Part shown: piece by piece, positions 1 through 64,000 of the stretch
How positions within the stretch are numbered: position 1 is the first letter of the stretch
Layout of the letters: each line of letters starts with the position of its first letter
From: a virus
Length of the DNA stretch: 64,000 bases
Reading direction: 5' to 3' (one strand)
Virus record (IMG/VR): IMGVR_UViG_3300044527_000952
Span: 29,058-93,057 of that record
Made by a program: the position numbers and the translations under genes
The notes under the pieces: model-generated
The model's input: the letters and a program-made list of their open reading frames with translations, nothing else
Database searches by the model: none
What the model was told of the DNA's origin: nothing

Positions 1-724
1 TGATGATGATGATGGAGATATGGATAAAACAGGTCGCAGTAAGAATGGACCTAAGAAAATGACTGATGCTGAGCGTGAGGAATTGCGTCAGGAAATTAAA
101 CAAAATATCATCAATGCCGCACGTAGTAGCGAAGCAGGTTCAATTCCTAGAGGTGTTGAGCGCATGATTAAGGACATTACAGATCCTAAAATGCCTTGGA
201 GAGAATTGCTTCAAACCAATATAGTTTCTACTATGCGTGATGATTACACTTTCCTACGTCCAAGCAAGCGTGGTTGGCACCTTGATGCTATCTTACCCTC
301 TATGAACTTTAGCGAAGAAATTGATATTTGTGTAGGGATTGATATGAGTGGTAGTATCAGTGATGCACAAGGTAAGGATTTCCTTAGTGAAATTCAAGGT
401 ATCATGGATATGTTCAGCCATTACAAAATTCATGTGTTTTCATTCGATACTAAATGCTATAACTTGCAAGAGTTTAATTCTGATAATATGGATAGCATTA
501 CTGAGTATGAGTTAAAAGGTGGTGGTGGAACAGACTTTGATGCAATCTTTAACTTCCTAAAAGATGAAGCTATCGAGCCTAAACGATTGGTAGTGTTTAC
601 TGATGGTTATCCTTGTGGTTCATGGGGGGATGCAAATTATTGCGATACAACGTGGATCATTCATGGTGATAAAAACCCTAACCCACCATTTGGTACATGG
701 GCACTTTATGATGATGGTAAGTAA
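1..724 (+). CDS. VWA-domain protein (DUF2201-like peptidase/VWA), C-terminal part; likely begins upstream of the window
   Basis: MIDAS-like DMSGS, GGGGTDF and VVFTDG motifs; acidic linker at the window edge. Confidence 0.75.
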   Translation, partial: DDDDGDMDKTGRSKNGPKKMTDAEREELRQEIKQNIINAARSSEAGSIPRGVERMIKDITDPKMPWRELLQTNIVSTMRDDYTFLRPSKRGWHLDAILPSMNFSEEIDICVGIDMSGSISDAQGKDFLSEIQGIMDMFSHYKIHVFSFDTKCYNLQEFNSDNMDSITEYELKGGGGTDFDAIFNFLKDEAIEPKRLVVFTDGYPCGSWGDANYCDTTWIIHGDKNPNPPFGTWALYDDGK

Positions 725-981
725 TGGATGTATTTTGGTCTAATACTTTCAGTGCCAACAAGATAGGATCATACAATTCTTTCCTTACTCAAGATGGTGA
801 GGAAAGAATTTTTAAATCGGTTCAAAATGGTGCAACTACACAAGATTGGGCATTTACTAAAAATTGCACAGGTCTAAATTTAGAAGATTATTTAAATTGT
901 AGAGAGTTGGCTAAAACTGATGAACGTATAGCCCACTTATTAGAAGAACTTGAAACTGTTTATTTTTTAATTAAAAAATGA
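724..981 (+). CDS. hypothetical protein
   Basis: ORF coupled to the previous gene (TAATG). Confidence 0.55.
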   Translation: MDVFWSNTFSANKIGSYNSFLTQDGEERIFKSVQNGATTQDWAFTKNCTGLNLEDYLNCRELAKTDERIAHLLEELETVYFLIKK

Positions 982-1313
982 GTAATTTTAATTATATTGC
1001 AAGTTGGGATGAATTTGGTTTGGAAGCATTGTTTAACGTGACAAAAATGGATGAAAACAATGTTTGGAAAATCTTAAAAGATGAAAAAGCACAACCAGAA
1101 ACTGTTCCATTGCGTCAATTAATTTTACGAGCACAATTTAACCCACAACGTGCATATGAAATATATGCATTTGTTTCTCCTTTAACTGAAGAAGATATTA
1201 GGTTATGTTTTGAGCATACACCACAAGTTATTGTTGAACAAATTAGGCAAGTTGGACATAAATTTTTTTCTAATCATGACCCACACATTAAAAGTAAAAT
1301 AAAAATCACATAA
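978..1313 (+). CDS. hypothetical protein
   Basis: ATGA overlap, 111 aa. Confidence 0.6.
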   Translation: MSNFNYIASWDEFGLEALFNVTKMDENNVWKILKDEKAQPETVPLRQLILRAQFNPQRAYEIYAFVSPLTEEDIRLCFEHTPQVIVEQIRQVGHKFFSNHDPHIKSKIKIT

Positions 1314-1360
1314 TGCTATGCCCCTAAATATTTGTGGTACTAGATATTAGGAGAATACCA

Positions 1361-2056
1361 ATGGCAAGATTTCTTAAACATATTGGGATGCATGGTGATC
1401 GTAAGGTAGCAGTGGTGTTTAGACAGCTTCCTGGTGAGGAGCATATGGCACTTGTTGTTTACACCCAATTGTTAAATCAAAATATTCATGACCCACTTAT
1501 TGCAAGTATTGAAAGCGATATTGGTCAAGCAAGTAAAGAGTTAGCTGACGCACTTAACCGTACACATACACGTGATGGTAAGATTATCCTTCAAGTATTG
1601 CACAATGAAGGTATGCTTAAAAAAGTTAACACAGAGTCAATTATAATGACTCCTGCTCCTAAGCAACATATACGTTTAAACGAACTAAACAAGCTATTAA
1701 ACGAAATGGAGCAAGGCGAGGCAGCAGTACGCAGACTTGCTGAAATTGATGCTAGCAAGGGGCTACAGGACCCTGCAGACATTGCTAAGCGTATGCGTGG
1801 TGAACAACCTGCAGCAGATCGAATGTTTGGGTCACAGGATACATTAGGTGATAATGAATTAGCTAATAATTTGCGCCAACAAGCAGCTAGAATGAGCGCA
1901 GAGGCTAAGGGATTACTTGCAGAGGCAGATCGTTTAATAAAAGAAGCAGCACAAATGGAAGGCAGTGTAGTTGAAAAAGCACCTGTACCTAAGAAAGCAG
2001 CAGCAAAAAAGGCAGCACCAAAACGAACAACTAAGGCAAAAGCAGTAGCAGCATAA
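1361..2056 (+). CDS. conserved phage protein with coiled coil and K/A/P-rich histone-like tail
   Basis: AGGAG RBS before ATG 1361; TAAATA at 1325; tail PKKAAAKKAAPK. Confidence 0.65.
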   Translation: MARFLKHIGMHGDRKVAVVFRQLPGEEHMALVVYTQLLNQNIHDPLIASIESDIGQASKELADALNRTHTRDGKIILQVLHNEGMLKKVNTESIIMTPAPKQHIRLNELNKLLNEMEQGEAAVRRLAEIDASKGLQDPADIAKRMRGEQPAADRMFGSQDTLGDNELANNLRQQAARMSAEAKGLLAEADRLIKEAAQMEGSVVEKAPVPKKAAAKKAAPKRTTKAKAVAA

Positions 2057-2061
2057 TTATC

Positions 2062-2358
2062 ATGTCCCCTGAAATTTTCCAAAAATGGGAACAAATTGTT
2101 GATGATGTTGACAAGATTAAAATCCCTGTAGAGTTTATTAAAAAACTAGTAATTCGCTTGGAAGGTAGGAAACAACGTACGTTAAACATTCAATCACTTA
2201 TTAAATCAGGTCATGAACCCGATGAAGTTGAAGAAATTATTGCTGACAAACTTCGTGAGTTAGATGATGATATGGTAAGCATTGAATTTATTCTTGATAT
2301 AGAAAATATAGCAGAAACGGTACAGCCTACCACTGACAATTTACTTAAAAATCTATAA
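2062..2358 (+). CDS. hypothetical protein
   Basis: 98-aa ORF in the operon. Confidence 0.6.
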   Translation: MSPEIFQKWEQIVDDVDKIKIPVEFIKKLVIRLEGRKQRTLNIQSLIKSGHEPDEVEEIIADKLRELDDDMVSIEFILDIENIAETVQPTTDNLLKNL

Positions 2359-2425
2359 ACTTAGATAACTTCATGTTTGATTTTATAAAATGTATATGTA
2401 TAATACATGATTAAAAGGATCAAAC

Positions 2426-3109
2426 ATGAATGTAAAATTAGTATCTTATTCTCAACCAACAGAAGAATTTAAAAGTCTTGGTCTTGAAGATGCCCAAGAT
2501 TTAATTGCATATTGTGCAAGAGTTAGTAATCCATCTAACCAACTTAATACTGAAACTAGTGATAAACTAATACGTTATCTTATTAAGAACGCACATTGGT
2601 CACCATTAGAAATGGTCAGTGCATGTATGGAAATCACAACTACACGTGATATTGCAAGACAAATATTGCGTCATCGTTCTTTTTCATTCCAAGAATTTTC
2701 ACAACGTTATGCAGACCCAACTAAAGATTTAAATTTTGTTGTACGTGAGGCACGTTTGCAAGACACCAAAAATCGTCAAAATAGTATTGAATTAGAAAAT
2801 ACTGTTGAACATGGCATACTGCAAGAAGAATGGGCACTTAAACAACTTGAAGTTATTGTTTCAGCAAAAAATGCTTATACATGGGCAGTAAATAATGGTA
2901 TTGCTAAAGAACAAGCACGTGCAGTATTGCCCGAAGGATTGATGGAAAGCAGACTATACATGAGTGGGACCATTCGTTCATGGATACACTTCATCGAGCT
3001 ACGCAGTGGTAATGGCACACAAAAAGAGCATCAATTAATTGCAGAAGAATGCGCAAAGGTTATCGCAAATGTCTTTCCTATGGCAACCGAATTGGTCACC
3101 AATGATTAA
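2426..3109 (+). CDS. thyX: FAD-dependent thymidylate synthase
   Basis: RHRSFSFQEFSQRY ThyX signature; HWSPLE; AKEQARAVLP. Confidence 0.95.
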   Translation: MNVKLVSYSQPTEEFKSLGLEDAQDLIAYCARVSNPSNQLNTETSDKLIRYLIKNAHWSPLEMVSACMEITTTRDIARQILRHRSFSFQEFSQRYADPTKDLNFVVREARLQDTKNRQNSIELENTVEHGILQEEWALKQLEVIVSAKNAYTWAVNNGIAKEQARAVLPEGLMESRLYMSGTIRSWIHFIELRSGNGTQKEHQLIAEECAKVIANVFPMATELVTND

Positions 3110-3395
3110 AAACTTACTTGAACCTACTAATGGTAAAGTAGCGCACCTTATGCAAAATGTAACCTATGTTGAAGTTTGCAATTTTAGGATGGGTGATGTA
3201 GAAGATCCTGAATTATATGCATCAATACCATTGGGTGAATGGTTGACTACTGAAAAAGGTAAATGGGTCAAACAACATAGTAGTGATATGGTATACGCAA
3301 TAATGATTGATGTTGAATTTTATGGTTATCGTTGTGTTGTACGTGCAGCATTTGATGATAATGCATTAGATTTATATATATTAAAATGGAAATAG
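3102..3395 (+). CDS. small protein, dispersed member of the F-x-L-[RK]-W family
   Basis: ends LYILKWK; GDVEDPELY motif. Confidence 0.6.
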   Translation: MIKNLLEPTNGKVAHLMQNVTYVEVCNFRMGDVEDPELYASIPLGEWLTTEKGKWVKQHSSDMVYAIMIDVEFYGYRCVVRAAFDDNALDLYILKWK

Positions 3396-3396
3396 T

Positions 3397-4365
3397 ATGA
3401 TTTTTGTAACAGGTGGGTTGGGGTTTATTGGACATAATGTCGTACGACAATTAGAAAAGCGTAATCATGAAGTACGTATTATTGATAATTGCACTGATTA
3501 TGGTTTTATCCCAAAAGATGAATTATGCTATCTAGTTAAAGAACGTAAACAAGAACTCAAATCAATCGTACATAATTTCCATATTGCAGATAAACAATTG
3601 CATATGGTGTTCAATATGCTTAAACCACATACTGTCATACATCTTGCAGCTATGCCACGTTCAAAAATAGTTAATGCTAATCCTACATACGGTGCATATA
3701 CTCTAACAGAAGGATTATTAAATTTATTAGAATTATGTAAAAACCATAATGTTAAACGGTTTGTTTATGTCAGTAGCAGCATGGTATATGGCAATTGGAG
3801 CGGAACAATTGATGAATCTCACCCCACCAACCCAATCGATATATACGGTACGCTGAAATTAACAGGTGAAAAGTTAGTTAAATTATGGGCAAAACAACAT
3901 AATCGTGAATATACAATACTTCGACCAAGCGCAGTATACGGTCCATTAGACGTAGAAGATAGGGTATTAAGTAAGTTTGTTCTTAATGCCATGCGTGGAC
4001 AAGATCTTGTTGTACAAGGTGAACATGAAGTATTAGACTTTAGTTATGTTGAAGATGTAGCATGGGGTGTAACAAATGCTTCTATTTCTAAGAACGCAGT
4101 AAATAAAACTTATAATCTTACTAGAAATCAAACTGATTCAATCACGTTATATGATGCTGCCAAGTTAGCGGCACAGATAGTTGGTAAAGGAAATATAGTT
4201 ATTAATCCTAAAAACATTGACTATCCTAGTAGGGGTAAGTTAAATTCAGAATTAGCAAAAATAGACTTTGAGTATAATCCATATGTTGACCTTGAAATCG
4301 GTTTGGAATGCTATTACAAGTGGCTCGCAGACAGCACCTATTGGCAATCAAAAATTAGAAAATAG
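3397..4365 (+). CDS. NAD-dependent nucleotide-sugar epimerase/dehydratase
   Basis: TGGLGFIG, HLAA, SSSMVYG, YxxxK (YGTLK). Confidence 0.9.
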   Translation: MIFVTGGLGFIGHNVVRQLEKRNHEVRIIDNCTDYGFIPKDELCYLVKERKQELKSIVHNFHIADKQLHMVFNMLKPHTVIHLAAMPRSKIVNANPTYGAYTLTEGLLNLLELCKNHNVKRFVYVSSSMVYGNWSGTIDESHPTNPIDIYGTLKLTGEKLVKLWAKQHNREYTILRPSAVYGPLDVEDRVLSKFVLNAMRGQDLVVQGEHEVLDFSYVEDVAWGVTNASISKNAVNKTYNLTRNQTDSITLYDAAKLAAQIVGKGNIVINPKNIDYPSRGKLNSELAKIDFEYNPYVDLEIGLECYYKWLADSTYWQSKIRK

Positions 4366-5500
4366 TATTCCATTTATTCGTTTAGATCGTCAATACGAGT
4401 CTATTAAAGATGAATTGCTCAGTGTTACTGATGAAGTATTAAAAAGTGGTAAATTAGTCAATGGTAAGTACAAGTTTGATTTAGAAGAATATTTTTGTGA
4501 GTATTTACATTATAAACATGCATTTGCAGTGCATAGTGGAACACAAGCTTTAGAAATTATTGCTGAAGCTAATAAATTAGTAACATCATACAGAAAAAAA
4601 GAAAGTCATATCCTTTTACCTGATGTAAGCTATAAAGCTACATTACATGCTTTTATTCGTCATGGTTACAATGTTACCTTAGTTGATGTTGATGCTTATG
4701 GTATGATGAAGTGGGATGAAGTTACAAAAATTGTCGAACAAAATCCTGATATTATTTTTGATATTTGTATTGTAGGGTTATATGGTGCAAAACCATATTA
4801 CAATAATCATAAAGAAAATGATTTACGATTTAAAGCATTGAGCACAATTACTATACGTGGTGGTAAAGTATATGAAGATGGTGCGCAACATTGGTTAAGT
4901 GGTAAAAATGAAATGTCTACTGCTATGGCAATTAGTTTAGATCCTACAAAAAACTTAAATGCTAGTGGTAATGGTGGTGTTATTGTAACTAGTTATGCTG
5001 ATTTAGCAAATCATATTAGAGCAATTTGCAAAAATGGTTCAGAAAACAGTCTATTTTCTACACAAATAGGAACCAATAGTAAGTTAAGTGAAATTGATTG
5101 TGCACATGTTTTAGTACGTACTAAGCATATTGAAGCATGGCAACAACGCAGAAAAGATATTGCTGCCTATTATATGCGTGAATTCGCTAAACATGATATT
5201 GAAAACTTATGTGAATCAAAAGAAGAACGTATGTATGCATATCATAGCGTTAACAAGTTTGCGATTAGTGTAGAGAATCGTGATCGTTTGCAAGAATATC
5301 TACAGTTACATGGTATAGAGACTAAAATACATTACAAACAAAATTTATCAAGACATAGATTAGCTAAGAATAACTGTTCCTTTTTAGAGAATTCTTGGCA
5401 ATTTTGTGCGCATACATTATCTTTACCAATCTATCCTGAACTAACTGATGGTGAAGTTGAGCGAATAACACAGACAATTATCAAATTCATGCATAAATAA
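4283..5500 (+). CDS. DegT/DnrJ/EryC1/StrS PLP-dependent sugar aminotransferase (start uncertain)
   Basis: SGTQAL, EDGAQ, SLDPTKNL, LSLPIYPEL. Confidence 0.85.
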   Translation: MLTLKSVWNAITSGSQTAPIGNQKLENSIPFIRLDRQYESIKDELLSVTDEVLKSGKLVNGKYKFDLEEYFCEYLHYKHAFAVHSGTQALEIIAEANKLVTSYRKKESHILLPDVSYKATLHAFIRHGYNVTLVDVDAYGMMKWDEVTKIVEQNPDIIFDICIVGLYGAKPYYNNHKENDLRFKALSTITIRGGKVYEDGAQHWLSGKNEMSTAMAISLDPTKNLNASGNGGVIVTSYADLANHIRAICKNGSENSLFSTQIGTNSKLSEIDCAHVLVRTKHIEAWQQRRKDIAAYYMREFAKHDIENLCESKEERMYAYHSVNKFAISVENRDRLQEYLQLHGIETKIHYKQNLSRHRLAKNNCSFLENSWQFCAHTLSLPIYPELTDGEVERITQTIIKFMHK

Positions 5501-5504
5501 GTTT

Positions 5505-6011
5505 ATGTGGATATTATCTTTATTACCTGAATGGGCGATTCATGCAATATTTGCAGCAGGTGCAGTTGGAATAATTCTAGGTTTTGTACTAGGATTTATC
5601 CCATTCATAAACAAATACAAACTTCCTATACAAATTATAAGCATTTTAGTCTTTGCTTTTGGTGTATACCTTGAAGGTGGATATGCTAATGAAATGATTT
5701 GGCAGATGAAAGTCAAAGAAATGGAAGTAAAGATTAAAGAGGCTGAAGTCAAGGCTGCACAAAAGAATGTAGAAATCCAAGAAAAAGTAGTCACTCAAAC
5801 TCAAATTGTAAAAGAAAAAGGTCAGGATATTATTAAATATGTGGATAGATATAGAGACCGTGAAGTTCTCAAGACAGTAGAAGGACCTGAACGTGTTAAG
5901 ATTGAAGAGGTCATTAAGTTTGTAGAAAATTGTCCTATTCCACAAGATATAATTGATGCACATAATTCTGCTGCTAAAATGAACGAAGCAGCAAAAGGTG
6001 ATAAAAAATGA
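5505..6011 (+). CDS. probable i-spanin (Rz-like)
   Basis: N-terminal TM helices then coiled coil, C-terminal Cys; overlaps a lipoprotein gene. Confidence 0.6.
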   Translation: MWILSLLPEWAIHAIFAAGAVGIILGFVLGFIPFINKYKLPIQIISILVFAFGVYLEGGYANEMIWQMKVKEMEVKIKEAEVKAAQKNVEIQEKVVTQTQIVKEKGQDIIKYVDRYRDREVLKTVEGPERVKIEEVIKFVENCPIPQDIIDAHNSAAKMNEAAKGDKK

Positions 6012-6316
6012 CAATCTCTAAAGATGTACGTTTTTTAATCATTGTGTGCTTTATTATGCTGTTAATGACATTGGGTGGTTGCTCATTATTCGAAAAGCAA
6101 CCTATTCCTGTCAAGCGTGAATTTCCTCAAGCTACCCCTGAATTAATGAAAAAATGTGAGCAACTTAAAACCATACAAGGTGACAAAGTTGCTATTACAG
6201 AAATGTTAAAAACTGTAGTAGAAAACTATACTTTATATTATCAGTGCTCAACTAAAGTAGAAGGTTGGCAAGAGTGGTATACTGAACAGAAAAAGATTTT
6301 TGATGAAGTAAAATGA
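6008..6316 (+). CDS. probable o-spanin (Rz1-like lipoprotein)
   Basis: lipobox LGGC, Pro-rich stretch, two further Cys. Confidence 0.6.
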   Translation: MTISKDVRFLIIVCFIMLLMTLGGCSLFEKQPIPVKREFPQATPELMKKCEQLKTIQGDKVAITEMLKTVVENYTLYYQCSTKVEGWQEWYTEQKKIFDEVK

Positions 6317-6501
6317 AAGTCGCAGACATTGCAAAAGATTACAAGTTGTACATGGCTAAGGTCACTGTAAAGCAGCAAGGTTATAGTGGGCAGGTTGAAT
6401 TCACTGTAACTGCACAAAACTTAAACATGGCTAAAATCCTAATGAAAAGACAATATAATTTACAAGATCACCAAATTGGCTCAATTAGAGAAGTCAAGTA
6501 A
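6313..6501 (+). CDS. small hypothetical protein
   Basis: ATGA overlap; resembles 54763..54912. Confidence 0.55.
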   Translation: MKVADIAKDYKLYMAKVTVKQQGYSGQVEFTVTAQNLNMAKILMKRQYNLQDHQIGSIREVK

Positions 6502-6510
6502 GGAATTATT

Positions 6511-6765
6511 ATGAAAAACATTGCATTAATTGGTTTCGTAGTTTTGTTAGCAGGATGCGCATCAACTAAAGATCAACTATACTATGATGCTGCTAAGGCT
6601 ATTAGCAAAGACAATACCATGAGTCAAACTGCTTGTTGGGCAGCTATTTCAGATATTGCCAAAGGTGGTGGTGAAGGTGCTAAAGTTGGTGCAATTAGTC
6701 TTGCTGACAAGTGTAAGAACGAAACCATGAAGATTGAACGTCCTAGAAATTGGATGGGACTATAA
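6511..6765 (+). CDS. lipoprotein
   Basis: signal peptide with LAGC lipobox; AAGGA RBS. Confidence 0.7.
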   Translation: MKNIALIGFVVLLAGCASTKDQLYYDAAKAISKDNTMSQTACWAAISDIAKGGGEGAKVGAISLADKCKNETMKIERPRNWMGL

Positions 6766-7521
6766 TAGTTTAGCTATTTGTATAGCTAGTTCATCATTAC
6801 GTGGTGCATCAGGTAAATCGTTATTGTTTATATCACGATATCCAATGATTGGAAACTCTACGTTTTCATTTCTAATAAATCGTTGTATAAGTTCTTTTGG
6901 TGCAGCAATACCATCAGCATCCATTAATTGACCATTAGGCAATTCTAACACAGCATGATCAGCACGTTTGCCATATGGTGTGTCAGCAATTAGTACAACC
7001 ACTTTACCACCATATTTTTTCTGTAATGCTTGGGCAAAGACTACGCATCCACCATCAAACGGTCCGCTATCAGTTTGTTGTACTAATAATGTATATATTT
7101 TGTTCTTATTTTTAAATGGAAATTTACCTTCATGTATGATTTTTCTAGCTACTATACCATGACCAACAGGATATTCTTTATTAAACCTAATAGGTTGTAG
7201 CATTGGATAGAGGTATTTTGTTGTACCACTTTGTATATCAAACTTAGAACCACGTGGTACAAGGTGTTTACGCTCTAGTTTTCTGAATGTTTCTTCATCT
7301 ACAACAATAGGTTCGCCAACAATAACAGAACCTATAGCAACTGCCTTACCTGTACCTGTACGAACGATGCCAACACGTTTACCTATGTATGGGTTTAACG
7401 ATGGCCCACGCCTACTTTCATAATGTTTTTTACCATCTACAATAAGGTCAGCATAGTGTATGTCACCATCACTACGTATGTTTATGCCAATTGATGGTAT
7501 ATCAAACTCATGAAACTTCAT
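6760..7521 (-). CDS. two-domain protein with ASCH/PUA-like N-terminal domain
   Basis: YADLIVDGKKHYESR resembles the ASCH GxKxxExR motif; second domain with GGC..FA and HA. Confidence 0.55.
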   Translation of the reverse strand: MKFHEFDIPSIGINIRSDGDIHYADLIVDGKKHYESRRGPSLNPYIGKRVGIVRTGTGKAVAIGSVIVGEPIVVDEETFRKLERKHLVPRGSKFDIQSGTTKYLYPMLQPIRFNKEYPVGHGIVARKIIHEGKFPFKNKNKIYTLLVQQTDSGPFDGGCVVFAQALQKKYGGKVVVLIADTPYGKRADHAVLELPNGQLMDADGIAAPKELIQRFIRNENVEFPIIGYRDINNNDLPDAPRNDELAIQIAKLL

Positions 7522-7738
7522 TTTTAATTTGTTCTCGTTTTGCAATATACTCTTGATATAGTTCTATTTCTTTCATATTGATTAGGTATGACTTGCCACC
7601 TGTCATATGGTTTTTCAACATACCTTCACTTAGCCATTGTAATCTTTGTTTAAATTCTTCCAAATTAGAACATTTCATATATTCATATGAATTCATGAGT
7701 TCTTTTCTTAGCGCATTTAATTTTTGTTGTTTAGTCAT
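7508..7738 (-). CDS. hypothetical protein
   Basis: 76-aa ORF co-oriented with and overlapping 6760..7521. Confidence 0.5.
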   Translation of the reverse strand: MTKQQKLNALRKELMNSYEYMKCSNLEEFKQRLQWLSEGMLKNHMTGGKSYLINMKEIELYQEYIAKREQIKNEVS

Positions 7739-7864
7739 GATCTACCGTTATATGTCCATAATTCCATCGACTCAAATTGTAATATTGAGTGGTTTCTTCT
7801 CTTGATTCAGTAATAAATTCAGTAGCTCTCATTTATATATTTATGAGCAACGCTAAATATTATA

Positions 7865-8782
7865 ATGGATAAAAAGCACAAAAAATTACTAAAGTTTACT
7901 GATTGGGTTATTGGTCGTTTAGGCATAAAAAATAAACCACAGATACGATTTAGTGATGACAAAACAGAAGTTACCAAACATAGAACATTTGGTTCGACCA
8001 CCCCTAATAATACCATATGGGTCCATGTTGGTGACCGTAATACCGCAGATGTAATGCGTACGTTATGCCATGAACTAGTACATGCTAAACAATTTGAAAT
8101 TGGTACCGCTAAACCACAGATGGACCCAAAGCGTGAACAAGGCATAGAAGATGAAGCAAATGCTATGGCAGGACGTATGATGCGTAAGTATGGTAAAATG
8201 GATGCTACCATATATGAGAGTAAAGAACGAGCATGTTGTGCAGAATTGCGTCATGGTTTGCTTAAGTTAGAAAAGACTGATTACGATACGATTGATCGTT
8301 TAATGAAGAAAATAGCTAAAAAACATAACATTACTCCAAAACAATTACATGATTACTTTGTTGAAACACATGGTGTTATACCTGATACATGGATTAAGAA
8401 GCAAAAAAAGTTAAAGGAAAGTCGTGAAGGGTCATTAACACATGAAGTAGCAGATAGTTTGCCACATGCTTATATTATGCCTGATTTAGATAGTGGTAAT
8501 CCATATTTACAGTATAAATTTGGTGTAGCGATTGCTTCAGCACGTGGCGCACAAGCACGTAAAGATGATAAAATTAACCCATTTGAAGAAGATGGTATGG
8601 GTGATGTATTTTCAGATAAAGAATTAGTAGTTAGTTTTGATCCACACATTGATCAAATTATTAGTGCAGCATTAAAGAAAATTGGTATGCCTGACAATAA
8701 AAAATTAGTTGGGGTAAAAGGTAGTAAAGAAGATACCGATGTTGGAAAACAAAGTCCTGTACAGGGCTTTAAGGGGTTTTAA
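7865..8782 (+). CDS. multi-domain protein with N-terminal HExxH zincin-like domain
   Basis: TLCHELVH...EDEANA; late promoter TAAATA at 7854. Confidence 0.65.
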   Translation: MDKKHKKLLKFTDWVIGRLGIKNKPQIRFSDDKTEVTKHRTFGSTTPNNTIWVHVGDRNTADVMRTLCHELVHAKQFEIGTAKPQMDPKREQGIEDEANAMAGRMMRKYGKMDATIYESKERACCAELRHGLLKLEKTDYDTIDRLMKKIAKKHNITPKQLHDYFVETHGVIPDTWIKKQKKLKESREGSLTHEVADSLPHAYIMPDLDSGNPYLQYKFGVAIASARGAQARKDDKINPFEEDGMGDVFSDKELVVSFDPHIDQIISAALKKIGMPDNKKLVGVKGSKEDTDVGKQSPVQGFKGF

Positions 8783-8783
8783 A

Positions 8784-9218
8784 GTGAGAATATACGAAAT
8801 ATTAAAAGAAGAAACTGAAGATCGCCCACATTTATCTGCGGAACAATTAGCAGCAGTTGAGCGTTTTGCTGATAAGTTATGGGAAAAATTAGGTATTGAT
8901 GTAAAATTTGGTACCCATTTTTTAGAACGATTATATCGTTATGAAAACGATCCACCTATTTCAGGCGCAGAATTAGTTCGTTTATTTAAACAAGAATATC
9001 AAAAATACGGTAAAGAAATTGCTTCGCTACCACCTGAAACTGAAGGTGTGTTTATGGATTTACTCACTAACGTAAACTTACCATTTGTTATTAAGCAACG
9101 TGACGTAGATGAACCTAAGAAAATATTAGGGCAAACCATTATGCGTAAACCTAGTAATACTGCAAAAGGACAATTTGTTCCAAAAGGTCCTGCTTTTAAA
9201 ATTGGTAGAACGGATTAA
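8784..9218 (+). CDS. hypothetical protein, possibly head-associated
   Basis: GTG start, MRIYEILKEE leader. Confidence 0.55.
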   Translation: MRIYEILKEETEDRPHLSAEQLAAVERFADKLWEKLGIDVKFGTHFLERLYRYENDPPISGAELVRLFKQEYQKYGKEIASLPPETEGVFMDLLTNVNLPFVIKQRDVDEPKKILGQTIMRKPSNTAKGQFVPKGPAFKIGRTD

Positions 9219-9225
9219 ATACAAT

Positions 9226-9597
9226 ATGCGAGCTAAAGAATTCATAGCAGAACACAATCCTACAGGTAAACCACATCCTAATGCTAAAGAAGCATCAAGA
9301 GGTTTACATAAGTTTCGTGATATCAATGCACAAGACCGTATCTATGAATTAAATCGTGTCATGATGGCAGTTGCATGTACTGATGGTAAAGTTCCTGTTA
9401 ATTTAGACTCTGAGAGTTATACAGGTCGTAATAATACTGCACATCCTTATACAAAAGAAGAACAAGACATGCTCAAAATTGCATATGCAGCAGTAGGTTC
9501 CGAAGTACATGATTTAAATAATGGTGATATGCGTAGTTTAGAAGTAAAAGATACCAATAAAACAAGCCCAATACAAGCATTTAAAGGCTTCAAATAA
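9226..9597 (+). CDS. conserved phage protein, paralog of the C-terminal domain of 7865..8782
   Basis: MRAKEFIAE leader; C-terminal SPIQAFKGF. Confidence 0.6.
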   Translation: MRAKEFIAEHNPTGKPHPNAKEASRGLHKFRDINAQDRIYELNRVMMAVACTDGKVPVNLDSESYTGRNNTAHPYTKEEQDMLKIAYAAVGSEVHDLNNGDMRSLEVKDTNKTSPIQAFKGFK

Positions 9598-9645
9598 TTT
9601 TTCAACCCGTCCTACTATGTATAAGTAGTGTTACAGAGGAACACT

Positions 9646-10341
9646 ATGAAAAATATTGATATTAATAAAACGATTGATGCTATTAAACTAAAATGGTACC
9701 ACGAGTGGCTAGCTACACATATCTATGATGAAGGTCCTAGCGGTTTTCACAAAGAACTTACCAAATCAGTAGTTACAAAATATATCGATCCACTTAACAT
9801 ACCAAAAAATGCAAGAATCTTGGACATGGGATGCGGACCTGGATACTTTCTTGATGAAATCAAAGAACGTGGATATCATAACTATATGGGTATTACCCTT
9901 AGTGATGGTGATATTCAAATGTGTCGTGGCAATGGACATGAAGTTGAAGCATATGATTTAAGTTTCCTACCACAGAATAAAGGGTTTATTGATGAAAGTG
10001 TTGACTTAATTTTTTGTCGCCATGCATTAGAACATAGTCCATATCCATTGTTTACCTTAGTAGAATATAATCGTGTATTAAAGCAGAATGGATTAATTTA
10101 TATTGAAGTACCTGCACCTAACTGTGATCGTTTACATGAATATAACATGAATCATTACAGTATTATGGGTGAACGTATGTTAGCAGCATTGTTACAACGT
10201 ACAGGATTTGATGTTAAAGTATTTGAAAATCTTGAGTTTGAATTGGTCGTTGCCAAAGATGAAGAAGGTAATGACAAAAAAGTTAAAGAACACTTTTTCT
10301 GTATTGTTGCATCAAAAGCAAGACCACTTGATCTAAAATAA
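9646..10341 (+). CDS. class I SAM-dependent methyltransferase
   Basis: ILDMGCGPG, HALEH, RVLKQNG. Confidence 0.85.
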   Translation: MKNIDINKTIDAIKLKWYHEWLATHIYDEGPSGFHKELTKSVVTKYIDPLNIPKNARILDMGCGPGYFLDEIKERGYHNYMGITLSDGDIQMCRGNGHEVEAYDLSFLPQNKGFIDESVDLIFCRHALEHSPYPLFTLVEYNRVLKQNGLIYIEVPAPNCDRLHEYNMNHYSIMGERMLAALLQRTGFDVKVFENLEFELVVAKDEEGNDKKVKEHFFCIVASKARPLDLK

Positions 10342-10365
10342 TAAAAAACACTCATAAATATCTTT

Positions 10366-10563
10366 ATGAGTGATGAGTTAAATGATTTAAGAAAATTGGC
10401 AGGTATCACCCTGCCAAATTCTTCTGATTATGGTGCAGCAATTAGTATGACTGCAACCCAAAAAGCACAAATTATGCGTGAAAAGAATATAAGACCTGGG
10501 GATCCTGCTTGGTTCAGACTATGGTTTGCCCAAACTCATCTAACAGGTGAAAAACCAATTTAG
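10366..10563 (+). CDS. small conserved phage protein
   Basis: LRKLAGI and IRPGDPAWF; TAAATA 5 nt upstream. Confidence 0.6.
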   Translation: MSDELNDLRKLAGITLPNSSDYGAAISMTATQKAQIMREKNIRPGDPAWFRLWFAQTHLTGEKPI

Positions 10564-10591
10564 ATAAATACTATATTATTATGGTATTTAC

Positions 10592-12091
10592 ATGGAACCC
10601 GATCCTTCAGCAGTAGCTCCTTGGTATTTAAGAAACATTAATCAAGCACTTGCCTTAGATGAAACTACAGGCAATGTATACCTTCGTACTGATGCACAGA
10701 TTGGTGATGTTACGATTACGGGTAATGTAAATATACCTGGTAACGTGGCGGCGACACAAAGCGGTAATTGGAATGTAGGGTTATTAGGTAATTTAGCAGG
10801 TATTACAGGTAATGTAACAGTAGTTGATGGTGGTGGTAGTTTAACTATTGATGGTAATGTAGGTATTTCAGGTACAGCAAATGTATCGTTAGGATCATCA
10901 AGTACGGATGCTTTTGGACGTTTACGAGTTAGTAATCCAACTACACTATTTGATACACAATCTAGATACTATGATCATGAACAATTCGCAAGCAATACCG
11001 CAGGAAGCGGTAGTGTTCTATATAATGCAAATTCTAGTACGTATGAGTTAAACGTAACTACAGGCGCAACAGATAGCGTAATACAAGAAACCTATAAGGT
11101 CTTCCCCTATCAACCAGGTAAAAGTCTACTCATTTTCGCTACATTTTGTATGTCCACTGCCAAAGCTAATCTACGTCAACGTGTAGGTTATTTTAATTCA
11201 AATAATGGTATATTTTTTGAACAAAATGGTACAACACTTAATATGGTTATTCGTAGTAGCAGTACGGGAAGTATTGTTGAAGACAGAATACCACAGAGTA
11301 ATTGGAACGGTGACAACTTAAGTGGTACAGGTGGTTCTAGCAACCCAAGCGGTATTGCGTTAAACACTGCAGTAGATCAAATATGGTTTACAGATGTTGA
11401 ATGGTTAGGTGTGGGCAGCGTACGAGTTGGTTTTGTAATAAATGGTGTGTTTTATATTGTTCATACATTTAATCATGCTAACGTTGTAGGTAATACAACT
11501 ACTTATATGTCTACAGCATGTCTGCCATTGCGTTATGAAATTACGAATACAGGTGTAACGTCAAGTAGTAGTATGTTACGCCAAATTTGTGCAAGTGTTA
11601 TATCTGAAGGTGGTTATAGTTTATCAGGAACTCCTGCATCAATAGGGCATAATTTAGGCGCACCTATACGATTACCTAATGATCAATCTTTTTTACCGCT
11701 ACTTTCTATACGATTAAAGAGTACAATGCCTGATGCTATTGTAATACCAAAATATTATACAGTTGCTCCTGTAGGACAAAGTGTTTTTAAGTATAGAATT
11801 TATAGTAGAGCAGTTACAACAGGTGGAACATTTACTTCAATGGGAGTTAATAGTCCTGTAGAGTATAATTTAGCACCACTTGCAGTAAGTAGTGGAACCA
11901 TTGTTGCAGAAGGATATATTGTTTCATCAAACCAAAGTTCAGCAGCACCCATGCAAGTTCCGTTAGGGTTTGAAGTACAGCTACAACGTCAACCATTTAC
12001 AGGTGTAACATACGAATATGTTATAACTGCTGCTACAACAGGCACTAATCAAGACGTATATGCTAGCTTAGAATGGCAAGAAGTTAGTTAA
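10592..12091 (+). CDS. probable virion structural / fiber-like beta-rich protein
   Basis: G/N/T/V-rich GNV repeats, DAFGRLRVS, YQPGKS, WLGVG motifs; late promoter. Confidence 0.55.
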   Translation: MEPDPSAVAPWYLRNINQALALDETTGNVYLRTDAQIGDVTITGNVNIPGNVAATQSGNWNVGLLGNLAGITGNVTVVDGGGSLTIDGNVGISGTANVSLGSSSTDAFGRLRVSNPTTLFDTQSRYYDHEQFASNTAGSGSVLYNANSSTYELNVTTGATDSVIQETYKVFPYQPGKSLLIFATFCMSTAKANLRQRVGYFNSNNGIFFEQNGTTLNMVIRSSSTGSIVEDRIPQSNWNGDNLSGTGGSSNPSGIALNTAVDQIWFTDVEWLGVGSVRVGFVINGVFYIVHTFNHANVVGNTTTYMSTACLPLRYEITNTGVTSSSSMLRQICASVISEGGYSLSGTPASIGHNLGAPIRLPNDQSFLPLLSIRLKSTMPDAIVIPKYYTVAPVGQSVFKYRIYSRAVTTGGTFTSMGVNSPVEYNLAPLAVSSGTIVAEGYIVSSNQSSAAPMQVPLGFEVQLQRQPFTGVTYEYVITAATTGTNQDVYASLEWQEVS

Positions 12092-12117
12092 TCTAATTTT
12101 ACTCCATAAATAGTTTC

Positions 12118-13689
12118 ATGAATATGCAAAATGGTGTGCAACTCATTAAGAATCCTTATGAACTTACATCGTTCAAGGATGATAAACAATTACAAGACTT
12201 TTTAAAATGCTGTAATCCTGATACAGGTTATCTATATTTTATGGATAACTTTTTTATGATACAACACCCTACACAAGGTAGTATGTTATATCACCCATGG
12301 GCTTATCAAAAACGATTAATAGAAACATACCATAACTATCGTTTTAGTATATCTCTAATGCCACGCCAAAGTGGTAAATCTACAAGTGCAGCAGGTTATT
12401 TGCTATGGTATGCAATGTTTGTACCTGACAGTACGATTCTTATTGCTGCACATAAGTATGCAGGTTCGCAAGAAATAATGCAACGTATACGTTATGGTTA
12501 TGAGAATTGTCCACTACATATTAAAGCAGGTGTTGTAACTTATAACAAAGGATCACTAGACTTTGAAAATGGTAGTAGAATTATTAGTGCTACCACTACA
12601 GAAAATACAGGTCGTGGTCTTTCTATATCGTTATTATATCTTGATGAGTTTGCATTTGTTCGCCCAGGCATTGCTAAAGAATTTTGGACCTCTATCGCCC
12701 CTACTCTAGCAACAGGTGGTAAAGCAATTATAACAAGTACCCCAAATAGTGATGAAGATCAGTTTGCTATAATTTGGAAAGGTGCAAATAAAACACAGGA
12801 TGAATACGGTAATACTACTGAATTAGGTGTTAATGGTTTTAAAGCGTACAAGGCACATTGGAGCGAACAACCAGGTCGTGATGAACAATGGGCTGAATCT
12901 ATGAAAGCACAACTTGGTGATGAACGATTCAGGCGTGAAATTGGTTGTGAATTTGTTATCGCTGATGAAACATTGATCAATCCATTAATACTTACCACAC
13001 TAGAGGGTATGGAACCCATTGAGCGTATGGGTCAAGTACGTTGGTTTTCTAAACCACAAAAAGGTAATATCTATTGTGTTGGGCTAGATCCAAGCTTGGG
13101 TACAGGTAGCGATCCTGCTGCTATACAAATATTTGAAGCAAATACTACTAAACAAATTGGTGAATGGAAACATAATAGAACTACCATACCTGAACAAATT
13201 AAACTATTAGCCAAAATAAATGAATACATTGTTGATATAACCAATGAACCTAATAATTTATATTACAGTTTAGAAAATAATACTATTGGTGAAGCAGCAC
13301 TTATATCATTAGCAGAATATGGCGAAGAAAATATTAAAGGCACCATGCTAAGCGAACCTAAACAAGTAGGTGCAACTAGACGTTATAGAAAAGGGTTTAA
13401 TACCACTCAAAAAAGTAAGTTAGCAGCATGCAGTAAACTAAAAAACTTGATTGAAAGTGGTAAAATGTCGCTGAGAAGTAATGCACTAATCACAGAATTA
13501 AAGTCATTTGTAGCTGCTGAAGGTAGTTATGCTGCAAAAATAGGTGAAACTGATGACTTAGTAATGGCAACATTATTGGTTATACGTATTTTACAACATC
13601 TTCAAAACTATCATAGTGACCTAGATACGCACATTAGAGATCACAGCGAATACATTGAACCCATGCCATTTATAATGACATTAAGTTAA
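12118..13689 (+). CDS. terminase large subunit (T4 gp17-like)
   Basis: Walker A PRQSGKST, Walker B YLDEFAF, ITSTPN, RNase H-like GLDP...D and DDLVMA. Confidence 0.93.
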   Translation: MNMQNGVQLIKNPYELTSFKDDKQLQDFLKCCNPDTGYLYFMDNFFMIQHPTQGSMLYHPWAYQKRLIETYHNYRFSISLMPRQSGKSTSAAGYLLWYAMFVPDSTILIAAHKYAGSQEIMQRIRYGYENCPLHIKAGVVTYNKGSLDFENGSRIISATTTENTGRGLSISLLYLDEFAFVRPGIAKEFWTSIAPTLATGGKAIITSTPNSDEDQFAIIWKGANKTQDEYGNTTELGVNGFKAYKAHWSEQPGRDEQWAESMKAQLGDERFRREIGCEFVIADETLINPLILTTLEGMEPIERMGQVRWFSKPQKGNIYCVGLDPSLGTGSDPAAIQIFEANTTKQIGEWKHNRTTIPEQIKLLAKINEYIVDITNEPNNLYYSLENNTIGEAALISLAEYGEENIKGTMLSEPKQVGATRRYRKGFNTTQKSKLAACSKLKNLIESGKMSLRSNALITELKSFVAAEGSYAAKIGETDDLVMATLLVIRILQHLQNYHSDLDTHIRDHSEYIEPMPFIMTLS

Positions 13690-13725
13690 TTAAGCTGATA
13701 AATACACTATAAAAGTGGATTTATC

Positions 13726-16161
13726 ATGCCAAAAAATAATGAACTGATTAACGTTGACCTAGAAAACTTTCTTGATGCTAAAGGTATGGATGCTGTTCCA
13801 TATGATAGCAGTGGTAAGCAAGTTCCTATTCCCGATGAAGCTGAACTATTTCAGTTTAAGTTTGCCCCTGATGGTGAAGAAAGAGGTACCGCAACTGTAT
13901 CAATTGATGGTACAAAATCACTAAATCTTTATTACGATGATGCTATTATGACTGAAAATGAAGGTAGCGATGAATGGTTTCAGTTTGTTAAGCAATTAAA
14001 ACGATTTGCTATGATGCATCAACTTGATTTTAAAACAAAAAATATGGATAGGTTGGCTACAGATATGAAAAAACGTGAATATCAGAAAAAACTAGATGAA
14101 GGTTATTACGGTACACGCCATACAAGTTATAGCGACAAAAACCCAGGTACCGTCAAAATGATCCTCAAACACAACCGTCCACTTGAAGAAACTGATGCAC
14201 GTTTTCGTAATATTGAAAAGATCTTTCTAGAAACTGAAACAGGAGAACGCTTTTTATTAGATACTAAAAAGCCAAGCATTGCTAGAGCATATGCTAGACA
14301 TTTAGCAGAAGGTGGTCGTTATAACGATGAACGTTGGAATCATATTGGTCAAATAGCTGAAGATATTAACCGTTTAGGTGGATTTGTACGTGCTACACGT
14401 AACAAACAATTTAATGAAGGTGCAGTAAAATTAGTCAACGAAGCGCAAAATCATTATCAAGCATTGCGTGAAACCATCAAACACTTACAAGGTTCACGTG
14501 GTTATAATAAGTATTTCGAAAGTTGGAAACCAACATTAAACGAAGATAATGAAGATAATTCTATCTCTGAAATGTTTTTAACACAACGTTTAGACCCACG
14601 TGTTGAAAGTGCGTTACCTGTACTTAATCGTTTGGCAAAAAATATTACTGAAATGTCTGAGCTAAATGAATTTGAAAATTGGGCAAGTGATATTGTAAAA
14701 GAAGTATTGCACCCAACTTCAGCAGGATCATTAGACGATCTAGTAGATCTACTTGGTGCTGATAGTGAATTCTTAACACTAGGACCTGATGGTAAAAACG
14801 CAATCAATGAGATTGAAGGTATTATTGATGAACCTGCGTTAAATTCACGTTTGCAAAAAGCAGGTATGAGCAAACCTGATCAAGATGCACGTCCTATTAT
14901 TATTGGTTGGATGCAGGAAAATGCTAAAGACAAACATTATGAAGAAATCTTAAGCAAAATAGAAGTGGAAGAAGAACCCGCCGCAAAACCTGAGCCTAAA
15001 CCTGCACCACAACCAAAGAGGGTAGCACCTAGCGATAAAATGCCTGCTCCACCAAATGTTGAGGAAGATTATGACCCACGTTTGTCACAGAAAACACAAA
15101 TTGCAGGTACATTACCTACCTATCGTTATGCAAAAGGGTTGCTTGATAAGGTAGAAGGTCCACAAGGTAAGACATTAGACTTTGGTGCGGGATTAGGATT
15201 AGGATCAGCAGAGATTGGTGCTGATAGTTATGAAATGCACCCTAAGGCAGGATTCAAGCCTAACTTTGATCGTGTTGATAGTATACCTGATGAAAGCTAT
15301 GCAAAAATTGTATCATTAAATGTTCTCAATGTTATACCTAACGATAAAGGTTGGCGTGACGCAGCAGTAAAAGACATTGGTCGTATATTGATGCAAGGTG
15401 GTTCTGCACTTATTACAACACGTGGCAAGGATGTACTATCAGCAAAAGGTACACCACAAGATGAACCAAATAGTATTGTTACAACTGCGGGAACGTTTCA
15501 AAAAGGATTTACCCCACAAGAGTTAAAAGGTTATGTACAAAGTGTGCTTGGTGGTGGGTTTCAAGTAAAGACAGTAAAAGTTGGTAGTGCACCCGCAGCA
15601 ATTTTAGTTACTAAAGGTGGCGAACAAGTTAATGAACTTAAAGGTAAGATGCCTACACCTGATGAAGTGCGAGCATTGTTATTAAAACAAAAGAAACGTT
15701 TTGATGATCAAGGATTTGTACGTGCTGCAGATGATACCGCAAAATTACTCAAACAACGTACACCACAACCTAGCCAACAACCTAGTGCAAAAGTTGAAGA
15801 ATATTTGCGTGAGTTTGAAGGTGAAATTGATGAAGCATGTTGGAAAGGCTATCACAAAGAGGGTATGAAAACAATGTTTGGTAAAGAATATCCTAATTGT
15901 GTTAAAAATAAGAAAGCCAATGAAGAACTTCAAAATGAAAGTCCTGTAAAAGAAGCATCTAAAGATAATGAATCTTCAGTAACCGTACGCAATCCTGTAG
16001 CCAAAAATGCTATGGCAGGAATTGGTGGAGGTGGTATGGGTAAACATAAGGATAAAAAACAAGCTGACAAGCGTGGCGAAGTAAAACACAAAAAAGATAA
16101 AGTCCCAATGGATCTTGAAGAAGGATCACTTGATAGGATTAAAAAACTATCAGGTCTATAA
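13726..16161 (+). CDS. large multi-domain late protein with internal SAM-methyltransferase domain
   Basis: LDFGAGLG, LNVLNVI, GTFQKGFT; CWKGY...PNCV module; ends LDRIKKLSGL. Confidence 0.65.
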   Translation: MPKNNELINVDLENFLDAKGMDAVPYDSSGKQVPIPDEAELFQFKFAPDGEERGTATVSIDGTKSLNLYYDDAIMTENEGSDEWFQFVKQLKRFAMMHQLDFKTKNMDRLATDMKKREYQKKLDEGYYGTRHTSYSDKNPGTVKMILKHNRPLEETDARFRNIEKIFLETETGERFLLDTKKPSIARAYARHLAEGGRYNDERWNHIGQIAEDINRLGGFVRATRNKQFNEGAVKLVNEAQNHYQALRETIKHLQGSRGYNKYFESWKPTLNEDNEDNSISEMFLTQRLDPRVESALPVLNRLAKNITEMSELNEFENWASDIVKEVLHPTSAGSLDDLVDLLGADSEFLTLGPDGKNAINEIEGIIDEPALNSRLQKAGMSKPDQDARPIIIGWMQENAKDKHYEEILSKIEVEEEPAAKPEPKPAPQPKRVAPSDKMPAPPNVEEDYDPRLSQKTQIAGTLPTYRYAKGLLDKVEGPQGKTLDFGAGLGLGSAEIGADSYEMHPKAGFKPNFDRVDSIPDESYAKIVSLNVLNVIPNDKGWRDAAVKDIGRILMQGGSALITTRGKDVLSAKGTPQDEPNSIVTTAGTFQKGFTPQELKGYVQSVLGGGFQVKTVKVGSAPAAILVTKGGEQVNELKGKMPTPDEVRALLLKQKKRFDDQGFVRAADDTAKLLKQRTPQPSQQPSAKVEEYLREFEGEIDEACWKGYHKEGMKTMFGKEYPNCVKNKKANEELQNESPVKEASKDNESSVTVRNPVAKNAMAGIGGGGMGKHKDKKQADKRGEVKHKKDKVPMDLEEGSLDRIKKLSGL

Positions 16162-16162
16162 T

Positions 16163-18064
16163 ATGTCAACATCAATACTGTTGGAATCTGCTAAACCACC
16201 TGTTGGTCGTGAATTCCAACACCTTGAAGATTTAGTATACATAGAAGGCGCACGTGGTATAAAACGTGTGCTTGAATGTATCGCAGGTATTATCAAACGT
16301 CAACCATTAGAAGTGAAATGGGATGGTAGCCCCGCAATACTATTTGGTAGAACAGACAATGGTCGTTTTCACTTTGGTGACAAATATAGTCGTGACATTA
16401 TAGACAGCCCACAAGCAGTATATCAACAGTATATTGGGCGCAAACCTAAACGCACCTTTGAGCGTGAGCAATTTGCACGTGATATGGCAGCATTGTATGA
16501 AGTATATGAAGCAGCCACTCCAAAAGATTTTCGTGGATTCTTAGAAGCAGGATTGTTATATAAAAATTCACCAACCTTAACTGAAAATAGTTTTCAATGT
16601 AATCCTAATACGGTAATTTATAAGATTAATAACAGTACTGATTTAGGTAAGCGTATAGCCAACAGTGTTAGTGGATGTGCAGCAACCGCATATTTTCGTG
16701 ACTTACCTGCTACAGGTGGTAGACGATATCCTGTAGGAGATTATGCCAATAGCTTTACAGGTGGGCAAGTTGTTGTTATCCCACCTTTACATACAAGTGA
16801 TTCACCAAAATTAGAACGTACTTTGTTAGAAAAATATTGGAACTTCGTCAAACAAAAGCGTGATAGTATTAATGAATTTGTATCACCAATGGTTATAAAA
16901 AAGATATTGTATGAATACGTTAATAGTCAAATTAATGAAAATGACCTAAGCGCATTACATAATTTAGGAGATAATTTCACTACCTATGCACGTGATAGTT
17001 TATCTGCTAAAGAACAAAACATACTAGCTGAACATTTAAAAACGCATTTAGATGGGGCTAATGATACTTTTAGGATGATACGTGCTACTATGAAAATTAA
17101 AGATTTGATTGTTGATCAACTTGAAGAAAGCACATTACGTAAGTTAGGCATTCAGGCAGAATTACCTGATGGACAACGTGGTGGTGAAGGGTTTGTATAT
17201 GATATAAACGAAGGTATCAACCCTATTAAATTAGTTAAACGTGGTGCATTTACTAGAGCAAATAAATTTAAGAATGAGTCAAAATATTTAAAAGAATCAA
17301 TCAGTCGTAATGGTAAGAGTGATCGTGCGGTAATTACTTTTGGTCGTTGTATGGGTCATCGTGGGCATATGTACCTAGCTAATAGTGTGTTTACTACGGC
17401 TAAAGAACAAGGTGCTGACCCTTATGTTATTATCAGTAGAACAATGGGTGAGGATGATCCACTTACACCTAATGAGAAATTATCAATCTATCATAAAGTA
17501 TTTCCTAATCATAAACAATGTTTTGTATCTGCAGACGATAGTATGCCAACGATGATGAGCGCATTAAAAAAGTTAAATGAATTAGGATATAAGCATATTA
17601 CCGCAATATTTGGCAATGATCGTGCTGATAGTATGCAACATGTAAAAGAGTATAATGGGCGCAGTTATAATTTTGAAACATTAGATGTGCTCAGTAGGCA
17701 ACAAACTAATGATCCATATAAAAACATTAATGGCCCACGTGGCACTGATATGCGTAATGTACTAAGCGATCCTAATTTATCTGAAGAACAAAAATTTGGA
17801 TATTGGCGCAAATGTATGAGTCCACAATTGAGTGATGATGATGTACAATATATTATGGACATAGTGAAAAAACGTATTGGGCATGAACTACATGAAGCTG
17901 ATAATCCAAATTATTTTGGCGGCAGCAGTTTAAGCCCAATTGGTGGAACACCTGAAGATTTACAAGATACACGTACACCTGCGCAAAAGCGTAAAGATGC
18001 CAAGCGAGCAATTAAACAAGCACGTGAATTACGTAAATTTATGGGTCATAATGAAGTACGTTAA
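16163..18064 (+). CDS. DUF6267-like (ligase-type nucleotidyltransferase) domain fused to cytidylyltransferase-like domain
   Basis: HLED, VKWDG, GEGFV, IKLV; then TFGR..GH, DPL, GNDR. Confidence 0.6.
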   Translation: MSTSILLESAKPPVGREFQHLEDLVYIEGARGIKRVLECIAGIIKRQPLEVKWDGSPAILFGRTDNGRFHFGDKYSRDIIDSPQAVYQQYIGRKPKRTFEREQFARDMAALYEVYEAATPKDFRGFLEAGLLYKNSPTLTENSFQCNPNTVIYKINNSTDLGKRIANSVSGCAATAYFRDLPATGGRRYPVGDYANSFTGGQVVVIPPLHTSDSPKLERTLLEKYWNFVKQKRDSINEFVSPMVIKKILYEYVNSQINENDLSALHNLGDNFTTYARDSLSAKEQNILAEHLKTHLDGANDTFRMIRATMKIKDLIVDQLEESTLRKLGIQAELPDGQRGGEGFVYDINEGINPIKLVKRGAFTRANKFKNESKYLKESISRNGKSDRAVITFGRCMGHRGHMYLANSVFTTAKEQGADPYVIISRTMGEDDPLTPNEKLSIYHKVFPNHKQCFVSADDSMPTMMSALKKLNELGYKHITAIFGNDRADSMQHVKEYNGRSYNFETLDVLSRQQTNDPYKNINGPRGTDMRNVLSDPNLSEEQKFGYWRKCMSPQLSDDDVQYIMDIVKKRIGHELHEADNPNYFGGSSLSPIGGTPEDLQDTRTPAQKRKDAKRAIKQARELRKFMGHNEVR

Positions 18065-18211
18065 GAATATATATTTTTTGCGCACCTTGTTATCCTAAAT
18101 ACATTGACCACAGAAAAAAATGATGTATATTTAATCTGTGTTCGTTGTTCTCACAACTACACTTAGGTCTCAATTTTAGCTACACTTTTAACTTTTTAAG
18201 GAGAATGAAAA

Positions 18212-19195
18212 ATGTCATTAGCTGCAATTCGTGCAAAATTGGCTGCACAAGAAGCCAAATCAAATCCCCAAAATAACACTCAGTATGTAGGCGATAATGC
18301 CATCTATCCATTTTGGAACATGGAAGAAAATACAACCACTACAGTTCGTTTCTTACCTGATGCTGATGGATTGAATGATTATTTTTGGGTTGAGCGTAAT
18401 TTAATTACGTTAGAATTTAGTGGTATTAAGGGTCAATCATCAAACAAAGTATTTGTCAAAGTACCTTGTGTTGAGATGTATGGTGACAATTGTCCTATAC
18501 TTGCTGAAGTACGTACATGGTATAAAGACGCATCATTGAAAGAAATTGCCAACAAGTATTGGAAAAAGCGTACTTATATTTTTCAAGGTTTTGTGCGTGA
18601 TAGCAAGATGAAAGAAGATAGTTTGCCTGAAAATGCAATTCGTCGCTTTATCATTTCACCACAAATTTTTGGTGTAATTAAGAGTAGTTTGATGGATCCT
18701 GATATTGAAGAAAATCCTACAGATTATTTGCGTGGTTTAGATTTTAGAATCGTTAAAACTAGCAAAGGTGGATATGCTGATTACAGTACAAGTGGATGGG
18801 CACGTAAAGAAACTGCACTCAACGAAACTGAGCAAGCTGCCATTGAAAAGCATGGGTTATTTAATTTAAAAGATTTCTTACCTAAAAAACCTAGCGAAAT
18901 CGAACTTCGTGTTATGAAAGAAATGTTTGACGCTAGTGTTAATGGTGAAGAATATGATACAGACAAGTGGGGAGCATATTTCCGTCCACGTGGTGTACAA
19001 GCATCAAATAGTGCTGCTGACCATGATGACGATTCATATGTTGTTGCACCACGCCAACAATTTTCGACTCCTGTAGTAGATGAGGATGAGGAACCTGTTG
19101 TAACCTCTGAAGTAAAGGTTACAACCCCTCAAACCTCCGATACAACTGCAAACATTCTTGCTATGATTCGTAGCAAGAAAACTTCCCAAGCGTAA
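18212..19195 (+). CDS. single-stranded DNA-binding protein (T4 gp32-like)
   Basis: VRFLPD, C-x7-CP, GLDFRIVK, GYADYSTS, acidic tail; next to UvsX/UvsY. Confidence 0.85.
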   Translation: MSLAAIRAKLAAQEAKSNPQNNTQYVGDNAIYPFWNMEENTTTTVRFLPDADGLNDYFWVERNLITLEFSGIKGQSSNKVFVKVPCVEMYGDNCPILAEVRTWYKDASLKEIANKYWKKRTYIFQGFVRDSKMKEDSLPENAIRRFIISPQIFGVIKSSLMDPDIEENPTDYLRGLDFRIVKTSKGGYADYSTSGWARKETALNETEQAAIEKHGLFNLKDFLPKKPSEIELRVMKEMFDASVNGEEYDTDKWGAYFRPRGVQASNSAADHDDDSYVVAPRQQFSTPVVDEDEEPVVTSEVKVTTPQTSDTTANILAMIRSKKTSQA

Positions 19196-19206
19196 ATAGC
19201 AGTGAA

Positions 19207-19240
19207 TAAAGTGGTGGGTAGTTCCACCACTTTACACTTT
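19207..19240 (+). terminator. stem-loop / probable intrinsic terminator after ssb
   Basis: TAAAGTGGTGG-gtagtt-CCACCACTTTA inverted repeat. Confidence 0.6.
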
Positions 19241-19251
19241 AGGAGAATAAT

Positions 19252-19485
19252 ATGACATTACCTGATGAAAGATACAGGGCACTCAAGCAAGGTAAAAGAT
19301 TGTTGGAGGAATTGTGCGACCCAGGCCGCACCCCACGTGTGCCTAGCGCAGTACGTGATCGAGCTAGAGCAACACTAAAACATTTCCCCAATGATTATGA
19401 AATTGATTGTCTTGCTGATTCTGCTCCAACAATTTTAGATAAACAATTGTTGCGAGTATTTACAAATAATACAATGGCAAAGTAG
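19252..19485 (+). CDS. small conserved protein (MTLPDER...TPRVP...LKHFP type)
   Basis: AGGAG RBS; motif pattern. Confidence 0.6.
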   Translation: MTLPDERYRALKQGKRLLEELCDPGRTPRVPSAVRDRARATLKHFPNDYEIDCLADSAPTILDKQLLRVFTNNTMAK

Positions 19486-19490
19486 AGATT

Positions 19491-20555
19491 ATGGGAAAAC
19501 CCTTTGATATATCAAAATTTAGAAAAGAAGTTACAAAAAGTATAGAAGGTATTAGCGTAGGATTTCATGATCCCACTGATTGGATTTCAACAGGCAACTA
19601 TGCATTGAATTATCTTATCAGTGGTGATTTTAATAAAGGTGTACCACTTGGTAAAGTTACTGTATTTGCAGGTGAAAGTGGTAGTGGCAAATCATATATT
19701 TGCAGTGGAAATATCGTAAAAAATGCACAAGAGCAAGGTATATTTGTTGTACTAATTGATAGCGAAAACGCATTAGATGAAAGTTGGTTGCATGCGTTAG
19801 GTGTTGATACAAGCGATGATAAATTGCTAAAACTAAATATGGCAATGATTGATGATGTTGCAAAAACTATTTCAACATTTATGAAAGATTATAAAGAAAC
19901 ACCACTTGCAGAGCGACCCAAAGTATTGTTTGTTATAGATAGTTTAGGCATGCTTATGAGTCCAACTGAAGTAAACCAATTTGATAGTGGTGATATGAAA
20001 GGTGATATGGGACGTAAAGCTAAAGCACTAAAAGCATTAGTTACAAATTGTGTAAATATGTTTGGTAGTTATAATGTAGGATTAGTTGCCACTAACCATA
20101 CGTATGCTTCGCAGGATCCATACAATCCTGACCCTAACGTAAGTGGTGGACAAGGTTTTGTATTTGCTAGTAGTATTCTAGTAGCAATGAAAAAACTAAA
20201 GTTGAAGGAAGATGAAGAAGGTAACAAAACATCAGATGTGCTAGGCATACGTGCAGGTTGTAAAGTAATGAAAACACGTTTTGCCAAACCATTTGAAGAT
20301 GTTGAAGTACAAATTCCGTATGAAAAAGGCATGAATCCTTACAGTGGTTTTTTTGATTTGATTGAGAAAAAAGGGTTTGTTACTAGAGAAGGTAACCGTT
20401 ATATGTATACTGACTTGCATGGTGAAGTACATCGTTACTTCCGTAAAGAATGGTCAAAAAATGAAAACGGTATTATGGATTTAGTCATGAAAGAATTTTC
20501 ACAACGAGAAAAAATTGTAACTACAGAACTAGCAGAGGAAGAACAAAATGCTTGA
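19491..20555 (+). CDS. uvsX: RecA-like recombinase (UvsX)
   Basis: GESGSGKS, IDSENA, VIDSLG, TNHTY, KTRF. Confidence 0.92.
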   Translation: MGKPFDISKFRKEVTKSIEGISVGFHDPTDWISTGNYALNYLISGDFNKGVPLGKVTVFAGESGSGKSYICSGNIVKNAQEQGIFVVLIDSENALDESWLHALGVDTSDDKLLKLNMAMIDDVAKTISTFMKDYKETPLAERPKVLFVIDSLGMLMSPTEVNQFDSGDMKGDMGRKAKALKALVTNCVNMFGSYNVGLVATNHTYASQDPYNPDPNVSGGQGFVFASSILVAMKKLKLKEDEEGNKTSDVLGIRAGCKVMKTRFAKPFEDVEVQIPYEKGMNPYSGFFDLIEKKGFVTREGNRYMYTDLHGEVHRYFRKEWSKNENGIMDLVMKEFSQREKIVTTELAEEEQNA

Positions 20556-20799
20556 CACAGTTGCAGCAGTGTATGAAGTTTTAAAACGATACATTAGTAC
20601 AACCGATATGCGTGATGCTGCGGAAGATGTACTAAATGTATTAATCGATCATGATGTACACCCTGATGAGGTACGTGAAACATTCGCAGGTGAGAAAGAA
20701 ATGGTTACTGCATTGAAAGCTTACCAAGATGATGAAGCAGATTATGACGATGATGAGGACTTCGCTGAAGATGAAGATGATTGGTACGATAATGAGTAG
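20548..20799 (+). CDS. acidic hypothetical protein
   Basis: overlaps uvsX; D/E-rich tail. Confidence 0.6.
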   Translation: MLDTVAAVYEVLKRYISTTDMRDAAEDVLNVLIDHDVHPDEVRETFAGEKEMVTALKAYQDDEADYDDDEDFAEDEDDWYDNE

Positions 20800-20802
20800 G
20801 CC

Positions 20803-21264
20803 ATGGGTTGGTTCAATACAGTAACTCAAAACTTATCCGCACTACCCGAATTTATTGACCATTATCAAGAAGAACTAAACCAAGCCAAACATGAAGTAAG
20901 AATTATTAAAGGTGAACGTGTTGAACGATTGCTCGCCATGCTCCCAGGCATCACCGAGCACCGTTTCAACCAACTACAAGAAATCGAGGCTGTTCTAGAT
21001 TATATGAATGGACAACTTCGTAAAACACGTAGCTTAGCCTTTAAAAAATATCTTGAAAATTATCCACGCCAATTAACATCACGTGATGCTGAACGATATG
21101 CTGATGCTGAGCAAGATGTTATTGACATGGAAACATTGGTCAATGAAGTTGCATTGATGCGTAACCAATGGTTGGGTGTTATGAAAGCATTGGAGAGCAA
21201 GAACTTTATGCTAGGGCACATTGTGCGTTTACGTGTTGCAGGTATGGAGGATATTACGATATAG
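20803..21264 (+). CDS. uvsY: recombination mediator (UvsY-like)
   Basis: helical, YLENY.R.LTSRDAE, C-terminal LRVAGMED; downstream of uvsX. Confidence 0.75.
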   Translation: MGWFNTVTQNLSALPEFIDHYQEELNQAKHEVRIIKGERVERLLAMLPGITEHRFNQLQEIEAVLDYMNGQLRKTRSLAFKKYLENYPRQLTSRDAERYADAEQDVIDMETLVNEVALMRNQWLGVMKALESKNFMLGHIVRLRVAGMEDITI

Positions 21265-21277
21265 CGTAAAAAAACGC

Positions 21278-21306
21278 TTGACAAGATATCCTAATTCACT
21301 TATACT
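21278..21306 (+). promoter_or_regulatory. sigma70 early promoter
   Basis: TTGACA-17 bp (agatatcctaattcact)-TATACT. Confidence 0.8.
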
Positions 21307-21340
21307 TCCCATATAGTCAGTCAACACCAAGGGGAATACG

Positions 21341-21634
21341 ATGAAAATTGCAGTGTACACTCAATACTCCGAAAACTACGGTTCCGCTGAACTTCCCAAA
21401 TGGAAGTCAAAAGGTGGTGCAACCTATCTTATTAACAACCTTACTGTTGCTGACGTTTTCTTTTTCAAAGACGACCTCACACTTTTTACCAACAAATTTA
21501 ACTTTAGCAATGAGTTTGCTGAGGAGTGTGTTGTAAACTTCAACATTCTTGATGATGACGATATGTCATTCTGTAAAGAGTGGGAATTACCATTCTTAAA
21601 ACAGTTTACACGCAGTGACTTTGTTGCTGCTTGA
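21341..21634 (+). CDS. early hypothetical protein
   Basis: TQYSENYG...WKSKGG; own promoter. Confidence 0.65.
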   Translation: MKIAVYTQYSENYGSAELPKWKSKGGATYLINNLTVADVFFFKDDLTLFTNKFNFSNEFAEECVVNFNILDDDDMSFCKEWELPFLKQFTRSDFVAA

Positions 21635-21659
21635 CAGTAACTAAGTTTCAATCTATAAT
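21631..21659 (+). promoter_or_regulatory. sigma70 early promoter
   Basis: TTGACA-17-TATAAT, perfect consensus. Confidence 0.8.
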
Positions 21660-21693
21660 TCCTGTATAGTAAATACTTCAAGAGGAAATAAAA

Positions 21694-22407
21694 ATGTACG
21701 TTAATCGTGAAGCTGAAGAAACGATGATTTTTGTGCGTTCTCGTATTAAGTATTCACAGGGTGTTTTTACCTCAACAGGACAACGTTGGTTTTGGATGGA
21801 ACGTAACAAAGATGCCATTCAACAAGAAGATGGTGTTACACCCTATGGTGTACCCTTCAAAAAAGGTGACCGTGTACTTTCTATTGACCAAGTAGTATCA
21901 TGGGCAAGTTATGGTACACGTAGTCAAATGCCTCTTGTTCATGTTGCAATCGTTGATCGTGTTGGTGTACGTGCGTTTTACAAGTTAGGTGGTAAGGGTA
22001 ACCTACGTGATGGTTGGGGACCTGATCCCAAAAAAACTAAACTATTGTGGGAGCGTCCTGCAAGTGTAGTAGGATTGCCCGAAGAAGAACCAAAAGAAGT
22101 AAAAAAATCTACCAAGGTAGGTAATGTTGGTGATGAAATTATTGTAGAAGGTACTGTCATCAAACATGAAGTTTTATCTACAAATTATGGTACAGTTAAT
22201 AAGTTTATTATTAAAGATACTAGTGAGAACTTGTATATGTACAAGGGTTCTAAGTATTTGACTGAGAAAGGTGGTTTTGTAAAAGTTGAGACCAAAGTAA
22301 AAGATCACTTTGAGATGGGTGAAGGAACAGGTTCTTGGTTGACAATTTTAGGTGGTAAAGGTAAAAATACAATGAACATACTAATTCAAGAAAGTTTTCA
22401 AACATGA
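21694..22407 (+). CDS. early protein with probable C-terminal OB-fold
   Basis: VGNVGDEIIVEGTV...YG...KVKDH pattern. Confidence 0.5.
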   Translation: MYVNREAEETMIFVRSRIKYSQGVFTSTGQRWFWMERNKDAIQQEDGVTPYGVPFKKGDRVLSIDQVVSWASYGTRSQMPLVHVAIVDRVGVRAFYKLGGKGNLRDGWGPDPKKTKLLWERPASVVGLPEEEPKEVKKSTKVGNVGDEIIVEGTVIKHEVLSTNYGTVNKFIIKDTSENLYMYKGSKYLTEKGGFVKVETKVKDHFEMGEGTGSWLTILGGKGKNTMNILIQESFQT

Positions 22408-22546
22408 AATTATTGATTAAAAACAACAAGTTCACACCGCTAGGTCTGTTTTTAGCTCTGTTGGTTGGGTTGTTTTATATCCCAATATGGGCACTATTTC
22501 ATCCTAAAGAATTTTGGGCAGAATGTAAAAAGCCATGGTTTAGATA

Positions 22547-22759
22547 ATGAATAGTCATTTACGCAACATTGCGACCAAAGCAAGTCGTGATATAGACTGT
22601 GCTTATATGGGTGATGCTTATGCTATTGCCCTTACTAAAGCCATTGTAAAGGACTTAACAGATGAACTAGGCAAGGTTAAGTGGATGGGTGATGATGAAG
22701 GATGGGACAAGGCAATTGATGCTGTAAAGAAAGAATTAAAGTCTAGGTACGGGACATAA
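22547..22759 (+). CDS. hypothetical protein
   Basis: 70-aa ORF. Confidence 0.5.
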   Translation: MNSHLRNIATKASRDIDCAYMGDAYAIALTKAIVKDLTDELGKVKWMGDDEGWDKAIDAVKKELKSRYGT

Positions 22760-23040
22760 TATGTTTAATTTAGTTATTAGCTTGTCATGTTTATACTTCG
22801 CCAAAAAAGATTTTGAAGATGGTAATAGCAAACTAGGATGGTTTAGTCTTGTCATATCTGCCTGTAACTTTTCTATTTTTTTAGCAGAATATTTCTAAAT
22901 AACTTTATGAGTAATATTATTTGGGTTATACTAGGTGCGCTATTATGTCTCTTACTTGGAGCTATCATAGGATTTTGGGTTGAAGAATTAACTTATTCGC
23001 CACTTACACGTGGTTTTTATGAATGTAAAGGATGTTGGTA

Positions 23041-23268
23041 ATGAAATTGTTTGATACGTATGAAACTATTGATGCTATGAAACCATGTATGAAGCGACCT
23101 ATTGTTGTACATGCGGTACAAGTTAATGAAGAATTTAGGGTAAATAGTTTAGAAGGTGATTACGCACAAGGTAAAGCAGGTGACTATCTTATGCGTGGTA
23201 TTAACGGTGAATTGTATATTTGCGACCGTGAAGTATTTGAAAAAACATATGATTTTGTAAATGGCTGA
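23041..23268 (+). CDS. PGDYG-like small protein
   Basis: SLEG...AGDYLMRGINGELY.C...FEKTY. Confidence 0.65.
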   Translation: MKLFDTYETIDAMKPCMKRPIVVHAVQVNEEFRVNSLEGDYAQGKAGDYLMRGINGELYICDREVFEKTYDFVNG

Positions 23269-23497
23269 TAAATTAGTTGAATTAATTAAACGTGCGGGAT
23301 TTAGCAGTACTTACGAACAAGTTCGACTTGAACGTTTGATATGGCTAACTGCCTTAGAAATTAGCCCACTATTATCTGCTGAAGATTGGCTAAAAGTAAA
23401 AGAATTGTTGCAGTTACCTGATGATGTACAGCAACGTAAAAACTTTAATTACCTGACAAAATTTAAACAAGAAGATCCTGAAGAATATATGAAGTAG
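23261..23497 (+). CDS. hypothetical protein
   Basis: overlapping ORF. Confidence 0.5.
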   Translation: MADKLVELIKRAGFSSTYEQVRLERLIWLTALEISPLLSAEDWLKVKELLQLPDDVQQRKNFNYLTKFKQEDPEEYMK

Positions 23498-23512
23498 TTG
23501 TAAAAATACAAC

Positions 23513-23541
23513 TTGACAGTATATCCAATTTTTACTATAAT
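23513..23541 (+). promoter_or_regulatory. sigma70 early promoter
   Basis: TTGACA-17-TATAAT. Confidence 0.8.
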
Positions 23542-23570
23542 TTCTCTATAGTCAGATATAGGAGATTGAC

Positions 23571-23930
23571 ATGCCACTAGTTCAATATATGGATCACACC
23601 CACCCTGATGCATTCGTAGATTTCGAAAAGCTTGAACCAATGGTTAATACAGGTTATACCAAACCATGTCCTGTATGCCAATGTTACGGTGGTTGGAATC
23701 TTAAACTCAATGCATATCCTTTACACAATTATCCTAATACTGCTGAAAATCGTCATCGTTATTCACACTTCCGTTCAAACTGCTCACATTGTAACGGGTA
23801 TGGTTATACGTTACCTACTGAAACTTGCAGTGGTCATGAGTGGGAGCGCAAGCAAAACCTAGGTCGATGCTACACTTTATACGTGTGTAAAAAATGCAAC
23901 AAGAATATGGAAGTTGATTCTAGCGATTGA
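23571..23930 (+). CDS. Cys-rich zinc-finger protein (DnaJ-type CxxCxGxG)
   Basis: CPVCQCYG, CSHCNGYG, CKKC. Confidence 0.65.
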   Translation: MPLVQYMDHTHPDAFVDFEKLEPMVNTGYTKPCPVCQCYGGWNLKLNAYPLHNYPNTAENRHRYSHFRSNCSHCNGYGYTLPTETCSGHEWERKQNLGRCYTLYVCKKCNKNMEVDSSD

Positions 23931-23955
23931 CAACATATCCTAATTCATATACAAT
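23927..23955 (+). promoter_or_regulatory. sigma70 early promoter
   Basis: TTGACA-acatatcctaattcata-TACAAT. Confidence 0.75.
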
Positions 23956-23987
23956 ACATATATTGATTGATCTTTTGGAGAGTAGAA

Positions 23988-24296
23988 ATGGCAATAACGC
24001 CCCTGACAGAACGCCAAAAATCCTTGATTGTTAACAATGTTGTAGCAGCATGTAAAGACATTAAAAAATTAAATAAAACGGGATATAATTTCTTGTATCT
24101 TTGCAGTGGGTTTATCGCTCACTATAATTTAGGTGGATTTATTTCTGCTTATGATTATCCTAACGCTTTAGTGCGTAATATTATGTCTAATGTACGGGTC
24201 AATCAATGGAATAATTTTTCTCCCTCTGATCCTGATTATGCATACATGATGTCAAAAAAAGACGTTTACAATAGAATTGTTGCAAAAATATCCTAA
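23988..24296 (+). CDS. early hypothetical protein
   Basis: GGAG RBS; GFIAHYNL motif. Confidence 0.6.
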   Translation: MAITPLTERQKSLIVNNVVAACKDIKKLNKTGYNFLYLCSGFIAHYNLGGFISAYDYPNALVRNIMSNVRVNQWNNFSPSDPDYAYMMSKKDVYNRIVAKIS

Positions 24297-24344
24297 CTGA
24301 TGTACAATAGTTTTTGTGGTGATTAATTCTTAACGGAGATTGAA

Positions 24345-24641
24345 ATGAGTAAAGCCCTAGTAAACAAACTTGCCAAGATTCGTGCTGAAATTGCTCTCTT
24401 GAAAGTAGCAGAAAAGAAGGTTGAAACTGCGTTGATTACTGCTGCCAATTTCGATAGCATGACGTTTTTCGGTACTGCTACGGTTGCCACGGTAGTTCCC
24501 CAACACGAACGTGCTAGTGTTAAATATGAAGCTATGGTGCGTGATGTACTTGGTGATGCCAAAGTAGACTCGCTTGCTGAAGCATATACCAAAATTAGCA
24601 AAGTTAGTGCTGCTGTAAAATTGTCAACCTTAGTTAAGTAA
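24345..24641 (+). CDS. early hypothetical protein
   Basis: promoter TTGCAA-17-TACAAT at 24280-24308; GGAG RBS. Confidence 0.6.
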   Translation: MSKALVNKLAKIRAEIALLKVAEKKVETALITAANFDSMTFFGTATVATVVPQHERASVKYEAMVRDVLGDAKVDSLAEAYTKISKVSAAVKLSTLVK

Positions 24642-24648
24642 GGTACAT

Positions 24649-24915
24649 ATGAAAGTTCAATCAGTAGGTTCAGCAGATTCAAGTGGAGCACGTAACGTGA
24701 TGATGGAGTTATGGCGTATGACCATGACTCAACGTGTTCAACATGATTTACAACAACGAGTATCAGGTAGAAAAAGTGAGCCTGAACCACGTAAAGTTGA
24801 ACCTGCAGTAAAGATAGAAATTAGTGATAGCGCACGTTATATTTTAGCTACACAAGCTGCTGAGAAGCATAAATTGGAACAAAAAAATGAACGAACGAAT
24901 TCGAGAACTTGCTGA
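24649..24915 (+). CDS. hypothetical protein
   Basis: 88-aa ORF. Confidence 0.45.
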   Translation: MKVQSVGSADSSGARNVMMELWRMTMTQRVQHDLQQRVSGRKSEPEPRKVEPAVKIEISDSARYILATQAAEKHKLEQKNERTNSRTC

Positions 24916-25102
24916 ACAGGCTGGTGATATTATTTCAGAATTCCATTTTGGAGATTATAATATTCCGAATGAGTTTATTGAAAAGTTCGCCGAGTTGATT
25001 GTTAGAGAATGTGCTAACATAGCATTTGAGGAATGGCAACATAACGGTGGTAGTGCTTCGGGCGAATCTGCTATATTAAAATATTTTGGAGTTGAAGAAT
25101 GA
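24887..25102 (+). CDS. MNERI-family small protein, copy 1
   Basis: MNERIRELAEQA...EKFAELIVREC...FGVEE. Confidence 0.7.
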   Translation: MNERIRELAEQAGDIISEFHFGDYNIPNEFIEKFAELIVRECANIAFEEWQHNGGSASGESAILKYFGVEE

Positions 25103-25263
25103 GAAAATTCACTGAAGTATTGGAAGAGTATTTGGACGAGCGTGAACGTCAGAGTAATGATTATTATGATAATCGCTATATTAAATCAAAAATGGAGGGT
25201 TGGTATCGTATGAATGACTTGGCAAAAGAATTGGACGAAATGGTTCAAGGAATTAAAGAATGA
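25099..25263 (+). CDS. 54-aa hypothetical protein (not in ORF track)
   Basis: MRKFTEVLEEYL...QGIKE; ATGA overlaps at both ends. Confidence 0.55.
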   Translation: MRKFTEVLEEYLDERERQSNDYYDNRYIKSKMEGWYRMNDLAKELDEMVQGIKE

Positions 25264-25616
25264 ACGAACGAATTCGAGAACTTGCTGAACAGGCATCACA
25301 TCAAAGTCCCGATGGGTATCCCGTGACCATTCCATATAGTAAAGACTTTGCAGAAAAGTTCGCCGAGTTGATTGTACGGGAATGTGCTGAAATTTCAGAA
25401 CAAAGTCAATGGAGTGAAGCCAAGGGAGAATATTATGAAGGCTTTAATGAGGCTATGATTTATGTTTCCAATAAGATTAAAGAACATTTCGGAGTTGAAG
25501 AATCTCTTGGTTGGGTATGTTCTAAGTGTGGCACTGATCGCACCAAGGCTGTTTGCCCACTAGGTAACAGTGCCGCAATTGATGGTCGATGCCCTATGGT
25601 ATTGACTACCAAATAA
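25260..25616 (+). CDS. MNERI-family small protein, copy 2, with C-terminal Zn-ribbon
   Basis: same three blocks plus WVCSKCG...CP...C. Confidence 0.7.
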   Translation: MNERIRELAEQASHQSPDGYPVTIPYSKDFAEKFAELIVRECAEISEQSQWSEAKGEYYEGFNEAMIYVSNKIKEHFGVEESLGWVCSKCGTDRTKAVCPLGNSAAIDGRCPMVLTTK

Positions 25617-25629
25617 CTAAGGAACAATT

Positions 25630-25833
25630 ATGAGTTGTAAAATAATTACAGCAGAAATTAAGATGGGCGAAGATCGCTATACTATTGTGCATGGCAAGAC
25701 TATTGAAGAAGTTATTGACAAAATTCATGAATATCATACGTTCTCGGAGTTTTTAAAACAGCATTTTACCAAGAAGGGTACATTATCAAAAGAACTTAAA
25801 TCAGGTTGGTATCTTAAAAACGCAGCTAAGTAA
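25630..25833 (+). CDS. hypothetical protein
   Basis: AAGGA RBS. Confidence 0.5.
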   Translation: MSCKIITAEIKMGEDRYTIVHGKTIEEVIDKIHEYHTFSEFLKQHFTKKGTLSKELKSGWYLKNAAK

Positions 25834-25901
25834 CCCTACAGGTTGACAGGGTATTCGAACGGTAGTATACTATGGTTATAGTGAACAACAAGGAGCAGAC
25901 G

Positions 25902-26093
25902 ATGAGCATTTTCAAGAAGATCAAAGAGTTTTTCAATGAACCAGATCAAATGGAGTTGATTGAAGAGCGATTCTACAAGAAGTTGGAAGACATGAAGGCT
26001 CACCCTGAAAAGTATCAACACATTCTGAACAAGAACTCTGCCCAATCTAAGATTCCTCCAGTGTCTCTGTTTTGTTTTAACCCTACAGGTTGA
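25902..26093 (+). CDS. hypothetical protein
   Basis: AAGGAG RBS after promoter. Confidence 0.55.
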   Translation: MSIFKKIKEFFNEPDQMELIEERFYKKLEDMKAHPEKYQHILNKNSAQSKIPPVSLFCFNPTG

Positions 26094-26147
26094 CGGGTCT
26101 TTGGACTAGTGCTATACTGTGCTTACAGTAAACAAAAGGAGCAGCAA

Positions 26148-26354
26148 ATGAACGAACGAATTAAAGAACTATTAACTCAATCTGGTCTACAGCCATACTA
26201 CGATGCTCAACAAGGGCAGATTGAAAAGTTTGCCGAGTTGATTGTTAGGGAATGTATTGTAGATTTTTACAGAAATTGCCTAGACACCTCCAGCAACGAA
26301 GATATTACAGTCCAAGTTGATAGATATGTAAAAGAACATTTCGGAGTTGAATAA
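26148..26354 (+). CDS. MNERI-family small protein, copy 3
   Basis: MNERIKELL...EKFAELIVREC...KEHFGVE. Confidence 0.7.
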   Translation: MNERIKELLTQSGLQPYYDAQQGQIEKFAELIVRECIVDFYRNCLDTSSNEDITVQVDRYVKEHFGVE

Positions 26355-26423
26355 CCCTACAGGTTGACAGGTCTTTTGAACTCTGTTATACTATGTTCTG
26401 TAGTGATTGATAAGGAACTTGAG

Positions 26424-26603
26424 ATGAAATTTGTTAAATGCTATGCTTGTGATGGTCGCCATGATATAAACTTCATCAAAATTCTTGAAACCAAAGAAAT
26501 TAAATATAGTGGTACCTCAGTTAAATTTAAATGCCCTGATGACAACAGTGAGCAAATAAACAACTCATTTGTCTTTGAGGTTAAAGAACCAAAAACTGCT
26601 TGA
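26424..26603 (+). CDS. small Cys-containing protein
   Basis: CYAC...CP; RBS AAGGA. Confidence 0.5.
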   Translation: MKFVKCYACDGRHDINFIKILETKEIKYSGTSVKFKCPDDNSEQINNSFVFEVKEPKTA

Positions 26604-26628
26604 CAACATATCCTAATTTTGCTATACT
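26600..26628 (+). promoter_or_regulatory. sigma70 early promoter
   Basis: TTGACA-acatatcctaattttgc-TATACT. Confidence 0.8.
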
Positions 26629-26658
26629 TGTTTCTGTTAGATAACTAGTGAGGAATAT

Positions 26659-26985
26659 ATGAACGACACTCAAATTCATGATGTAATTAACAGTGCTTTC
26701 CAAGCTGCTCGCACCGCTACTAAGGAATATCTTGCCACACATGGTGATGCGGATGCATGTGGGTTTGCATGGGTAAGTATTCGCCCTGCTACAAAAAAAG
26801 TAGCAAAAATTCTTAAAAATTATGGTGCTGACACATCATTTGAAGGTGGGTTGAAATTGTGGAACCCAAGTTATTCCCCTGTGCAATCAATTTCTGCAAA
26901 GGAAGAAGGTGCGTACGCATTTGTTAATGTGATGCGTGAAGCGTTCCCTGATGTTACTTTTACTGTTGGTAGTCGGATGGATTAA
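26659..26985 (+). CDS. conserved phage protein (DACGFAWV motif)
   Basis: DACGFAWV...QS...KE.GA.AF...SRMD. Confidence 0.65.
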   Translation: MNDTQIHDVINSAFQAARTATKEYLATHGDADACGFAWVSIRPATKKVAKILKNYGADTSFEGGLKLWNPSYSPVQSISAKEEGAYAFVNVMREAFPDVTFTVGSRMD

Positions 26986-26990
26986 AGGAG

Positions 26991-27218
26991 ATGACAATGT
27001 ATACTGAATTAACTGTACAATATACTCGCCATGGTGGTGCTTATGATCGTGGTAACGCAGATGCATACTATGGTCGTGTATTTGACCCACATTACTTCAT
27101 TGGTGCAACATATAGCACTGAACGTGTAGTTGCCCTACAAGGTACACCTGAGTATGATGCATACAAACGTGGGTTTGAGGAGTGCACAGATTTTAAAGAT
27201 TGGGGTGGAGATGAATAG
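26991..27218 (+). CDS. conserved phage protein (HGGAYDRG.AD.YY)
   Basis: AGGAG RBS; motif. Confidence 0.6.
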   Translation: MTMYTELTVQYTRHGGAYDRGNADAYYGRVFDPHYFIGATYSTERVVALQGTPEYDAYKRGFEECTDFKDWGGDE

Positions 27219-27420
27219 ACGTTTACTTAAAATAGCCACTGAACATAAGATTTTACCTCATGATTATATCGTAGGATCAGATCTACCATTAGAAAATACA
27301 ATTGAAAAAATTGGATTGGCAGTGGCAAATGATTGCATGCTTAATGCTTGGTGGACTGAAGGATACAAAGATCCTGAAAAAACCATATCTAACAAACTTA
27401 AACAATTATACAATTTATGA
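27211..27420 (+). CDS. hypothetical protein
   Basis: GGAG RBS, overlap. Confidence 0.5.
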   Translation: MNRRLLKIATEHKILPHDYIVGSDLPLENTIEKIGLAVANDCMLNAWWTEGYKDPEKTISNKLKQLYNL

Positions 27421-27629
27421 ACGAAGAAATGATAGAAAAGATAACATTAAATTATACTGACTTACAAAAATTGATGGATACACTAAAAGAGTTTGAAGTC
27501 AACCATTTTAGTATTATCAAAACAGGTGGTAGTGGTATTGGGTATGAAGTAGACTTAGAATTTCATCAACAATTTAAAGGTAGAATGGCAACAATTCGTA
27601 TCCCAATTACAACAACTGATGAGTGGTAA
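27417..27629 (+). CDS. hypothetical protein
   Basis: ATGA overlap; SGIG motif. Confidence 0.55.
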   Translation: MNEEMIEKITLNYTDLQKLMDTLKEFEVNHFSIIKTGGSGIGYEVDLEFHQQFKGRMATIRIPITTTDEW

Positions 27630-27637
27630 AAAACTGC

Positions 27638-27666
27638 TTGACAGTATATCCACATTGTGGCATAAT
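27638..27666 (+). promoter_or_regulatory. sigma70 early promoter
   Basis: TTGACA-17-CATAAT. Confidence 0.7.
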
Positions 27667-27705
27667 TATTTCTGTAGTGATTGATAACCAACTAGGAGAT
27701 GCCAA

Positions 27706-28098
27706 ATGGCTTACGTTTCCCAAGAAAAGAAGCAAAACCTCGCAGTTGCCATCAAAACCGTTCTTAAGAAATACGGTGTAAAAGCCACGTTAGGTGTGCA
27801 TTATCACAGCACGTTAGTTCTTAATATTAAGTCTAGTAAGATTGACTTTCTAGGTAACTTTAACGAAACATGCAAGCAAAGTCTAAAAGCTGACCGTGAT
27901 TACCTTGACGTAAACCCTTATTGGTTCCAAGAACACTTTAGCGGTGTTGCAAAAGAGTTTCTTACTGAAGTAACACAAGCGATGTACGGTCCTGATTACT
28001 ACGATGAAAGCGATGCCCAAATTGATTACTTCAATTGCTCGCACTATATTCGGGTAAATATCGGTAAGTGGAACAAACCCTATGTTCTAGAGCAGTAA
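27706..28098 (+). CDS. conserved early phage protein
   Basis: MAYVSQEKK...YDESDAQIDYF...IGKWNKPY. Confidence 0.65.
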   Translation: MAYVSQEKKQNLAVAIKTVLKKYGVKATLGVHYHSTLVLNIKSSKIDFLGNFNETCKQSLKADRDYLDVNPYWFQEHFSGVAKEFLTEVTQAMYGPDYYDESDAQIDYFNCSHYIRVNIGKWNKPYVLEQ

Positions 28099-28153
28099 AT
28101 ACAAATTTTAACCACCATGGGGCGTAATGCCCCTATAATTTTATGAGGATATT

Positions 28154-28369
28154 ATGGAAGAAAATACAACATCAAATGCATTGCCACCTTTTGTTAGCAG
28201 ATTTATTCGTGATGAAGAAGGTAAGTTAAATATTGATCCTGAGTGCAAAATTCTAGCTGAGAAACATTATTGGAAAGATCGCCCTGCTTATAGTAAAGAT
28301 GATCGTAGGGTGATGATTGGTCGCTATGATGAAAACGGTAATTTAATCCCATTTAAAAATACACGATAA
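28154..28369 (+). CDS. hypothetical protein
   Basis: GAGG RBS. Confidence 0.5.
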   Translation: MEENTTSNALPPFVSRFIRDEEGKLNIDPECKILAEKHYWKDRPAYSKDDRRVMIGRYDENGNLIPFKNTR

Positions 28370-28371
28370 TC

Positions 28372-28722
28372 ATGGCAGGATATAATTTAATCCAAGAAAT
28401 ACGTAGGCTTGAAGAAGATTGTGAGCGTCTTGGTCTAATGATGTGTCACGCACAGCATTTTTATAATGAATTTGGTGATGTAGTTGCAGTAAAACCAAAA
28501 GATGATGAAGCATTACCTTTGTATTCACGTGATGCTGAAGTTTTTATTGGAACCATAAAAGATTTACAAATGTGGTTACGTGGTATAGAATGGGCACGTG
28601 GTTATGATGGTATGATATTTGGTAAAAACCATGATAAAAACCGCACAAATAAAGAAGAAAAGTATCGTGCAGGTCAAACATTTAAACGATTAGTAGAAGG
28701 AAAAGAAAGTGATAAACCTTGA
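28372..28722 (+). CDS. hypothetical protein
   Basis: LPLYSRDA...GIEWARGYD. Confidence 0.6.
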   Translation: MAGYNLIQEIRRLEEDCERLGLMMCHAQHFYNEFGDVVAVKPKDDEALPLYSRDAEVFIGTIKDLQMWLRGIEWARGYDGMIFGKNHDKNRTNKEEKYRAGQTFKRLVEGKESDKP

Positions 28723-29224
28723 AGATTACATGAAAGCAATTAATTACAGAATATCTGAGGGTACAGAATACCTTTGGAAATGTTTTGGTGACAACCCATT
28801 TACCCTATCATATTGGGATAATGATCATGATGGAGTAAGTGCTGATATTACTTTTGACACACAAACACAAGAGGTATATTACGCCACTGTACATGATTAC
28901 GCAAAAAGACGGTCATATCGTTTGATCAATCCTGATTACGTTGAAGCATATCGTCAAGAATGTAAAGATAAAAATGTAGTTGAGAATAATGCTTATGATG
29001 AAGTTAATTATGTTACGTTAGAAACTGATGAGGACTTTATTGAAAAACTTACTGCTATTGTAAATAAACAACCATACAATACCAAAGTGCAAGTACCACT
29101 TGAATTAGATAAAGAAGAAATGTATAATCTAATGAGTTTAGCCCATGAGCGTGACATAACGCTAAACCAACTAGTGGAAAACATGTTATGGGAAGCTATC
29201 AACAACCACAAAACTAAGGTGTAA
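28709..29224 (+). CDS. phage protein with C-terminal ribbon-helix-helix-like motif
   Basis: AHERDITLNQLVE. Confidence 0.55.
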   Translation: MINLEDYMKAINYRISEGTEYLWKCFGDNPFTLSYWDNDHDGVSADITFDTQTQEVYYATVHDYAKRRSYRLINPDYVEAYRQECKDKNVVENNAYDEVNYVTLETDEDFIEKLTAIVNKQPYNTKVQVPLELDKEEMYNLMSLAHERDITLNQLVENMLWEAINNHKTKV

Positions 29225-29226
29225 TT

Positions 29227-30570
29227 ATGCTTGAATCATGGATCTATAAGCTGAACGAGAGTAATAGTCGGTTACATAAAGAATCAGTTATACAAGAAGT
29301 TTTAAATTTAGCTACGCTAGGTGATGAAAATTGTAAACACTTTCTTAAATTTGTATACTTTGCTTATGATCCATTTACCACTTTTGGTGTAAAAGCTGTA
29401 GAACCAACTGTTGGTATTATCAATGCTGAAAACCCATGGCAAGACTTTAGCTCATTGTTAATAGAATTAGCTTTACGTACTTTAACAGGTAATGCTGCAC
29501 ATGATGCTATTGAAGCTATGAGCGTAAGATTTAATAGCCCAACATGGAATGATTTCTGTATCAATGTGATTGGCAAAGATTTACGTTGTGGTATATCTGA
29601 TAAAACTATCAACAAGATTTGTAAAAATACTGAATACGAAATACCGATTTTTTCTTGCCAACTTGCCACTGATAGCGAAGGTCGCCCTGAAATGGTGGGT
29701 GTTAAACGTCTTGAACCTAAACTAGATGGTGTACGAGTATTAATGGTTGTTATACCACCCTCTGACTATGATGATAAAATTGTCGTAACATGCTACAGTC
29801 GTAATGGTAAAGTATTCAATAATTTTACACACATTGAAGAAGAAGTAAAAAATAATTTTGTCCGTATGATTCGCCTAGCATCATCAAGTAATTTAAATAC
29901 AGGATTTGTGCTTGATGGTGAAGTAATGGGTGAATCATTTCAAGACTTAATGCGACAAGCACGTAGAAAAGACAATGCTGATGCTAGCGATAGTGTGTTC
30001 CATGTATTTGATATTCTTCCGCTAGCAGATTTTAGGCGTGGATATTGGAACGCACAATTAAGCAAACGAATTAAGATCTTAGAAGATATGCGTCCTGCCC
30101 TAGAAAATATGCCACATGTCAAATTGTTGCCACATATTGTCGTTGATTTAGACATTGCTGAGGGTAAGGATCAACTAGAGCGTTATGCCAACGATTGTGT
30201 TGCACAAGGGTTTGAGGGCATTATGATTAAAAGTGTAGATGCTCCATATGAGTGCAAACGTAATAAATTTTGGTTAAAATGGAAACCAACCATTTCAGTA
30301 GATTTAGAGATTGTTGGGGTAGAAGCAGGTACAGGACGTAATAAAAATCGATTAGGCGCATTAATTTGCGAAGGTGAAGATCATGGAAAGCACATTGTGG
30401 TTAACGTTGGTAGTGGGTTTAGTGATGTTGATCGTGATGATTATTGGGTAAACCGTAATGTGATTGTTGGTCGCACTGTAGAAATTCTTGCTGATGCAGT
30501 AACGCAAAATCAGGATGGTACACATTCATTGAGATTTCCAAGGTTTCTACGATTTAGGGATGATAAATGA
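29227..30570 (+). CDS. ATP-dependent DNA ligase
   Basis: EPKLDGVR (motif I), LDGE, FDI, EGIMIK, WLKWK, SLRFPRF. Confidence 0.93.
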   Translation: MLESWIYKLNESNSRLHKESVIQEVLNLATLGDENCKHFLKFVYFAYDPFTTFGVKAVEPTVGIINAENPWQDFSSLLIELALRTLTGNAAHDAIEAMSVRFNSPTWNDFCINVIGKDLRCGISDKTINKICKNTEYEIPIFSCQLATDSEGRPEMVGVKRLEPKLDGVRVLMVVIPPSDYDDKIVVTCYSRNGKVFNNFTHIEEEVKNNFVRMIRLASSSNLNTGFVLDGEVMGESFQDLMRQARRKDNADASDSVFHVFDILPLADFRRGYWNAQLSKRIKILEDMRPALENMPHVKLLPHIVVDLDIAEGKDQLERYANDCVAQGFEGIMIKSVDAPYECKRNKFWLKWKPTISVDLEIVGVEAGTGRNKNRLGALICEGEDHGKHIVVNVGSGFSDVDRDDYWVNRNVIVGRTVEILADAVTQNQDGTHSLRFPRFLRFRDDK

Positions 30571-30815
30571 TTGTCAATGTTTTTAATATTGATGAACCAT
30601 GGGTGTTTAATTGGTTTACGTCATTATGTAAAGCACATGAATATAAGTTCATTGTTAAATTAACATTAAAAGATTCATTAGCTATTAAAGTAAGTGATCG
30701 TTTAAATGAGTTATCCAAAATTACTAACTATAACTTTTATTTAAGTAATGAAAGTGATATTATGGTAGACATACCTGACGAGGAAATTACGTACATTAAA
30801 TTGAAATATTCATAA
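30567..30815 (+). CDS. small protein, possible dispersed F-x-L-K-Y family member
   Basis: ends TYIKLKYS. Confidence 0.5.
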   Translation: MIVNVFNIDEPWVFNWFTSLCKAHEYKFIVKLTLKDSLAIKVSDRLNELSKITNYNFYLSNESDIMVDIPDEEITYIKLKYS

Positions 30816-30824
30816 AGGAAAAAT

Positions 30825-32018
30825 ATGGTTACTTTAGTTAAACATGAATGGCATAGTGTTGATAGTCAATTTGCCGTTGAGCTTGATATAGACTTGTTAC
30901 AAGAAATTTATCCTGATAAGGATGAAGATGAACTACAATCAATTCTTGATGCGGTAGAAGATGGCTCATATGATATTGATGAGCTTATTGAACATGCTTG
31001 GGATAATGATGTTGAAATTATGTGGGAACGCCAATATGATGATTGGTATAGTGACCGCAAAGGTGGTTATGAAATTACATATGAATTAGGTGATGAAAAT
31101 AGTTGGCATAGTGAACCTGAACCTCCTTCACCTACACATAAATGCACCAAATGTCGTTGGAAAGGTAGCAAATACGAAACTAAAACTGAATTTTATAATG
31201 AAGATGGATCTATTCACACTGATGATGAACTAGAATTTCATCACACAGGTGATGTATGCCCAATGTGCGATAGTGCGTTAGAACTTACCCCTGAAGGTGT
31301 TGAGCAAGAAGCCAAAATGCAAAAACTGTACCAAGAACTTGATGATATTGAGTTGGATGATGATACTGAAGCTGAATCAGAATATCAACGTATACATCCC
31401 GCAGGTGAATATATTATCCGTATTTTTGGTCGTACCACTGAAGTTGGTGTTGGAAGAATTACTAAAGAACAATACGAACATTGGAGCATGGATGAACATG
31501 AATTAGACTTAGGTGCTGCTATTAATGAAGAATATGATTTCGATGAAAATGAAACTCCTGAAGCTGCACGTTTTACTAGTAGTGGATACTATGAATTCAA
31601 TGATGTAGCAGACTTTTATGGGATTGAAGAAGATTGTACGGTAGAAATTATTAATAGCGATGGTGAAACTATCTTTGAAGGTGAATTCTCTGAAATTTTT
31701 AATATCGGACATGGTGAAGAAGATTCAAGGGAAGAATGTTGTGAAGAAGTTGATGAATTGTATGCACATTCATACGGATCAGGTTACTTTCTTATGTACA
31801 AACAAGGTGGTAAAGGTGGGTCATATCAACATACATTAGTTGTTAATGAAGATTTAGACTTAGCTAAATTTAAAATTACCACGGTAGATGTTGATGGTAC
31901 TAGTCATATTAAAGGTATTTTTTATGACAATGAACAGCTTGATGATGAAGGTATTGATGAGGAGTACAATAATTGGAGAGGACAGTGGGCAGATTATTCT
32001 GTACATGAGGTAAAATAA
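30825..32018 (+). CDS. highly acidic multi-domain protein with Zn-ribbon
   Basis: CTKC...CPMC; D/E-rich. Confidence 0.6.
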   Translation: MVTLVKHEWHSVDSQFAVELDIDLLQEIYPDKDEDELQSILDAVEDGSYDIDELIEHAWDNDVEIMWERQYDDWYSDRKGGYEITYELGDENSWHSEPEPPSPTHKCTKCRWKGSKYETKTEFYNEDGSIHTDDELEFHHTGDVCPMCDSALELTPEGVEQEAKMQKLYQELDDIELDDDTEAESEYQRIHPAGEYIIRIFGRTTEVGVGRITKEQYEHWSMDEHELDLGAAINEEYDFDENETPEAARFTSSGYYEFNDVADFYGIEEDCTVEIINSDGETIFEGEFSEIFNIGHGEEDSREECCEEVDELYAHSYGSGYFLMYKQGGKGGSYQHTLVVNEDLDLAKFKITTVDVDGTSHIKGIFYDNEQLDDEGIDEEYNNWRGQWADYSVHEVK

Positions 32019-32977
32019 TGTTTAAAAAATTTGTAATTGGTTTGTCTTTGGTTTTAAGTAGTATAACGTTTGCACAGGATAAATGGGTTCCATCATATAC
32101 AGTAACGATGTTAAACCCATTTCCTGCAGGTGGGGTAACTGACCAACAACTACGATATATTGCAACAAAATTATCTGAACGTTGGAAACAACCTGTCATT
32201 GTGCAAAATAGGTTAGGTGCTGCGGGAACATTAGCTGCAGCATCACTGACCACTGCTAAGCCTGATGGACATACACTAGCTATTTTGACGGTGAATAGTT
32301 GGCGATATCCACACTATAATGAACTGTCATGGCACCCAATACGTGATTTTAAGTATGTGGTTGGTATGAATGCTTATACGTTGGGTATTATTGTTCGTGC
32401 TGATAGTCCATGGAAATCATTAGATGATTTGATTGCTGCGGGTAAAGCTGAACCTAATAAGTATAACTATGCTACCGTAGGAGTTGGGGGTGGTGGTCAA
32501 CTTATGATGATAGAAATTGATAATACCACTAATGCTAAATTTACTAACGTGCCTTATAAAGGTGGCACTGAATTTAACCAAGCATTACTAGCAGGTGAGG
32601 TACAATTTGTGGCTGATGCATCTAATTGGGCACCATTTGTTGATAGTGGACAATTTAGGGCATTAGCGATGGCAACAGAAAAACGTGTTGCAAAGTATCC
32701 TAATGTGCCTACGTTAACTGAAAAAGGTATTAAAGTAATTGGTCAAAGTCCATATGGATTAGTTGCGCCAAAAGGTACACCTGATCATGTTGCACAAGCT
32801 ATACATGATGCGGTTACTGATATTTTAAAAGAACCTGAAATGCAGGAATTGATGAAAAAGTTTGTATTAGTTCCATGGACTAAAACACCACAAGAATTTG
32901 AAGCATATGCTGCACAATATTTTCGTGATGTTAGACCATTATTAATCAAGGCAGGGTTAGTTAAAGATGCAAAATAA
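32018..32977 (+). CDS. tripartite tricarboxylate transporter substrate-binding protein (Bug/TctC)
   Basis: signal peptide, PFPAGGVTD, NRLGAAG, PDGHTL, VPYKGG, PKGTP. Confidence 0.9.
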   Translation: MFKKFVIGLSLVLSSITFAQDKWVPSYTVTMLNPFPAGGVTDQQLRYIATKLSERWKQPVIVQNRLGAAGTLAAASLTTAKPDGHTLAILTVNSWRYPHYNELSWHPIRDFKYVVGMNAYTLGIIVRADSPWKSLDDLIAAGKAEPNKYNYATVGVGGGGQLMMIEIDNTTNAKFTNVPYKGGTEFNQALLAGEVQFVADASNWAPFVDSGQFRALAMATEKRVAKYPNVPTLTEKGIKVIGQSPYGLVAPKGTPDHVAQAIHDAVTDILKEPEMQELMKKFVLVPWTKTPQEFEAYAAQYFRDVRPLLIKAGLVKDAK

Positions 32978-33656
32978 CTACCATACGGTAGTAGATGTTG
33001 TGATTGCTAGTAGGAAAAGTGTACGTGGGTTTACGGAGCAATCTGTTGACCCACAATTAATTAAACATATACTTACTGTAGCATCACGTAGCCCAAGTGG
33101 AACCAATATACAACCATGGAAAGTACATGTGTTAACAGGTAATTTTCTAGTAGAATTTGGGCAAGGTGCGATGGAAACTTATGCTAATCCTGAGTTGATG
33201 GCTAAGCAACCTAAAAAACCATTTGACTACTATCCTACTGAGTGGTTTAGTCCATATATTGAACGTAGGCGTAAAGTAGGATATGATCTTTATGCAGTGT
33301 TAGGTATAGAGAAAAAAGACAAAGATGCTATGCAAACCCAACATACCAAAAATTATAATTTTTTTGGTGCGCCTGTAGGATTAATTTTCACAATGAATCC
33401 AAAATTATCTATAGGATCGTTGTTAGACTTTGGTATGTTTATACAAAGTATAATGATATCAGCACAATCTCATGGTTTGGCAACATGTCCACAAGCAGCA
33501 TGGATTTTAATTCAAGGTTACATACGTGAAAAATTAAATTTAAACGATGATCTTGTAATTTGTGGTATGGCTATGGGATATGAAAACCAACAAGAACTTG
33601 CCAACAAATTAACAACAGAGCGAGAAATAGTTGACAATTTTGCTCAATTTTATTGA
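32967..33656 (+). CDS. nitroreductase family protein
   Basis: RKSVRGF, SPSGTNIQPW, FFGAP, GLATCPQ. Confidence 0.9.
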   Translation: MQNNYHTVVDVVIASRKSVRGFTEQSVDPQLIKHILTVASRSPSGTNIQPWKVHVLTGNFLVEFGQGAMETYANPELMAKQPKKPFDYYPTEWFSPYIERRRKVGYDLYAVLGIEKKDKDAMQTQHTKNYNFFGAPVGLIFTMNPKLSIGSLLDFGMFIQSIMISAQSHGLATCPQAAWILIQGYIREKLNLNDDLVICGMAMGYENQQELANKLTTEREIVDNFAQFY

Positions 33657-33705
33657 CTCAACTCGGTAATTTTGATACAATAGTATTATTCTTAAGGAGA
33701 ATTTA

Positions 33706-33957
33706 ATGGGATCATTCAATCGTAAGATAGTTGAATCACTTGATGTTTTGAATAAATTATTGGCACTTATATTTGTTGTTATGGCAGGTATAACATTTTT
33801 CGGTGAAATGTTTGATAACTTTTTACCTGCAGTTATGTCTGCACTAGGTATTCTTATTGTTGGTATTGTCACATGTGGCTATACTGCAATTCTTATCAAT
33901 GTTAATCAAAACATTGAAGCTATGCGTGATAAAATCAACCCCGCACCAAAGGAATAA
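33706..33957 (+). CDS. small two-TM membrane protein
   Basis: hydrophobic helices; promoter 33653-33681; AAGGAG. Confidence 0.6.
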   Translation: MGSFNRKIVESLDVLNKLLALIFVVMAGITFFGEMFDNFLPAVMSALGILIVGIVTCGYTAILINVNQNIEAMRDKINPAPKE

Positions 33958-33959
33958 AA

Positions 33960-34202
33960 ATGCGTAATATATTAGGTTATATCGTATGGTCAGCTAGTCA
34001 ATGGGAAAAAGAAACTTGGTTGGTTATTTTTTGTTTTGTAGTAGGTGTTTCTAGTTTAATTGTTCAGCAACCATTAATATTTTTTGCATGTATGGCTTTA
34101 GTTCCAATAATTGGTTTAGGTTATATGATTAAAGAAAAAGTAACCAAGAGTTATATCAAATACAAACGTATTAAAGAAGCTAGTGAAGATTGTCCGTTAT
34201 GA
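33960..34202 (+). CDS. small membrane protein
   Basis: two hydrophobic segments. Confidence 0.5.
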   Translation: MRNILGYIVWSASQWEKETWLVIFCFVVGVSSLIVQQPLIFFACMALVPIIGLGYMIKEKVTKSYIKYKRIKEASEDCPL

Positions 34203-34645
34203 GCGAAACTTATTATAAAAAAGTTGGGAGTAAGTATATACCTATTTCTGAACATGATCCTAGTTTAGATCATGCCTTTAGTGAAGGATGCCATTTGGTC
34301 ATCAGTCGCCCAGGCCACCATATCCGAAAGTACAACATAGACCCTGAATTTGCTCCATTAATTGCAGCAGCAACATTTGCACGTGAGGAGATTAGTAAAT
34401 CATTGCGTAAAAGTTTGGAAATGCGTCCTAGTAAAGTTCCAATTACTGAAGAACAAAATATTGCTTGGATAAGATTGTCTGAAGCTTTTGGAGAAGAATG
34501 TCATCCACTTCAATATCCTAGTATATACGAAGCAGTCGAGAGTGGATTAGCTGCACTTGTGTATGAAGCTGCACAAAAATTACAAAACCCCGCAGTAAAA
34601 GCAGCATACGATAATTTTATGATGGTTTATCAACTCACTAAATGA
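34199..34645 (+). CDS. conserved phage protein
   Basis: YYKKVG.KY.P...NPAVKAAYD.F. Confidence 0.6.
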   Translation: MSETYYKKVGSKYIPISEHDPSLDHAFSEGCHLVISRPGHHIRKYNIDPEFAPLIAAATFAREEISKSLRKSLEMRPSKVPITEEQNIAWIRLSEAFGEECHPLQYPSIYEAVESGLAALVYEAAQKLQNPAVKAAYDNFMMVYQLTK

Positions 34646-34851
34646 TGTCATTTTTATATAGAACTATAACTGTATGTGCGGTTGTTTTGTTTGCACGTAA
34701 TGTTATATTGTTTTTAGATAAAACTTATGCGGATAAAGACATACTTCCACCGCATGATTTGCGATATTATCATACGGATCACTCGGCACTTTGCGCCGAT
34801 GGTATAAGAAAGTATGGTTATTGCAGTCAAAAAATCGATAAATAATATTCT

Positions 34852-36441
34852 ATGCTCAAAGATTTTTTTACTTATAGTAGGTTTACGCTATTTGTTGCAT
34901 TAGCCATTAGTGTTATTGCAGCGTATTATAGTATTATTGGATTGACTGCAATTTTTGCGGGTGCGTTTGTATCTATTGTTATTATGGGTACTGTGCTTGA
35001 AGTTGCCAAAGTAACTACTACAGTGTGGTTACATATGTATTGGAAGCGTTCAGGATGGGTCATTAAAACGTACCTTACTACCGCAGTCATAGCATTAGCG
35101 TTTCTTACAAGTATGGGTATCTTTGGGTATTTATCTAAAGCACATATTGACCAAGGCATACCAACAGGTGATGTTGCAGCACAGGTTGCGTTACTTGATG
35201 AAAAAATTAAAACAGAGCGTGATAATATTGAAACTGCAAGAAAAGCCTTGCAACAAATGGATAGTCAGGTTGATCAATTATTATCACGTGGTACTACTGA
35301 ACAAAATGCTGAGCGAGCAGTAGCTATACGTAGACAACAAGCTAAAGAACGTACCTCATTACAAAATGAAATTGCAAAATCACAGAATGTTATAAAAGAC
35401 TTAAATGAACAACGTGCGCCAATTGCTAGTCAGTTACGCCAAGTTGAAGCTGAAGTTGGACCTATTAAATATATTGCTGCATTAATATATGGAGATAATC
35501 CTGATGCAAACTTACTTGAACGTGCAGTACGTTGGGTAACTATATTAATTGTAGCGGTTTTTGACCCACTTGCTATTATATTAATTCTTGCTGCTAATAA
35601 TTCATTAAAATGGGAACGTGAAGATCGTATCAAAAAACGTAAGGAAGATGAACTACAATATGAAGCAGATGATGGCGCATTAACCCAAGACCAAATTGAT
35701 CAAGTTAAAGATTCATTAAAACAAAATGAATCAACTACTGATGAAATTGTAGAAGAAATTAAAGAAGAAGCTGTTGAAGAAAAACGTGCTGAACAGGTTT
35801 ATTTAACAAAGCCATGGGTCGATAAGGTCCCAGGCATACGTTTTCCTCACCAAGTTTATCAACCCCCACAATTTCCAATACCAACCAAAGATGAAGAATT
35901 TGTTGAGCCTATCAATACTACGGATGAAATAGTAGAACCTACGATTGATAGCGAAGAATTAACTGCTGATTCAGATGATTTTAAATTTAAACCTGTGCCT
36001 TTAACAGTAACACAAGCAGAGGAAGTTATTACAGATAATGTAACTAAACTTAAACCATTATTTAAATCAACCGATGAGTATGTTAATTATGATGGTAAAA
36101 GTATGAGTATGAATGCTTTAAAGGGTATACGCCCTGATTTGATACATCCTGCTAATAAGCCATGGCCCAACCAAATTAATTTTGGTGGTAAGTTTCCTGA
36201 TGAAGCATTAAGTGGTGATACCTTTATTCGTATTGACCGTGTACCACATATTGTTTACAAATTTAATGGTACTAAGTGGATTGTTGTAGATAAGCAACAA
36301 AACAGTACGTATTTGACTAACATCAATTACATTGATTATTTGATTGAATGTCTAAAAAATGGTAGTATTGACATAGAAATACTAACCGAAGTTGAGCGTG
36401 AAGAAATAGAAACACGTTTAGCAGTTGACAAGAAATCCTAA
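34852..36441 (+). CDS. membrane protein with coiled coil (DUF4407-like)
   Basis: TM helices, TSMGIFGYLSKAH, EVGPIKYIA, VFDPLA. Confidence 0.65.
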   Translation: MLKDFFTYSRFTLFVALAISVIAAYYSIIGLTAIFAGAFVSIVIMGTVLEVAKVTTTVWLHMYWKRSGWVIKTYLTTAVIALAFLTSMGIFGYLSKAHIDQGIPTGDVAAQVALLDEKIKTERDNIETARKALQQMDSQVDQLLSRGTTEQNAERAVAIRRQQAKERTSLQNEIAKSQNVIKDLNEQRAPIASQLRQVEAEVGPIKYIAALIYGDNPDANLLERAVRWVTILIVAVFDPLAIILILAANNSLKWEREDRIKKRKEDELQYEADDGALTQDQIDQVKDSLKQNESTTDEIVEEIKEEAVEEKRAEQVYLTKPWVDKVPGIRFPHQVYQPPQFPIPTKDEEFVEPINTTDEIVEPTIDSEELTADSDDFKFKPVPLTVTQAEEVITDNVTKLKPLFKSTDEYVNYDGKSMSMNALKGIRPDLIHPANKPWPNQINFGGKFPDEALSGDTFIRIDRVPHIVYKFNGTKWIVVDKQQNSTYLTNINYIDYLIECLKNGSIDIEILTEVEREEIETRLAVDKKS

Positions 36442-36453
36442 TTCATCTATAAT
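36425..36453 (+). promoter_or_regulatory. sigma70 promoter
   Basis: TTGACA-agaaatcctaattcatc-TATAAT. Confidence 0.8.
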
Positions 36454-36486
36454 TCAACCATATTAATTACTTTGTGAGGTAAAGAA

Positions 36487-37170
36487 ATGAAAAAAGGTTT
36501 ATTGACCGTGGCTGTACTCAGCGTACTCATGGGTGGATGTTCTACTGCAACCAAAATGCTTAGCGACCCAGGTATCGCTAGCGGTCCTCAAACTGCAATC
36601 AGTGAACAACGTGTTACCCAAGACTTTAAACGTCGAGGGGTAAAAGTTGAGTACAGTACGTTTTTCCGTGAGATTAAAGCCATTGAAGTAACAGGATATG
36701 CTCCTGTATGGGGTAATAGTCCTAGTGCTACTGAAAGTGCGTACAAAGTTGCTGAACTTGATGCCAAGAAGAAACTTGTTGACTTTATTTGGAAAGAAAC
36801 AGTGTCAAGTGATACTAGCGTTAAAATGATTAGTAAATCACTTGAGCGAGCACGTGATCAAAAAACTAATCGTATCGCTAGTAACTACGATAATCAAGAT
36901 ATTTCAGTCAGTGATATTGATGTTGAAGGTAAACCTACCCAAGCACAAGGTACACCACAAAATGTCAATGTAGCTACTCGCAATGATGCAGTAGAGATTG
37001 CCACTACTATGAATAGTTTTATTCGTTCTAATAATAAAGGTATCCTTAGTGGGTTACGATTGGTCGATAACTCAGTGCTTGATAACGGTAAAGTTGTTAC
37101 TGTTGTATATCGTTGGGATGCAAAACATACAAGTGATATTCAAGACGTTCGTCGTATGATGAGTCGTTAA
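36487..37170 (+). CDS. lipoprotein (LPP20-like)
   Basis: signal peptide with MGGC lipobox; AELDAKKKL. Confidence 0.6.
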   Translation: MKKGLLTVAVLSVLMGGCSTATKMLSDPGIASGPQTAISEQRVTQDFKRRGVKVEYSTFFREIKAIEVTGYAPVWGNSPSATESAYKVAELDAKKKLVDFIWKETVSSDTSVKMISKSLERARDQKTNRIASNYDNQDISVSDIDVEGKPTQAQGTPQNVNVATRNDAVEIATTMNSFIRSNNKGILSGLRLVDNSVLDNGKVVTVVYRWDAKHTSDIQDVRRMMSR

Positions 37171-37171
37171 T

Positions 37172-38281
37172 ATGAAAAAACTACTCGCAAGTTTGCTCAT
37201 TGCGGTGCCTACAATCGTTCACGCAGATGCATGGACTATTGTAAGTGTGACTAAATTTATCATTGAAAATTTTCCAAATAGTCCACCTACACAAAAAGTA
37301 CGTGTAAAAGTAGAGGCAGATTCACCTGAAAATGCACGTCAAGGTGCGTTTAGAGAGGCATGTAATCAAACATGGGGTAGCAGTGTAATTACGGATCGCA
37401 GTGCAGTAAATGGTCGTTTAGCCACTGACCGTATTGCTTCAAGTAGTAGCTGCTTTGTAAAAAACTACACGGTATTATCAACGGATGAGTTTTATAATCG
37501 TGTTGCTGAGAAACGATATGCAGTAGAAATGGATGTTACTACCTCGCCTAATAGTGTGGATGGTCGATTGTTAGGTGAAAGTACTAACATGGGTGCTATA
37601 CAAGGTGACCAACATCAAGCATCTATTCAATCATTAATTAAAAGTAGGCAGTCGCAGGATAAATTAATTCAAGCATATTTTAATTACTATCCTGAAGGTG
37701 CATATGATATTAATGTTCATAATATTGAGAGTGGTGTAAACAATCGCCAATCGTTTTTAAAAATTAATTATGAATACAAATTTAGTTATCAATTTATGCA
37801 TGGGTTATGGTCTATGCTAGATTCGATGAAAGTTAAAACACAACTTCTTAACGTATTTGATCCACGTTGTAGTGATGGTAATAGGATTGATCAAAGCTGT
37901 GCTACGCATATGGCACGTAATAGTCAAAGTATTCGTACGGTAAAATTGACTATGCGTAAAAGTGGCAACATTATTGGTGAATCTGATATGATAACGCTAA
38001 ACGAAGGAAATTATCAAGAATTGGCAAATAGTTTTCAAAAATCACAGGCATCTATCCAATTTAGCTTCCTTGATGGGTCAAATAATGTTCTAATGCGTGT
38101 TTGTGACAGAAACATTGAGGTAAATAATGTTATGTTGCAAAGTAATTCAACAGGATTGATTCGTGGTGATCGTTGGGAAACCAAATCATATGTAATCAAT
38201 TTGTCTAACATGGACTTGCATAATTTAAAAAATTATCATAGGCTAGAGACAAAAGCAGTACGTAATTGTATAGGGAAATAA
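37172..38281 (+). CDS. secreted/periplasmic protein
   Basis: signal peptide ending VHA; adjacent to the lipoprotein. Confidence 0.55.
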   Translation: MKKLLASLLIAVPTIVHADAWTIVSVTKFIIENFPNSPPTQKVRVKVEADSPENARQGAFREACNQTWGSSVITDRSAVNGRLATDRIASSSSCFVKNYTVLSTDEFYNRVAEKRYAVEMDVTTSPNSVDGRLLGESTNMGAIQGDQHQASIQSLIKSRQSQDKLIQAYFNYYPEGAYDINVHNIESGVNNRQSFLKINYEYKFSYQFMHGLWSMLDSMKVKTQLLNVFDPRCSDGNRIDQSCATHMARNSQSIRTVKLTMRKSGNIIGESDMITLNEGNYQELANSFQKSQASIQFSFLDGSNNVLMRVCDRNIEVNNVMLQSNSTGLIRGDRWETKSYVINLSNMDLHNLKNYHRLETKAVRNCIGK

Positions 38282-38288
38282 GTAGATC

Positions 38289-39545
38289 ATGGGTGAAGTA
38301 TATCATTTTCAAGAATGTAGTTTTTGTGGTAAACACAAGAACGTTGTCAAAAAACTGATAGTAGGTGAAGGTACTGCAATATGTAGTGATTGTGTTGAAT
38401 TATGTAATGATTTACTTAAGGATGAAGAACCACTTGAGGAAGATGCACCACGTAAGATAAGTTTTTATGCTGATGATATTAAATCATTTTTAGACAATTA
38501 TATTATTGGACAAGATGCTGCAAAAACTTTAATCAGTGTGGCAGTATCTAATCATTACAAGCGTGTCACAGCAGATACCAAAGAGTTAGAAATTCAAAAA
38601 GCCAATGTACTCATCCTTGGACCAAGTGGAGGTGGTAAGACACTAATGGCTAAAACAGTAGCCAAATATCTAGATGTACCATTTGTTATTGCAGATGCTA
38701 CATCCTTAACTGAAGCAGGTTATGTTGGTGATGATGTTGAAAGTATGATACAACGGTTAGTAGCTGCTGCTGATGGTGATATTGAGCGAGCAGAGCGTGG
38801 TATTATTTTTGTGGATGAAGTAGACAAAATCGCACGTAAAAGTGAAAGTGCAAGTATTACACGTGATGTTAGTGGTGAAGGTGTGCAACAAGCATTGCTT
38901 AAAATTGTAGAAGGTACCATTTGTCGTGTACCACAACAAGGCAAACGCAAACACCCAACCAACGATATGCTAGAAGTCGATACTAAAAACATTCTATTCA
39001 TTTCAGGTGGTGCTTTTGTAGGATTATCAGATATTATTTCACGTCGATTACACGGAAATAGTATTGGGTTTTCTGCACAGGTTGGTGGCACCGTATCCAT
39101 GGATGATATTTTGGCACAAGTTACACCTGATGATTTAACTAAGTATGGTATGATTCCTGAATTTACAGGACGTTTTACATGTCGTGTATCTATCAATGAG
39201 TTAACAAAAGACCAATTGGTTCAAATTTTGACTAAAGTTAAAAATAACTTTATTGAACAATATCAGTATTTACTAAGTTTAGATGAAATAGAGTTAACTT
39301 TTACTGATGCTGCTATTGAACAAATTGCAGAAAACTGTTTAAATTTAAAAACAGGTGCACGTGGGTTACAAAGTGAAGTTGAACGTGTGTTGTTACAAGT
39401 TATGTTTAATAGTAAACACCTTAAAGGTAAGAAAATAGAAATTGATAAAATGCACGTAGATCACCCTAATTTGCTAAATAAACATTGGGAATCCGCAGTA
39501 AAAGATTCTTACTTAGGATCCATTTTAAAAAAAGGGAAAAAATGA
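38289..39545 (+). CDS. clpX: ATP-dependent Clp protease ATPase subunit
   Basis: CSFCGK zinc finger, GPSGGGKT, TEAGYVG, RDVSGEGVQQALLK, IGF loop, TGARGL. Confidence 0.95.
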   Translation: MGEVYHFQECSFCGKHKNVVKKLIVGEGTAICSDCVELCNDLLKDEEPLEEDAPRKISFYADDIKSFLDNYIIGQDAAKTLISVAVSNHYKRVTADTKELEIQKANVLILGPSGGGKTLMAKTVAKYLDVPFVIADATSLTEAGYVGDDVESMIQRLVAAADGDIERAERGIIFVDEVDKIARKSESASITRDVSGEGVQQALLKIVEGTICRVPQQGKRKHPTNDMLEVDTKNILFISGGAFVGLSDIISRRLHGNSIGFSAQVGGTVSMDDILAQVTPDDLTKYGMIPEFTGRFTCRVSINELTKDQLVQILTKVKNNFIEQYQYLLSLDEIELTFTDAAIEQIAENCLNLKTGARGLQSEVERVLLQVMFNSKHLKGKKIEIDKMHVDHPNLLNKHWESAVKDSYLGSILKKGKK

Positions 39546-39751
39546 AAGTAGTTATACGTGAGGGGCAATCATTTGAAAGTGGTATTAGAAAGTTCAAGAA
39601 AAAAGTTCTTGAAAGTGGGATGATGCAAGAATTGCGTGATCGTCAAGAATACACAAAGCCAAGTATTGCTAGAAAGATTGCTAGAGGTAAAGCAGTTAGT
39701 CGTTGGAAAAAATATTTACGCACTCAGGAATTACCCACTAAATTGTACTAA
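39542..39751 (+). CDS. rpsU: 30S ribosomal protein bS21
   Basis: FESGIRKFKKKV...ELRDRQEYTKPS...LPTKLY. Confidence 0.85.
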   Translation: MKVVIREGQSFESGIRKFKKKVLESGMMQELRDRQEYTKPSIARKIARGKAVSRWKKYLRTQELPTKLY

Positions 39752-39912
39752 AATTTTTTTGGAGGTCATTATGAATAAAACATTGTTACAATGGCAAGAA
39801 GTTGAGGTTACGCCCGAAGAAGAAGAAGTGTGGCAAAACTTTTTAACTAAGTATAATGATAATCCTCCTAAAAAAGAAAATATAGAAACTACAATACCAA
39901 TGGAGAAAAAAG

Positions 39913-40296
39913 ATGGCGTACAGTGAACAGGTTATTGATCATTATGAAAATCCAAGAAATGTGGGCAGTTTTGATAAGTCTGATAACACCGTTGGGACTG
40001 GTATGGTTGGGGCACCTGCTTGCGGTGATGTAATGAAACTTCAAATTAAGGTAAAAGATGGAATCATTCAAGATGCAAAATTTAAGACGTATGGATGTGG
40101 CTCAGCGATTGCAAGTAGTTCGTTGGTTACGGAGTGGGTTAAAGGCAAAACTTTGGACGAAGCAACGTCTATCCAAAATACTCAAATCGCACAGGAACTT
40201 GCACTCCCACCCGTTAAGATCCACTGTTCAATACTTGCTGAGGACGCAATTAAAGCAGCAATAAAAGATTATAAAGATAAACACAATATACAATGA
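39913..40296 (+). CDS. iscU: Fe-S cluster scaffold
   Basis: HYENPRNVG, APACGDVM, GCGSAIASS, LPPVKIHCS. Confidence 0.97.
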   Translation: MAYSEQVIDHYENPRNVGSFDKSDNTVGTGMVGAPACGDVMKLQIKVKDGIIQDAKFKTYGCGSAIASSSLVTEWVKGKTLDEATSIQNTQIAQELALPPVKIHCSILAEDAIKAAIKDYKDKHNIQ

Positions 40297-40493
40297 TTAT
40301 ATTGTTTGTAGTATTTTTTATTGCAGGAGTGGTTACACTATCAAGTTCACGATGGAAAGTTGATCCTCAAGTAAAAATGAGTATGCCACCCCAAGATATA
40401 GAACAAATTAACAAAGAACTAGATATTCGTGAAGAAGTTGGCGTATTGTTCTTATTAATATCAGCATTTTTTCTTATATTTTTAATTATTTAA
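40293..40493 (+). CDS. small membrane protein
   Basis: two hydrophobic ends. Confidence 0.45.
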
Positions 40494-40503
40494 AAGGAAT
40501 CCA

Positions 40504-41523
40504 ATGAGAATTGAAGATGAAATCAAGCTTGATTTCAAGGATGTATTGATTCGTCCAAAACGTAGTACATTATCAAGTCGCAAAGAAGTAGACTTAATTA
40601 AATGGTATAAATTTAAACATAGTGGGTATGAATATGAAGGTATTCCCATTATGGCAGCTAATATGGATGGTGTTGGAACTTTAAAAATGGCAGAAACATT
40701 AAGTCAACATAGGTTATTCACCTGCCTTATTAAAACCTATAACAAAGACATTGATAATTTTTCTGTATTCAATGTAAACAAAGATTATTATGCTGTTAGT
40801 ACAGGAACTAGTGATGAAGATTTTCGAAATCTCAATACCATCGTTACAGGTATTGGTGCACAATTTATTTGTATTGATGTGGCTAATGGTTATAGCGAAC
40901 ATTTTGGTGATTTTGTTGAAAGCGTAAGAAATCGTTGGCCTGATAAAACAATTATTGCAGGTAATGTAGTTACTGCAGATATGACACAGGAGTTAATATT
41001 ACGTGGAGCAGATATTGTTAAAGTTGGGATTGGGCCTGGGAGTGTGTGTACTACTCGTGTACAAACAGGTGTGGGTTATCCTCAACTTAGTGCAATTATC
41101 GAATGTGCCGATGCCGCTCATGGTCTTGGTGGGCATATTATTGCTGATGGAGGGTGTACTTGTCCTGGGGATGTGGCTAAAGCTTTTGGTGCAGGAGCAG
41201 ATTTTGTAATGCTTGGTGGTATGTTTGCAGGGCACGATGAGGGTGGTGGTACCATAGAAAATGGACGTGTAATCTTTTACGGTATGAGTAGCGATACTGC
41301 TATGAATAAAACACATGGTGGTGTAGCAGAATATCGTTCTAGTGAAGGACGTACGGTAGAAATACCCTATAAAGGACAAGTTAAAAATACTGTGCTTGAT
41401 ATATTAGGTGGTTTACGCAGCACTTGTACCTATGTTGGTGCATCAAATTTAAAACAACTACCTAAATGCACTACATTTATTAAAGTCAACCGTCAAATTA
41501 ATGACGTGTTTATCCAAAAATAA
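40504..41523 (+). CDS. guaC: GMP reductase
   Basis: [45 protein letters not shown]. Confidence 0.95.
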
Positions 41524-41559
41524 TAGCATATATTGCGAAATTATGTAAAATATATAGTT

Positions 41560-41630
41560 ATGTAGATGCCAATGGTTGGGTCTACATTCAAAATGTCATC
41601 TTGCTTAATTAAAGGAGAAATAACATGACA
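41560..41630 (+). promoter_or_regulatory. ROSE-like RNA thermometer leader of hsp20
   Basis: 5' hairpin ATGTAGA...TCTACAT, then TCTTGCTT pairing with AAGGAGA (bulged G) and TGTCAT pairing with ATGACA. Confidence 0.6.
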
Positions 41631-42074
41631 AATCTTACACTTCGTTCATTCGATATTCCTACTATTACAAAATTTGGTATTGGTTTCGACCGTATGTTTG
41701 ATGAACTTTCACGTTTACAGGAAGGTACAACAAGCACCAATTATCCCCCATACAATATCATTGAAGTAACCGATGATAAGTATATTATTGAACTTGCAGT
41801 TGCAGGTTTTAAAGAGGGTGATATTGATATTACTGTGCATAATCGTAGCTTAACCATTAAAGGTAAGCGTCAGGTTGCAACTGTAGAGGGTCAAGAAACC
41901 AAGTATATTCATCAGGGTATTGGGTCACGTTCATTTGAGCGTACATGGCCTATTGCTGAGTATGTTGAGGTAACAAGTGCAATACAAGAAAATGGTATTT
42001 TAAGTGTTACTTTAGAGCGTAAAGTTCCTGAAGAAAAGAAACCAAAGTCTATTGCAATCACTTATACAAAGTGA
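41625..42074 (+). CDS. small heat-shock protein Hsp20 (IbpA-like)
   Basis: IGFDRMF, NYPPYNI, IELAVAGF, YIHQGI..RSF, NGIL, PEEKKP. Confidence 0.93.
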   Translation: MTNLTLRSFDIPTITKFGIGFDRMFDELSRLQEGTTSTNYPPYNIIEVTDDKYIIELAVAGFKEGDIDITVHNRSLTIKGKRQVATVEGQETKYIHQGIGSRSFERTWPIAEYVEVTSAIQENGILSVTLERKVPEEKKPKSIAITYTK

Positions 42075-42097
42075 TAAAATACTAAATACAGGAGTAA

Positions 42098-42122
42098 ACA
42101 GCGTAGTGTTTTGCTACGCTGT
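42098..42122 (+). terminator. stem-loop between hsp20 and clpS
   Basis: ACAGCGTAG-tgttttg-CTACGCTGT. Confidence 0.5.
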
Positions 42123-42147
42123 CCTCTCCAATACTAGAGGAATTTTT

Positions 42148-42465
42148 ATGGCTAAAATTGATGTTAAAACTGATGTAAAAACACGTATTAAACCAAATTT
42201 ACAATTGGACATACCTCCAATGTACAAGATCATTTATATTAATGATAACGTTACTACTATGGAGTTTGTAGTGGCTACATTAGTCGAGCATTTTCAATAT
42301 ACTGCCGAAACAGCGATAACCATTACCACAGATATACATGAGTCAGGTAGTGCAGTGGTTGCAGTATTACCATATGAAATCGCAGAACAAAAAGGTATAG
42401 AAGTTACTATGGAAGCACGTGCAAACGGTTTTCCATTACAAATTAAATTAGAAGCAGAAGATTAA
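42148..42465 (+). CDS. clpS: Clp protease adaptor
   Basis: PPMYKIIYINDNVTTMEFV, IHESG, EIAEQK, FPL. Confidence 0.9.
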   Translation: MAKIDVKTDVKTRIKPNLQLDIPPMYKIIYINDNVTTMEFVVATLVEHFQYTAETAITITTDIHESGSAVVAVLPYEIAEQKGIEVTMEARANGFPLQIKLEAED

Positions 42466-43166
42466 CTCAACGCTATACGTTTAGGATAGTAGGGTAGATT
42501 AGCAAATTTTGGGTTGTTAACATAACGTCGATTGTTATAAGTTCCATCAATTATTTTATTATACGATCCAAATAACCAATGATCTACTTTATTATTAGTA
42601 TCATTTAACAATGCCATTATAATGCCTACAGGATCAGGCAAATCATTTTCAGGATCTTTAAAAGTAAGTTGTTCACTTGGTAAACTACTTGAAATCACAC
42701 ATATACGTTTAGACTCGTGATGATTCTGTAAACTACGAATAGTTTTATTTAAATAATCCATATCCTGAATACGTAAACTATCAACAATAACACGATCAAC
42801 CTCAGGTAATTGTTGATAATTAGAATTATACCAACCATTGATCGCTACAAAAGCCACACCATTTAATATTATAACGTGATTATGCAAGTATATAACATTA
42901 GGAATAGGTTCACACAACACTTTGAGTTGTTGAATTCTTGTCTCATAAGCGTGTATATCATGGTGTTCAGCCTTACCGTCAATGTATAAAACACCACGGT
43001 AAATCGAACCTAAATGACTTAATACTTGATGTACTTTTTTTAAATTACCACTAATACCACCTGCAACTGCACAAAATAATGAAGTTGGTTTGCCTTCCCA
43101 ATTTAATTCTTCATCATCTGCAAGGTTTAAGTCACTTATTAAGTCTATCGAAAACGGAATATCCAT
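42462..43166 (-). CDS. metallophosphoesterase-fold protein with degenerate active site
   Basis: ISDLNL, AGGI, DGKAEH, FGS replace DxH, GD, GNHE, GHxH. Confidence 0.6.
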   Translation of the reverse strand: MDIPFSIDLISDLNLADDEELNWEGKPTSLFCAVAGGISGNLKKVHQVLSHLGSIYRGVLYIDGKAEHHDIHAYETRIQQLKVLCEPIPNVIYLHNHVIILNGVAFVAINGWYNSNYQQLPEVDRVIVDSLRIQDMDYLNKTIRSLQNHHESKRICVISSSLPSEQLTFKDPENDLPDPVGIIMALLNDTNNKVDHWLFGSYNKIIDGTYNNRRYVNNPKFANLPYYPKRIALS

Positions 43167-43471
43167 TAAGTTGTCTTAGGTTTTCTAGGTGCCTTAGATG
43201 CAGCAGGGGTTTTTGTAGCGTTAGTTGCTTTTGGTTTGCTTTCAACAGTTGGCTTCTTAGCTGCAGGTTTTTTTTCTTTTTTAATGGGTGCAATGACCAC
43301 ATTATCTTTAGGTTCAGGTTTTTTTGGCTCAGCCTTTGGTGCGGGTGCTTCTACTCTATCTTGAGCAGGTTTAGCCTCAAGGGGCTTAGCCTCTGTAGGT
43401 GGTGCAGGTTCTAAACTTTTAGGTCCATGCACAAATAATTCTCTTAAAAATTTGCCAAGTTTTTCTAGCAT
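43166..43471 (-). CDS. K/P/A-rich low-complexity protein
   Basis: AAGGAG RBS and TAAATA on the minus strand; histone-like composition. Confidence 0.55.
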   Translation of the reverse strand: MLEKLGKFLRELFVHGPKSLEPAPPTEAKPLEAKPAQDRVEAPAPKAEPKKPEPKDNVVIAPIKKEKKPAAKKPTVESKPKATNATKTPAASKAPRKPKTT

Positions 43472-43552
43472 TTTAATATCTCCTTAGTATAGTATTTAAT
43501 CAAATTATCTACGGCTTTTTATTTTGGTAAATAACAGAAATATAGGAACTTT

Positions 43553-44062
43553 ATGAATATTAAGGAATTATTTTTTATTTCAAAAATTGACCACTTTTCA
43601 GAAATTAAGCACAATGTACTAAATTCGATTGAACAAATGGGTAAATTTAGTTATTGCAATAAATTTCAAAACATAAGCAACACGGATTATCATTTAAACC
43701 ATGATTTCAAAAGACCCTATACAGAATTTATTGTTCCATGTTTTATACCACATTTAATAAAATTAAATAACGAATTTGGGTATAACGAATATCAACTCAA
43801 AAATATATGGTTTCAACAGTATGAAAAGAATGATTTTCATAATTGGCACTGCCACTCTGATTGCACTTTTACTAATATTGCGTATATTGAACTTCCAAAT
43901 AAGAAAATAACGACACAAGTAAAACTTAAAGGTAAAGATATTAAAATAAATGTTGCTGAGGGAGAAATGTTATCGATGCCTGGGTTTTTGGTGCATGGGT
44001 CACCTACCAACAAAGGAGCACGAAAAACAGTTGTTGTAATGAACTCTTTACACTTTTGCTAG
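43553..44062 (+). CDS. 2OG-Fe(II) oxygenase-like protein
   Basis: WFQQY, HNWHCH, PGFLVH, RK. Confidence 0.7.
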   Translation: MNIKELFFISKIDHFSEIKHNVLNSIEQMGKFSYCNKFQNISNTDYHLNHDFKRPYTEFIVPCFIPHLIKLNNEFGYNEYQLKNIWFQQYEKNDFHNWHCHSDCTFTNIAYIELPNKKITTQVKLKGKDIKINVAEGEMLSMPGFLVHGSPTNKGARKTVVVMNSLHFC

Positions 44063-44067
44063 ATATA

Positions 44068-44559
44068 ATGAAAACGTCTAAAATTTCAAAATTAATGGAA
44101 TTACCGTTACCAAGCTTAGCTGAACAGCGTAAAAAATCATATAGACCATCATTACGTAAAATTAAAGCTATGTATCGATTAATTAATGAAGAAGTTTTTA
44201 AGAATAAATTATCAATGCCCGAAATACAACTAGTAAAAAGATCCAAGTATTGGGGTTTATGTATGGGTAAAGGTAGGTGGGGAAGTCCTTATCCTACAGG
44301 ATCACATTGTATTATAAAAATAACCAACAAATTTTATTCGCAACAATGGATGATTGCTACCTTGGCACATGAAATGGTACATCAATATCAATGGGATATT
44401 TACAGTGGGAAACGTAAAAAACAAGGAAAATTACCAATCATGAGTCATGGACCATCATTTTATGCTTGGCGTAACAAACTATCCAAGTTTGGGATAACGT
44501 TAAAAACAACTTTTTCAAAAAAGAAATGGTTTACCTATCAAAAATTGGATAAGTGTTAG
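44068..44559 (+). CDS. SprT-like metalloprotease
   Basis: TLAHEMVH, SHGPSF. Confidence 0.75.
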   Translation: MKTSKISKLMELPLPSLAEQRKKSYRPSLRKIKAMYRLINEEVFKNKLSMPEIQLVKRSKYWGLCMGKGRWGSPYPTGSHCIIKITNKFYSQQWMIATLAHEMVHQYQWDIYSGKRKKQGKLPIMSHGPSFYAWRNKLSKFGITLKTTFSKKKWFTYQKLDKC

Positions 44560-44593
44560 ATTGTTTTAAACATATTATACGTTATAATGCATT

Positions 44594-45073
44594 ATGTCTG
44601 AAGATAAAAAACCCAATTCAATGAAGGGTAGAACAAGTTACGATTCTGAAATCGGAGGTTTACCTGCGATTTTTATTAATAGAAATGTAACAGAATACCC
44701 TGTTGAAGTTAGTGCGCCAAAGTTTGATCTTGTTCCCATTACGCAACAAAAAGATATTATGCTCAACGTTGCAAGGTTGCATGCTCAGCAAGAATATGAT
44801 AGGATTATGCAACTTGTAAATGTTTTACAAGATCAAGCAGCACAAATTAAACGTAGGTTAGATATAACAGATTGGGTTCACGCAGCAGAATATAGGTTTC
44901 AAATAGCTCACGGTCAAACATATTGGTTATTGTTTGATAGTGAAATACAAAAAACTAGATTATCAATGAATGGCCCGAATGATTGGTCAACAGGTGTACC
45001 CGCTCAATACGAGTACATCACAAAGGTCAAATGGTTAGGTGATTATACTTGGATAGAAGTCGAAGGAGAATAA
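44594..45073 (+). CDS. DUF2452-like protein
   Basis: YPVEVSAPKF, GQTYWL, P.DW, D.TW. Confidence 0.55.
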   Translation: MSEDKKPNSMKGRTSYDSEIGGLPAIFINRNVTEYPVEVSAPKFDLVPITQQKDIMLNVARLHAQQEYDRIMQLVNVLQDQAAQIKRRLDITDWVHAAEYRFQIAHGQTYWLLFDSEIQKTRLSMNGPNDWSTGVPAQYEYITKVKWLGDYTWIEVEGE

Positions 45074-45673
45074 ATGAGTCTTGTACCTATTGTAGTAGAA
45101 CAAACTAGTCGTGGGGAACGTAGCTACGACATTTATAGCAGATTACTGCGTGATCGTGTAGTCATTCTTAATGGAGAAGTTAACGAAATTAGTGCTAATT
45201 TAATCGTTGCACAGTTACTTTTCTTAGAAAGTGAAGACAGCGATAAAGATATTAGTTTTTATATCAACAGCCCAGGCGGTTCTGTCACCGATGGAATGAG
45301 TATTTACGATACCATGCAATTCATTAAACCTGATGTGTCCACTATCGTTATGGGTCAAGCCTGTAGTATGGGTTCATTTTTAGCCCAAGCAGGGGCAGCA
45401 GGAAAACGTTATATTCTTCCACACGCACGTCATATGATTCATCAACCTAGTGGTGGAGCACGTGGTATGGCAAGTGATATGGAAATTTCATTAAAAGAAA
45501 TTCTTAAAATGAAACGTATGCTTACAGAATTGTATGTAAAGCATAATTCAGTTGGTATGTCATTTACCGATTTCCAACGTGATATGGATCGTGATAAATT
45601 TATGTCTGCACAAGAATCAGTTGACTATGGTTTAGCAGATAAAGTTATTACTAAACGTGAAGATAATGTCTAA
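45074..45673 (+). CDS. clpP: ATP-dependent Clp protease proteolytic subunit
   Basis: [37 protein letters not shown]. Confidence 0.96.
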
Positions 45674-46724
45674 TATTTTAACATCTACAGTTATTGTTGA
45701 TGATATGGTCAAAGCAGTTAGTACTGCATTTGATTATGAATTTACAGGAACATCCACCTTTACAGTGCCTGATTTTACTCTACCAACTGATTATCAAATT
45801 GGTTTAATTGTTGGACCAAGCGGTAGTGGTAAATCTAGTATATTAAAAACCATTGGTAATATTGATCAACCACAATGGGATAAAAATAAAGCAATATGCA
45901 GTCATTTCACACGTTTAGATGAATTGCATGCAGTTGGTTTAAATAGTATTCCTACATTGTGTAGACCTTATCATGTATGCAGCAATGGTGAACAACATCG
46001 TGCTGACATGGCTAGACAGCTTAAAAATAGTGCAGTCATTGATGAGTTTACTAGTGTGGTTGATCGCAATGTAGCTAAAAGTTTAAGTAACGCAATTAAT
46101 CGTTATATTAGAGCAGAAGATTTACAAAAGGTAACATTTGCAACATGTCATTATGATATTGTTGAGTGGCTTCGTCCTGATTGGGTATTTGATACTGCAA
46201 CGGGCGAACTCACAAGGGGGTTACTTTGGCAACGTCCAACAATCACTTTGGAAATCATACCTACTGACAGAAAATTGTGGACAGCCTTCGCTCCGCATCA
46301 CTATTTAAGTGGCAGTATGAATAAGTCTGCTAAATGTTGGGCTGCAATATGGAACGATACAATTATTGGTTTTGCTGCAGTTTTACCACAACCAAGTGGA
46401 ACATTAAAAAATGCGTATCGTGGACACCGCACAGTTATCCTACCTGATTTCCAAGGATTAGGAATTGGCGTAAGATTTAGTGATGCTATTGCTAAAATGC
46501 ATATTGAACAAGGTAAACGATATTTTAGTAAAACTGCTAACCCAAGAATGGGTGGCTATAGAGATAACTCTCCTCTATGGAAACCTACAAGTAAGAATAA
46601 AATGAAACGTAAAGATTATTTGTTAAGTGGTACACAGCATGATAAACAAATGCTTTCTGTTGAATCCTTGCTTGCACATGCTAATAGAGAGTGTTGGTCA
46701 CATGAATATATTGGAGAAAAATGA
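45666..46724 (+). CDS. ABC-type ATPase fused to GNAT (Mom-like) acetyltransferase
   Basis: [21 protein letters not shown]; then [18 protein letters not shown]. Confidence 0.75.
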
Positions 46725-47254
46725 TGACTATGCAATTAGAAGATGATCAATTAGAGCGACTTGAAAAATTACTTCAACATGTCGTTGATGATATGTTTTA
46801 CCCTGATGATTACGATGGATGGGAACGTGGTACAGACTATAGCGACACCCCAGGCATCAAATGCATCTTCGAACAATACGGTGACCTAGAAACCGAAGAT
46901 GAAGATGGCGAGTATGTTTATGAGGAAGGTGGTAATAAAGATATGCGTTGTTATGCAATTTTTATCCACAAAGATAGTAAAGAAGGAGAATTTCCTGAAC
47001 ATGATTTTGCTTGGAATTTAATTGTTCATCGTCCAAAAGAAGAAGTTTGTATTTTTGCTTGGTATGATGTAAACAATGAATCATGGGATTTTGTCAATAC
47101 CTATGATTTAGACAGTGAAATGGGCGAAGATGTTCTTATGGATGTTGTAGATTATATTTTAGAAGAGTACTATCATGATACTCAAGAAGATGAGGATGAA
47201 GAACCTGTGAATAATGATCCTACTGCATGGCCTTTTGGAAAGACTGAGAAGTAA
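46721..47254 (+). CDS. acidic hypothetical protein
   Basis: D/E-rich; ends AWPF. Confidence 0.6.
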   Translation: MMTMQLEDDQLERLEKLLQHVVDDMFYPDDYDGWERGTDYSDTPGIKCIFEQYGDLETEDEDGEYVYEEGGNKDMRCYAIFIHKDSKEGEFPEHDFAWNLIVHRPKEEVCIFAWYDVNNESWDFVNTYDLDSEMGEDVLMDVVDYILEEYYHDTQEDEDEEPVNNDPTAWPFGKTEK

Positions 47255-47982
47255 TGTTTGATTTTTTAAAACGTAGAGAGTTAGTGTTTTCATGTAAAAT
47301 AACTGATACATTTTTATACAACTCTTTACCACCAAAATTAAGTTCTCAATGCTTACCAACTTGGTATAAAGAATTAAAACCACATTATGAATTAGAAAAT
47401 AAAGTGGGTTTAATTTATAAAACAGGAACAGTAAGACATTGTGCAGGTATTAAAAAAACATTAACTAGTGGGGTAATTGTCCCCATGTGGTCTGATTTAC
47501 TATTACAGATTAATCCCGATGGTACTTTTTTATACCAATTTTCCGATGAAGCGTCTGAAATACATACACATGATGGAAGACAATATGGAAATTTATTCAA
47601 AGATTCTATATTTTTAAAATTAACTTCACCTTGGGCATGTGAAGCTAACAGACCAATGAATTATTATTTGACACACCCAACTTATCATATTGGCTATGAA
47701 ACGGAGTTTCAGGTGTTGCCTGGGTATATTGATTTTTATTACACTAACGCACTTAACCCATTTATCGTATGTAAAATTAAACCTGAACCCTATCAATTTA
47801 TGATCCCTGGGGGTAGCCCTCTTTACCAACTTTTACCTGTTCATGATCATCGTGTAAAAATTAAAACCCAAGTTGTTTCTCTTGAAAAATTTAAATCATT
47901 AACTGTTCATAATCGCTTTTCTTTTGTAAAAACACATGATAGGTTTGTAAAGTATAAAAATATGATTTATGGAAAAAAATGA
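47254..47982 (+). CDS. conserved phage protein (dUTPase-like beta fold, DUF6065-like)
   Basis: PTWYK, TVRHC.G, SPW, PG.ID, GSPL.Q. Confidence 0.5.
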   Translation: MFDFLKRRELVFSCKITDTFLYNSLPPKLSSQCLPTWYKELKPHYELENKVGLIYKTGTVRHCAGIKKTLTSGVIVPMWSDLLLQINPDGTFLYQFSDEASEIHTHDGRQYGNLFKDSIFLKLTSPWACEANRPMNYYLTHPTYHIGYETEFQVLPGYIDFYYTNALNPFIVCKIKPEPYQFMIPGGSPLYQLLPVHDHRVKIKTQVVSLEKFKSLTVHNRFSFVKTHDRFVKYKNMIYGKK

Positions 47983-48761
47983 ACACTAAAGTATACAAGC
48001 AAGTTAAAAAATTTATTGATCTTTATGGGTTACCTAAAGAAATTGGTGTTACAGGTTGGATTTCAGAAATTAGTGAATGGACTTATCATGATAAAATAAT
48101 AGGTCAGTCTAATGAAGAATCTAAAGGTTGGGTTTATGTTCAACAAAAAAGCAGTAGTTTAAATGAATTAGATTACTACAATTATTGGGATACAGACTCA
48201 GTTTATGCCATAGCAGTATCAGTGTGTGACAATCGCACAAGTGATACGCAACTTTACTTTACCATACATGATAAAGATTTCTTCCTTGATTTATGTAACG
48301 AAGATGCAGATGGTAAAGGGTGGGAGTGGATTAGTGATGTTGATTTAGAAGAAATTGTTAGAGAACTTAATGGATACACTGTTGACCCAAATGATGAGAA
48401 ATACAATGATTTTAATCTTGATTCACAAGATTTTCTATGGAGTAACTGTGAAGAAAACATTATAGAAACTATCTACAGTCTACCTTATAATGCTTGTATC
48501 ATTACGTGGAATAATGGAGCATCTATTACGCTTACAATTAAAAAAGATAATATTACAGCAAAAGTAGTAAATCCACCAACAAAACATCATGTCTTTGTAG
48601 AATTACCAAGCATGGCTTATTTTAATGATATGGTTACTTGGTTACAAGGTAGTAAGTTATCTTATGAGTTGTTATGTAAACCTGATACAAATCATACCGT
48701 AGGGATTAGTTTTGAAAATGATGAACATGCAACTATGTTTAGTTTGAAATGGGCTAGATAA
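47979..48761 (+). CDS. protein with C-terminal F-x-L-K-W family domain
   Basis: ends ISFENDEHATMFSLKWAR. Confidence 0.6.
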   Translation: MNTKVYKQVKKFIDLYGLPKEIGVTGWISEISEWTYHDKIIGQSNEESKGWVYVQQKSSSLNELDYYNYWDTDSVYAIAVSVCDNRTSDTQLYFTIHDKDFFLDLCNEDADGKGWEWISDVDLEEIVRELNGYTVDPNDEKYNDFNLDSQDFLWSNCEENIIETIYSLPYNACIITWNNGASITLTIKKDNITAKVVNPPTKHHVFVELPSMAYFNDMVTWLQGSKLSYELLCKPDTNHTVGISFENDEHATMFSLKWAR

Positions 48762-48924
48762 TGTACTTAGATGTATTTTTTTGGATAGGAATAGTTGTCT
48801 TATTTTTTCTTATAGGAAATTTTTTAACCCGTAATTTTAAAGGATGTAGTGGAAATTGCCAACAAGGTAAGTATCCATGTGACTGTGGTAAATTTGACTA
48901 AAGGTAAATAGTTATGTATAATCT

Positions 48925-49134
48925 ATGTACGAAATCAACAAATCAGGTATTACCTACATGCACACTGCAACAATTACTGTTCAGAACAAAGATAATATTC
49001 TAGAAATTTTAGCATGGTTAAAACAATATTGTGTTGGTCAATATACTTGGAAACAAGGACACAAGAATAACGAACGTGTTGTATCGTTCCAACAAGAATC
49101 TGATTTAGTCAATTTCAGCTTGTATTGGATTTGA
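48925..49134 (+). CDS. dispersed member of the F-x-L-x-W family
   Basis: ILAWLKQYC...VSFQQESDLVNFSLYWI; promoter 48894-48922. Confidence 0.6.
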   Translation: MYEINKSGITYMHTATITVQNKDNILEILAWLKQYCVGQYTWKQGHKNNERVVSFQQESDLVNFSLYWI

Positions 49135-49159
49135 CAAACTATAAAACTTATCGTATACT
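49131..49159 (+). promoter_or_regulatory. sigma70 early promoter
   Basis: TTGACA-17-TATACT. Confidence 0.75.
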
Positions 49160-49185
49160 GATCTTGTCATAACACAGGAGGTTGT

Positions 49186-49404
49186 ATGGGTTACAAAATT
49201 ATTCCTTCAATTCCCGCTCGTTACACTAAATTAAAAGGTCTTGAAGGACCTTTCATGTATGAATCAGGTAAGGTGTTGTATTATGATCCTACTGCAGGTC
49301 AGTACTATGACCGTGATAGTGACTTTTACCTAGATTACGAAGAAGCTGACTACCATATCAACTATGGTGCACGTAAAACTTTTGAAATACTAAAAACAAC
49401 ATGA
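49186..49404 (+). CDS. small protein with OCRE-like YYDP..GQYYD motif
   Basis: GLEGPF...LYYDPTAGQYYD; AGGAGG RBS. Confidence 0.6.
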   Translation: MGYKIIPSIPARYTKLKGLEGPFMYESGKVLYYDPTAGQYYDRDSDFYLDYEEADYHINYGARKTFEILKTT

Positions 49405-49587
49405 CTAAAACAATCGTAGCAGGTATTGGATTTATTTTTGGCAGTGTGCTTGGTTCAATGTACGCACAGCAAAAATTTATGTTAGAATGTGATTTAAATA
49501 AAAACATTGTCATACGTAGTATGATGTATGATTGCAGTAAAAAACAATTAAAGAATGAAGTTTAAACGTTACAACTCGGAGCAAAAC

Positions 49588-49989
49588 ATGGGATTAGATC
49601 AGTACGCATACGTGTCTGCCAATGAAGGTGATTATGACGCATACTATGAAAACAAAAATGTTGCTAAACCACGTGAACTAGCCTATTGGCGTAAACACCC
49701 TAATTTACAAGGATGGATGGAACAACTTTGGTTAAAAAAAGGTGGGGTAGATACAGGTGGTGCTTGGGGTTCAAGTTTTAATGGTATTGAACTTGAGTTG
49801 ACGTGGGATGATCTAAATCAACTAGAACAAGACATTAAGAATGGTGTTGTAGCATCTTTAGATATTAAAGGTTTTTTCTTTGGTATCCCAAGTGATGACT
49901 ATTATCGTAACCAAGATTTGCAGTTTATTGCTGATGCCAAAGCTGAACTTATTATTGGGTTAAAAGTTTTCTATAACTCAAGTTGGTAA
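49588..49989 (+). CDS. conserved phage protein (MGLDQY...YWRK)
   Basis: MGLD, YWRKH, ends YNSSW. Confidence 0.65.
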   Translation: MGLDQYAYVSANEGDYDAYYENKNVAKPRELAYWRKHPNLQGWMEQLWLKKGGVDTGGAWGSSFNGIELELTWDDLNQLEQDIKNGVVASLDIKGFFFGIPSDDYYRNQDLQFIADAKAELIIGLKVFYNSSW

Positions 49990-50004
49990 ATTATAAAAAA
50001 GTTA

Positions 50005-50033
50005 TTGACACGAACATCCTAATTTGATATACT
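50005..50033 (+). promoter_or_regulatory. sigma70 early promoter
   Basis: TTGACA-cgaacatcctaatttga-TATACT. Confidence 0.8.
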
Positions 50034-50062
50034 ATGTCTATAGTGAAAAACAGGAGATAGAA

Positions 50063-50368
50063 ATGAAGACTACGTTGACCGACACGATTTACACGGATCC
50101 AGGACACGGATGGGTCAAAGTTCCCCTTGCACGTCTTAATAAACTTGGTATTCTTAATAAAATCACTACTTACAGTTATATTCGTAACGATCATGCCTAT
50201 CTTGAAGAAGATTGTGACTTTTCTACTTACATTACTGCCCTTAAAGCAGTAGGAATCACTCCTAAATTTAAAGAAAAACATACCAATAAAAATAGCAAAA
50301 TCCGTAGCTATCGTCATTACTCGCCTAGTTTTGCAACTGAATTAGTTCGTCTTACTACAGGAAATTAA
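50063..50368 (+). CDS. conserved phage protein (DPGHGW...YLEEDCD)
   Basis: AGGAG RBS; motifs. Confidence 0.65.
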   Translation: MKTTLTDTIYTDPGHGWVKVPLARLNKLGILNKITTYSYIRNDHAYLEEDCDFSTYITALKAVGITPKFKEKHTNKNSKIRSYRHYSPSFATELVRLTTGN

Positions 50369-50498
50369 TCATGAAAAACTTCCTATTTGGTACTATCTTT
50401 GGAATCATCATTGCTACGGTTGGTTTTAGTGGTGTAGCAAGATTGTTAGACAATAGTGTGGAAAAAGTAAAAGAAACAGTACAGGAGCAAGCTAACAG

Positions 50499-50693
50499 AT
50501 GAAAATTTTAAATTCTACATGGTTTACTAATAAAGATGCATGTATTGGTGTGGTAAAAGTAGACGTACCATATGAAGGTATCAAATACTTTATTGGTTTG
50601 GGTTTTGGTGAAAACAAAACTGCTGATGAACAGTATATCGCAGATTGGGGTTCAACTTTTCCAAAAGAAGCTGCAGAGAGTTTATTCAATTAA
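50499..50693 (+). CDS. hypothetical protein
   Basis: IADWG motif; RBS. Confidence 0.55.
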   Translation: MKILNSTWFTNKDACIGVVKVDVPYEGIKYFIGLGFGENKTADEQYIADWGSTFPKEAAESLFN

Positions 50694-50697
50694 CTAC

Positions 50698-50726
50698 TTG
50701 ACAAATTTATCCTAATTTGCTAAACT
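50698..50726 (+). promoter_or_regulatory. sigma70 early promoter
   Basis: TTGACA-aatttatcctaatttgc-TAAACT. Confidence 0.7.
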
Positions 50727-50753
50727 ACTCCTATAGTCAATAAGGAGATGTAA

Positions 50754-51452
50754 ATGAATATGCCAATCGGATACGCAAACAATACTGCAATTTGGTATGA
50801 AATGAGTCCTGCTGAACGTGCAGAATTATGTGGTATTACTGAGACAGACTATATAAATTACTTGCATGATATGGAAGTACGTTATACAATTATTGATGCA
50901 GCACTTACACAATCCACACAGGAGTTGGAAAATGCATAAAGTAATCAAGAAAGAAAAGCTTCATAATCGTTCAATGAAGAACAAAGACCGTATTTCTTAT
51001 CGTCTTGATTTTATTCATCAAGATGGTACACGGTTTTCTTTTGGTAATATCTCAACGATTGGTGATGTTCTTTTAATTCAAAATCAAGATCATCGTGATA
51101 CCATCATCAATGCTCTACAAGAGATTGCACTGTCTGACCCTACAGCGGTTGGGATAGTAACAGATGCACCACGTTGGGTTAGTCACAAGATTTACCCACA
51201 TTCGTTGCATGTTCAGGTTAACCTACTTGATTTGGAAGAAGCATGAGTAATAGTACAGAGCAATTAGTTAGAGTAAGCTTGGGTGATTCTGATTACAGTT
51301 TGTTAGAAAGTATGGGATATTTAAATAATTTTAAGATTCGCTCATTAACCCAAGAACAGCTAAATTATTATATGAGAAATAATGATATCAATTCGTTTGA
51401 TATTATGGTAGATACAATTACAGGAAATGAAAGTGAAGATAGGTTTAATTAG
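50754..51452 (+). CDS. three small overlapping early ORFs (50754-50939, ~50932-51246, 51243-51452)
   Basis: AAGGAG RBS; ATGA-type overlaps. Confidence 0.5.
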
Positions 51453-52272
51453 TGATGCACATTTAGAGTTTGGTGATTTATCCTTTGATAATGATCAAAA
51501 CGCAGACGTATTGATATTAGCAGGAGATATTCTTGTTGCTAAAGATTTAAAAGATTTTGCACGTGATGATGCAGTGATTCCACTACAACAATGGTCTAAT
51601 CGTTATCAGCGTGTTCTAGCATATCGTAAATTTTTAGAAGAATGCAGTGCTAAATTTAAACATGTGCTATGGGTAGCAGGTAACCATGAGTTTTATCATG
51701 GTAAATGGTTTGAAACCCTTGACATACTCAAGCATGAAGCAGAATATTTTCCAAATATTACTTTTATGGAAAATTCTACTGTTGATATTGATGGGTATAA
51801 GTTTATTGGTGCATCCATGTGGACTGATGCTAATAAACAAGATCCACTTACCAAAATTCACGTAGAAGCTGTACTAAATGATTACCGCATCATTAAAAAT
51901 GAAAAAGAGGGGTATCGTAGGTTAAGTATATCTGATTCGTTACAGCGTCATTTAGCAAGTATGAGGTATTTTAGTGAGCAGTGGGACAAATTTAAACATG
52001 ATAAAGTAATCATGGTAACACACCATGCTCCTACTTTTCAGTCAATTAGTCCTGATTATGTTGGTGAAACCTTAACAAATGGAGGATATGCTAGCGATTT
52101 ATCCAATGAAATTTTAAACAATCCACAAATTAAATTGTGGGTGCATGGACATGTTCATGCTAAGAATGATTACATAGTGGGAAATTGCCGTGTAGTTTCA
52201 AACCCACGTGGCTATATTGGTCACGAGGTAATTGCTGAGCAATGGCAACTTCAGTATTACGAAGTTATCTAA
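51427..52272 (+). CDS. calcineurin-like metallophosphoesterase
   Basis: SDAHLE, AGD, GNHE, THHAP, HGHVH, NPRGY. Confidence 0.9.
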   Translation: MKVKIGLISDAHLEFGDLSFDNDQNADVLILAGDILVAKDLKDFARDDAVIPLQQWSNRYQRVLAYRKFLEECSAKFKHVLWVAGNHEFYHGKWFETLDILKHEAEYFPNITFMENSTVDIDGYKFIGASMWTDANKQDPLTKIHVEAVLNDYRIIKNEKEGYRRLSISDSLQRHLASMRYFSEQWDKFKHDKVIMVTHHAPTFQSISPDYVGETLTNGGYASDLSNEILNNPQIKLWVHGHVHAKNDYIVGNCRVVSNPRGYIGHEVIAEQWQLQYYEVI

Positions 52273-52351
52273 ATTGCTTGACAACTAGGCCGAAAGCAGT
52301 TATTATACACACACGTTGACAAACAACGATTTTTTAAAAGGAAATTTAAAT

Positions 52352-52576
52352 ATGAAAACTACAGTTAAAGCTTCAAAACCCGTTCTTTCTAAAACCGCTC
52401 GCTTGGGTGAGCAGCTTCGTGCAGGTAAGACCTTTACCGCAGCACAAATCAAGCAACGTTTTGGATTGGCAAATCCACGTGCTAGCGTCAGCGATGTTCG
52501 TCGTGGTGGTCTTAAAGTCTACGCAATTCAGCGTAGCGGACGTGCTACTGTTTACTCAACTAAAGCACCTGTCTAA
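52352..52576 (+). CDS. small basic winged-HTH DNA-binding protein
   Basis: FTAAQIKQRFGLANPRASVSDVR; promoter 52278-52306; downstream hairpin GAGGGT-GCAAC-GCCCTC. Confidence 0.6.
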   Translation: MKTTVKASKPVLSKTARLGEQLRAGKTFTAAQIKQRFGLANPRASVSDVRRGGLKVYAIQRSGRATVYSTKAPV

Positions 52577-52670
52577 TTAAATGAGGGTGCAACGCCCTCT
52601 TATCTCCTTTTGATTATAGTTTTGAACGGATCTATTAAAAAATCCGTTCTTTTCTTTTATAAATACCAAC

Positions 52671-53054
52671 ATGAACGACATAAACCTTATCATACTAACA
52701 GTATCTTACGCAGTCTGTTTTTTTATGGGTGCAATTTTTGGTGTACGCATATTACAAAAACGTGTAACAGAAATATTGAAAAAAGATCAAAAATCAAGTG
52801 TGCAAGACGTAGAACCATCAGAAAAAATTACACGTGTTAGCATGCCAGCCTGTATGATGCGTGTTGAACATGTAGATGGACTTATGTTATTCTATAATTG
52901 CGAAGATGATAAATTCGTTTGCCAAGGTTCTACGCTTGATGAATCTGCCAAAAATTTTTGTACGAACACTAAAAATGAGTTGGTTGGCATGACTGTTATA
53001 AATGGTAAAAAATTTGTATTCCATGATTTTGAATGTTTACCCGTAATAGAGTAA
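52671..53054 (+). CDS. membrane-anchored hypothetical protein
   Basis: N-terminal TM; FVCQG.TLDE. Confidence 0.55.
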   Translation: MNDINLIILTVSYAVCFFMGAIFGVRILQKRVTEILKKDQKSSVQDVEPSEKITRVSMPACMMRVEHVDGLMLFYNCEDDKFVCQGSTLDESAKNFCTNTKNELVGMTVINGKKFVFHDFECLPVIE

Positions 53055-53057
53055 ATT

Positions 53058-53588
53058 ATGAAAGTTAAAATATCAAAATACCTTAAAGCAGGTAGAAAAA
53101 TTGCGGTGCATATTGAGAATTGTGATATATGGAGTTTAGACACTACCTTAGCGTATATCATTTATCCTGCTTTGTTAGAATTACGCATGGTTAAACATGG
53201 TGTTCCTGCTGACTTTGCTCAGGTTGGTGGTGAAGATTGGCATGATCAAGGCTGCTTTGATTTTTACAAAGAAACACACGATTGGGCATTCAATGAAAAG
53301 ATTAAAGAATGGGACGTAATTCTCGATAAAATGATATGGTCATTTGGGCAATTAATATGGGATAATGAAGAATCCTTCCATTATGGTAAAGTACCTAGGT
53401 TTAAATTTGTTAAAACAGGTCAAACCATGTTAAATCCTATAACCAATCAAGTTGAACAATTAAGTCAGATGGTTGATCCTGATCCTACTAGTCATTATTT
53501 TGACGCAGCAGGATACACATTATATCAAGATCGTATCCAAGAAGGATTAGATTTGTTTGCAAAATATTATCGTTCACTATGGGATTAA
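53058..53588 (+). CDS. conserved T4-like phage protein
   Basis: DIWSLD.TLA.II.P, WD.ILDKMIWSF, G..LF.KYY..LWD. Confidence 0.65.
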   Translation: MKVKISKYLKAGRKIAVHIENCDIWSLDTTLAYIIYPALLELRMVKHGVPADFAQVGGEDWHDQGCFDFYKETHDWAFNEKIKEWDVILDKMIWSFGQLIWDNEESFHYGKVPRFKFVKTGQTMLNPITNQVEQLSQMVDPDPTSHYFDAAGYTLYQDRIQEGLDLFAKYYRSLWD

Positions 53589-53589
53589 C

Positions 53590-54093
53590 GTGAAAGAAAA
53601 ATTTATAAAACTTTATGCAGATATTGCTAAACGAGTATCGGAATTAAGTTATGCTGTACGGTTGAAAGTTGGTGCGATTATTGTTAAAGATGATCGTATC
53701 ATCAGTATTGGTTATAATGGTATGCCTAGTGGATGGGACAATGGCTGTGAATATACTGAATTTATGCCTATCAACGACCCTACAGCAAAATTTCAAGACT
53801 ATCCTTTTACAGGTAATTTTTGGATTAATGGTCACAGCGTAGAAAGAAGATACAGACTAAAAACCAAACCTGAAGTATTGCATGCTGAATCAAATGCTTT
53901 GGCAAAATTAGCTAAGTCTAACGAGAGTGGGGATGGTGCTGATTTGTTTATTACACACAGTCCTTGTATCGATTGCGCTAAACTAATTTACCAATCAGGT
54001 ATTCGTCGTGTGTATTTTGGTACACACTATAGGGACGATGCAGGGATAAAATTTCTTGAAAAAAGTGGAGTAGAAGTTATTTCACATGGATAA
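53590..54093 (+). CDS. dCMP deaminase
   Basis: KVGAIIV, GYNG, HAESNA, SPCIDC. Confidence 0.92.
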   Translation: MKEKFIKLYADIAKRVSELSYAVRLKVGAIIVKDDRIISIGYNGMPSGWDNGCEYTEFMPINDPTAKFQDYPFTGNFWINGHSVERRYRLKTKPEVLHAESNALAKLAKSNESGDGADLFITHSPCIDCAKLIYQSGIRRVYFGTHYRDDAGIKFLEKSGVEVISHG

Positions 54094-54713
54094 TCATACC
54101 TTAACAGTTACCATACCATTTGGTAAGTTAGGAGATATTTTTGATTGGTGTCAACATAATTGCACAGGCGAATGGCATTTCGCTAATTTAGAAGTAGGTG
54201 GACAAGATGCAGGACATTATGTTGTAAGTTTTAGTAATGAAAATGATTGTAATTTTTTCGCAATGAGATGGATGTAGGTCAACGTTTTTTAATTTTTTCA
54301 GGGGTGCCTAATATTTCTACTCATGAACACTGTTGTTTTATCATAGATTTTACATGGTGGGTAGAAAATGATGCAGAAATTACAAGTTGGTTATTAAAAA
54401 ATATTGGGGTAAATAATTTTAAATTAGATGGTATTGTTCTACAATTTACCACAGCAGAACTACAATCATTTTTTTTGCTTACTTGGAGTTAATTATGATT
54501 ATTATTGTTGATTCTTTTGATTGCCAACAAGCAATGAACGATTTAGGTATTGACCAAGATAGCAATGAATTTGTACCTGCTTTTGAAAAAAGACATGATT
54601 GTTTTGTACACCATTACGTGTTATCTTGCGGAATTAAACAATTTAATTGTATTGCGTATATCGAGTTTCATAATGAAGCAAGTTATAACTTATTTGCGTT
54701 GAAATACATGTAG
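54086..54713 (+). CDS. three LRWS-family ORFs (54086-54277, 54268-54492, 54495-54713)
   Basis: C-termini FFAMRWM, FFLLTWS, LFALKYM. Confidence 0.65.
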
Positions 54714-54721
54714 CGAAATAC

Positions 54722-54750
54722 TTGACAACAATTTTTTAATATTTTATAAT
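54722..54750 (+). promoter_or_regulatory. sigma70 promoter upstream of the main array
   Basis: TTGACA-17-TATAAT, perfect consensus. Confidence 0.8.
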
Positions 54751-54762
54751 AGGAATGAATAA

Positions 54763-54912
54763 ATGTACAAATATCAACTTTGGGTACGACTTAACGACTA
54801 TCAAACCGCTAATACCATCATTTGGGCAAATAATGACTATGAAGCTAAAATGCTTGGTGAGGCACAATATGGAGTAGGCAATGTCCTCAACTACACAAGA
54901 ATTGACGATTGA
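54763..54912 (+). CDS. 49-aa protein (not in ORF track)
   Basis: MYKYQLWVRL...EAKMLGEAQYG; AGGA RBS after promoter. Confidence 0.6.
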   Translation: MYKYQLWVRLNDYQTANTIIWANNDYEAKMLGEAQYGVGNVLNYTRIDD

Positions 54913-55105
54913 AACTAGAGAAGTTGACAAAGAAGGTTGCTACGATTGGGTAGAAACTTATGCATTATTGCCTAAAATAACTATTTCAGGTAAAATGCTA
55001 TGGTTTAAGAAATGCTACAAACGTAGAGTGCGTATTGTTTGGAAACAACCATATGATATTGATTACATTATGGAGTATGCTACTGCCTTAGATTTATTGA
55101 AGTAA
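54881..55105 (+). CDS. hypothetical protein
   Basis: W...YALLPK.TISGK.LWFKK.Y pattern. Confidence 0.55.
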   Translation: MSSTTQELTIETREVDKEGCYDWVETYALLPKITISGKMLWFKKCYKRRVRIVWKQPYDIDYIMEYATALDLLK

Positions 55106-55107
55106 CC

Positions 55108-58100
55108 ATGAATGTTAAGCGATATAGTGCGCATACATGGGGATGGGATACTAATTGTAATGGGTGGTATCTAGCATATGTCAATAGTGGTAATTATGAA
55201 GAAGTCTTAGATTGGTTATACGATAATGTAGAAGGGTGTGAAAAACATTGTCGTTGGCGTTTTTTCCATGCGCATACTGAGGTGAAATTTAGACATGAAC
55301 GTGATTTTGTATGGTTTAATTTAGTGTGGCGATAATGGCATATTTTGTTCAAAATAATGAATTGAAACATGTTTTATATAAGTTGTGGGAAGATTCAGGA
55401 CAAACAAGTGTACCAAAATTGGGTACTGATTCAAGGATTCAGTATTGTGATTGGTATTATGATAATTATGGTATCAACCTTGTTTATAATGGACATGAGT
55501 TAAAAGGTATGATTTTTAAAAGTGCGGAACATTATACTTGGTTTATTTTAAATTATTCTTAATATGCTATTAACTAGAACTGAATTTATAAAATATGCTA
55601 ATAAACATTGGCCTAATATAGGTACGGATAATACTAGCCCATTATGGATACCTGAAGTAAGTTTAGGTGAACAATGTCAATATTTTTTGTTTATTCCTGT
55701 GATGCAACGTTGGAACAAAAGTGATTTTTGGGAATGGTCAGATAAATTATTGATTGGGAAAACACGATGTTTCATGCGTGGTAATGATGGTGAAATATGG
55801 GGATTTACCAATGAAGATGATATTAATATGTTTTTGCTGAGGTGGTCATGAAAGATTGTATCCAAGATTTTATTGTAGCTTGGAAGCATTATGATGGGCT
55901 TTCTGCTCCAACTATTACAAGGTGGAGCAATAGGTTAGCTGAGGGTGGCTATTATAGTGTTACATTGACAGGTCAAAGTCTTTTAGTTGATTGGCAGGAT
56001 GTTCATCGATGGTGTGAGGATGAGTTTGGCGAAAGACACTATACTTGGACTGGTAACGTATTTTGGTTCGAAAATGAATGTGATGCTAATTGGTTTGCCC
56101 TGAGGTGGTCATGAGTAAAAGAGATTGGTGTAATATTCCAGTAAAGGTTCCATATCGTAGCACAGGTCAATGGCGTGATCTGCGTATATGGCTGATGGAA
56201 AATGTCAACGACATGGACTATGATGCTGCTGGTGTAGATTTACAGGATTATGATAAGAGGGTCTTTTATTTTGCTAGATCAAAGGATGCTATATGGTTCG
56301 CACTGAAATGGAGTTAACCTATCACAAGATAGTCAGTTATGAAGGGCCAGACGCTCATCCTTTATACAATGCTATTAAGCACAGCATTGAATGGGTAGGA
56401 AAAAAGCATCAAGTCACGAGTCCTATGGATTTGAAATACTTGACTGAAGAAGAATTTGGTATTAAAATTGGAGCAGTGGAATACCTAAGGAACACATCAG
56501 GTAATTATAGATATAGGGTAAGTTTCCGTGATGAACAACATTATACTTGGTTTATATTGAGGTGGTCATGATTGGTTTTTATTTAGAAAATTTTCTAATA
56601 AATTGTCCCATATATTGGCAAAACTTTGTAAAGGCTAATCAGGATAATCCTGATCATGACATAGCCTTAAGAATACTTAATAGAAAACTTAAGCCCTTTA
56701 AAGCAAGATATGTTCCAGCAGATTATCTAGACCAAGATAAAGTCATATTTGAAGATGAGCATAGCTTAAATTGGTTTATATTAAGATGGGCGTAGTAAGA
56801 CCACAAGATTTTGAACATCGTATAGAAATTGAACCTATACTGACTAAAAGTCATGAAGATGCCATTCATGAATGGTGTAGGCGACATTTAGGTAGATACG
56901 GTGAAACTTGGTATACCTATTACAGCCACCAAAGTCATAAAATCATAGTATGTTTTCAGCATAGCCAAGATGCTGTTTGGTTTACTTTGAGGTGGTCATA
57001 ATGTATACTCTTAACTTAGCTGAATTACCCGCTACCAAGTCTGTAGAATTTTTAGTATGGATTTTTACTAATCAAATTGGAAATTATATGTCTCTGCTAG
57101 AATTAATAACCAAAGACGATAAATGGCATTATAAAACAAGTATTCCTTTTGAATGCACTGAACAAGAAGCAATGTTGGTAATTTTGAGGTGGTCGTGATA
57201 CATTGGCAATACACTGGGGTAGCACCGTGGGAAGATATCGTACGGTGGTGCTATGATAATCTGCAGGGTGAATGGTCTGCCGCTTGGGAAACCATACACT
57301 TCCGTAGTGAGAGTGATTATGTTTGGTTCATGTTGAGGTGGAGTTAATGACTTATATTAATGATTTTAATATTATAATTAATATCCAGGTATGGTATAGA
57401 CATAATCGCTTGGTTAATTTAGCCAACGATGATCGGGTTTGGCGTGAGGATTTTCGGGCTTGGTTGAAGGAACAAGGTTGTGAGATCGATCCAGGGCCTG
57501 GTAATAATAGGTTGTTGAGAAACGGTTTAGGCTTCGCACCCGGCTATGATCAATTACGATTTGAAGATGATCGGGATGCTACTGTGTTTATATTGAGGTG
57601 GTCATGAAAATTCAGCGAATACATGAATCAAGCGATGGTCAAAAGATATATGTGTTAGGCTCGGTTACTACACTTTCATTTCGTCAATATATGGATCAAT
57701 ACTCAGATTCAACTGTATGGAGTAGAGAACATCAGGCACATCATGCTATTAAACGACTCATAAAATTGGAATACGGTGAATTATATCAATGGTTATGTAG
57801 TCAAGATTGTCAAACAACCAATTGGATTGATGATAAAATATTTTCACTACCATATCAATTCAGTGCTCAAATCGATTTATTTGATTGGGGTATAGGGTTC
57901 AGGTCAAATGATCCCAAAGAAACTTTGTTTATATTGAAGTGGCAATGAATTATAATAGTAAATTTGATCAATATCATATGAAAATTACTGATAATTATAT
58001 TACGGTAAATCGTAATAAACTCGATATTGTTGAAGCTATAAAGTGGGTTAAAAAGAATTGCCCACACTATATAACAAATCAATATCACGGTAATTATCAT

Positions 58101-58830
58101 GGCAATGATCTTATTGATTTCTTTTTTTTAGACAAGCCAAAAGCTAAAGAAGAGATGACAATGTTTATTTTAAAATGGGCATAATGATTAATTTTGATAG
58201 TCCATTTAAAAAAGAATGGGAAGAACAATTAAAATGGTTGGATGAAACTATACAAAGAAATTATACCAATGATGGTAGACCATTCAATAAAAGTACAGTG
58301 GCTCAATTTTTAGAATGGCGCAGTATGGATAAAGAAACATGGAAGTTTAGAATACAAGGATTGCCTCCTACACTTATAGTTACTTTTAAAGACCCTGAAC
58401 ATGAATTCTTATATAATTTAAGATGGAGATAAATTGGCTATTGATGTAATCATTGAAGGAAAAGAGTTATCACAATATATGGACATTGTGCGTGAACTAC
58501 GTGCCTCAGGATTAAATCAAGGAGAACATTTTGATTTTAAATACATTCCATCAGTATATGATTACGAAAAATATAGAATTACTCCAAAAAAAGTTATCTT
58601 TACATTTTATGATGAACAATACTCTACATTATTTCGTTTAAAATATGAATCCTAAATATCCGTATATTGCATCTATTTGTCCTCCTGATGGTGGTAAACG
58701 TGGTTGGTATGATGTAATATCGTGGTGCCATGAAAAGATAGGTGCCACACATTCTCAATATGTAGGTGAAGGTGTTTTTGCATTTGAAAATGAAAGTGAT
58801 TATATGATGTTTTTGTTGAGGTGGTCATGA
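55108..58830 (+). CDS. contiguous run of 16 LRWS-family ORFs: 55108-55335, 55335-55562, 55564-55851, 55848-56114, 56111-56317, 56308-56571, 56568-56795, 56786-57001, 57001-57198, 57195-57347, 57347-57607, 57604-57948, 57945-58184, 58184-58432, 58434-58655, 58645-58830
   Basis: all end in a motif like WF-x-L-R/K-W-S and are stop/start coupled; 57195-57347 (50 aa) is missing from the ORF track. Confidence 0.8.
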
Positions 58831-59090
58831 ATATATATCAAGGTGTTACATTTAATAAAAAAATTGACGAAGCACTAGAACGTGCGGGTGGTAGGTTATT
58901 TCTAGCAAATTTAGATCGCCCTGCGTTAGAACAATTTGTACGTGAAATATTATTAGATGTTACAGAAGAAATTATTGATTGGAAAAATGCAAAAGATGAA
59001 AGTATGAATGATCTTTATTGGGATGGTTATGAACAAGGTATGGTAGATGCGCTTGTTGCTGTAAGATTATGGGGGCAAGACGTAGATTGA
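58827..59090 (+). CDS. hypothetical protein (possibly distant MNERI-like)
   Basis: starts at a junction repeat; ALERAG...LEQFVREIL. Confidence 0.55.
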   Translation: MNIYQGVTFNKKIDEALERAGGRLFLANLDRPALEQFVREILLDVTEEIIDWKNAKDESMNDLYWDGYEQGMVDALVAVRLWGQDVD

Positions 59091-59326
59091 ATACTAAGGA
59101 ATGTCAATGTTTTGAATGTCTCAAACCAAATTTTATCAAGTTTGTCAGTACCTTTATCGTATGTGACACATGTGGTAACAAACGTTGCCCACACGCTACT
59201 GATCATAGATTAGGATGCACCAACCGCAATGACCCAGGACAACTTGGCAGCAGATACGGTGTCTACCCACACCCATCTATAGAGTTATTAGATTTTTTGG
59301 ATGCTGCCAATGAAGATAAAGAATAA
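59069..59326 (+). CDS. Cys-rich zinc-binding protein
   Basis: CQCFEC, CDTCGNKRCPHATDH, C...N.PGQ.GS.Y. Confidence 0.65.
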   Translation: MGARRRLNTKECQCFECLKPNFIKFVSTFIVCDTCGNKRCPHATDHRLGCTNRNDPGQLGSRYGVYPHPSIELLDFLDAANEDKE

Positions 59327-60991
59327 TCATTTGCCACGTAATGGACAATATGAAATATTTACTACTCAAGGACGCACTTATTGTTTTGATGATCCATCGT
59401 TAGAAGTCATGCAAGCACCTAATGAAATGTTTGAATGGTTAAGAAATATGCCAAGAGAACTATGTAGACCACTAGATCATACTAATGTTGCATTTTATCT
59501 AACTCCTGAAATGTATACCTTGTGGAAAATTACTTGGTTATGATATAATGATGAGAAGACTTAAAAAAGAAATTTGGCCTTATAAAATTACAGTGAATTA
59601 TCCTGCTGATTCTCAAATTATTGATATTGAATTATGGTTAATTGAAAAGTTTGGTGAAAGAAGAAATAAGTGGAATGTAGTTTATGGTTTTTATAAGTCT
59701 GATTTTTACTTTAAAGAAGAATCTATGCTAACATTTTTTGCAATGCGATGGAACTAACATATAGTCAAATAGTATCTTATTTGAGGTGGTCATGAAATAT
59801 ATACAGGATTCTGACCTGTGGTATACACTACAGGTATATTTTAAAAATAATATCATGCCCAACTTGGTGAATGATGATAAAGTTTGGGCACATGAATTTA
59901 GACGATGGCTTAAAGAACAAGGTGCTGAAATTGAGCATTTAATGAACCAACGATTAGTGCGTAATAGTTTAGGTATAGCACCCCACTATGATAAATTGGT
60001 CTTTGAGGATGAACAAAGGTTAGCTTGGTTTGTGTTGAGGTGGTCATAAAATTAAAAAATTAATTAAAATTAACGGTAAACACTATAATGACTACATGCC
60101 ATGTGGCTTAAACATTATAGAAAAACTTTGGTGGTGGTTGGTTCCAGGTGTTCTTGTCAAAGTAAAATGGCCCAAGGGTATGATCACAGTAGATCATAAT
60201 GACCCACGTTGGTTTGATTGTGGTGGTGCAGTATGGGTAACCTACGAAAGCACTGATCCTAATGATCATTATCGCCCATGGATGGAAGCAAATATTGGTA
60301 AACAAAAGTGGGATTGGGATTGGGGATTTGTAGGCAATGATGTTTCAGATAACTGTTTAACCATTAAAGTTAGACAAAATAAGGCAGAGTATGCTACAAT
60401 GATGATTATGATGTGGGGATAGTATGCGAATAAAACCTTTTCAATCACGATATGCAGTAACTTGGGATGAATATCCTACAGGTATTTCCAACCCTAATGG
60501 TAAAGTGAAGATGGTAAATTGGTGTATCAAAAACTTAAAATTAGATTATATTACTTTGGGGTTTTACGCATATGACCCAAATGGGTTTTACGAACATAAT
60601 CCACCAAATGCTGTAAATTCTTGGATGTTAATTAATTTATCAAATGATATTTTGATAACAACAGAAGACGATGTTCATTTAAAATTATTAGACCATGGAT
60701 CACTAAAAGCAATTATACTTGATGATTACAGCAAAGCATGCGAATTAGCAGACTATGTTGATCAAATTCATACATTTAATATAATTAAAAGATACTGACA
60801 TGAGAACCGCACTTTTTCAGCGTGAATTCACCGTAAAGGAGGTAGGTCCTATTAGTGATTTTTTAAAACAATGTAGGAAAATGATGGGACAACCTTCACC
60901 TCAAACATGGGTGTTTCATGGAAATTATCATAAAATTGTTTTATATATTTATGACGATAAGTATGCCACATGGTTTAGTTTAAGGTATTGA
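59310..60991 (+). CDS. distal array ORFs: 59310-59543, 59548-59757, 59748-59795 (15 aa), 59792-60049, 60096-60422, 60424-60798, 60800-60991
   Basis: C-termini LWKITWL, FFAMRWN, YLRWS, WFVLRWS, MMIMMWG, (non-member), WFSLRY. Confidence 0.65.
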
Positions 60992-60992
60992 T

Positions 60993-61271
60993 ATGGAAAC
61001 TATAATTTTTAAGCGTGAAAGTGATAAGTTTGATGATATTATTAAAGATACTAATATCAAACCATTTTTGCTTACTGTCTTAACATGGAAAGAACATTGT
61101 TTTATTCAACTTAAACCTTTAAAAGGCGTTGAAAAAATTATTAGTTATATTGGTTTAAAGTATGGTGATAGTGTATTAAAGCAACCATTGACTAAGGATT
61201 ACACACCGATAGATGGAGTGGATTACCGTTCGGGGGTTCCTGAACATCTAAAAGGCCAACGGCGAAGGTAG
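60993..61271 (+). CDS. hypothetical protein
   Basis: internal SYIGLKYG. Confidence 0.5.
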   Translation: METIIFKRESDKFDDIIKDTNIKPFLLTVLTWKEHCFIQLKPLKGVEKIISYIGLKYGDSVLKQPLTKDYTPIDGVDYRSGVPEHLKGQRRR

Positions 61272-61392
61272 GACCGTACCAAGTCATTAAAAGACAAAAT
61301 ATAGAATAATCTATATAAATGTTAGCAATATCATCAATAGTTTTATGCATTAATTATTTATATAAATAAAAAATACTTTAAATTGACATTTT

Positions 61393-61932
61393 ATGAAAAA
61401 CTTTTACGCATATGTTAAAAACTTATTTACTGCAGATCAATGTCAAGAAATAGTTGAAATATATGAAAATAATAAAGAACATACTACTATAGATGCTCCT
61501 GCTCATTGGAAAAATTGTTCAACTATTATTTTACCTGATGAGTTATTAGGTGTGTATTCCAATATCATTAAGTATAATGTAACATCAATAAATCAAGATT
61601 TTTTTGGCTTTGACTTATTTCAACATCAATTTCTTGTTTATCATTTAAATACGTATACAGGAAACCAAAACTACAATCTTCATGTTGATGCTATGGCAGG
61701 ATCACCTAAAGATATGAAATTGACCGCTATTGTTAATTTATCATGTGAACCATATATAGGTGGTGAGTTTACATTTCCTCCGTTTGGTGAAGAAGGTAAT
61801 ATACCTGAATTCGACAGTCAGGTAGGATGTATGTTAGTATTCCCATCTTTTTTTGCGCATAAAGTAAATAATGTAACACAAGGTACTAGGCGTACACTTG
61901 TTACATGGTTTGAAGGACCAAATTGGAAATAA
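61393..61932 (+). CDS. 2OG-Fe(II) oxygenase (PKHD/P4H-like)
   Basis: HVD, KLT..V.LS, Y.GGEF, FPSF..HKV..VT.G.R..LV.W. Confidence 0.85.
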   Translation: MKNFYAYVKNLFTADQCQEIVEIYENNKEHTTIDAPAHWKNCSTIILPDELLGVYSNIIKYNVTSINQDFFGFDLFQHQFLVYHLNTYTGNQNYNLHVDAMAGSPKDMKLTAIVNLSCEPYIGGEFTFPPFGEEGNIPEFDSQVGCMLVFPSFFAHKVNNVTQGTRRTLVTWFEGPNWK

Positions 61933-61949
61933 TTTTTAAAGGAGAAAAT

Positions 61950-62636
61950 ATGTTTTCACAATCAATTACATACCCAACAGCTAGTGAAATTAATTCAGCA
62001 ATGGCAGGTGTGTATAAAAATATGTCACTTGCTGTATTAGTTAGTATGCTTGTTTCATATTATGTAGGTACTACCCCTGCATTGCTTCAGTTCTTTTTTA
62101 CAGGTTTTGTCAAGTGGATTGTTATTTTTGCACCATTAGTCGCAGTGTTTGCTGTGACCTATGGATTATCACAAGTACAATCTAAAGAAGTTGCACTATT
62201 GATGCTACTAGGTTTTGCTGCACTAATGGGTTTAAGTTTTGCTACAATCTTTGCAGTATACCAAATGGGTAGTATCTTTACTGCATTTATGGGTGCAGCA
62301 GTTTTATTTGGAACGATGAGTTTTTATGGTTACTTTACTAAAAAGAATCTTGATAGTATTGGTAAGTTTCTGTTTGTTGGGCTTATTGCTATTGTTATCG
62401 CCTCTATTATTAATATCTTTATTGGTAGCAGTGTTGCTGCTATGGTTATTAGTGCACTTGCTATTATTATTTTTCTTGGTTTAACTGCGTATGACACACA
62501 GAAAATTCGTGAAATGATTATGGAAGAAGGTGCAACTGCTAGAGTAGAATCATTAGGTGCGTTAACACTTTACCTTGATTTTATCAATATTTTCTTGAAC
62601 TTATTACAGTTGTTTGGTTTGAAGAAAGACGATTAA
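61950..62636 (+). CDS. Bax inhibitor-1/YccA family membrane protein
   Basis: about 7 TM; GLTAYDTQKI, GALTLYLDFINIF. Confidence 0.92.
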   Translation: MFSQSITYPTASEINSAMAGVYKNMSLAVLVSMLVSYYVGTTPALLQFFFTGFVKWIVIFAPLVAVFAVTYGLSQVQSKEVALLMLLGFAALMGLSFATIFAVYQMGSIFTAFMGAAVLFGTMSFYGYFTKKNLDSIGKFLFVGLIAIVIASIINIFIGSSVAAMVISALAIIIFLGLTAYDTQKIREMIMEEGATARVESLGALTLYLDFINIFLNLLQLFGLKKDD

Positions 62637-63261
62637 CAAAGTCTAATAGCAGCATATGGTGCCTACCATGGTGCCAATGCTGCTTTATATATTTGTACTT
62701 ATTGTACCAAAACTTCTCACTTTCAGGGTGGCACCCAATAATACCTATGTTGTTTTGTATAATTGCCATAGGATCATTATTAGAATATCGTGCGATTACT
62801 TTAAACTTACGTTCATTACCAATCAATGAACACCCATCATAAAAAAACATTTCTTCTTCATCATGTAACCATTGTACATTAGCAACTGTGGCATATGATC
62901 GTTTAATATCAGTATCAGGTCGCTTAATATATTGCACAGCCTCTACACTTTTAAGTATGTTAAAGTAATAATGTGATGCCCAATATGCACCCATACAAAT
63001 ACCCAAGTAGTAACCACCATTGGTTACAAAGTTTTGTATGGATTGTATAGTTTCTTGTGAGAAGAATTTGTAGAATTTGTCGCTGCTACCAATGCCGCCT
63101 GGGAAAGCTAGGATATCAGCTTTAGATAATACTTTGTTTATATTGTCTTGTTCAGACCAAATAGTTATTTTGTAGGATTGCTGCAAGGCATTGATCATAC
63201 CATTGCAGCACCATATTGAGCATTCAGGATCGTGTTGAAATAATGCTATACGTTTTTTCAC
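62584..63261 (-). CDS. BPL_N-like class I glutamine amidotransferase-fold protein
   Basis: FPGG, GGYYLGICMGAY, GCHPE. Confidence 0.8.
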   Translation of the reverse strand: MKKRIALFQHDPECSIWCCNGMINALQQSYKITIWSEQDNINKVLSKADILAFPGGIGSSDKFYKFFSQETIQSIQNFVTNGGYYLGICMGAYWASHYYFNILKSVEAVQYIKRPDTDIKRSYATVANVQWLHDEEEMFFYDGCSLIGNERKFKVIARYSNNDPMAIIQNNIGIIGCHPESEKFWYNKYKYIKQHWHHGRHHMLLLDFVNRLSSNQTTVISSRKY

Positions 63262-63446
63262 ATTGGATCAGCATCAGGAAAGTCATGACTTGAACCTGCT
63301 GATTGAACGTGCATATCAACAAAATCGTATTGTGAAAGTGTATAAATTAGGCTTTTAACAGTTTCAAGTGTTTCAAGTTGGTCTATTGATTCACTGTTTA
63401 ATTCAACCTTAATGTCTAAACCATTGATTGTCATTTCTAATTTCAT
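63258..63446 (-). CDS. hypothetical protein
   Basis: AAGGA RBS; overlap with the next gene. Confidence 0.5.
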   Translation of the reverse strand: MKLEMTINGLDIKVELNSESIDQLETLETVKSLIYTLSQYDFVDMHVQSAGSSHDFPDADPM

Positions 63447-63473
63447 GGTAAAATCCTTATAATATTCTAATAT

Positions 63474-63689
63474 TTATTCTAATTTACCACCACAGTGTGG
63501 GCATTTTTTAGTGTCTTTAATATGTTCTTGTAAAACTTTTTCCCATTCTTTTATTTCACGTATAATACCTTTTAATGTTCTACGACAACGTATAGGTTTA
63601 TCTTTTTCTAATTCACCCTTTAAACGTTTACGCAACATGTGAACTCTCTGTTCAAAAACCCCTAAAAATCCACCTGTTGCGTCACCCAT
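63474..63689 (-). CDS. small coiled-coil protein with CPHCG
   Basis: AGGAG RBS. Confidence 0.55.
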   Translation of the reverse strand: MGDATGGFLGVFEQRVHMLRKRLKGELEKDKPIRCRRTLKGIIREIKEWEKVLQEHIKDTKKCPHCGGKLE

Positions 63690-63697
63690 TATTTCTC

Positions 63698-64000
63698 CTA
63701 GTTTTTAATTTGACTCCATACTTTTGTACGTATGTCGTTTTGTAGTTTATCAGGTAAATGTACATAATCAAGTTCTTCACTTAGTTTCTTACCATTCTTA
63801 AATGACCAATCAAAAAATTTAATCACTTCTTGACTTGCTTTTTTGTCAGCAGGGTCTTTGTACATGATAATAAAGCTTGCTGTAGTGACAGGCCAAGTAT
63901 CCTTGCCACCCTGATTTACAATGCTTAGTCCCATACCTTGTACACTAAACCAATCTGCACCCGCTGCTGCAGCAGCAAATGTGGTATCATCAGGGTCAAC
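63698..64000 (-). CDS. pstS: phosphate ABC transporter substrate-binding protein, C-terminal part (truncated by window)
   Basis: FAAAAAGADW, WPVTTASFI, FFDWSFKNG, LDYVHLP. Confidence 0.85.
   Translation of the reverse strand, partial: VDPDDTTFAAAAAGADWFSVQGMGLSIVNQGGKDTWPVTTASFIIMYKDPADKKASQEVIKFFDWSFKNGKKLSEELDYVHLPDKLQNDIRTKVWSQIKN

What the first reader, a model, noticed from the sequence alone, without database searches (positions are those of the whole stretch)
54086..60991. Tandem array of ~24 hypervariable small paralogs with a shared C-terminal F-x-L-[RK]-W-S motif
Seen: about 7 kb of 50-115 aa ORFs, nearly all stop/start coupled. Their N-termini are barely alignable, but they share a helix with W-[CL] (e.g. 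DWCQHN, RWCEDE, EWCRRH, SWCHEK) and the ending F-x-x-E-x-D/H-x-x-[WM]-F-x-L-[RK]-W-[SA] (FENECDANWFALRWS, FRDEQHYTWFILRWS, FQHSQDAVWFTLRWS, FENESDYMMFLLRWS). Inference: the 'V-x-F-x-x-x-E-D-A + helix' pattern recalls the RNP1/helix-2 end of an RRM/ferredoxin-like domain. These may be one small fold diversified by duplication and shuffling. A constant C-terminal anchor with variable bodies fits a library of adaptors or inhibitors, e.g. anti-defence factors or substrate adaptors for one common partner. I do not recognise a described family.
Basis: partly seen in the sequence, partly recalled or inferred. Interest (0 to 1): 0.9.

Follow-up and report, generated by a model that had tools for sequence, protein, structure and literature searches.

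The report
Chained array of LRW-tail phage mini-proteins
A freshwater giant phage carries about 24 different versions of one tiny, unnamed protein in a row; each gene's last codons (Leu-Arg-Trp) also form the next gene's ribosome-binding site, and what the proteins do is still unknown.

Summary
Window 54086-60991 is a same-strand chain of 30 small ORFs. A profile built only from other contigs recognises 20 of them (E <= 1e-3). Three more are borderline and two match by motif only. Two further members lie at 47979-48761 and 48925-49134.

Two AlphaFold models from separate alignments (pLDDT 88.5 and 85.4) give the same beta-alpha-beta-beta-alpha core. F-x-L-[RK]-W is its last helix. The family has no Pfam, PHROG, NCBIfam or PDB match, yet it is large: 730 representative clusters and more than 110 viral contigs. 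It also occurs in the cultured jumbo phages Phosso (29 matches), Atu_ph07 (5) and PA5oct (3).

The copies are not hypervariable. They fall into about 40 old subfamilies under purifying selection (dN/dS 0.17), and their order differs between phages.

The constant ending is partly an RNA signal. Arg is spelled AGG in 70% of endings against 8% elsewhere, which gives TTGAGGTGGTCATGA: a Shine-Dalgarno sequence plus a stop/start overlap. Related lake phages gain, lose and swap whole genes at these joints.

The idea of a shared docking tag is not supported. Function is untested; I infer early accessory proteins that bind host factors.

This scan has already reported the same family and junction on at least eight other genomes.

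The parts
53557..54093 (+). dCMP deaminase, upstream flank; its end overlaps the first array gene
   Evidence: Pfam PF00383, E 1.3e-20. In PA5oct, dCMP deaminase gp207 lies close to family members gp209 and gp210, two and three genes away.
54086..54277 (+). family member, 63 aa, ends FAMRWM
   Evidence: external HMM E 2.9e-12
54268..54492 (+). family member, 74 aa, ends FLLTWS; its ATG lies inside the AGA-TGG (Arg-Trp) codons of the previous gene
   Evidence: external HMM E 7.5e-6; junction seen
54483..54713 (+). borderline member, ends FALKYM; probable ATG at 54495
   Evidence: external HMM E 0.013; seed HMM 2.3e-6, which is circular
54722..54750 (+). perfect sigma-70 consensus promoter (TTGACA, 17 nt, TATAAT) inside the array
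   Evidence: 12 of 12 matches. It is one of 4 such sites in the window against 0.35 expected; none of 100 shuffles reached 4.
54763..54912 (+). non-family small ORF, 49 aa, first gene after the promoter
   Evidence: external HMM E 5.6; no Pfam hit; AGGA at -11
54881..55105 (+). non-family small ORF, 74 aa
   Evidence: external HMM E 6.9; no Pfam family reached its cut-off
55108..55335 (+). family member, 75 aa, ends FNLVWR
   Evidence: E 2.2e-8
55326..55562 (+). family member, ends FILNYS; probable ATG at 55335 (TAATG overlap)
   Evidence: E 2.5e-6
55564..55851 (+). family member, 95 aa, ends FLLRWS, followed by the canonical junction
   Evidence: E 2.4e-7; junction CTGAGGTGGTCATGA
55842..56114 (+). 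family member (real start ATG 55848, 88 aa): two extra N-terminal helices plus the core; canonical junction at its end
   Evidence: E 1e-14; AF2 with its own orthologues, pLDDT 85.4
56090..56317 (+). family member (start ATG 56111, 68 aa), ends FALKWS
   Evidence: E 1.3e-14; orthologue P0004 at 88% identity
56293..56571 (+). family member; probable start ATG 56308, inside the AAA-TGG codons of the previous gene
   Evidence: E 8.3e-11
56547..56795 (+). family member (start ATG 56568), ends FILRWA
   Evidence: E 1.2e-7
56771..57001 (+). family member (start ATG 56786, inside AGA-TGG), 71 aa
   Evidence: E 2.4e-17; the same 71-aa protein was called independently in the public set as P0001
56977..57198 (+). 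family member (start ATG 57001), ends VILRWS
   Evidence: E 3.7e-4
57189..57347 (+). smallest member, about 50 aa, essentially the bare core; GTG start in place of the usual ATG
   Evidence: E 5e-16
57323..57607 (+). family member (start ATG 57347); 51% identical to 59786-60049, the only recent-looking duplicate pair
   Evidence: E 1.2e-9
57598..57948 (+). motif-only member, 116 aa, ends FILKWQ
   Evidence: external HMM E 2.3; seed HMM 9e-9, circular; in-frame 117- and 126-nt deletion variants in lake runs
57939..58184 (+). family member (start ATG 57945), ends FILKWA
   Evidence: E 4e-9
58175..58432 (+). family member, ends YNLRWR; exactly this gene is missing in a related phage
   Evidence: E 4.3e-4; joint 58185 to 58434 in run X19, side 215
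58434..58655 (+). borderline member, ends FRLKYES
   Evidence: E 0.017
58645..58830 (+). family member, 61 aa, the modelled reference: strand 7-10, helix 18-32, strands 37-41 and 44-47, helix 50-60
   Evidence: E 1.3e-16; AF2 pLDDT 88.5, pTM 0.71
58821..59543 (+). block of three inserted ORFs (58821-59090; 59069-59326, Cys-rich; 59301-59543, ending KITWL, a possible degenerate member)
   Evidence: no Pfam family reached its cut-off; HMM E 0.62 for 59301; the whole block is skipped in a relative (joint 58828 to 59541)
59548..59757 (+). family member, 69 aa, ends FAMRWN
   Evidence: E 1.1e-17
59748..59795 (+). 15-codon mini-ORF: the first 11 codons resemble the start of gene 56308 and are joined directly to the LRWS junction
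   Evidence: read directly
59786..60049 (+). family member (start ATG 59792), ends FVLRWS
   Evidence: E 2.1e-8
60096..60422 (+). divergent member, 108 aa, ends MIMMWG
   Evidence: E 3.6e-4
60424..60798 (+). borderline ORF, 124 aa
   Evidence: E 0.02; no Pfam hit
60800..60991 (+). last member, 63 aa, ends FSLRY
   Evidence: E 2e-7
48925..49134 (+). stand-alone member outside the array, ends FSLYWI, without the junction repeat
   Evidence: E 1.9e-9
47979..48761 (+). 260-aa protein whose last ~60 residues are the family domain (ends FSLKWAR)
   Evidence: E 1.4e-6; six unnamed full-length homologues at 40-97% identity
51427..52272 (+). metallophosphoesterase near the array; the same kind of neighbour recurs beside family members elsewhere
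   Evidence: Pfam PF00149, E 9.9e-13; clusters with neighbours in 13 loci; PA5oct gp236 lies next to member gp237

Best explanation
The region is an accessory-gene array in a fragment of an uncultured freshwater jumbo phage. Its nearest cultured relatives by terminase are PA5oct, Phosso and Atu_ph07.

Protein family (shown). The array encodes about 24 members of one undescribed, so far phage-only family. Each protein ends in a ~50-residue beta-alpha-beta-beta-alpha domain. N-terminal extensions vary. The conserved residues are the ones expected to form the hydrophobic core and the helix caps: W-C in helix 1, W in strand 2, F-x-F in strand 3, E-x-D-A...F-x-L-[RK]-W in helix 2. The rest of the surface differs between about 40 old subfamilies.

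Junction (shown at sequence level). The last codons are dual-use. Written ..G AGG TGG NNA TGA they supply a Shine-Dalgarno sequence (GAGGTG) five bases before an ATG that overlaps the stop. In a minor form, A|ATG|G, the [RK]-Trp codons contain the next start codon itself. The genes are thus chained for coupled translation. The same 15-nt joint is where related phages insert, delete and replace whole genes, so any member stays expressed wherever it lands.

Function (inferred, not shown). The proteins are made early from host-type promoters. Each subfamily binds a different host or competitor factor, serving host take-over or counter-defence, rather than all docking to one partner through the tail.

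My odds: about 0.85 for the architecture and the junction, about 0.4 for the functional class.
For: Family and fold:
- External-only HMM hits.
- 730 representative clusters at E <= 1e-3, nearly all 50-110 aa with the motif at the very end.
- Two independent AF2 models with the same core.
- Dozens of uncharacterised phage proteins in BFVD at Foldseek probability 0.9-1.0.

Old subfamilies:
- Orthologues in other contigs are closer than paralogues in the array.
- Louvain clustering gives about 40 groups of three or more members.
- Median dN/dS is 0.17 in 29 orthologue pairs.

Dual-use junction:
- After dropping one ascertained junction per locus, Arg is AGG in 70% of endings vs 8% elsewhere in the same genes. 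Leu is TTG 64% vs 22%, Ser is TCA 71% vs 19%, the stop is TGA in 74%, and an ATGA overlap is present in 63%.
- Other genes of this phage use GAGGT-type Shine-Dalgarno sequences at -9 to -12.
- Of 475 endings, 321 are the ATGA type and 31 have the ATG inside the [RK]-W codons.
- In Phosso, ATGA overlaps persist but no GAGG is embedded, and there Arg and Trp vary: AIT, AMS, AWS, RFG.

Shuffling at the joints:
- The exact junction occurs in at least 118 IMG/VR contigs.
- 588 members were found in 110 of them, in scrambled subfamily order.
- Contigs of relatives in lake runs differ from the window by whole-gene deletions or replacements. Breakpoints lie within a few bases of gene ends: 55854/56111, 58185/58434, 57942/60049, 59301/59551 and 58828/59541.
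- The mini-ORF at 59748 fuses a gene start directly to the joint.

Early, non-structural role:
- A 12/12 sigma-70 consensus promoter sits in the array.
- PA5oct depends on host RNA polymerase (PMC7318152).
- The three PA5oct homologues lack the virion mass-spectrometry tag that several neighbouring genes carry.
- Copy number ranges from 3 to 29 matches per genome.
- Charge is mixed, with median pI 6.0.
Against: - No experiment or homology bears on function. The 'binder of diverse targets' role rests only on the pattern of conservation and on analogy with other small early phage proteins.
- No RNA data were obtained for the array.
- Burial of F/L/W is inferred from helix periodicity and model confidence. 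I had no coordinates to measure it.
- Loci were fetched with the junction as bait. The codon statistics are corrected for this only roughly, although the window alone shows the same bias (AGG 8 of 11 vs 8 of 58).
- The read laying joints were taken at 85% likeness in metagenomes, so they compare related phages, not one population.
- The strong purifying selection and the very old subfamilies would also fit housekeeping roles inside the phage's own cycle.
Confidence: 0.6

Rival explanations
1. The invariant C-terminal F-x-L-R-W-S is a free docking peptide or degron that brings variable bodies to one common partner. One candidate is the phage's own ClpX/ClpP/ClpS machinery encoded about 15 kb upstream.
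For: - The domain ends within 0-1 residues of the protein's C-terminus in 504 of 594 member ORFs.
- The window encodes ClpX.
- ClpX homologues are present in 4 of 5 genomes that carry the family.
Against: - The motif is the second half of a confidently modelled helix (pLDDT block means 86-94). Its hydrophobic residues are the most conserved core positions.
- Arg and Trp are free to vary in Phosso.
- The extreme AGG/TTG/TCA codon bias points to an RNA-level constraint.
- A 97%-complete 338-kb genome has 7 members and no ClpX.
- Co-occurrence with ClpX elsewhere is what shared ancestry alone would give.
Confidence: 0.1
2. The proteins are small nucleic-acid-binding or ligand-binding regulators of the RRM/KH/ACT type. 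They would act on phage or host RNA, or on nucleotide-metabolism enzymes encoded next door.
For: - Arrays sit beside dCMP deaminase, metallophosphoesterase, helicase and exoribonuclease genes.
- The open sheet face often carries an aromatic residue and basic residues (profile positions 50, 37 and 52).
Against: - The fourth strand is absent.
- There is no RNP1/RNP2, GXXG or ACT ligand motif.
- No Pfam hit.
- Net charge ranges from -7 to +5 with median -1.4.
Confidence: 0.12
3. The proteins work inside the phage's own programme, for example as assembly chaperones or regulators of phage enzymes. The array is then a stable, conserved operon rather than an arms-race toolkit.
For: - Strong purifying selection.
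- Subfamilies shared by many phages.
- The array is nearly identical in lake metagenomes from 2017 to 2025: 18 runs hold at least half of its sampled words.
Against: - Gene content and order differ widely between related phages.
- Copy number ranges from 3 to 29 matches per genome.
- The terminase-related Vibrio phage 2.275.O has none.
- The PA5oct homologues are not virion proteins.
Confidence: 0.15

Closest known systems
PeSL (promoter-early stem-loop) cassettes in hyperplastic regions of T4-type phages (Arbiol et al. 2010, PMC2839356; Comeau et al. 2014, PMC4122927)
   Same: Short conserved DNA motifs flank small accessory ORFs of unknown function. The ORFs lie between conserved replication and nucleotide-metabolism genes of T4-related phages. 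The motifs carry expression signals and serve as the joints at which whole ORFs are inserted, lost or swapped.
   Different: Here the joint is 15 nt of coding sequence (the end of one protein, a Shine-Dalgarno sequence and the next start). It is not an intergenic promoter plus terminator hairpin. It wires translation, not transcription. All cassettes belong to one protein family.
Translational coupling in polycistronic operons (ATGA or TAATG stop/start overlaps with the Shine-Dalgarno sequence inside the upstream gene)
   Same: 63-68% of junctions are ATGA overlaps with GAGG five bases upstream. This matches the Shine-Dalgarno type and spacing of other genes in this phage.
   Different: The Shine-Dalgarno sequence is locked into two of the most conserved residues of a protein fold (Arg-Trp). 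It recurs identically across hundreds of non-orthologous genes and phages.
Lineage-specific expansions of small domains in jumbo phages, e.g. about 35 zinc-ribbon copies in Bacillus phage G (Iyer et al. 2021, PMC7824862)
   Same: Dozens of copies of one small domain in a giant phage, function only conjectured. The window phage belongs with that paper's group that contains Atu_ph07.
   Different: The fold is different and has no metal site. In the passages I searched (terms for paralogues, lineage-specific expansions, tandem, PA5oct and Atu_ph07), that paper does not mention this family. The members here are old subfamilies shared between phages, not a recent expansion in one genome.
Ferredoxin-like / ACT / RRM two-layer alpha-beta sandwiches
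   Different: The final strand is missing. There is no sequence similarity and none of the functional motifs. The similarity is at the level of a common arrangement.

Membership tests
RRM (RNA recognition motif) | Profile match to the Pfam RRM models | tested here: not met
   No Pfam family at E <= 1 apart from chance rows for 10 members, and none shared by more than one of 65 members at E <= 0.1.
RRM (RNA recognition motif) | RNP1 on strand 3 ([RK]-G-[FY]-[GA]-[FY]-[ILV]-x-[FY]) and RNP2 on strand 1 | tested here: not met
   The strand-3 consensus is [FIV]-x-F-x-[ND]-E. Strand 1 is poorly conserved.
RRM (RNA recognition motif) | Four-stranded sheet, b-a-b-b-a-b | tested here: not met
   Both models end with helix 2 at the C-terminus. 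The protein stops 0-1 residues after the profile's end in 504 of 594 member ORFs.
ACT domain | Fold match standing clearly above background, plus a ligand-binding loop between strand 1 and helix 1 | tested here: inconclusive
PeSL mobile regulatory cassettes | Intergenic early promoter plus stem-loop terminator flanking each ORF | tested here: not met
   Junctions are coding overlaps. Only one strong promoter lies in the array. Promoter-like sites are at the chance level (62 found vs 60.3 expected), and none of the 12 terminator-like sites in the scanned 11 kb flanks an array gene.
PeSL mobile regulatory cassettes | The conserved motif coincides with insertion, deletion and replacement breakpoints between related phages | tested here: met
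   Breakpoints lie within a few bases of gene ends in contigs of relatives. Subfamily order is scrambled between contigs.
Translationally coupled operon | Stop/start overlap with a Shine-Dalgarno sequence in the upstream coding region | tested here: met
   ATGA overlap in 63-68% of junctions. AGG is used 70% vs 8% elsewhere. The Shine-Dalgarno type matches other genes of the phage.
Translationally coupled operon | Downstream translation depends on upstream translation | not testable with these tools
   Needs a reporter assay.
Any named protein family (Pfam, PHROGs, NCBIfam) | Profile match above threshold | tested here: not met
   including the PA5oct and Phosso members.

The most novel reading that the evidence does not exclude
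The LRW-tail family is a large, self-wiring library of phage counter-defence or host-takeover inhibitors. Each of the roughly 40 or more subfamilies would neutralise a different bacterial factor. The coding junction would act like an integron-style attachment and expression site, letting giant phages exchange ready-to-express inhibitor genes.
Probability: 0.25. Interest if true: 0.85.

Novelty: new variant of a known kind. Interest (0 to 1): 0.6.

Why it matters
The family is large (730 clusters at 50% identity) and appears in hundreds of large-phage contigs, yet no database names it.

If its members are inhibitors of host functions or defences, it is a large untapped set of small binders on a 50-residue scaffold.

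The junction shows how a conserved protein ending, a ribosome-binding site and a recombination joint can be one and the same 15 bases. That would explain how accessory genes can be shuffled between phages and stay expressed.

It is also a warning for motif hunters: part of the 'invariant' LRW is imposed by the RNA.

Members in the cultured phages PA5oct, Atu_ph07 and Phosso make the questions testable at the bench.

Tried and rejected
DNA and protein similarity to cultured phages:
- Megablast of the array against cultured phages: no match.
- tblastn of three members against cultured phages: no match. Only profile searches reach Phosso, Atu_ph07 and PA5oct.

Fetching related loci:
- With P0157 it found nothing.

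Fused or named relatives:
- Search for longer fused forms: none, which is weak evidence.
- The 260-aa fusion protein has only unnamed homologues.
- Cluster look-up of ten hits gave no informative name, only 'hypothetical protein'.

Structure and sequence libraries:
- PDB sequence profile search: nothing below E 0.2.
- Foldseek against PDB for both models: nothing at E <= 0.001.
- ESM Atlas returned only unnamed viral clusters at scores of 0.90 or less.

Other checks:
- Homodimer prediction: no verdict, score 0.00. This is not evidence either way.
- Sequencing runs: no RNA holder listed. The two 'RNA?' runs are probably DNA.
- The PA5oct paper's supplements are not held, so the timing of gp209, gp210 and gp237 could not be read.
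- A literature search for screens of PA5oct early proteins found nothing relevant.

Ideas considered and dropped:
- A metal site. The Cys in W-C is replaced by Leu, Ala or Ile in 40% of members, so it is probably a buried small residue.
- A DNA mimic. Charges are mixed.
- 'Not real genes'. Rejected on dN/dS 0.17, the confident folds and the external HMM hits.

Full report
**Where the window comes from.**
- The window is bases 29058-93057 of a 93-kb IMG/VR viral contig that CheckV rates 26% complete. It is therefore a piece of a giant phage.
- It encodes a T4-type large terminase, ATP-dependent DNA ligase, ClpX, dCMP deaminase, a 2OG-Fe(II) oxygenase and a Bax1-I family membrane protein.
- The terminase is closest (about 51% identity) to the jumbo phages PA5oct, Phosso and Atu_ph07.
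- The array's DNA is present at half or more of its sampled words in 18 lake or freshwater metagenome runs dated 2017-2025. This is a recurrent freshwater phage.

**The observation.**
- From 54086 to 60991 there are 30 same-strand small ORFs, almost all overlapping or abutting.
- To avoid circularity I built a profile from 577 members found on other contigs only and scored every ORF of the 93-kb contig.
- Twenty array ORFs score E 1e-17 to 4e-4. Three are borderline (0.013-0.02). Two carry only the motif.
- Two more members lie outside the array: 48925-49134, and the C-terminus of the 260-aa ORF 47979-48761.
- Nothing else in the contig scores better than E 0.47.
- Five ORFs are unrelated inserts or relics: 54763, 54881, 58821, 59069 and the 15-codon ORF at 59748.

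**The fold.**
- AlphaFold2 on the 61-aa member 58645-58830, using the window's paralogues as the alignment, gives pLDDT 88.5. The elements are strand 7-10, helix 18-32, strands 37-41 and 44-47, helix 50-60.
- A second model, of 55848-56111, used only that subfamily's own orthologues from other samples. It gives pLDDT 85.4 with the same core preceded by two extra helices.
It is one fold.
- Across 706 distinct members the most conserved positions are W 98% and C 60%/L 21% in helix 1, G 61% after helix 1, and W 68% in strand 2. In strand 3, F is 43% and 94%. In helix 2 the values are E 59%, D 73%, A 46%, F 95%, L 94%, R 80%/K 15% and W 100%.
- These are hydrophobic-core and helix-cap positions. 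The remaining surface is free to vary.
- Net charge is mixed (median pI 6.0) and tryptophan makes up 5.9% of residues.

**Is it a known family?**
- No hit in Pfam, PHROGs, NCBIfam or PDB sequences, for the window's members, for 65 mixed members, or for the PA5oct and Phosso members.
- Foldseek against PDB finds nothing at E <= 0.001 for either model.
- The predicted-viral-structure library returns dozens of 'uncharacterized protein, uncultured Caudovirales phage' entries at probability 0.9-1.0.
- The comparative survey of jumbo phages (PMC7824862) does not mention the family in the passages I searched.

**How widespread is it?**
- A profile search of 1.84 billion representative proteins finds 730 at E <= 1e-3. 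Nearly all are 50-110 aa with the match running to the last residue.
- Many of those gene calls start M-V-[YFH]-I-E-V. That is the previous gene's W-F-x-L-R-W read in another frame, so relatives are arrayed in the same way.
- The exact DNA junction occurs in at least 118 IMG/VR contigs of 4-338 kb.
- The profile finds 588 members in 110 of those loci, up to 17 per fetched piece, on one strand in all but one locus.
- Profile searches of whole genomes give 29 matches in Sinorhizobium phage Phosso, 5 in Atu_ph07, 3 in PA5oct and 5-28 in four uncultured genomes. They give none in Vibrio phage 2.275.O or in one 266-kb contig.
- In PA5oct the members sit close to dCMP deaminase and next to a metallophosphoesterase, the same kinds of genes that lie near the window's array. 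The array thus looks like an expansion at a conserved accessory-gene site.

**Not hypervariable.**
- Each window member has a closer full-length relative in another sample (44-100% identity) than any paralogue in its own array (27-51%, usually over the C-terminal part only). The only recent-looking pair is 57323 and 59786.
- Community clustering gives about 40 subfamilies with three or more members. They recur across contigs in different orders and combinations.
- Twenty-nine orthologue pairs from different contigs have median dN/dS 0.17.

**The junction.**
- About nine window junctions read TTGAGGTGGTCATGA or a near variant.
- Across the loci I dropped one junction per locus to allow for how they were fetched. 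The Arg of the motif is then AGG in 70% of cases against 8% for Arg elsewhere in the same genes.
- Likewise Leu is TTG 64% against 22%, Ser is TCA 71% against 19%, the stop is TGA in 74%, and 63% of junctions form an ATGA overlap.
- The window alone shows the same pattern.
- Other genes of this phage use GAGGT-type ribosome-binding sites 9-12 bases before the start. That is the spacing in the junction.
- A minor junction type (31 of 475) places the next ATG inside the [RK]-Trp codons (A|ATG|G). Examples are at 54268, 56308 and 56786.
- In Phosso the family keeps F-K-L-x-hydrophobic-x-stop and frequent ATGA overlaps but has no embedded GAGG. There the Arg and Trp positions vary freely.
- The near-invariance of Arg-Trp in the freshwater clade is therefore partly imposed by the RNA signal.

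**Shuffling at the joint.**
- Contigs of related phages in other lake samples align to the window in blocks. Whole genes are deleted or replaced between blocks.
- Breakpoints lie at 55854/56111, 58185/58434, 57942/60049, 59301/59551 and 58828/59541, each within a few bases of a gene end. In 56306/57972 only the left breakpoint lies at a gene boundary; the match resumes about 30 nt inside gene 57939-58184.
- The 15-codon ORF at 59748 is a gene start fused directly to the joint.
- Fused two-domain proteins in the public set look like read-through of a junction.

**Expression.**
- A perfect TTGACA-17-TATAAT promoter lies at 54722-54750. It is one of four in the window where 0.35 are expected.
- The relative PA5oct relies on host RNA polymerase (PMC7318152).
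- The PA5oct homologues are not among its virion proteins.
- I found no RNA data for this phage.

**What the proteins do is not shown.**
- The pattern is a rigid conserved core, variable surfaces and extensions, many old subfamilies, presence or absence varying between related phages, and a likely early non-structural status.
- From this pattern I infer small binders of diverse host or competitor factors, at odds of about 0.4.
- The single-partner anchor model is unlikely, for the reasons given above and because a near-complete genome has the family but no ClpX.
- An RNA- or ligand-binding role of the RRM/ACT kind cannot be excluded but has no specific support.

**Earlier notes of this scan.**
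- A same-genome note on the junction (seen) prompted my codon analysis.
- After reaching my reading I found that follow-up agents had reported the same family and dual-use junction on at least eight other genomes. Their conclusions agree with mine.
  - the members in named cultured phages and their conserved neighbours;
  - the Phosso contrast, which separates protein constraint from RNA constraint;
  - the second junction type;
  - the dN/dS estimate;
  - the external-only membership test.

Noticed in passing
window 21631-21659, 23513-23541, 36425-36453, 54722-54750 (+): Four perfect sigma-70 consensus promoters (TTGACA, 16-18 nt, TATAAT), all on the + strand. 0.35 are expected by chance, and none of 100 shuffles reached four. 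This suggests host-polymerase early promoters spread through the genome.
   Followed up: partly
window 57651-57778: Two lake runs carry in-frame 117- and 126-nt deletions inside the 116-aa gene 57598-57948. The N-terminal extension of a member can therefore shrink without loss of the frame.
   Followed up: no
window 59069-59326: An 85-aa Cys-rich ORF (several C-x-x-C pairs, zinc-ribbon-like) sits inside the array among non-family inserts. The block 58830-59541 is absent from a related phage contig.
   Followed up: partly
window 47979-48761: A 260-aa, very acidic protein (pI 4.5) carries the family domain at its C-terminus. It has six unnamed full-length homologues (40-97% identity). Its N-terminal ~200 residues match nothing.
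   Followed up: partly
window 38289-39545 and genomes W01-W03, G001: The phage ClpX is shared with PA5oct, Atu_ph07, Phosso and a 333-kb uncultured genome (43-60% identity). The copy in that uncultured genome shows one in-frame TAA.
   Followed up: partly
window 61393-62636: Directly after the array lie a 2OG-Fe(II) oxygenase (PF13640) and a Bax1-I / BI-1 family membrane protein (PF01027, E 1e-51). The latter is an unusual gene for a phage.
   Followed up: no
L141 (Phosso 1-15000): In Phosso the family members are interspersed with tRNA genes and a truncated-looking histidyl-tRNA synthetase annotation. They are chained by ATGA overlaps without an embedded Shine-Dalgarno sequence.
   Followed up: partly
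window 54086-60991 in public runs: The array is held almost unchanged (71-100% of sampled words) in 18 lake or freshwater metagenome runs from many studies between 2017 and 2025. The phage is widespread and its array is stable over years.
   Followed up: partly

Follow-up and report, generated by a model that had tools for sequence, protein, structure and literature searches.

A protein tail that very probably supplies the next gene's ribosome-binding site, and may guide whole-gene exchange, in an array of small phage genes

Why should neighbouring genes of a large uncultured phage, whose products are 15-45% identical, end in the same 14 nucleotides? We analysed a window of 64,000 nucleotides (positions 29,058 to 93,057 of IMG/VR record IMGVR_UViG_3300044527_000952) that contains an array of such genes. 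A preliminary description of the repeat had proposed that it is at once the end of a protein, a Shine-Dalgarno site, and a possible recombination site. We consider it fairly probable that the family tail is both a Shine-Dalgarno/start module and a preferred crossover point for short-homology recombination.

The repeated junction

A search for TGAGGTGGTC[A/G]T[G/A]A that allowed at most one mismatch found nine copies on the plus strand between 55838 and 60049 (starting at 55838, 56101, 56558, 56988, 57185, 57594, 58817, 59782, and 60036), and no further copies elsewhere in the 93-kb virus record. Shuffled sequence gave a mean of 0.49 matches, and 0 of 100 shuffles reached 10. The nine copies are exactly the number first described, with the same fixed codon choice: read as final codons they are CTG or TTG, AGG, TGG, TCA or TCG, and then TGA or TAA. 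In eight of the nine, as claimed, the stop codon overlaps the next start (six ATGA, one GTGA, and one TAATG). The distance from GAGG to ATG is 5 nt. Copy 9 is the one without an overlap and is followed by a 46-nt AT-rich spacer and then an ATG at 60096. Pairwise identity among the nine copies is 96% within the motif, 40-50% just upstream, and 30% downstream. Some neighbouring copies have up to 24 nt in common. Although the count of nine motif copies holds, there is also a tenth GAGGTGG junction, at 57335, in which the serine codon is AGT. The features of the array are:

54086 to 60991, plus strand: head-to-tail array of about 25 small paralogous genes (50-125 amino acids), from the ORF map, gene tails, and family alignment
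54722 to 54750, plus strand: sigma-70 consensus (TTGACA, 17 nt, TATAAT) with 12 of 12 matches, in a short gap inside the array; consensus match only
55838 to 55851, plus strand: junction copy 1, end of gene 55564-55851 (LLRWS*); ATGA overlap, start at 55848
56101 to 56114, plus strand: junction copy 2, end of gene 55848-56114 (ALRWS*); ATGA overlap, start at 56111
56303 to 56317, plus strand: alternative junction, LKWS* as CTG AAA TGG AGT TAA; the A+TG of Lys-Trp is the next ATG (56308)
56558 to 56571, plus strand: junction copy 3, end of gene 56308-56571 (ILRWS*); ATGA overlap, start at 56568
56988 to 57001, plus strand: junction copy 4, end of gene 56786-57001 (TLRWS*); TAATG overlap, start at 57001
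57185 to 57198, plus strand: junction copy 5 (TCGTGA), end of gene 57001-57198; GTGA overlap, GTG start at 57195
57334 to 57347, plus strand: tenth GAGGTGG junction, TGAGGTGGAGTTAA (LRWS), end of gene 57195-57347; TAATG overlap, start at 57347
57594 to 57607, plus strand: junction copy 6, end of gene 57347-57607; ATGA overlap, start at 57604
58817 to 58830, plus strand: junction copy 7, end of gene 58645-58830; ATGA overlap, start at 58827 of the non-family gene 58827-59090
59748 to 59795, plus strand: 15-codon mini-ORF MELTYSQIVSYLRWS*, which carries junction copy 8 (59782-59795); ATGA overlap, start at 59792
60036 to 60049, plus strand: junction copy 9 (TCATAA), end of gene 59792-60049; no coupled start

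The alternative junction type also occurs at 54263-54277, 56781-56795, 58170-58184, and 59743-59757. The array genes end in F-x-L-[RK]-[WY]-x, and a few unrelated small genes are interspersed among them (at 58827-59090 and 59069-59326). From its match to the consensus, the site at 54722-54750 may be an early promoter that serves the run of genes after it.

The mini-ORF at 59748-59795 starts at an ATG that is made from the CGA+TGG of the preceding tail, and its N-terminal 11 codons have about 70% nucleotide identity to 56308-56340. This similarity suggests that it is a scar, left by a deletion within a paralogue of 56308-56571. The same scar is present in G001, a close relative of the window (95-99% identical).

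A large family of proteins with the same tail

The preliminary description was right that the motif is a protein end: a profile of the LRW-tail family matched 1390 clusters at E < 1e-3. The exact spelling of the motif recurs in at least 119 viral contigs. Copy 8 is the one that does not fit, as it ends the mini-ORF and not a full-size protein. No Pfam, PHROG, or NCBIfam model matched the family. The family HMM identifies 23 family ORFs in the window, and 22 window members align. The domain is about 60 amino acids, is always C-terminal, and has a conserved W, G, W, F, E-x-D, and F-x-L-[RK]-W; it ends one residue past the last tryptophan (LRWS, LRWA, LKWS, and similar tails). W30, W42, F57, F66, L68, and W70 are each at least 90% conserved among 111 sequences. 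In the AlphaFold2 model (pLDDT 84.5), the fold is beta-alpha-beta-beta-alpha and the tail lies within the last helix. Because [RK]W is retained in 28 of the 41 family ORFs that have no downstream start, the tail is also a feature of the protein. The family members are probably early host-directed proteins. We flag this very large family, which has no name, as a target for study.

The tail as a ribosome-binding site

Against the canonical 3' end of 16S rRNA (GAUCACCUCCUUA), the motif is predicted to form a duplex of 9 pairs at about -14 to -16 kcal/mol (about -14 for GAGGTGGTC), which agrees with the pairing and the 5-nt spacer given in the preliminary description; the canonical end is assumed and may differ from the host's. 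Other spellings of the tail are predicted to pair with the same end at -4 to -8 kcal/mol. Upstream of other genes of this phage are AGGA, GGAG, or GAGG sites. The junction RNA is without structure. As in known coupled gene pairs, co-directional genes overlap at eight of the nine copies and at the 57335 junction, and, if the canonical 16S end is assumed, an intragenic Shine-Dalgarno site lies 5 nt before the downstream start, within the 5-10 nt range of such pairs.

Codon usage links the motif to the next gene. AGG makes up 8-9% of arginine codons in this record, but the tail arginine is AGG in 10 of 14 cases (p = 9e-9; because family copies are phylogenetically non-independent, this p-value and the next are optimistic). 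Across 503 family ORFs from 112 sources, AGG accounts for 8% of arginine codons in gene bodies and 77% at the tail. These loci were found through the motif itself; we corrected for this by dropping the matching copies, which lowers tail AGG to 60%, and some bias may remain. With those copies dropped, AGG is used in 106 of 161 tails (66%) with a start 6-14 nt downstream, and in 4 of 28 tails (14%) that lack any start within 25 nt (odds ratio 11.6, p = 4e-7). Family-wide, 223 of 280 AGG tails have a stop-start overlap (4-nt ATGA or GTGA, or 1-nt TAATG), and tail codons that end in A are associated with a start formed by A+TGG. These patterns strongly support the earlier reading of the motif as a Shine-Dalgarno site for the next gene: it is very probable that ribosomes bind to these tail bases and that the same bases begin the following gene.

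We propose that the 14-mer is the 3' end of family members in one tightly packed, co-directional array, where three constraints would act on it. The last helix of the protein ends in L-[RK]-W-x; writing leucine as xTG and arginine as AGG gives G-AGG-TGG, which would be a strong Shine-Dalgarno site for a start 5 nt further on; and that start is contained in the final sense codon and its stop (TCA TGA), so that a terminating ribosome could reinitiate or a new ribosome could bind. In the second spelling, AAA or AGA followed by TGG makes the next ATG out of the Lys/Arg-Trp codons. We infer that ribosomes bind at these junctions and that translation is coupled across them, for which the link between AGG and a following start is indirect support.

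An alternative is that the motif has no role in ribosome binding and is left over from recent tandem duplication or gene conversion. Copy 9 would fit this, as would the stretches of up to 24 nt that some neighbours have in common. However, the paralogues are 15-45% identical in protein and their flanking DNA is 30-50% identical, the exact spelling is found in those 119 or more contigs, and the use of AGG follows the presence and the spacing of a downstream start. We consider descent alone to be very unlikely. Since copy 9 retains the full motif without a gene to couple, descent also contributes.

An internal Shine-Dalgarno site beside a stop codon could instead act mainly as a pause or frameshift stimulator that fuses adjacent proteins. 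A site of this kind near a stop codon stimulates +1 frameshifting in prfB, and each next gene of the array is in the -1 frame. But neither G-GTG-GTC-ATG-A nor TCA-TGA offers a slippery sequence, a proper start codon always follows at a spacing that suits the Shine-Dalgarno site, and tails without a downstream gene drop AGG, so we give this explanation almost no credence.

If this reading of the tail holds, the conserved end of a family protein would double as the place where ribosomes bind and initiate on the following gene, and a phage could express an extended series of rapidly changing accessory genes that have no signals between them. For annotation, this would explain the rare AGG codons and the mini-ORFs at gene ends. 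It is also a warning: synonymous recoding of LRW tails would break expression of the next gene.

Recombination at the junctions

In the arrays of natural relatives, four indel or swap events have both breakpoints inside a shared junction of 14-25 nt, and four more have one breakpoint in a junction. L092 and L150 lack two and three genes, respectively, that are held by L088, L143, L156, and L157, and the deletion joints are seamless, inside shared junctions of 25 nt and 17 nt. Between L112 and L148, one gene is exchanged for two between two junctions. The MSKREIYGI... cassette lies behind three different upstream genes and is always joined exactly at the motif. In L053/L102, the left side of an insertion has no junction.

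Compared with G001, the window shows two genes swapped for four, from junction 57185 on the left to 57594 on the right. This is the one event of four that runs from junction to junction; the other three have one breakpoint in a tail. Gene 58827-59090 is absent from G001, and the left breakpoint is immediately after GAGGTGG. The tract with 4-9% divergence (indels 1-3) runs from 56257 to 57874, and its edges are inside genes and not at motifs. So the proposal that the motif is a recombination site is supported in part, by the clean gain, loss, and swapping of whole genes in related arrays, and once against G001, but not by the edges of the divergent tract nor by three of the four G001 events.

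Could these breakpoints reflect selection only? The junction would then be a translation signal, indels would be random and illegitimate, and the survivors would be those that keep whole, translatable genes. Selection that keeps genes intact and translated would be enough to make the surviving breakpoints cluster at gene borders. Consistent with this, three of the four events between the window and G001 have one end outside a junction, indel 4 has microhomology of at most 1 nt, and the L053/L102 insertion has no junction at its left. The mini-ORFs (15 codons at 59748-59795, and 6 codons in G001) show that imprecise deletions occur and are the residue that such deletions should leave. On the other hand, four events are seamless within 14-25 nt of shared identity on both sides, which is a signature of homology guidance and is unlikely for random breaks, and the MSKREIYGI... 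cassette is joined exactly at the motif behind all three of its upstream genes. We consider the selection-only explanation unlikely.

We return to homology at the junction itself. The junction is the sole stretch of 14-25 identical bases among paralogues that are 15-45% identical, which would make it the preferred crossover point. Short-homology recombination or slippage there would delete, insert, or swap whole genes, and each surviving gene would stay translatable after the exchange. In effect, recombination could safely remove or insert whole genes at this short stretch of identity. The preliminary description named UvsX/UvsY as candidate drivers, and the window does contain a candidate:

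19491 to 20555, plus strand: RecA/UvsX-like recombinase gene (Pfam PF00154, E = 3.7e-16)

Homology-dependent exchange might be driven by this gene.

Comparison with known systems

The preliminary description compared the array to an integron and reported no visible integrase. The second point stands: no tyrosine integrase (PF00589) was found in G000 (93 kb) or G001 (94 kb), both of which are records that are about 26% complete, while 14 of 14 control genomes were positive. The analogy itself fails in what defines an integron, as there is also no hairpin or inverted repeat at the junctions (nine 90-nt windows, z from -0.9 to +2.2, with no shared structure). With neither an integrase nor a hairpin site, short-homology shuffling is indicated and not an integron. 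Like integron arrays, these are same-strand and mostly promoterless cassettes that are expressed from upstream and are gained or lost as units at a repeated site. But we found no IntI-type integrase or attC hairpins, the events are imprecise, and the cassettes are mostly paralogues of one family.

An unseen recombinase might still recognise the junction and excise and insert circular cassettes as in an integron. The cassettes do sit behind a consensus promoter, whole genes are gained and lost at the repeated site, and an integrase could lie elsewhere, given how incomplete the records are. Against this, all 14 controls score for PF00589 and neither record does, the junction has no inverted repeat or stable fold, and the crossover points vary within the shared stretch, with many events imprecise. 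We judge a site-specific system of this kind to be highly improbable.

The closest concepts are translational coupling and the PeSL (promoter-early stem-loop) cassettes of T4-type phages. Shine-Dalgarno sites inside genes at ATGA or TGATG overlaps are known to act in reinitiation (PMC6728339), and coupling by termination and reinitiation is likewise established at ATGA or TAATG overlaps with the Shine-Dalgarno site inside the upstream gene (PMC6728339, PMC10666635, PMC12548453). Downstream Shine-Dalgarno sites also influence which codons and stops upstream genes use at their 3' ends (PMC2784483, PMC8410138). Similarly, the array genes are co-directional and overlap by 4 or 1 nt, with a strong site 5-8 nt before the start and in the upstream coding sequence, and with codon choice at the 3' end bent to fit it. 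Unlike in the usual coupling, the putative site is built into a conserved protein motif of a whole family (about 1400 clusters), so that every joint of the array has one fixed 14-25 nt module, and a second family-wide spelling makes the start from Lys/Arg-Trp codons.

PeSL cassettes shuffle modular ORFans in hyperplastic regions of T4-type phages, and their mini-circles have been demonstrated (Arbiol et al. 2010, PMC2839356; Comeau et al. 2014, PMC4122927). As with PeSLs, the small non-essential phage genes are separated by copies of a short, conserved signal for expression, a RecA/UvsX-type recombinase is present, indels and replacements between close relatives break at these copies, and recombinants keep a working one. 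The likeness is in how they work and is not an identity. A PeSL is an intergenic promoter plus terminator of about 100 bp, while the LRW junction is 14-25 nt, wholly coding, and acts at translation. There is no PeSL-type unit at the junctions, which have no intergenic space and fold no better than shuffles; promoter-like sites are not enriched (53 found, 54.4 expected), and none of the 6 terminator-like sites are at junctions. If the recombination part of our proposal is true, the PeSL idea of regulatory repeats at which genes are shuffled would no longer be limited to transcription signals of T4-type coliphages and would cover a translation signal of large uncultured phages too.

More speculatively, the LRW junction could be the attachment point of a cassette exchange network that needs no integrase. 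Recombination between junctions would excise single genes as small circles or fragments, and these would re-enter any other junction in the same or a co-infecting phage, always with a ribosome-binding site ready. We are doubtful of this, but consider it possible. If so, the variants of one small protein, probably directed at the host, that would be shuffled among large uncultured phages number well over a thousand, and the network would be the translational counterpart of the PeSL mini-circles.

Finally, tandem arrays can change by unequal crossing-over or by deletion between short direct repeats, as in the T4 rII deletions between short repeats. Here too, gene number would shift when neighbouring paralogues exchange where they are most similar. 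The difference is that the usable homology is confined to a junction that is kept identical by translational and protein constraints, so the products are whole genes in register and are not chimeric.

The array and its protein family

From 54086 to 60991, the + strand carries about 25 head-to-tail ORFs of 50-125 amino acids. Their common feature is a C-terminal block (h-x-F-x-x-E-x-D-x-x-x-F-x-L-[RK]-[WY]-x-stop), and the identity between paralogues is only 15-45%. At E<1e-3, a profile built from 22 of the window's members matched 1390 clusters (representatives at 50% identity). These proteins are almost all 55-100 amino acids long with the domain at the extreme C-terminus, and LRWS is their most frequent tail. 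The source databases label them hypothetical, and scans of up to 22 members against Pfam, PHROGs and NCBIfam gave nothing meaningful. The AlphaFold2 model, from 111 homologues, is confident (pLDDT 84.5): a small beta-alpha-beta-beta-alpha domain whose final helix includes the tail. When we compared this model to PDB with Foldseek, there was nothing better than E 0.3; in BFVD, the only matches were to uncharacterised proteins from uncultured phages and, weakly, to Atu_ph07, and the ESM Atlas returned only hypothetical viral clusters. Given the profile census, the confident model, and the lack of any library or solved-fold match, we consider the family to be real, large, and unnamed. The searches of sequence libraries, PDB, BFVD and the ESM Atlas gave no basis for proposing a function.

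The end of a 267-amino-acid ORF (47979-48761), MFSLKWAR, is family-like, and the small domain may therefore also exist as a fusion to a larger N-terminal part. The database protein P0055 (799 amino acids) has seven profile matches and could be an array read-through that was wrongly called as one protein.

Two genes inside the array do not belong to the family:
58827-59090, missing in G001 (a close relative from IMG/VR)
59069-59326, Cys-rich and zinc-ribbon-like

The ATG of the second gene is formed by TTA-TGG (Leu-Trp), close to the 3' end of the first gene. Its counterpart in G001 has an apparent TTG start, 7-10 nt past the GAGGTGG in the family gene before it.

The junction repeat

A pattern scan of the window for TGAGGTGGTCATGA with up to 2 mismatches found nine + strand copies in the array, from 55838 to 60049, while shuffled sequence had a mean of 0.49 matches. 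One extra two-mismatch match, at 23826, is unrelated, and a degenerate form of the pattern had no further occurrence across the 93-kb record. The pairwise identity of the nine copies is 96% in the 14-mer, 40-50% over the 48 nt upstream, and 30% downstream: the 14-mer is a sharp island of identity with no long repeat around it.

Every copy consists of the four final codons and the stop (xTG AGG TGG TCA/TCG TGA/TAA) of a small ORF. As the preliminary description had noted, the codons are fixed, 5 nt separate GAGG from the ATG, and eight of the nine stops overlap with the start that follows. The overlap is ATGA in six copies, GTGA in one, and TAATG in one. Copy 9 retains the motif with nothing downstream to couple. 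The reading of the junction as a protein end also holds up, as the copies are the tails of small ORFs of this very large family. The remaining members have other tails, spelled with different codons (LKWS, LRWA, LKWQ, LKWA, LRWR, MRWN, MRWM, LKYM or LRY).

The junction as a probable ribosome-binding site

It had also been proposed that each junction is an extended Shine-Dalgarno site for the next gene. The predicted duplex between the junction and the canonical 16S 3' end, which may not be the host's, has nine pairs and an energy of about -14 to -16 kcal/mol, versus -4 to -8 kcal/mol for alternative spellings of the same amino acids. AGGA, GGAG or GAGG is found upstream of other phage genes, which implies that the host uses Shine-Dalgarno sites. 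Predicted folding of the junction RNA showed no excess over shuffles.

The key evidence for this reading is comparative and lies in the choice of codons. AGG accounts for 8-9% of arginine codons in the record (CGT, 51-54%), versus 10 of the 14 arginine codons in tails (p 9e-9). TTG plus CTG account for 20% of leucine codons, and in all 10 AGG tails the preceding leucine codon ends in G. As a comparison sample, we took viral contigs with the exact junction spelling, of which there are at least 119. In 112 non-redundant sources, an HMM detected 503 family ORFs, and AGG was 8% of arginine codons in their gene bodies versus 77% in their tails; it was still 60% in the tails once all copies of the search pattern were dropped. 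We also removed the copies that match the search pattern before comparing classes of tails.

Tail codons by distance to the next start
Start 6-14 nt past the Arg/Lys codon: AGG in 106/161; any G-ending codon in 86%
No start within 25 nt: AGG in 4/28

The odds ratio for AGG between these classes is 11.6 (p 4e-7), with the caveat that the copies are not phylogenetically independent. Among family ORFs without a downstream start, [RK]W is retained in 28 of 41, so the tail is also a protein feature, on which the Shine-Dalgarno site would be overlaid via codon choice. Both the protein-end and the ribosome-site readings of these sequences are well supported. Intragenic Shine-Dalgarno sites at overlapping gene pairs are known (PMC6728339), as is the pressure of such sites on 3' codon usage (PMC2784483, PMC8410138), and the codon pattern here agrees with both.

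Gene content of the window and G001

G001 (94 kb) shares 95-99% identity with the window, and its indels are all within the array. With gene 57604-57945 as the query, G001 was the only IMG/VR relative that we found, along with two metagenome contigs (L140 and L141). These are colinear with the window and their arrays are identical to it, so they add no events. Both do differ from the window at a 2OG-Fe(II) oxygenase gene, where 20 nt are deleted just upstream of the gene (61368-61387) and 6 nt are inserted within it (61655). They diverge from the window by 3-4%, mostly downstream of 61.3 kb. We found no relatives with the 2OG oxygenase as the query.

Differences in gene content between the window and G001
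Indel 1, junction at 56317: extra family gene (141 amino acids) in G001; left break in the tail, right break within the next gene, ~30 nt from its start
Indel 2, junction at 56795: two extra genes and a 6-codon mini-ORF in G001; left break in the tail, right break within the next gene, ~12 nt from its start
Indel 3, 57195-57607: two genes in the window versus four in G001; identity ends directly after GAGGTGG at 57185 and returns at the 57594 junction
Indel 4, 58827-59090: non-family gene missing in G001; left break directly after GAGGTGG at 58817, right break outside any junction with microhomology of at most 1 nt

Five of the eight ends are in a tail junction, and only one event runs from junction to junction. 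The divergence between the window and G001 is 4-9% within 56257-57874 versus 0-1% outside, and this tract holds three of the four differences in gene content (indels 1-3). Neither edge of the tract coincides with a junction, as both lie inside genes. The jump in divergence and the location of the edges suggest that 56257-57874, which contains indels 1-3, is a diverged segment of the array that was imported by ordinary homologous recombination.

A second type of junction, and putative deletion scars

Across the family, in tails with AAA-TGG or AGA-TGG, the A and TG mostly form the ATG of the next gene. The window has this second type of junction (A+TG start) at 54263, 56303, 56781, 58170, and 59743.

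A mini-ORF of 15 codons (59748-59795, MELTYSQIVSYLRWS*), which is also in G001, starts at an ATG formed by CGA-TGG in the tail of gene 59548-59757. At its other end is the full junction motif from which gene 59792-60049 starts. Codons 1-11 match those at the start of 56308-56571, and the last four encode LRWS. The mini-ORF resembles what an internal deletion would leave of a paralogue of 56308-56571, and may serve to relay translational coupling. In contig L138 of G001 (G001:C1), at about 40683-40703, a mini-ORF of 6 codons (MSKVFA*) separates a junction motif from the ATG of the following gene. It begins with codons similar to those for MSKR, the N-terminus of window gene 56111-56317. This is a putative second deletion scar, with the stop-start overlap preserved.

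Breakpoints in other arrays

Seven related contigs have arrays of two forms:
Form 1, A-B-C-I/N-F-G-E-J-K-L-M-H: L088, L143, L156, L157 (L077 partial)
Form 2, A-B-C-N-E-O-H: L092, L150

The two differences between these forms, of two genes and of three genes, are seamless, with the joints within 25 nt and 17 nt of shared sequence. Between two junctions, one of the contigs L112 and L148 has a single gene and the other has two. The cassette that starts with MSKREIYGI has three different upstream genes, and the join is always exactly at the motif. In the pair L053/L102, a family gene is inserted with a junction on its right side only. In contrast, L077 and L088 (97% identical) differ outside the array by an ORF of 277 amino acids with no junction motif. 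This ORF, at an intergenic site (365-1264 of L077, reverse complement), may be a mobile gene.

Overall, four events have both breakpoints in a junction and four have one, and there are also scars of imprecise deletions. The proposal that the junction is a recombination site is thus partly supported: the first four events fit it at both ends and the other four at one end, and the edges of the 56257-57874 tract lie off the motifs. Our reading of these alignments is that the junction is probably a favoured, but not the sole, crossover point, and that homology-guided exchange and selection-filtered random deletion are both likely to be at work.

Comparison to known systems

The likeness to an integron array did not hold up. 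We did not find a tyrosine integrase in either ~93-kb record, the junctions have no inverted repeat and no attC-like fold, and the position of the joints is not fixed to one nucleotide. Together, these make an integron-type mechanism unlikely, and we rejected it. We also rejected frameshifting, as there is no slippery site. As in PeSL (PMC2839356, PMC4122927), the junction marks where small accessory genes get shuffled, but the intergenic promoter-terminator unit of PeSL is absent from the junctions. We consider the system to be a variant of translational coupling and repeat-mediated cassette shuffling, built on a very large family of uncharacterised proteins.

The source phage

The window makes up the final 64 kb of an IMG/VR virus record, which is 93 kb long and has 35% GC. 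CheckV estimates the completeness of the record at about 26%, which implies a large phage. The window encodes a T4-type large terminase, a DNA ligase, ClpX, and a RecA/UvsX-like gene. We found no close DNA relative among deposited phages, and neither a near-DNA search with the array nor tblastn with two family members had a match in 50,697 records of cultured or deposited phages.

One of the array's few gaps contains a perfect sigma-70 consensus (54722-54750, + strand; TTGACA, 17 nt, TATAAT). As a match to the consensus only, it suggests that the downstream run could be an early operon that is transcribed by the host polymerase.

The phage also has cell-like genes, which may be clues to its host:
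32018-32977, TctC/Bug-type periplasmic binding protein
38289-39545, ClpX
40504-41523, IMPDH/GMP-reductase family enzyme
3397-5500, sugar epimerase with DegT aminotransferase
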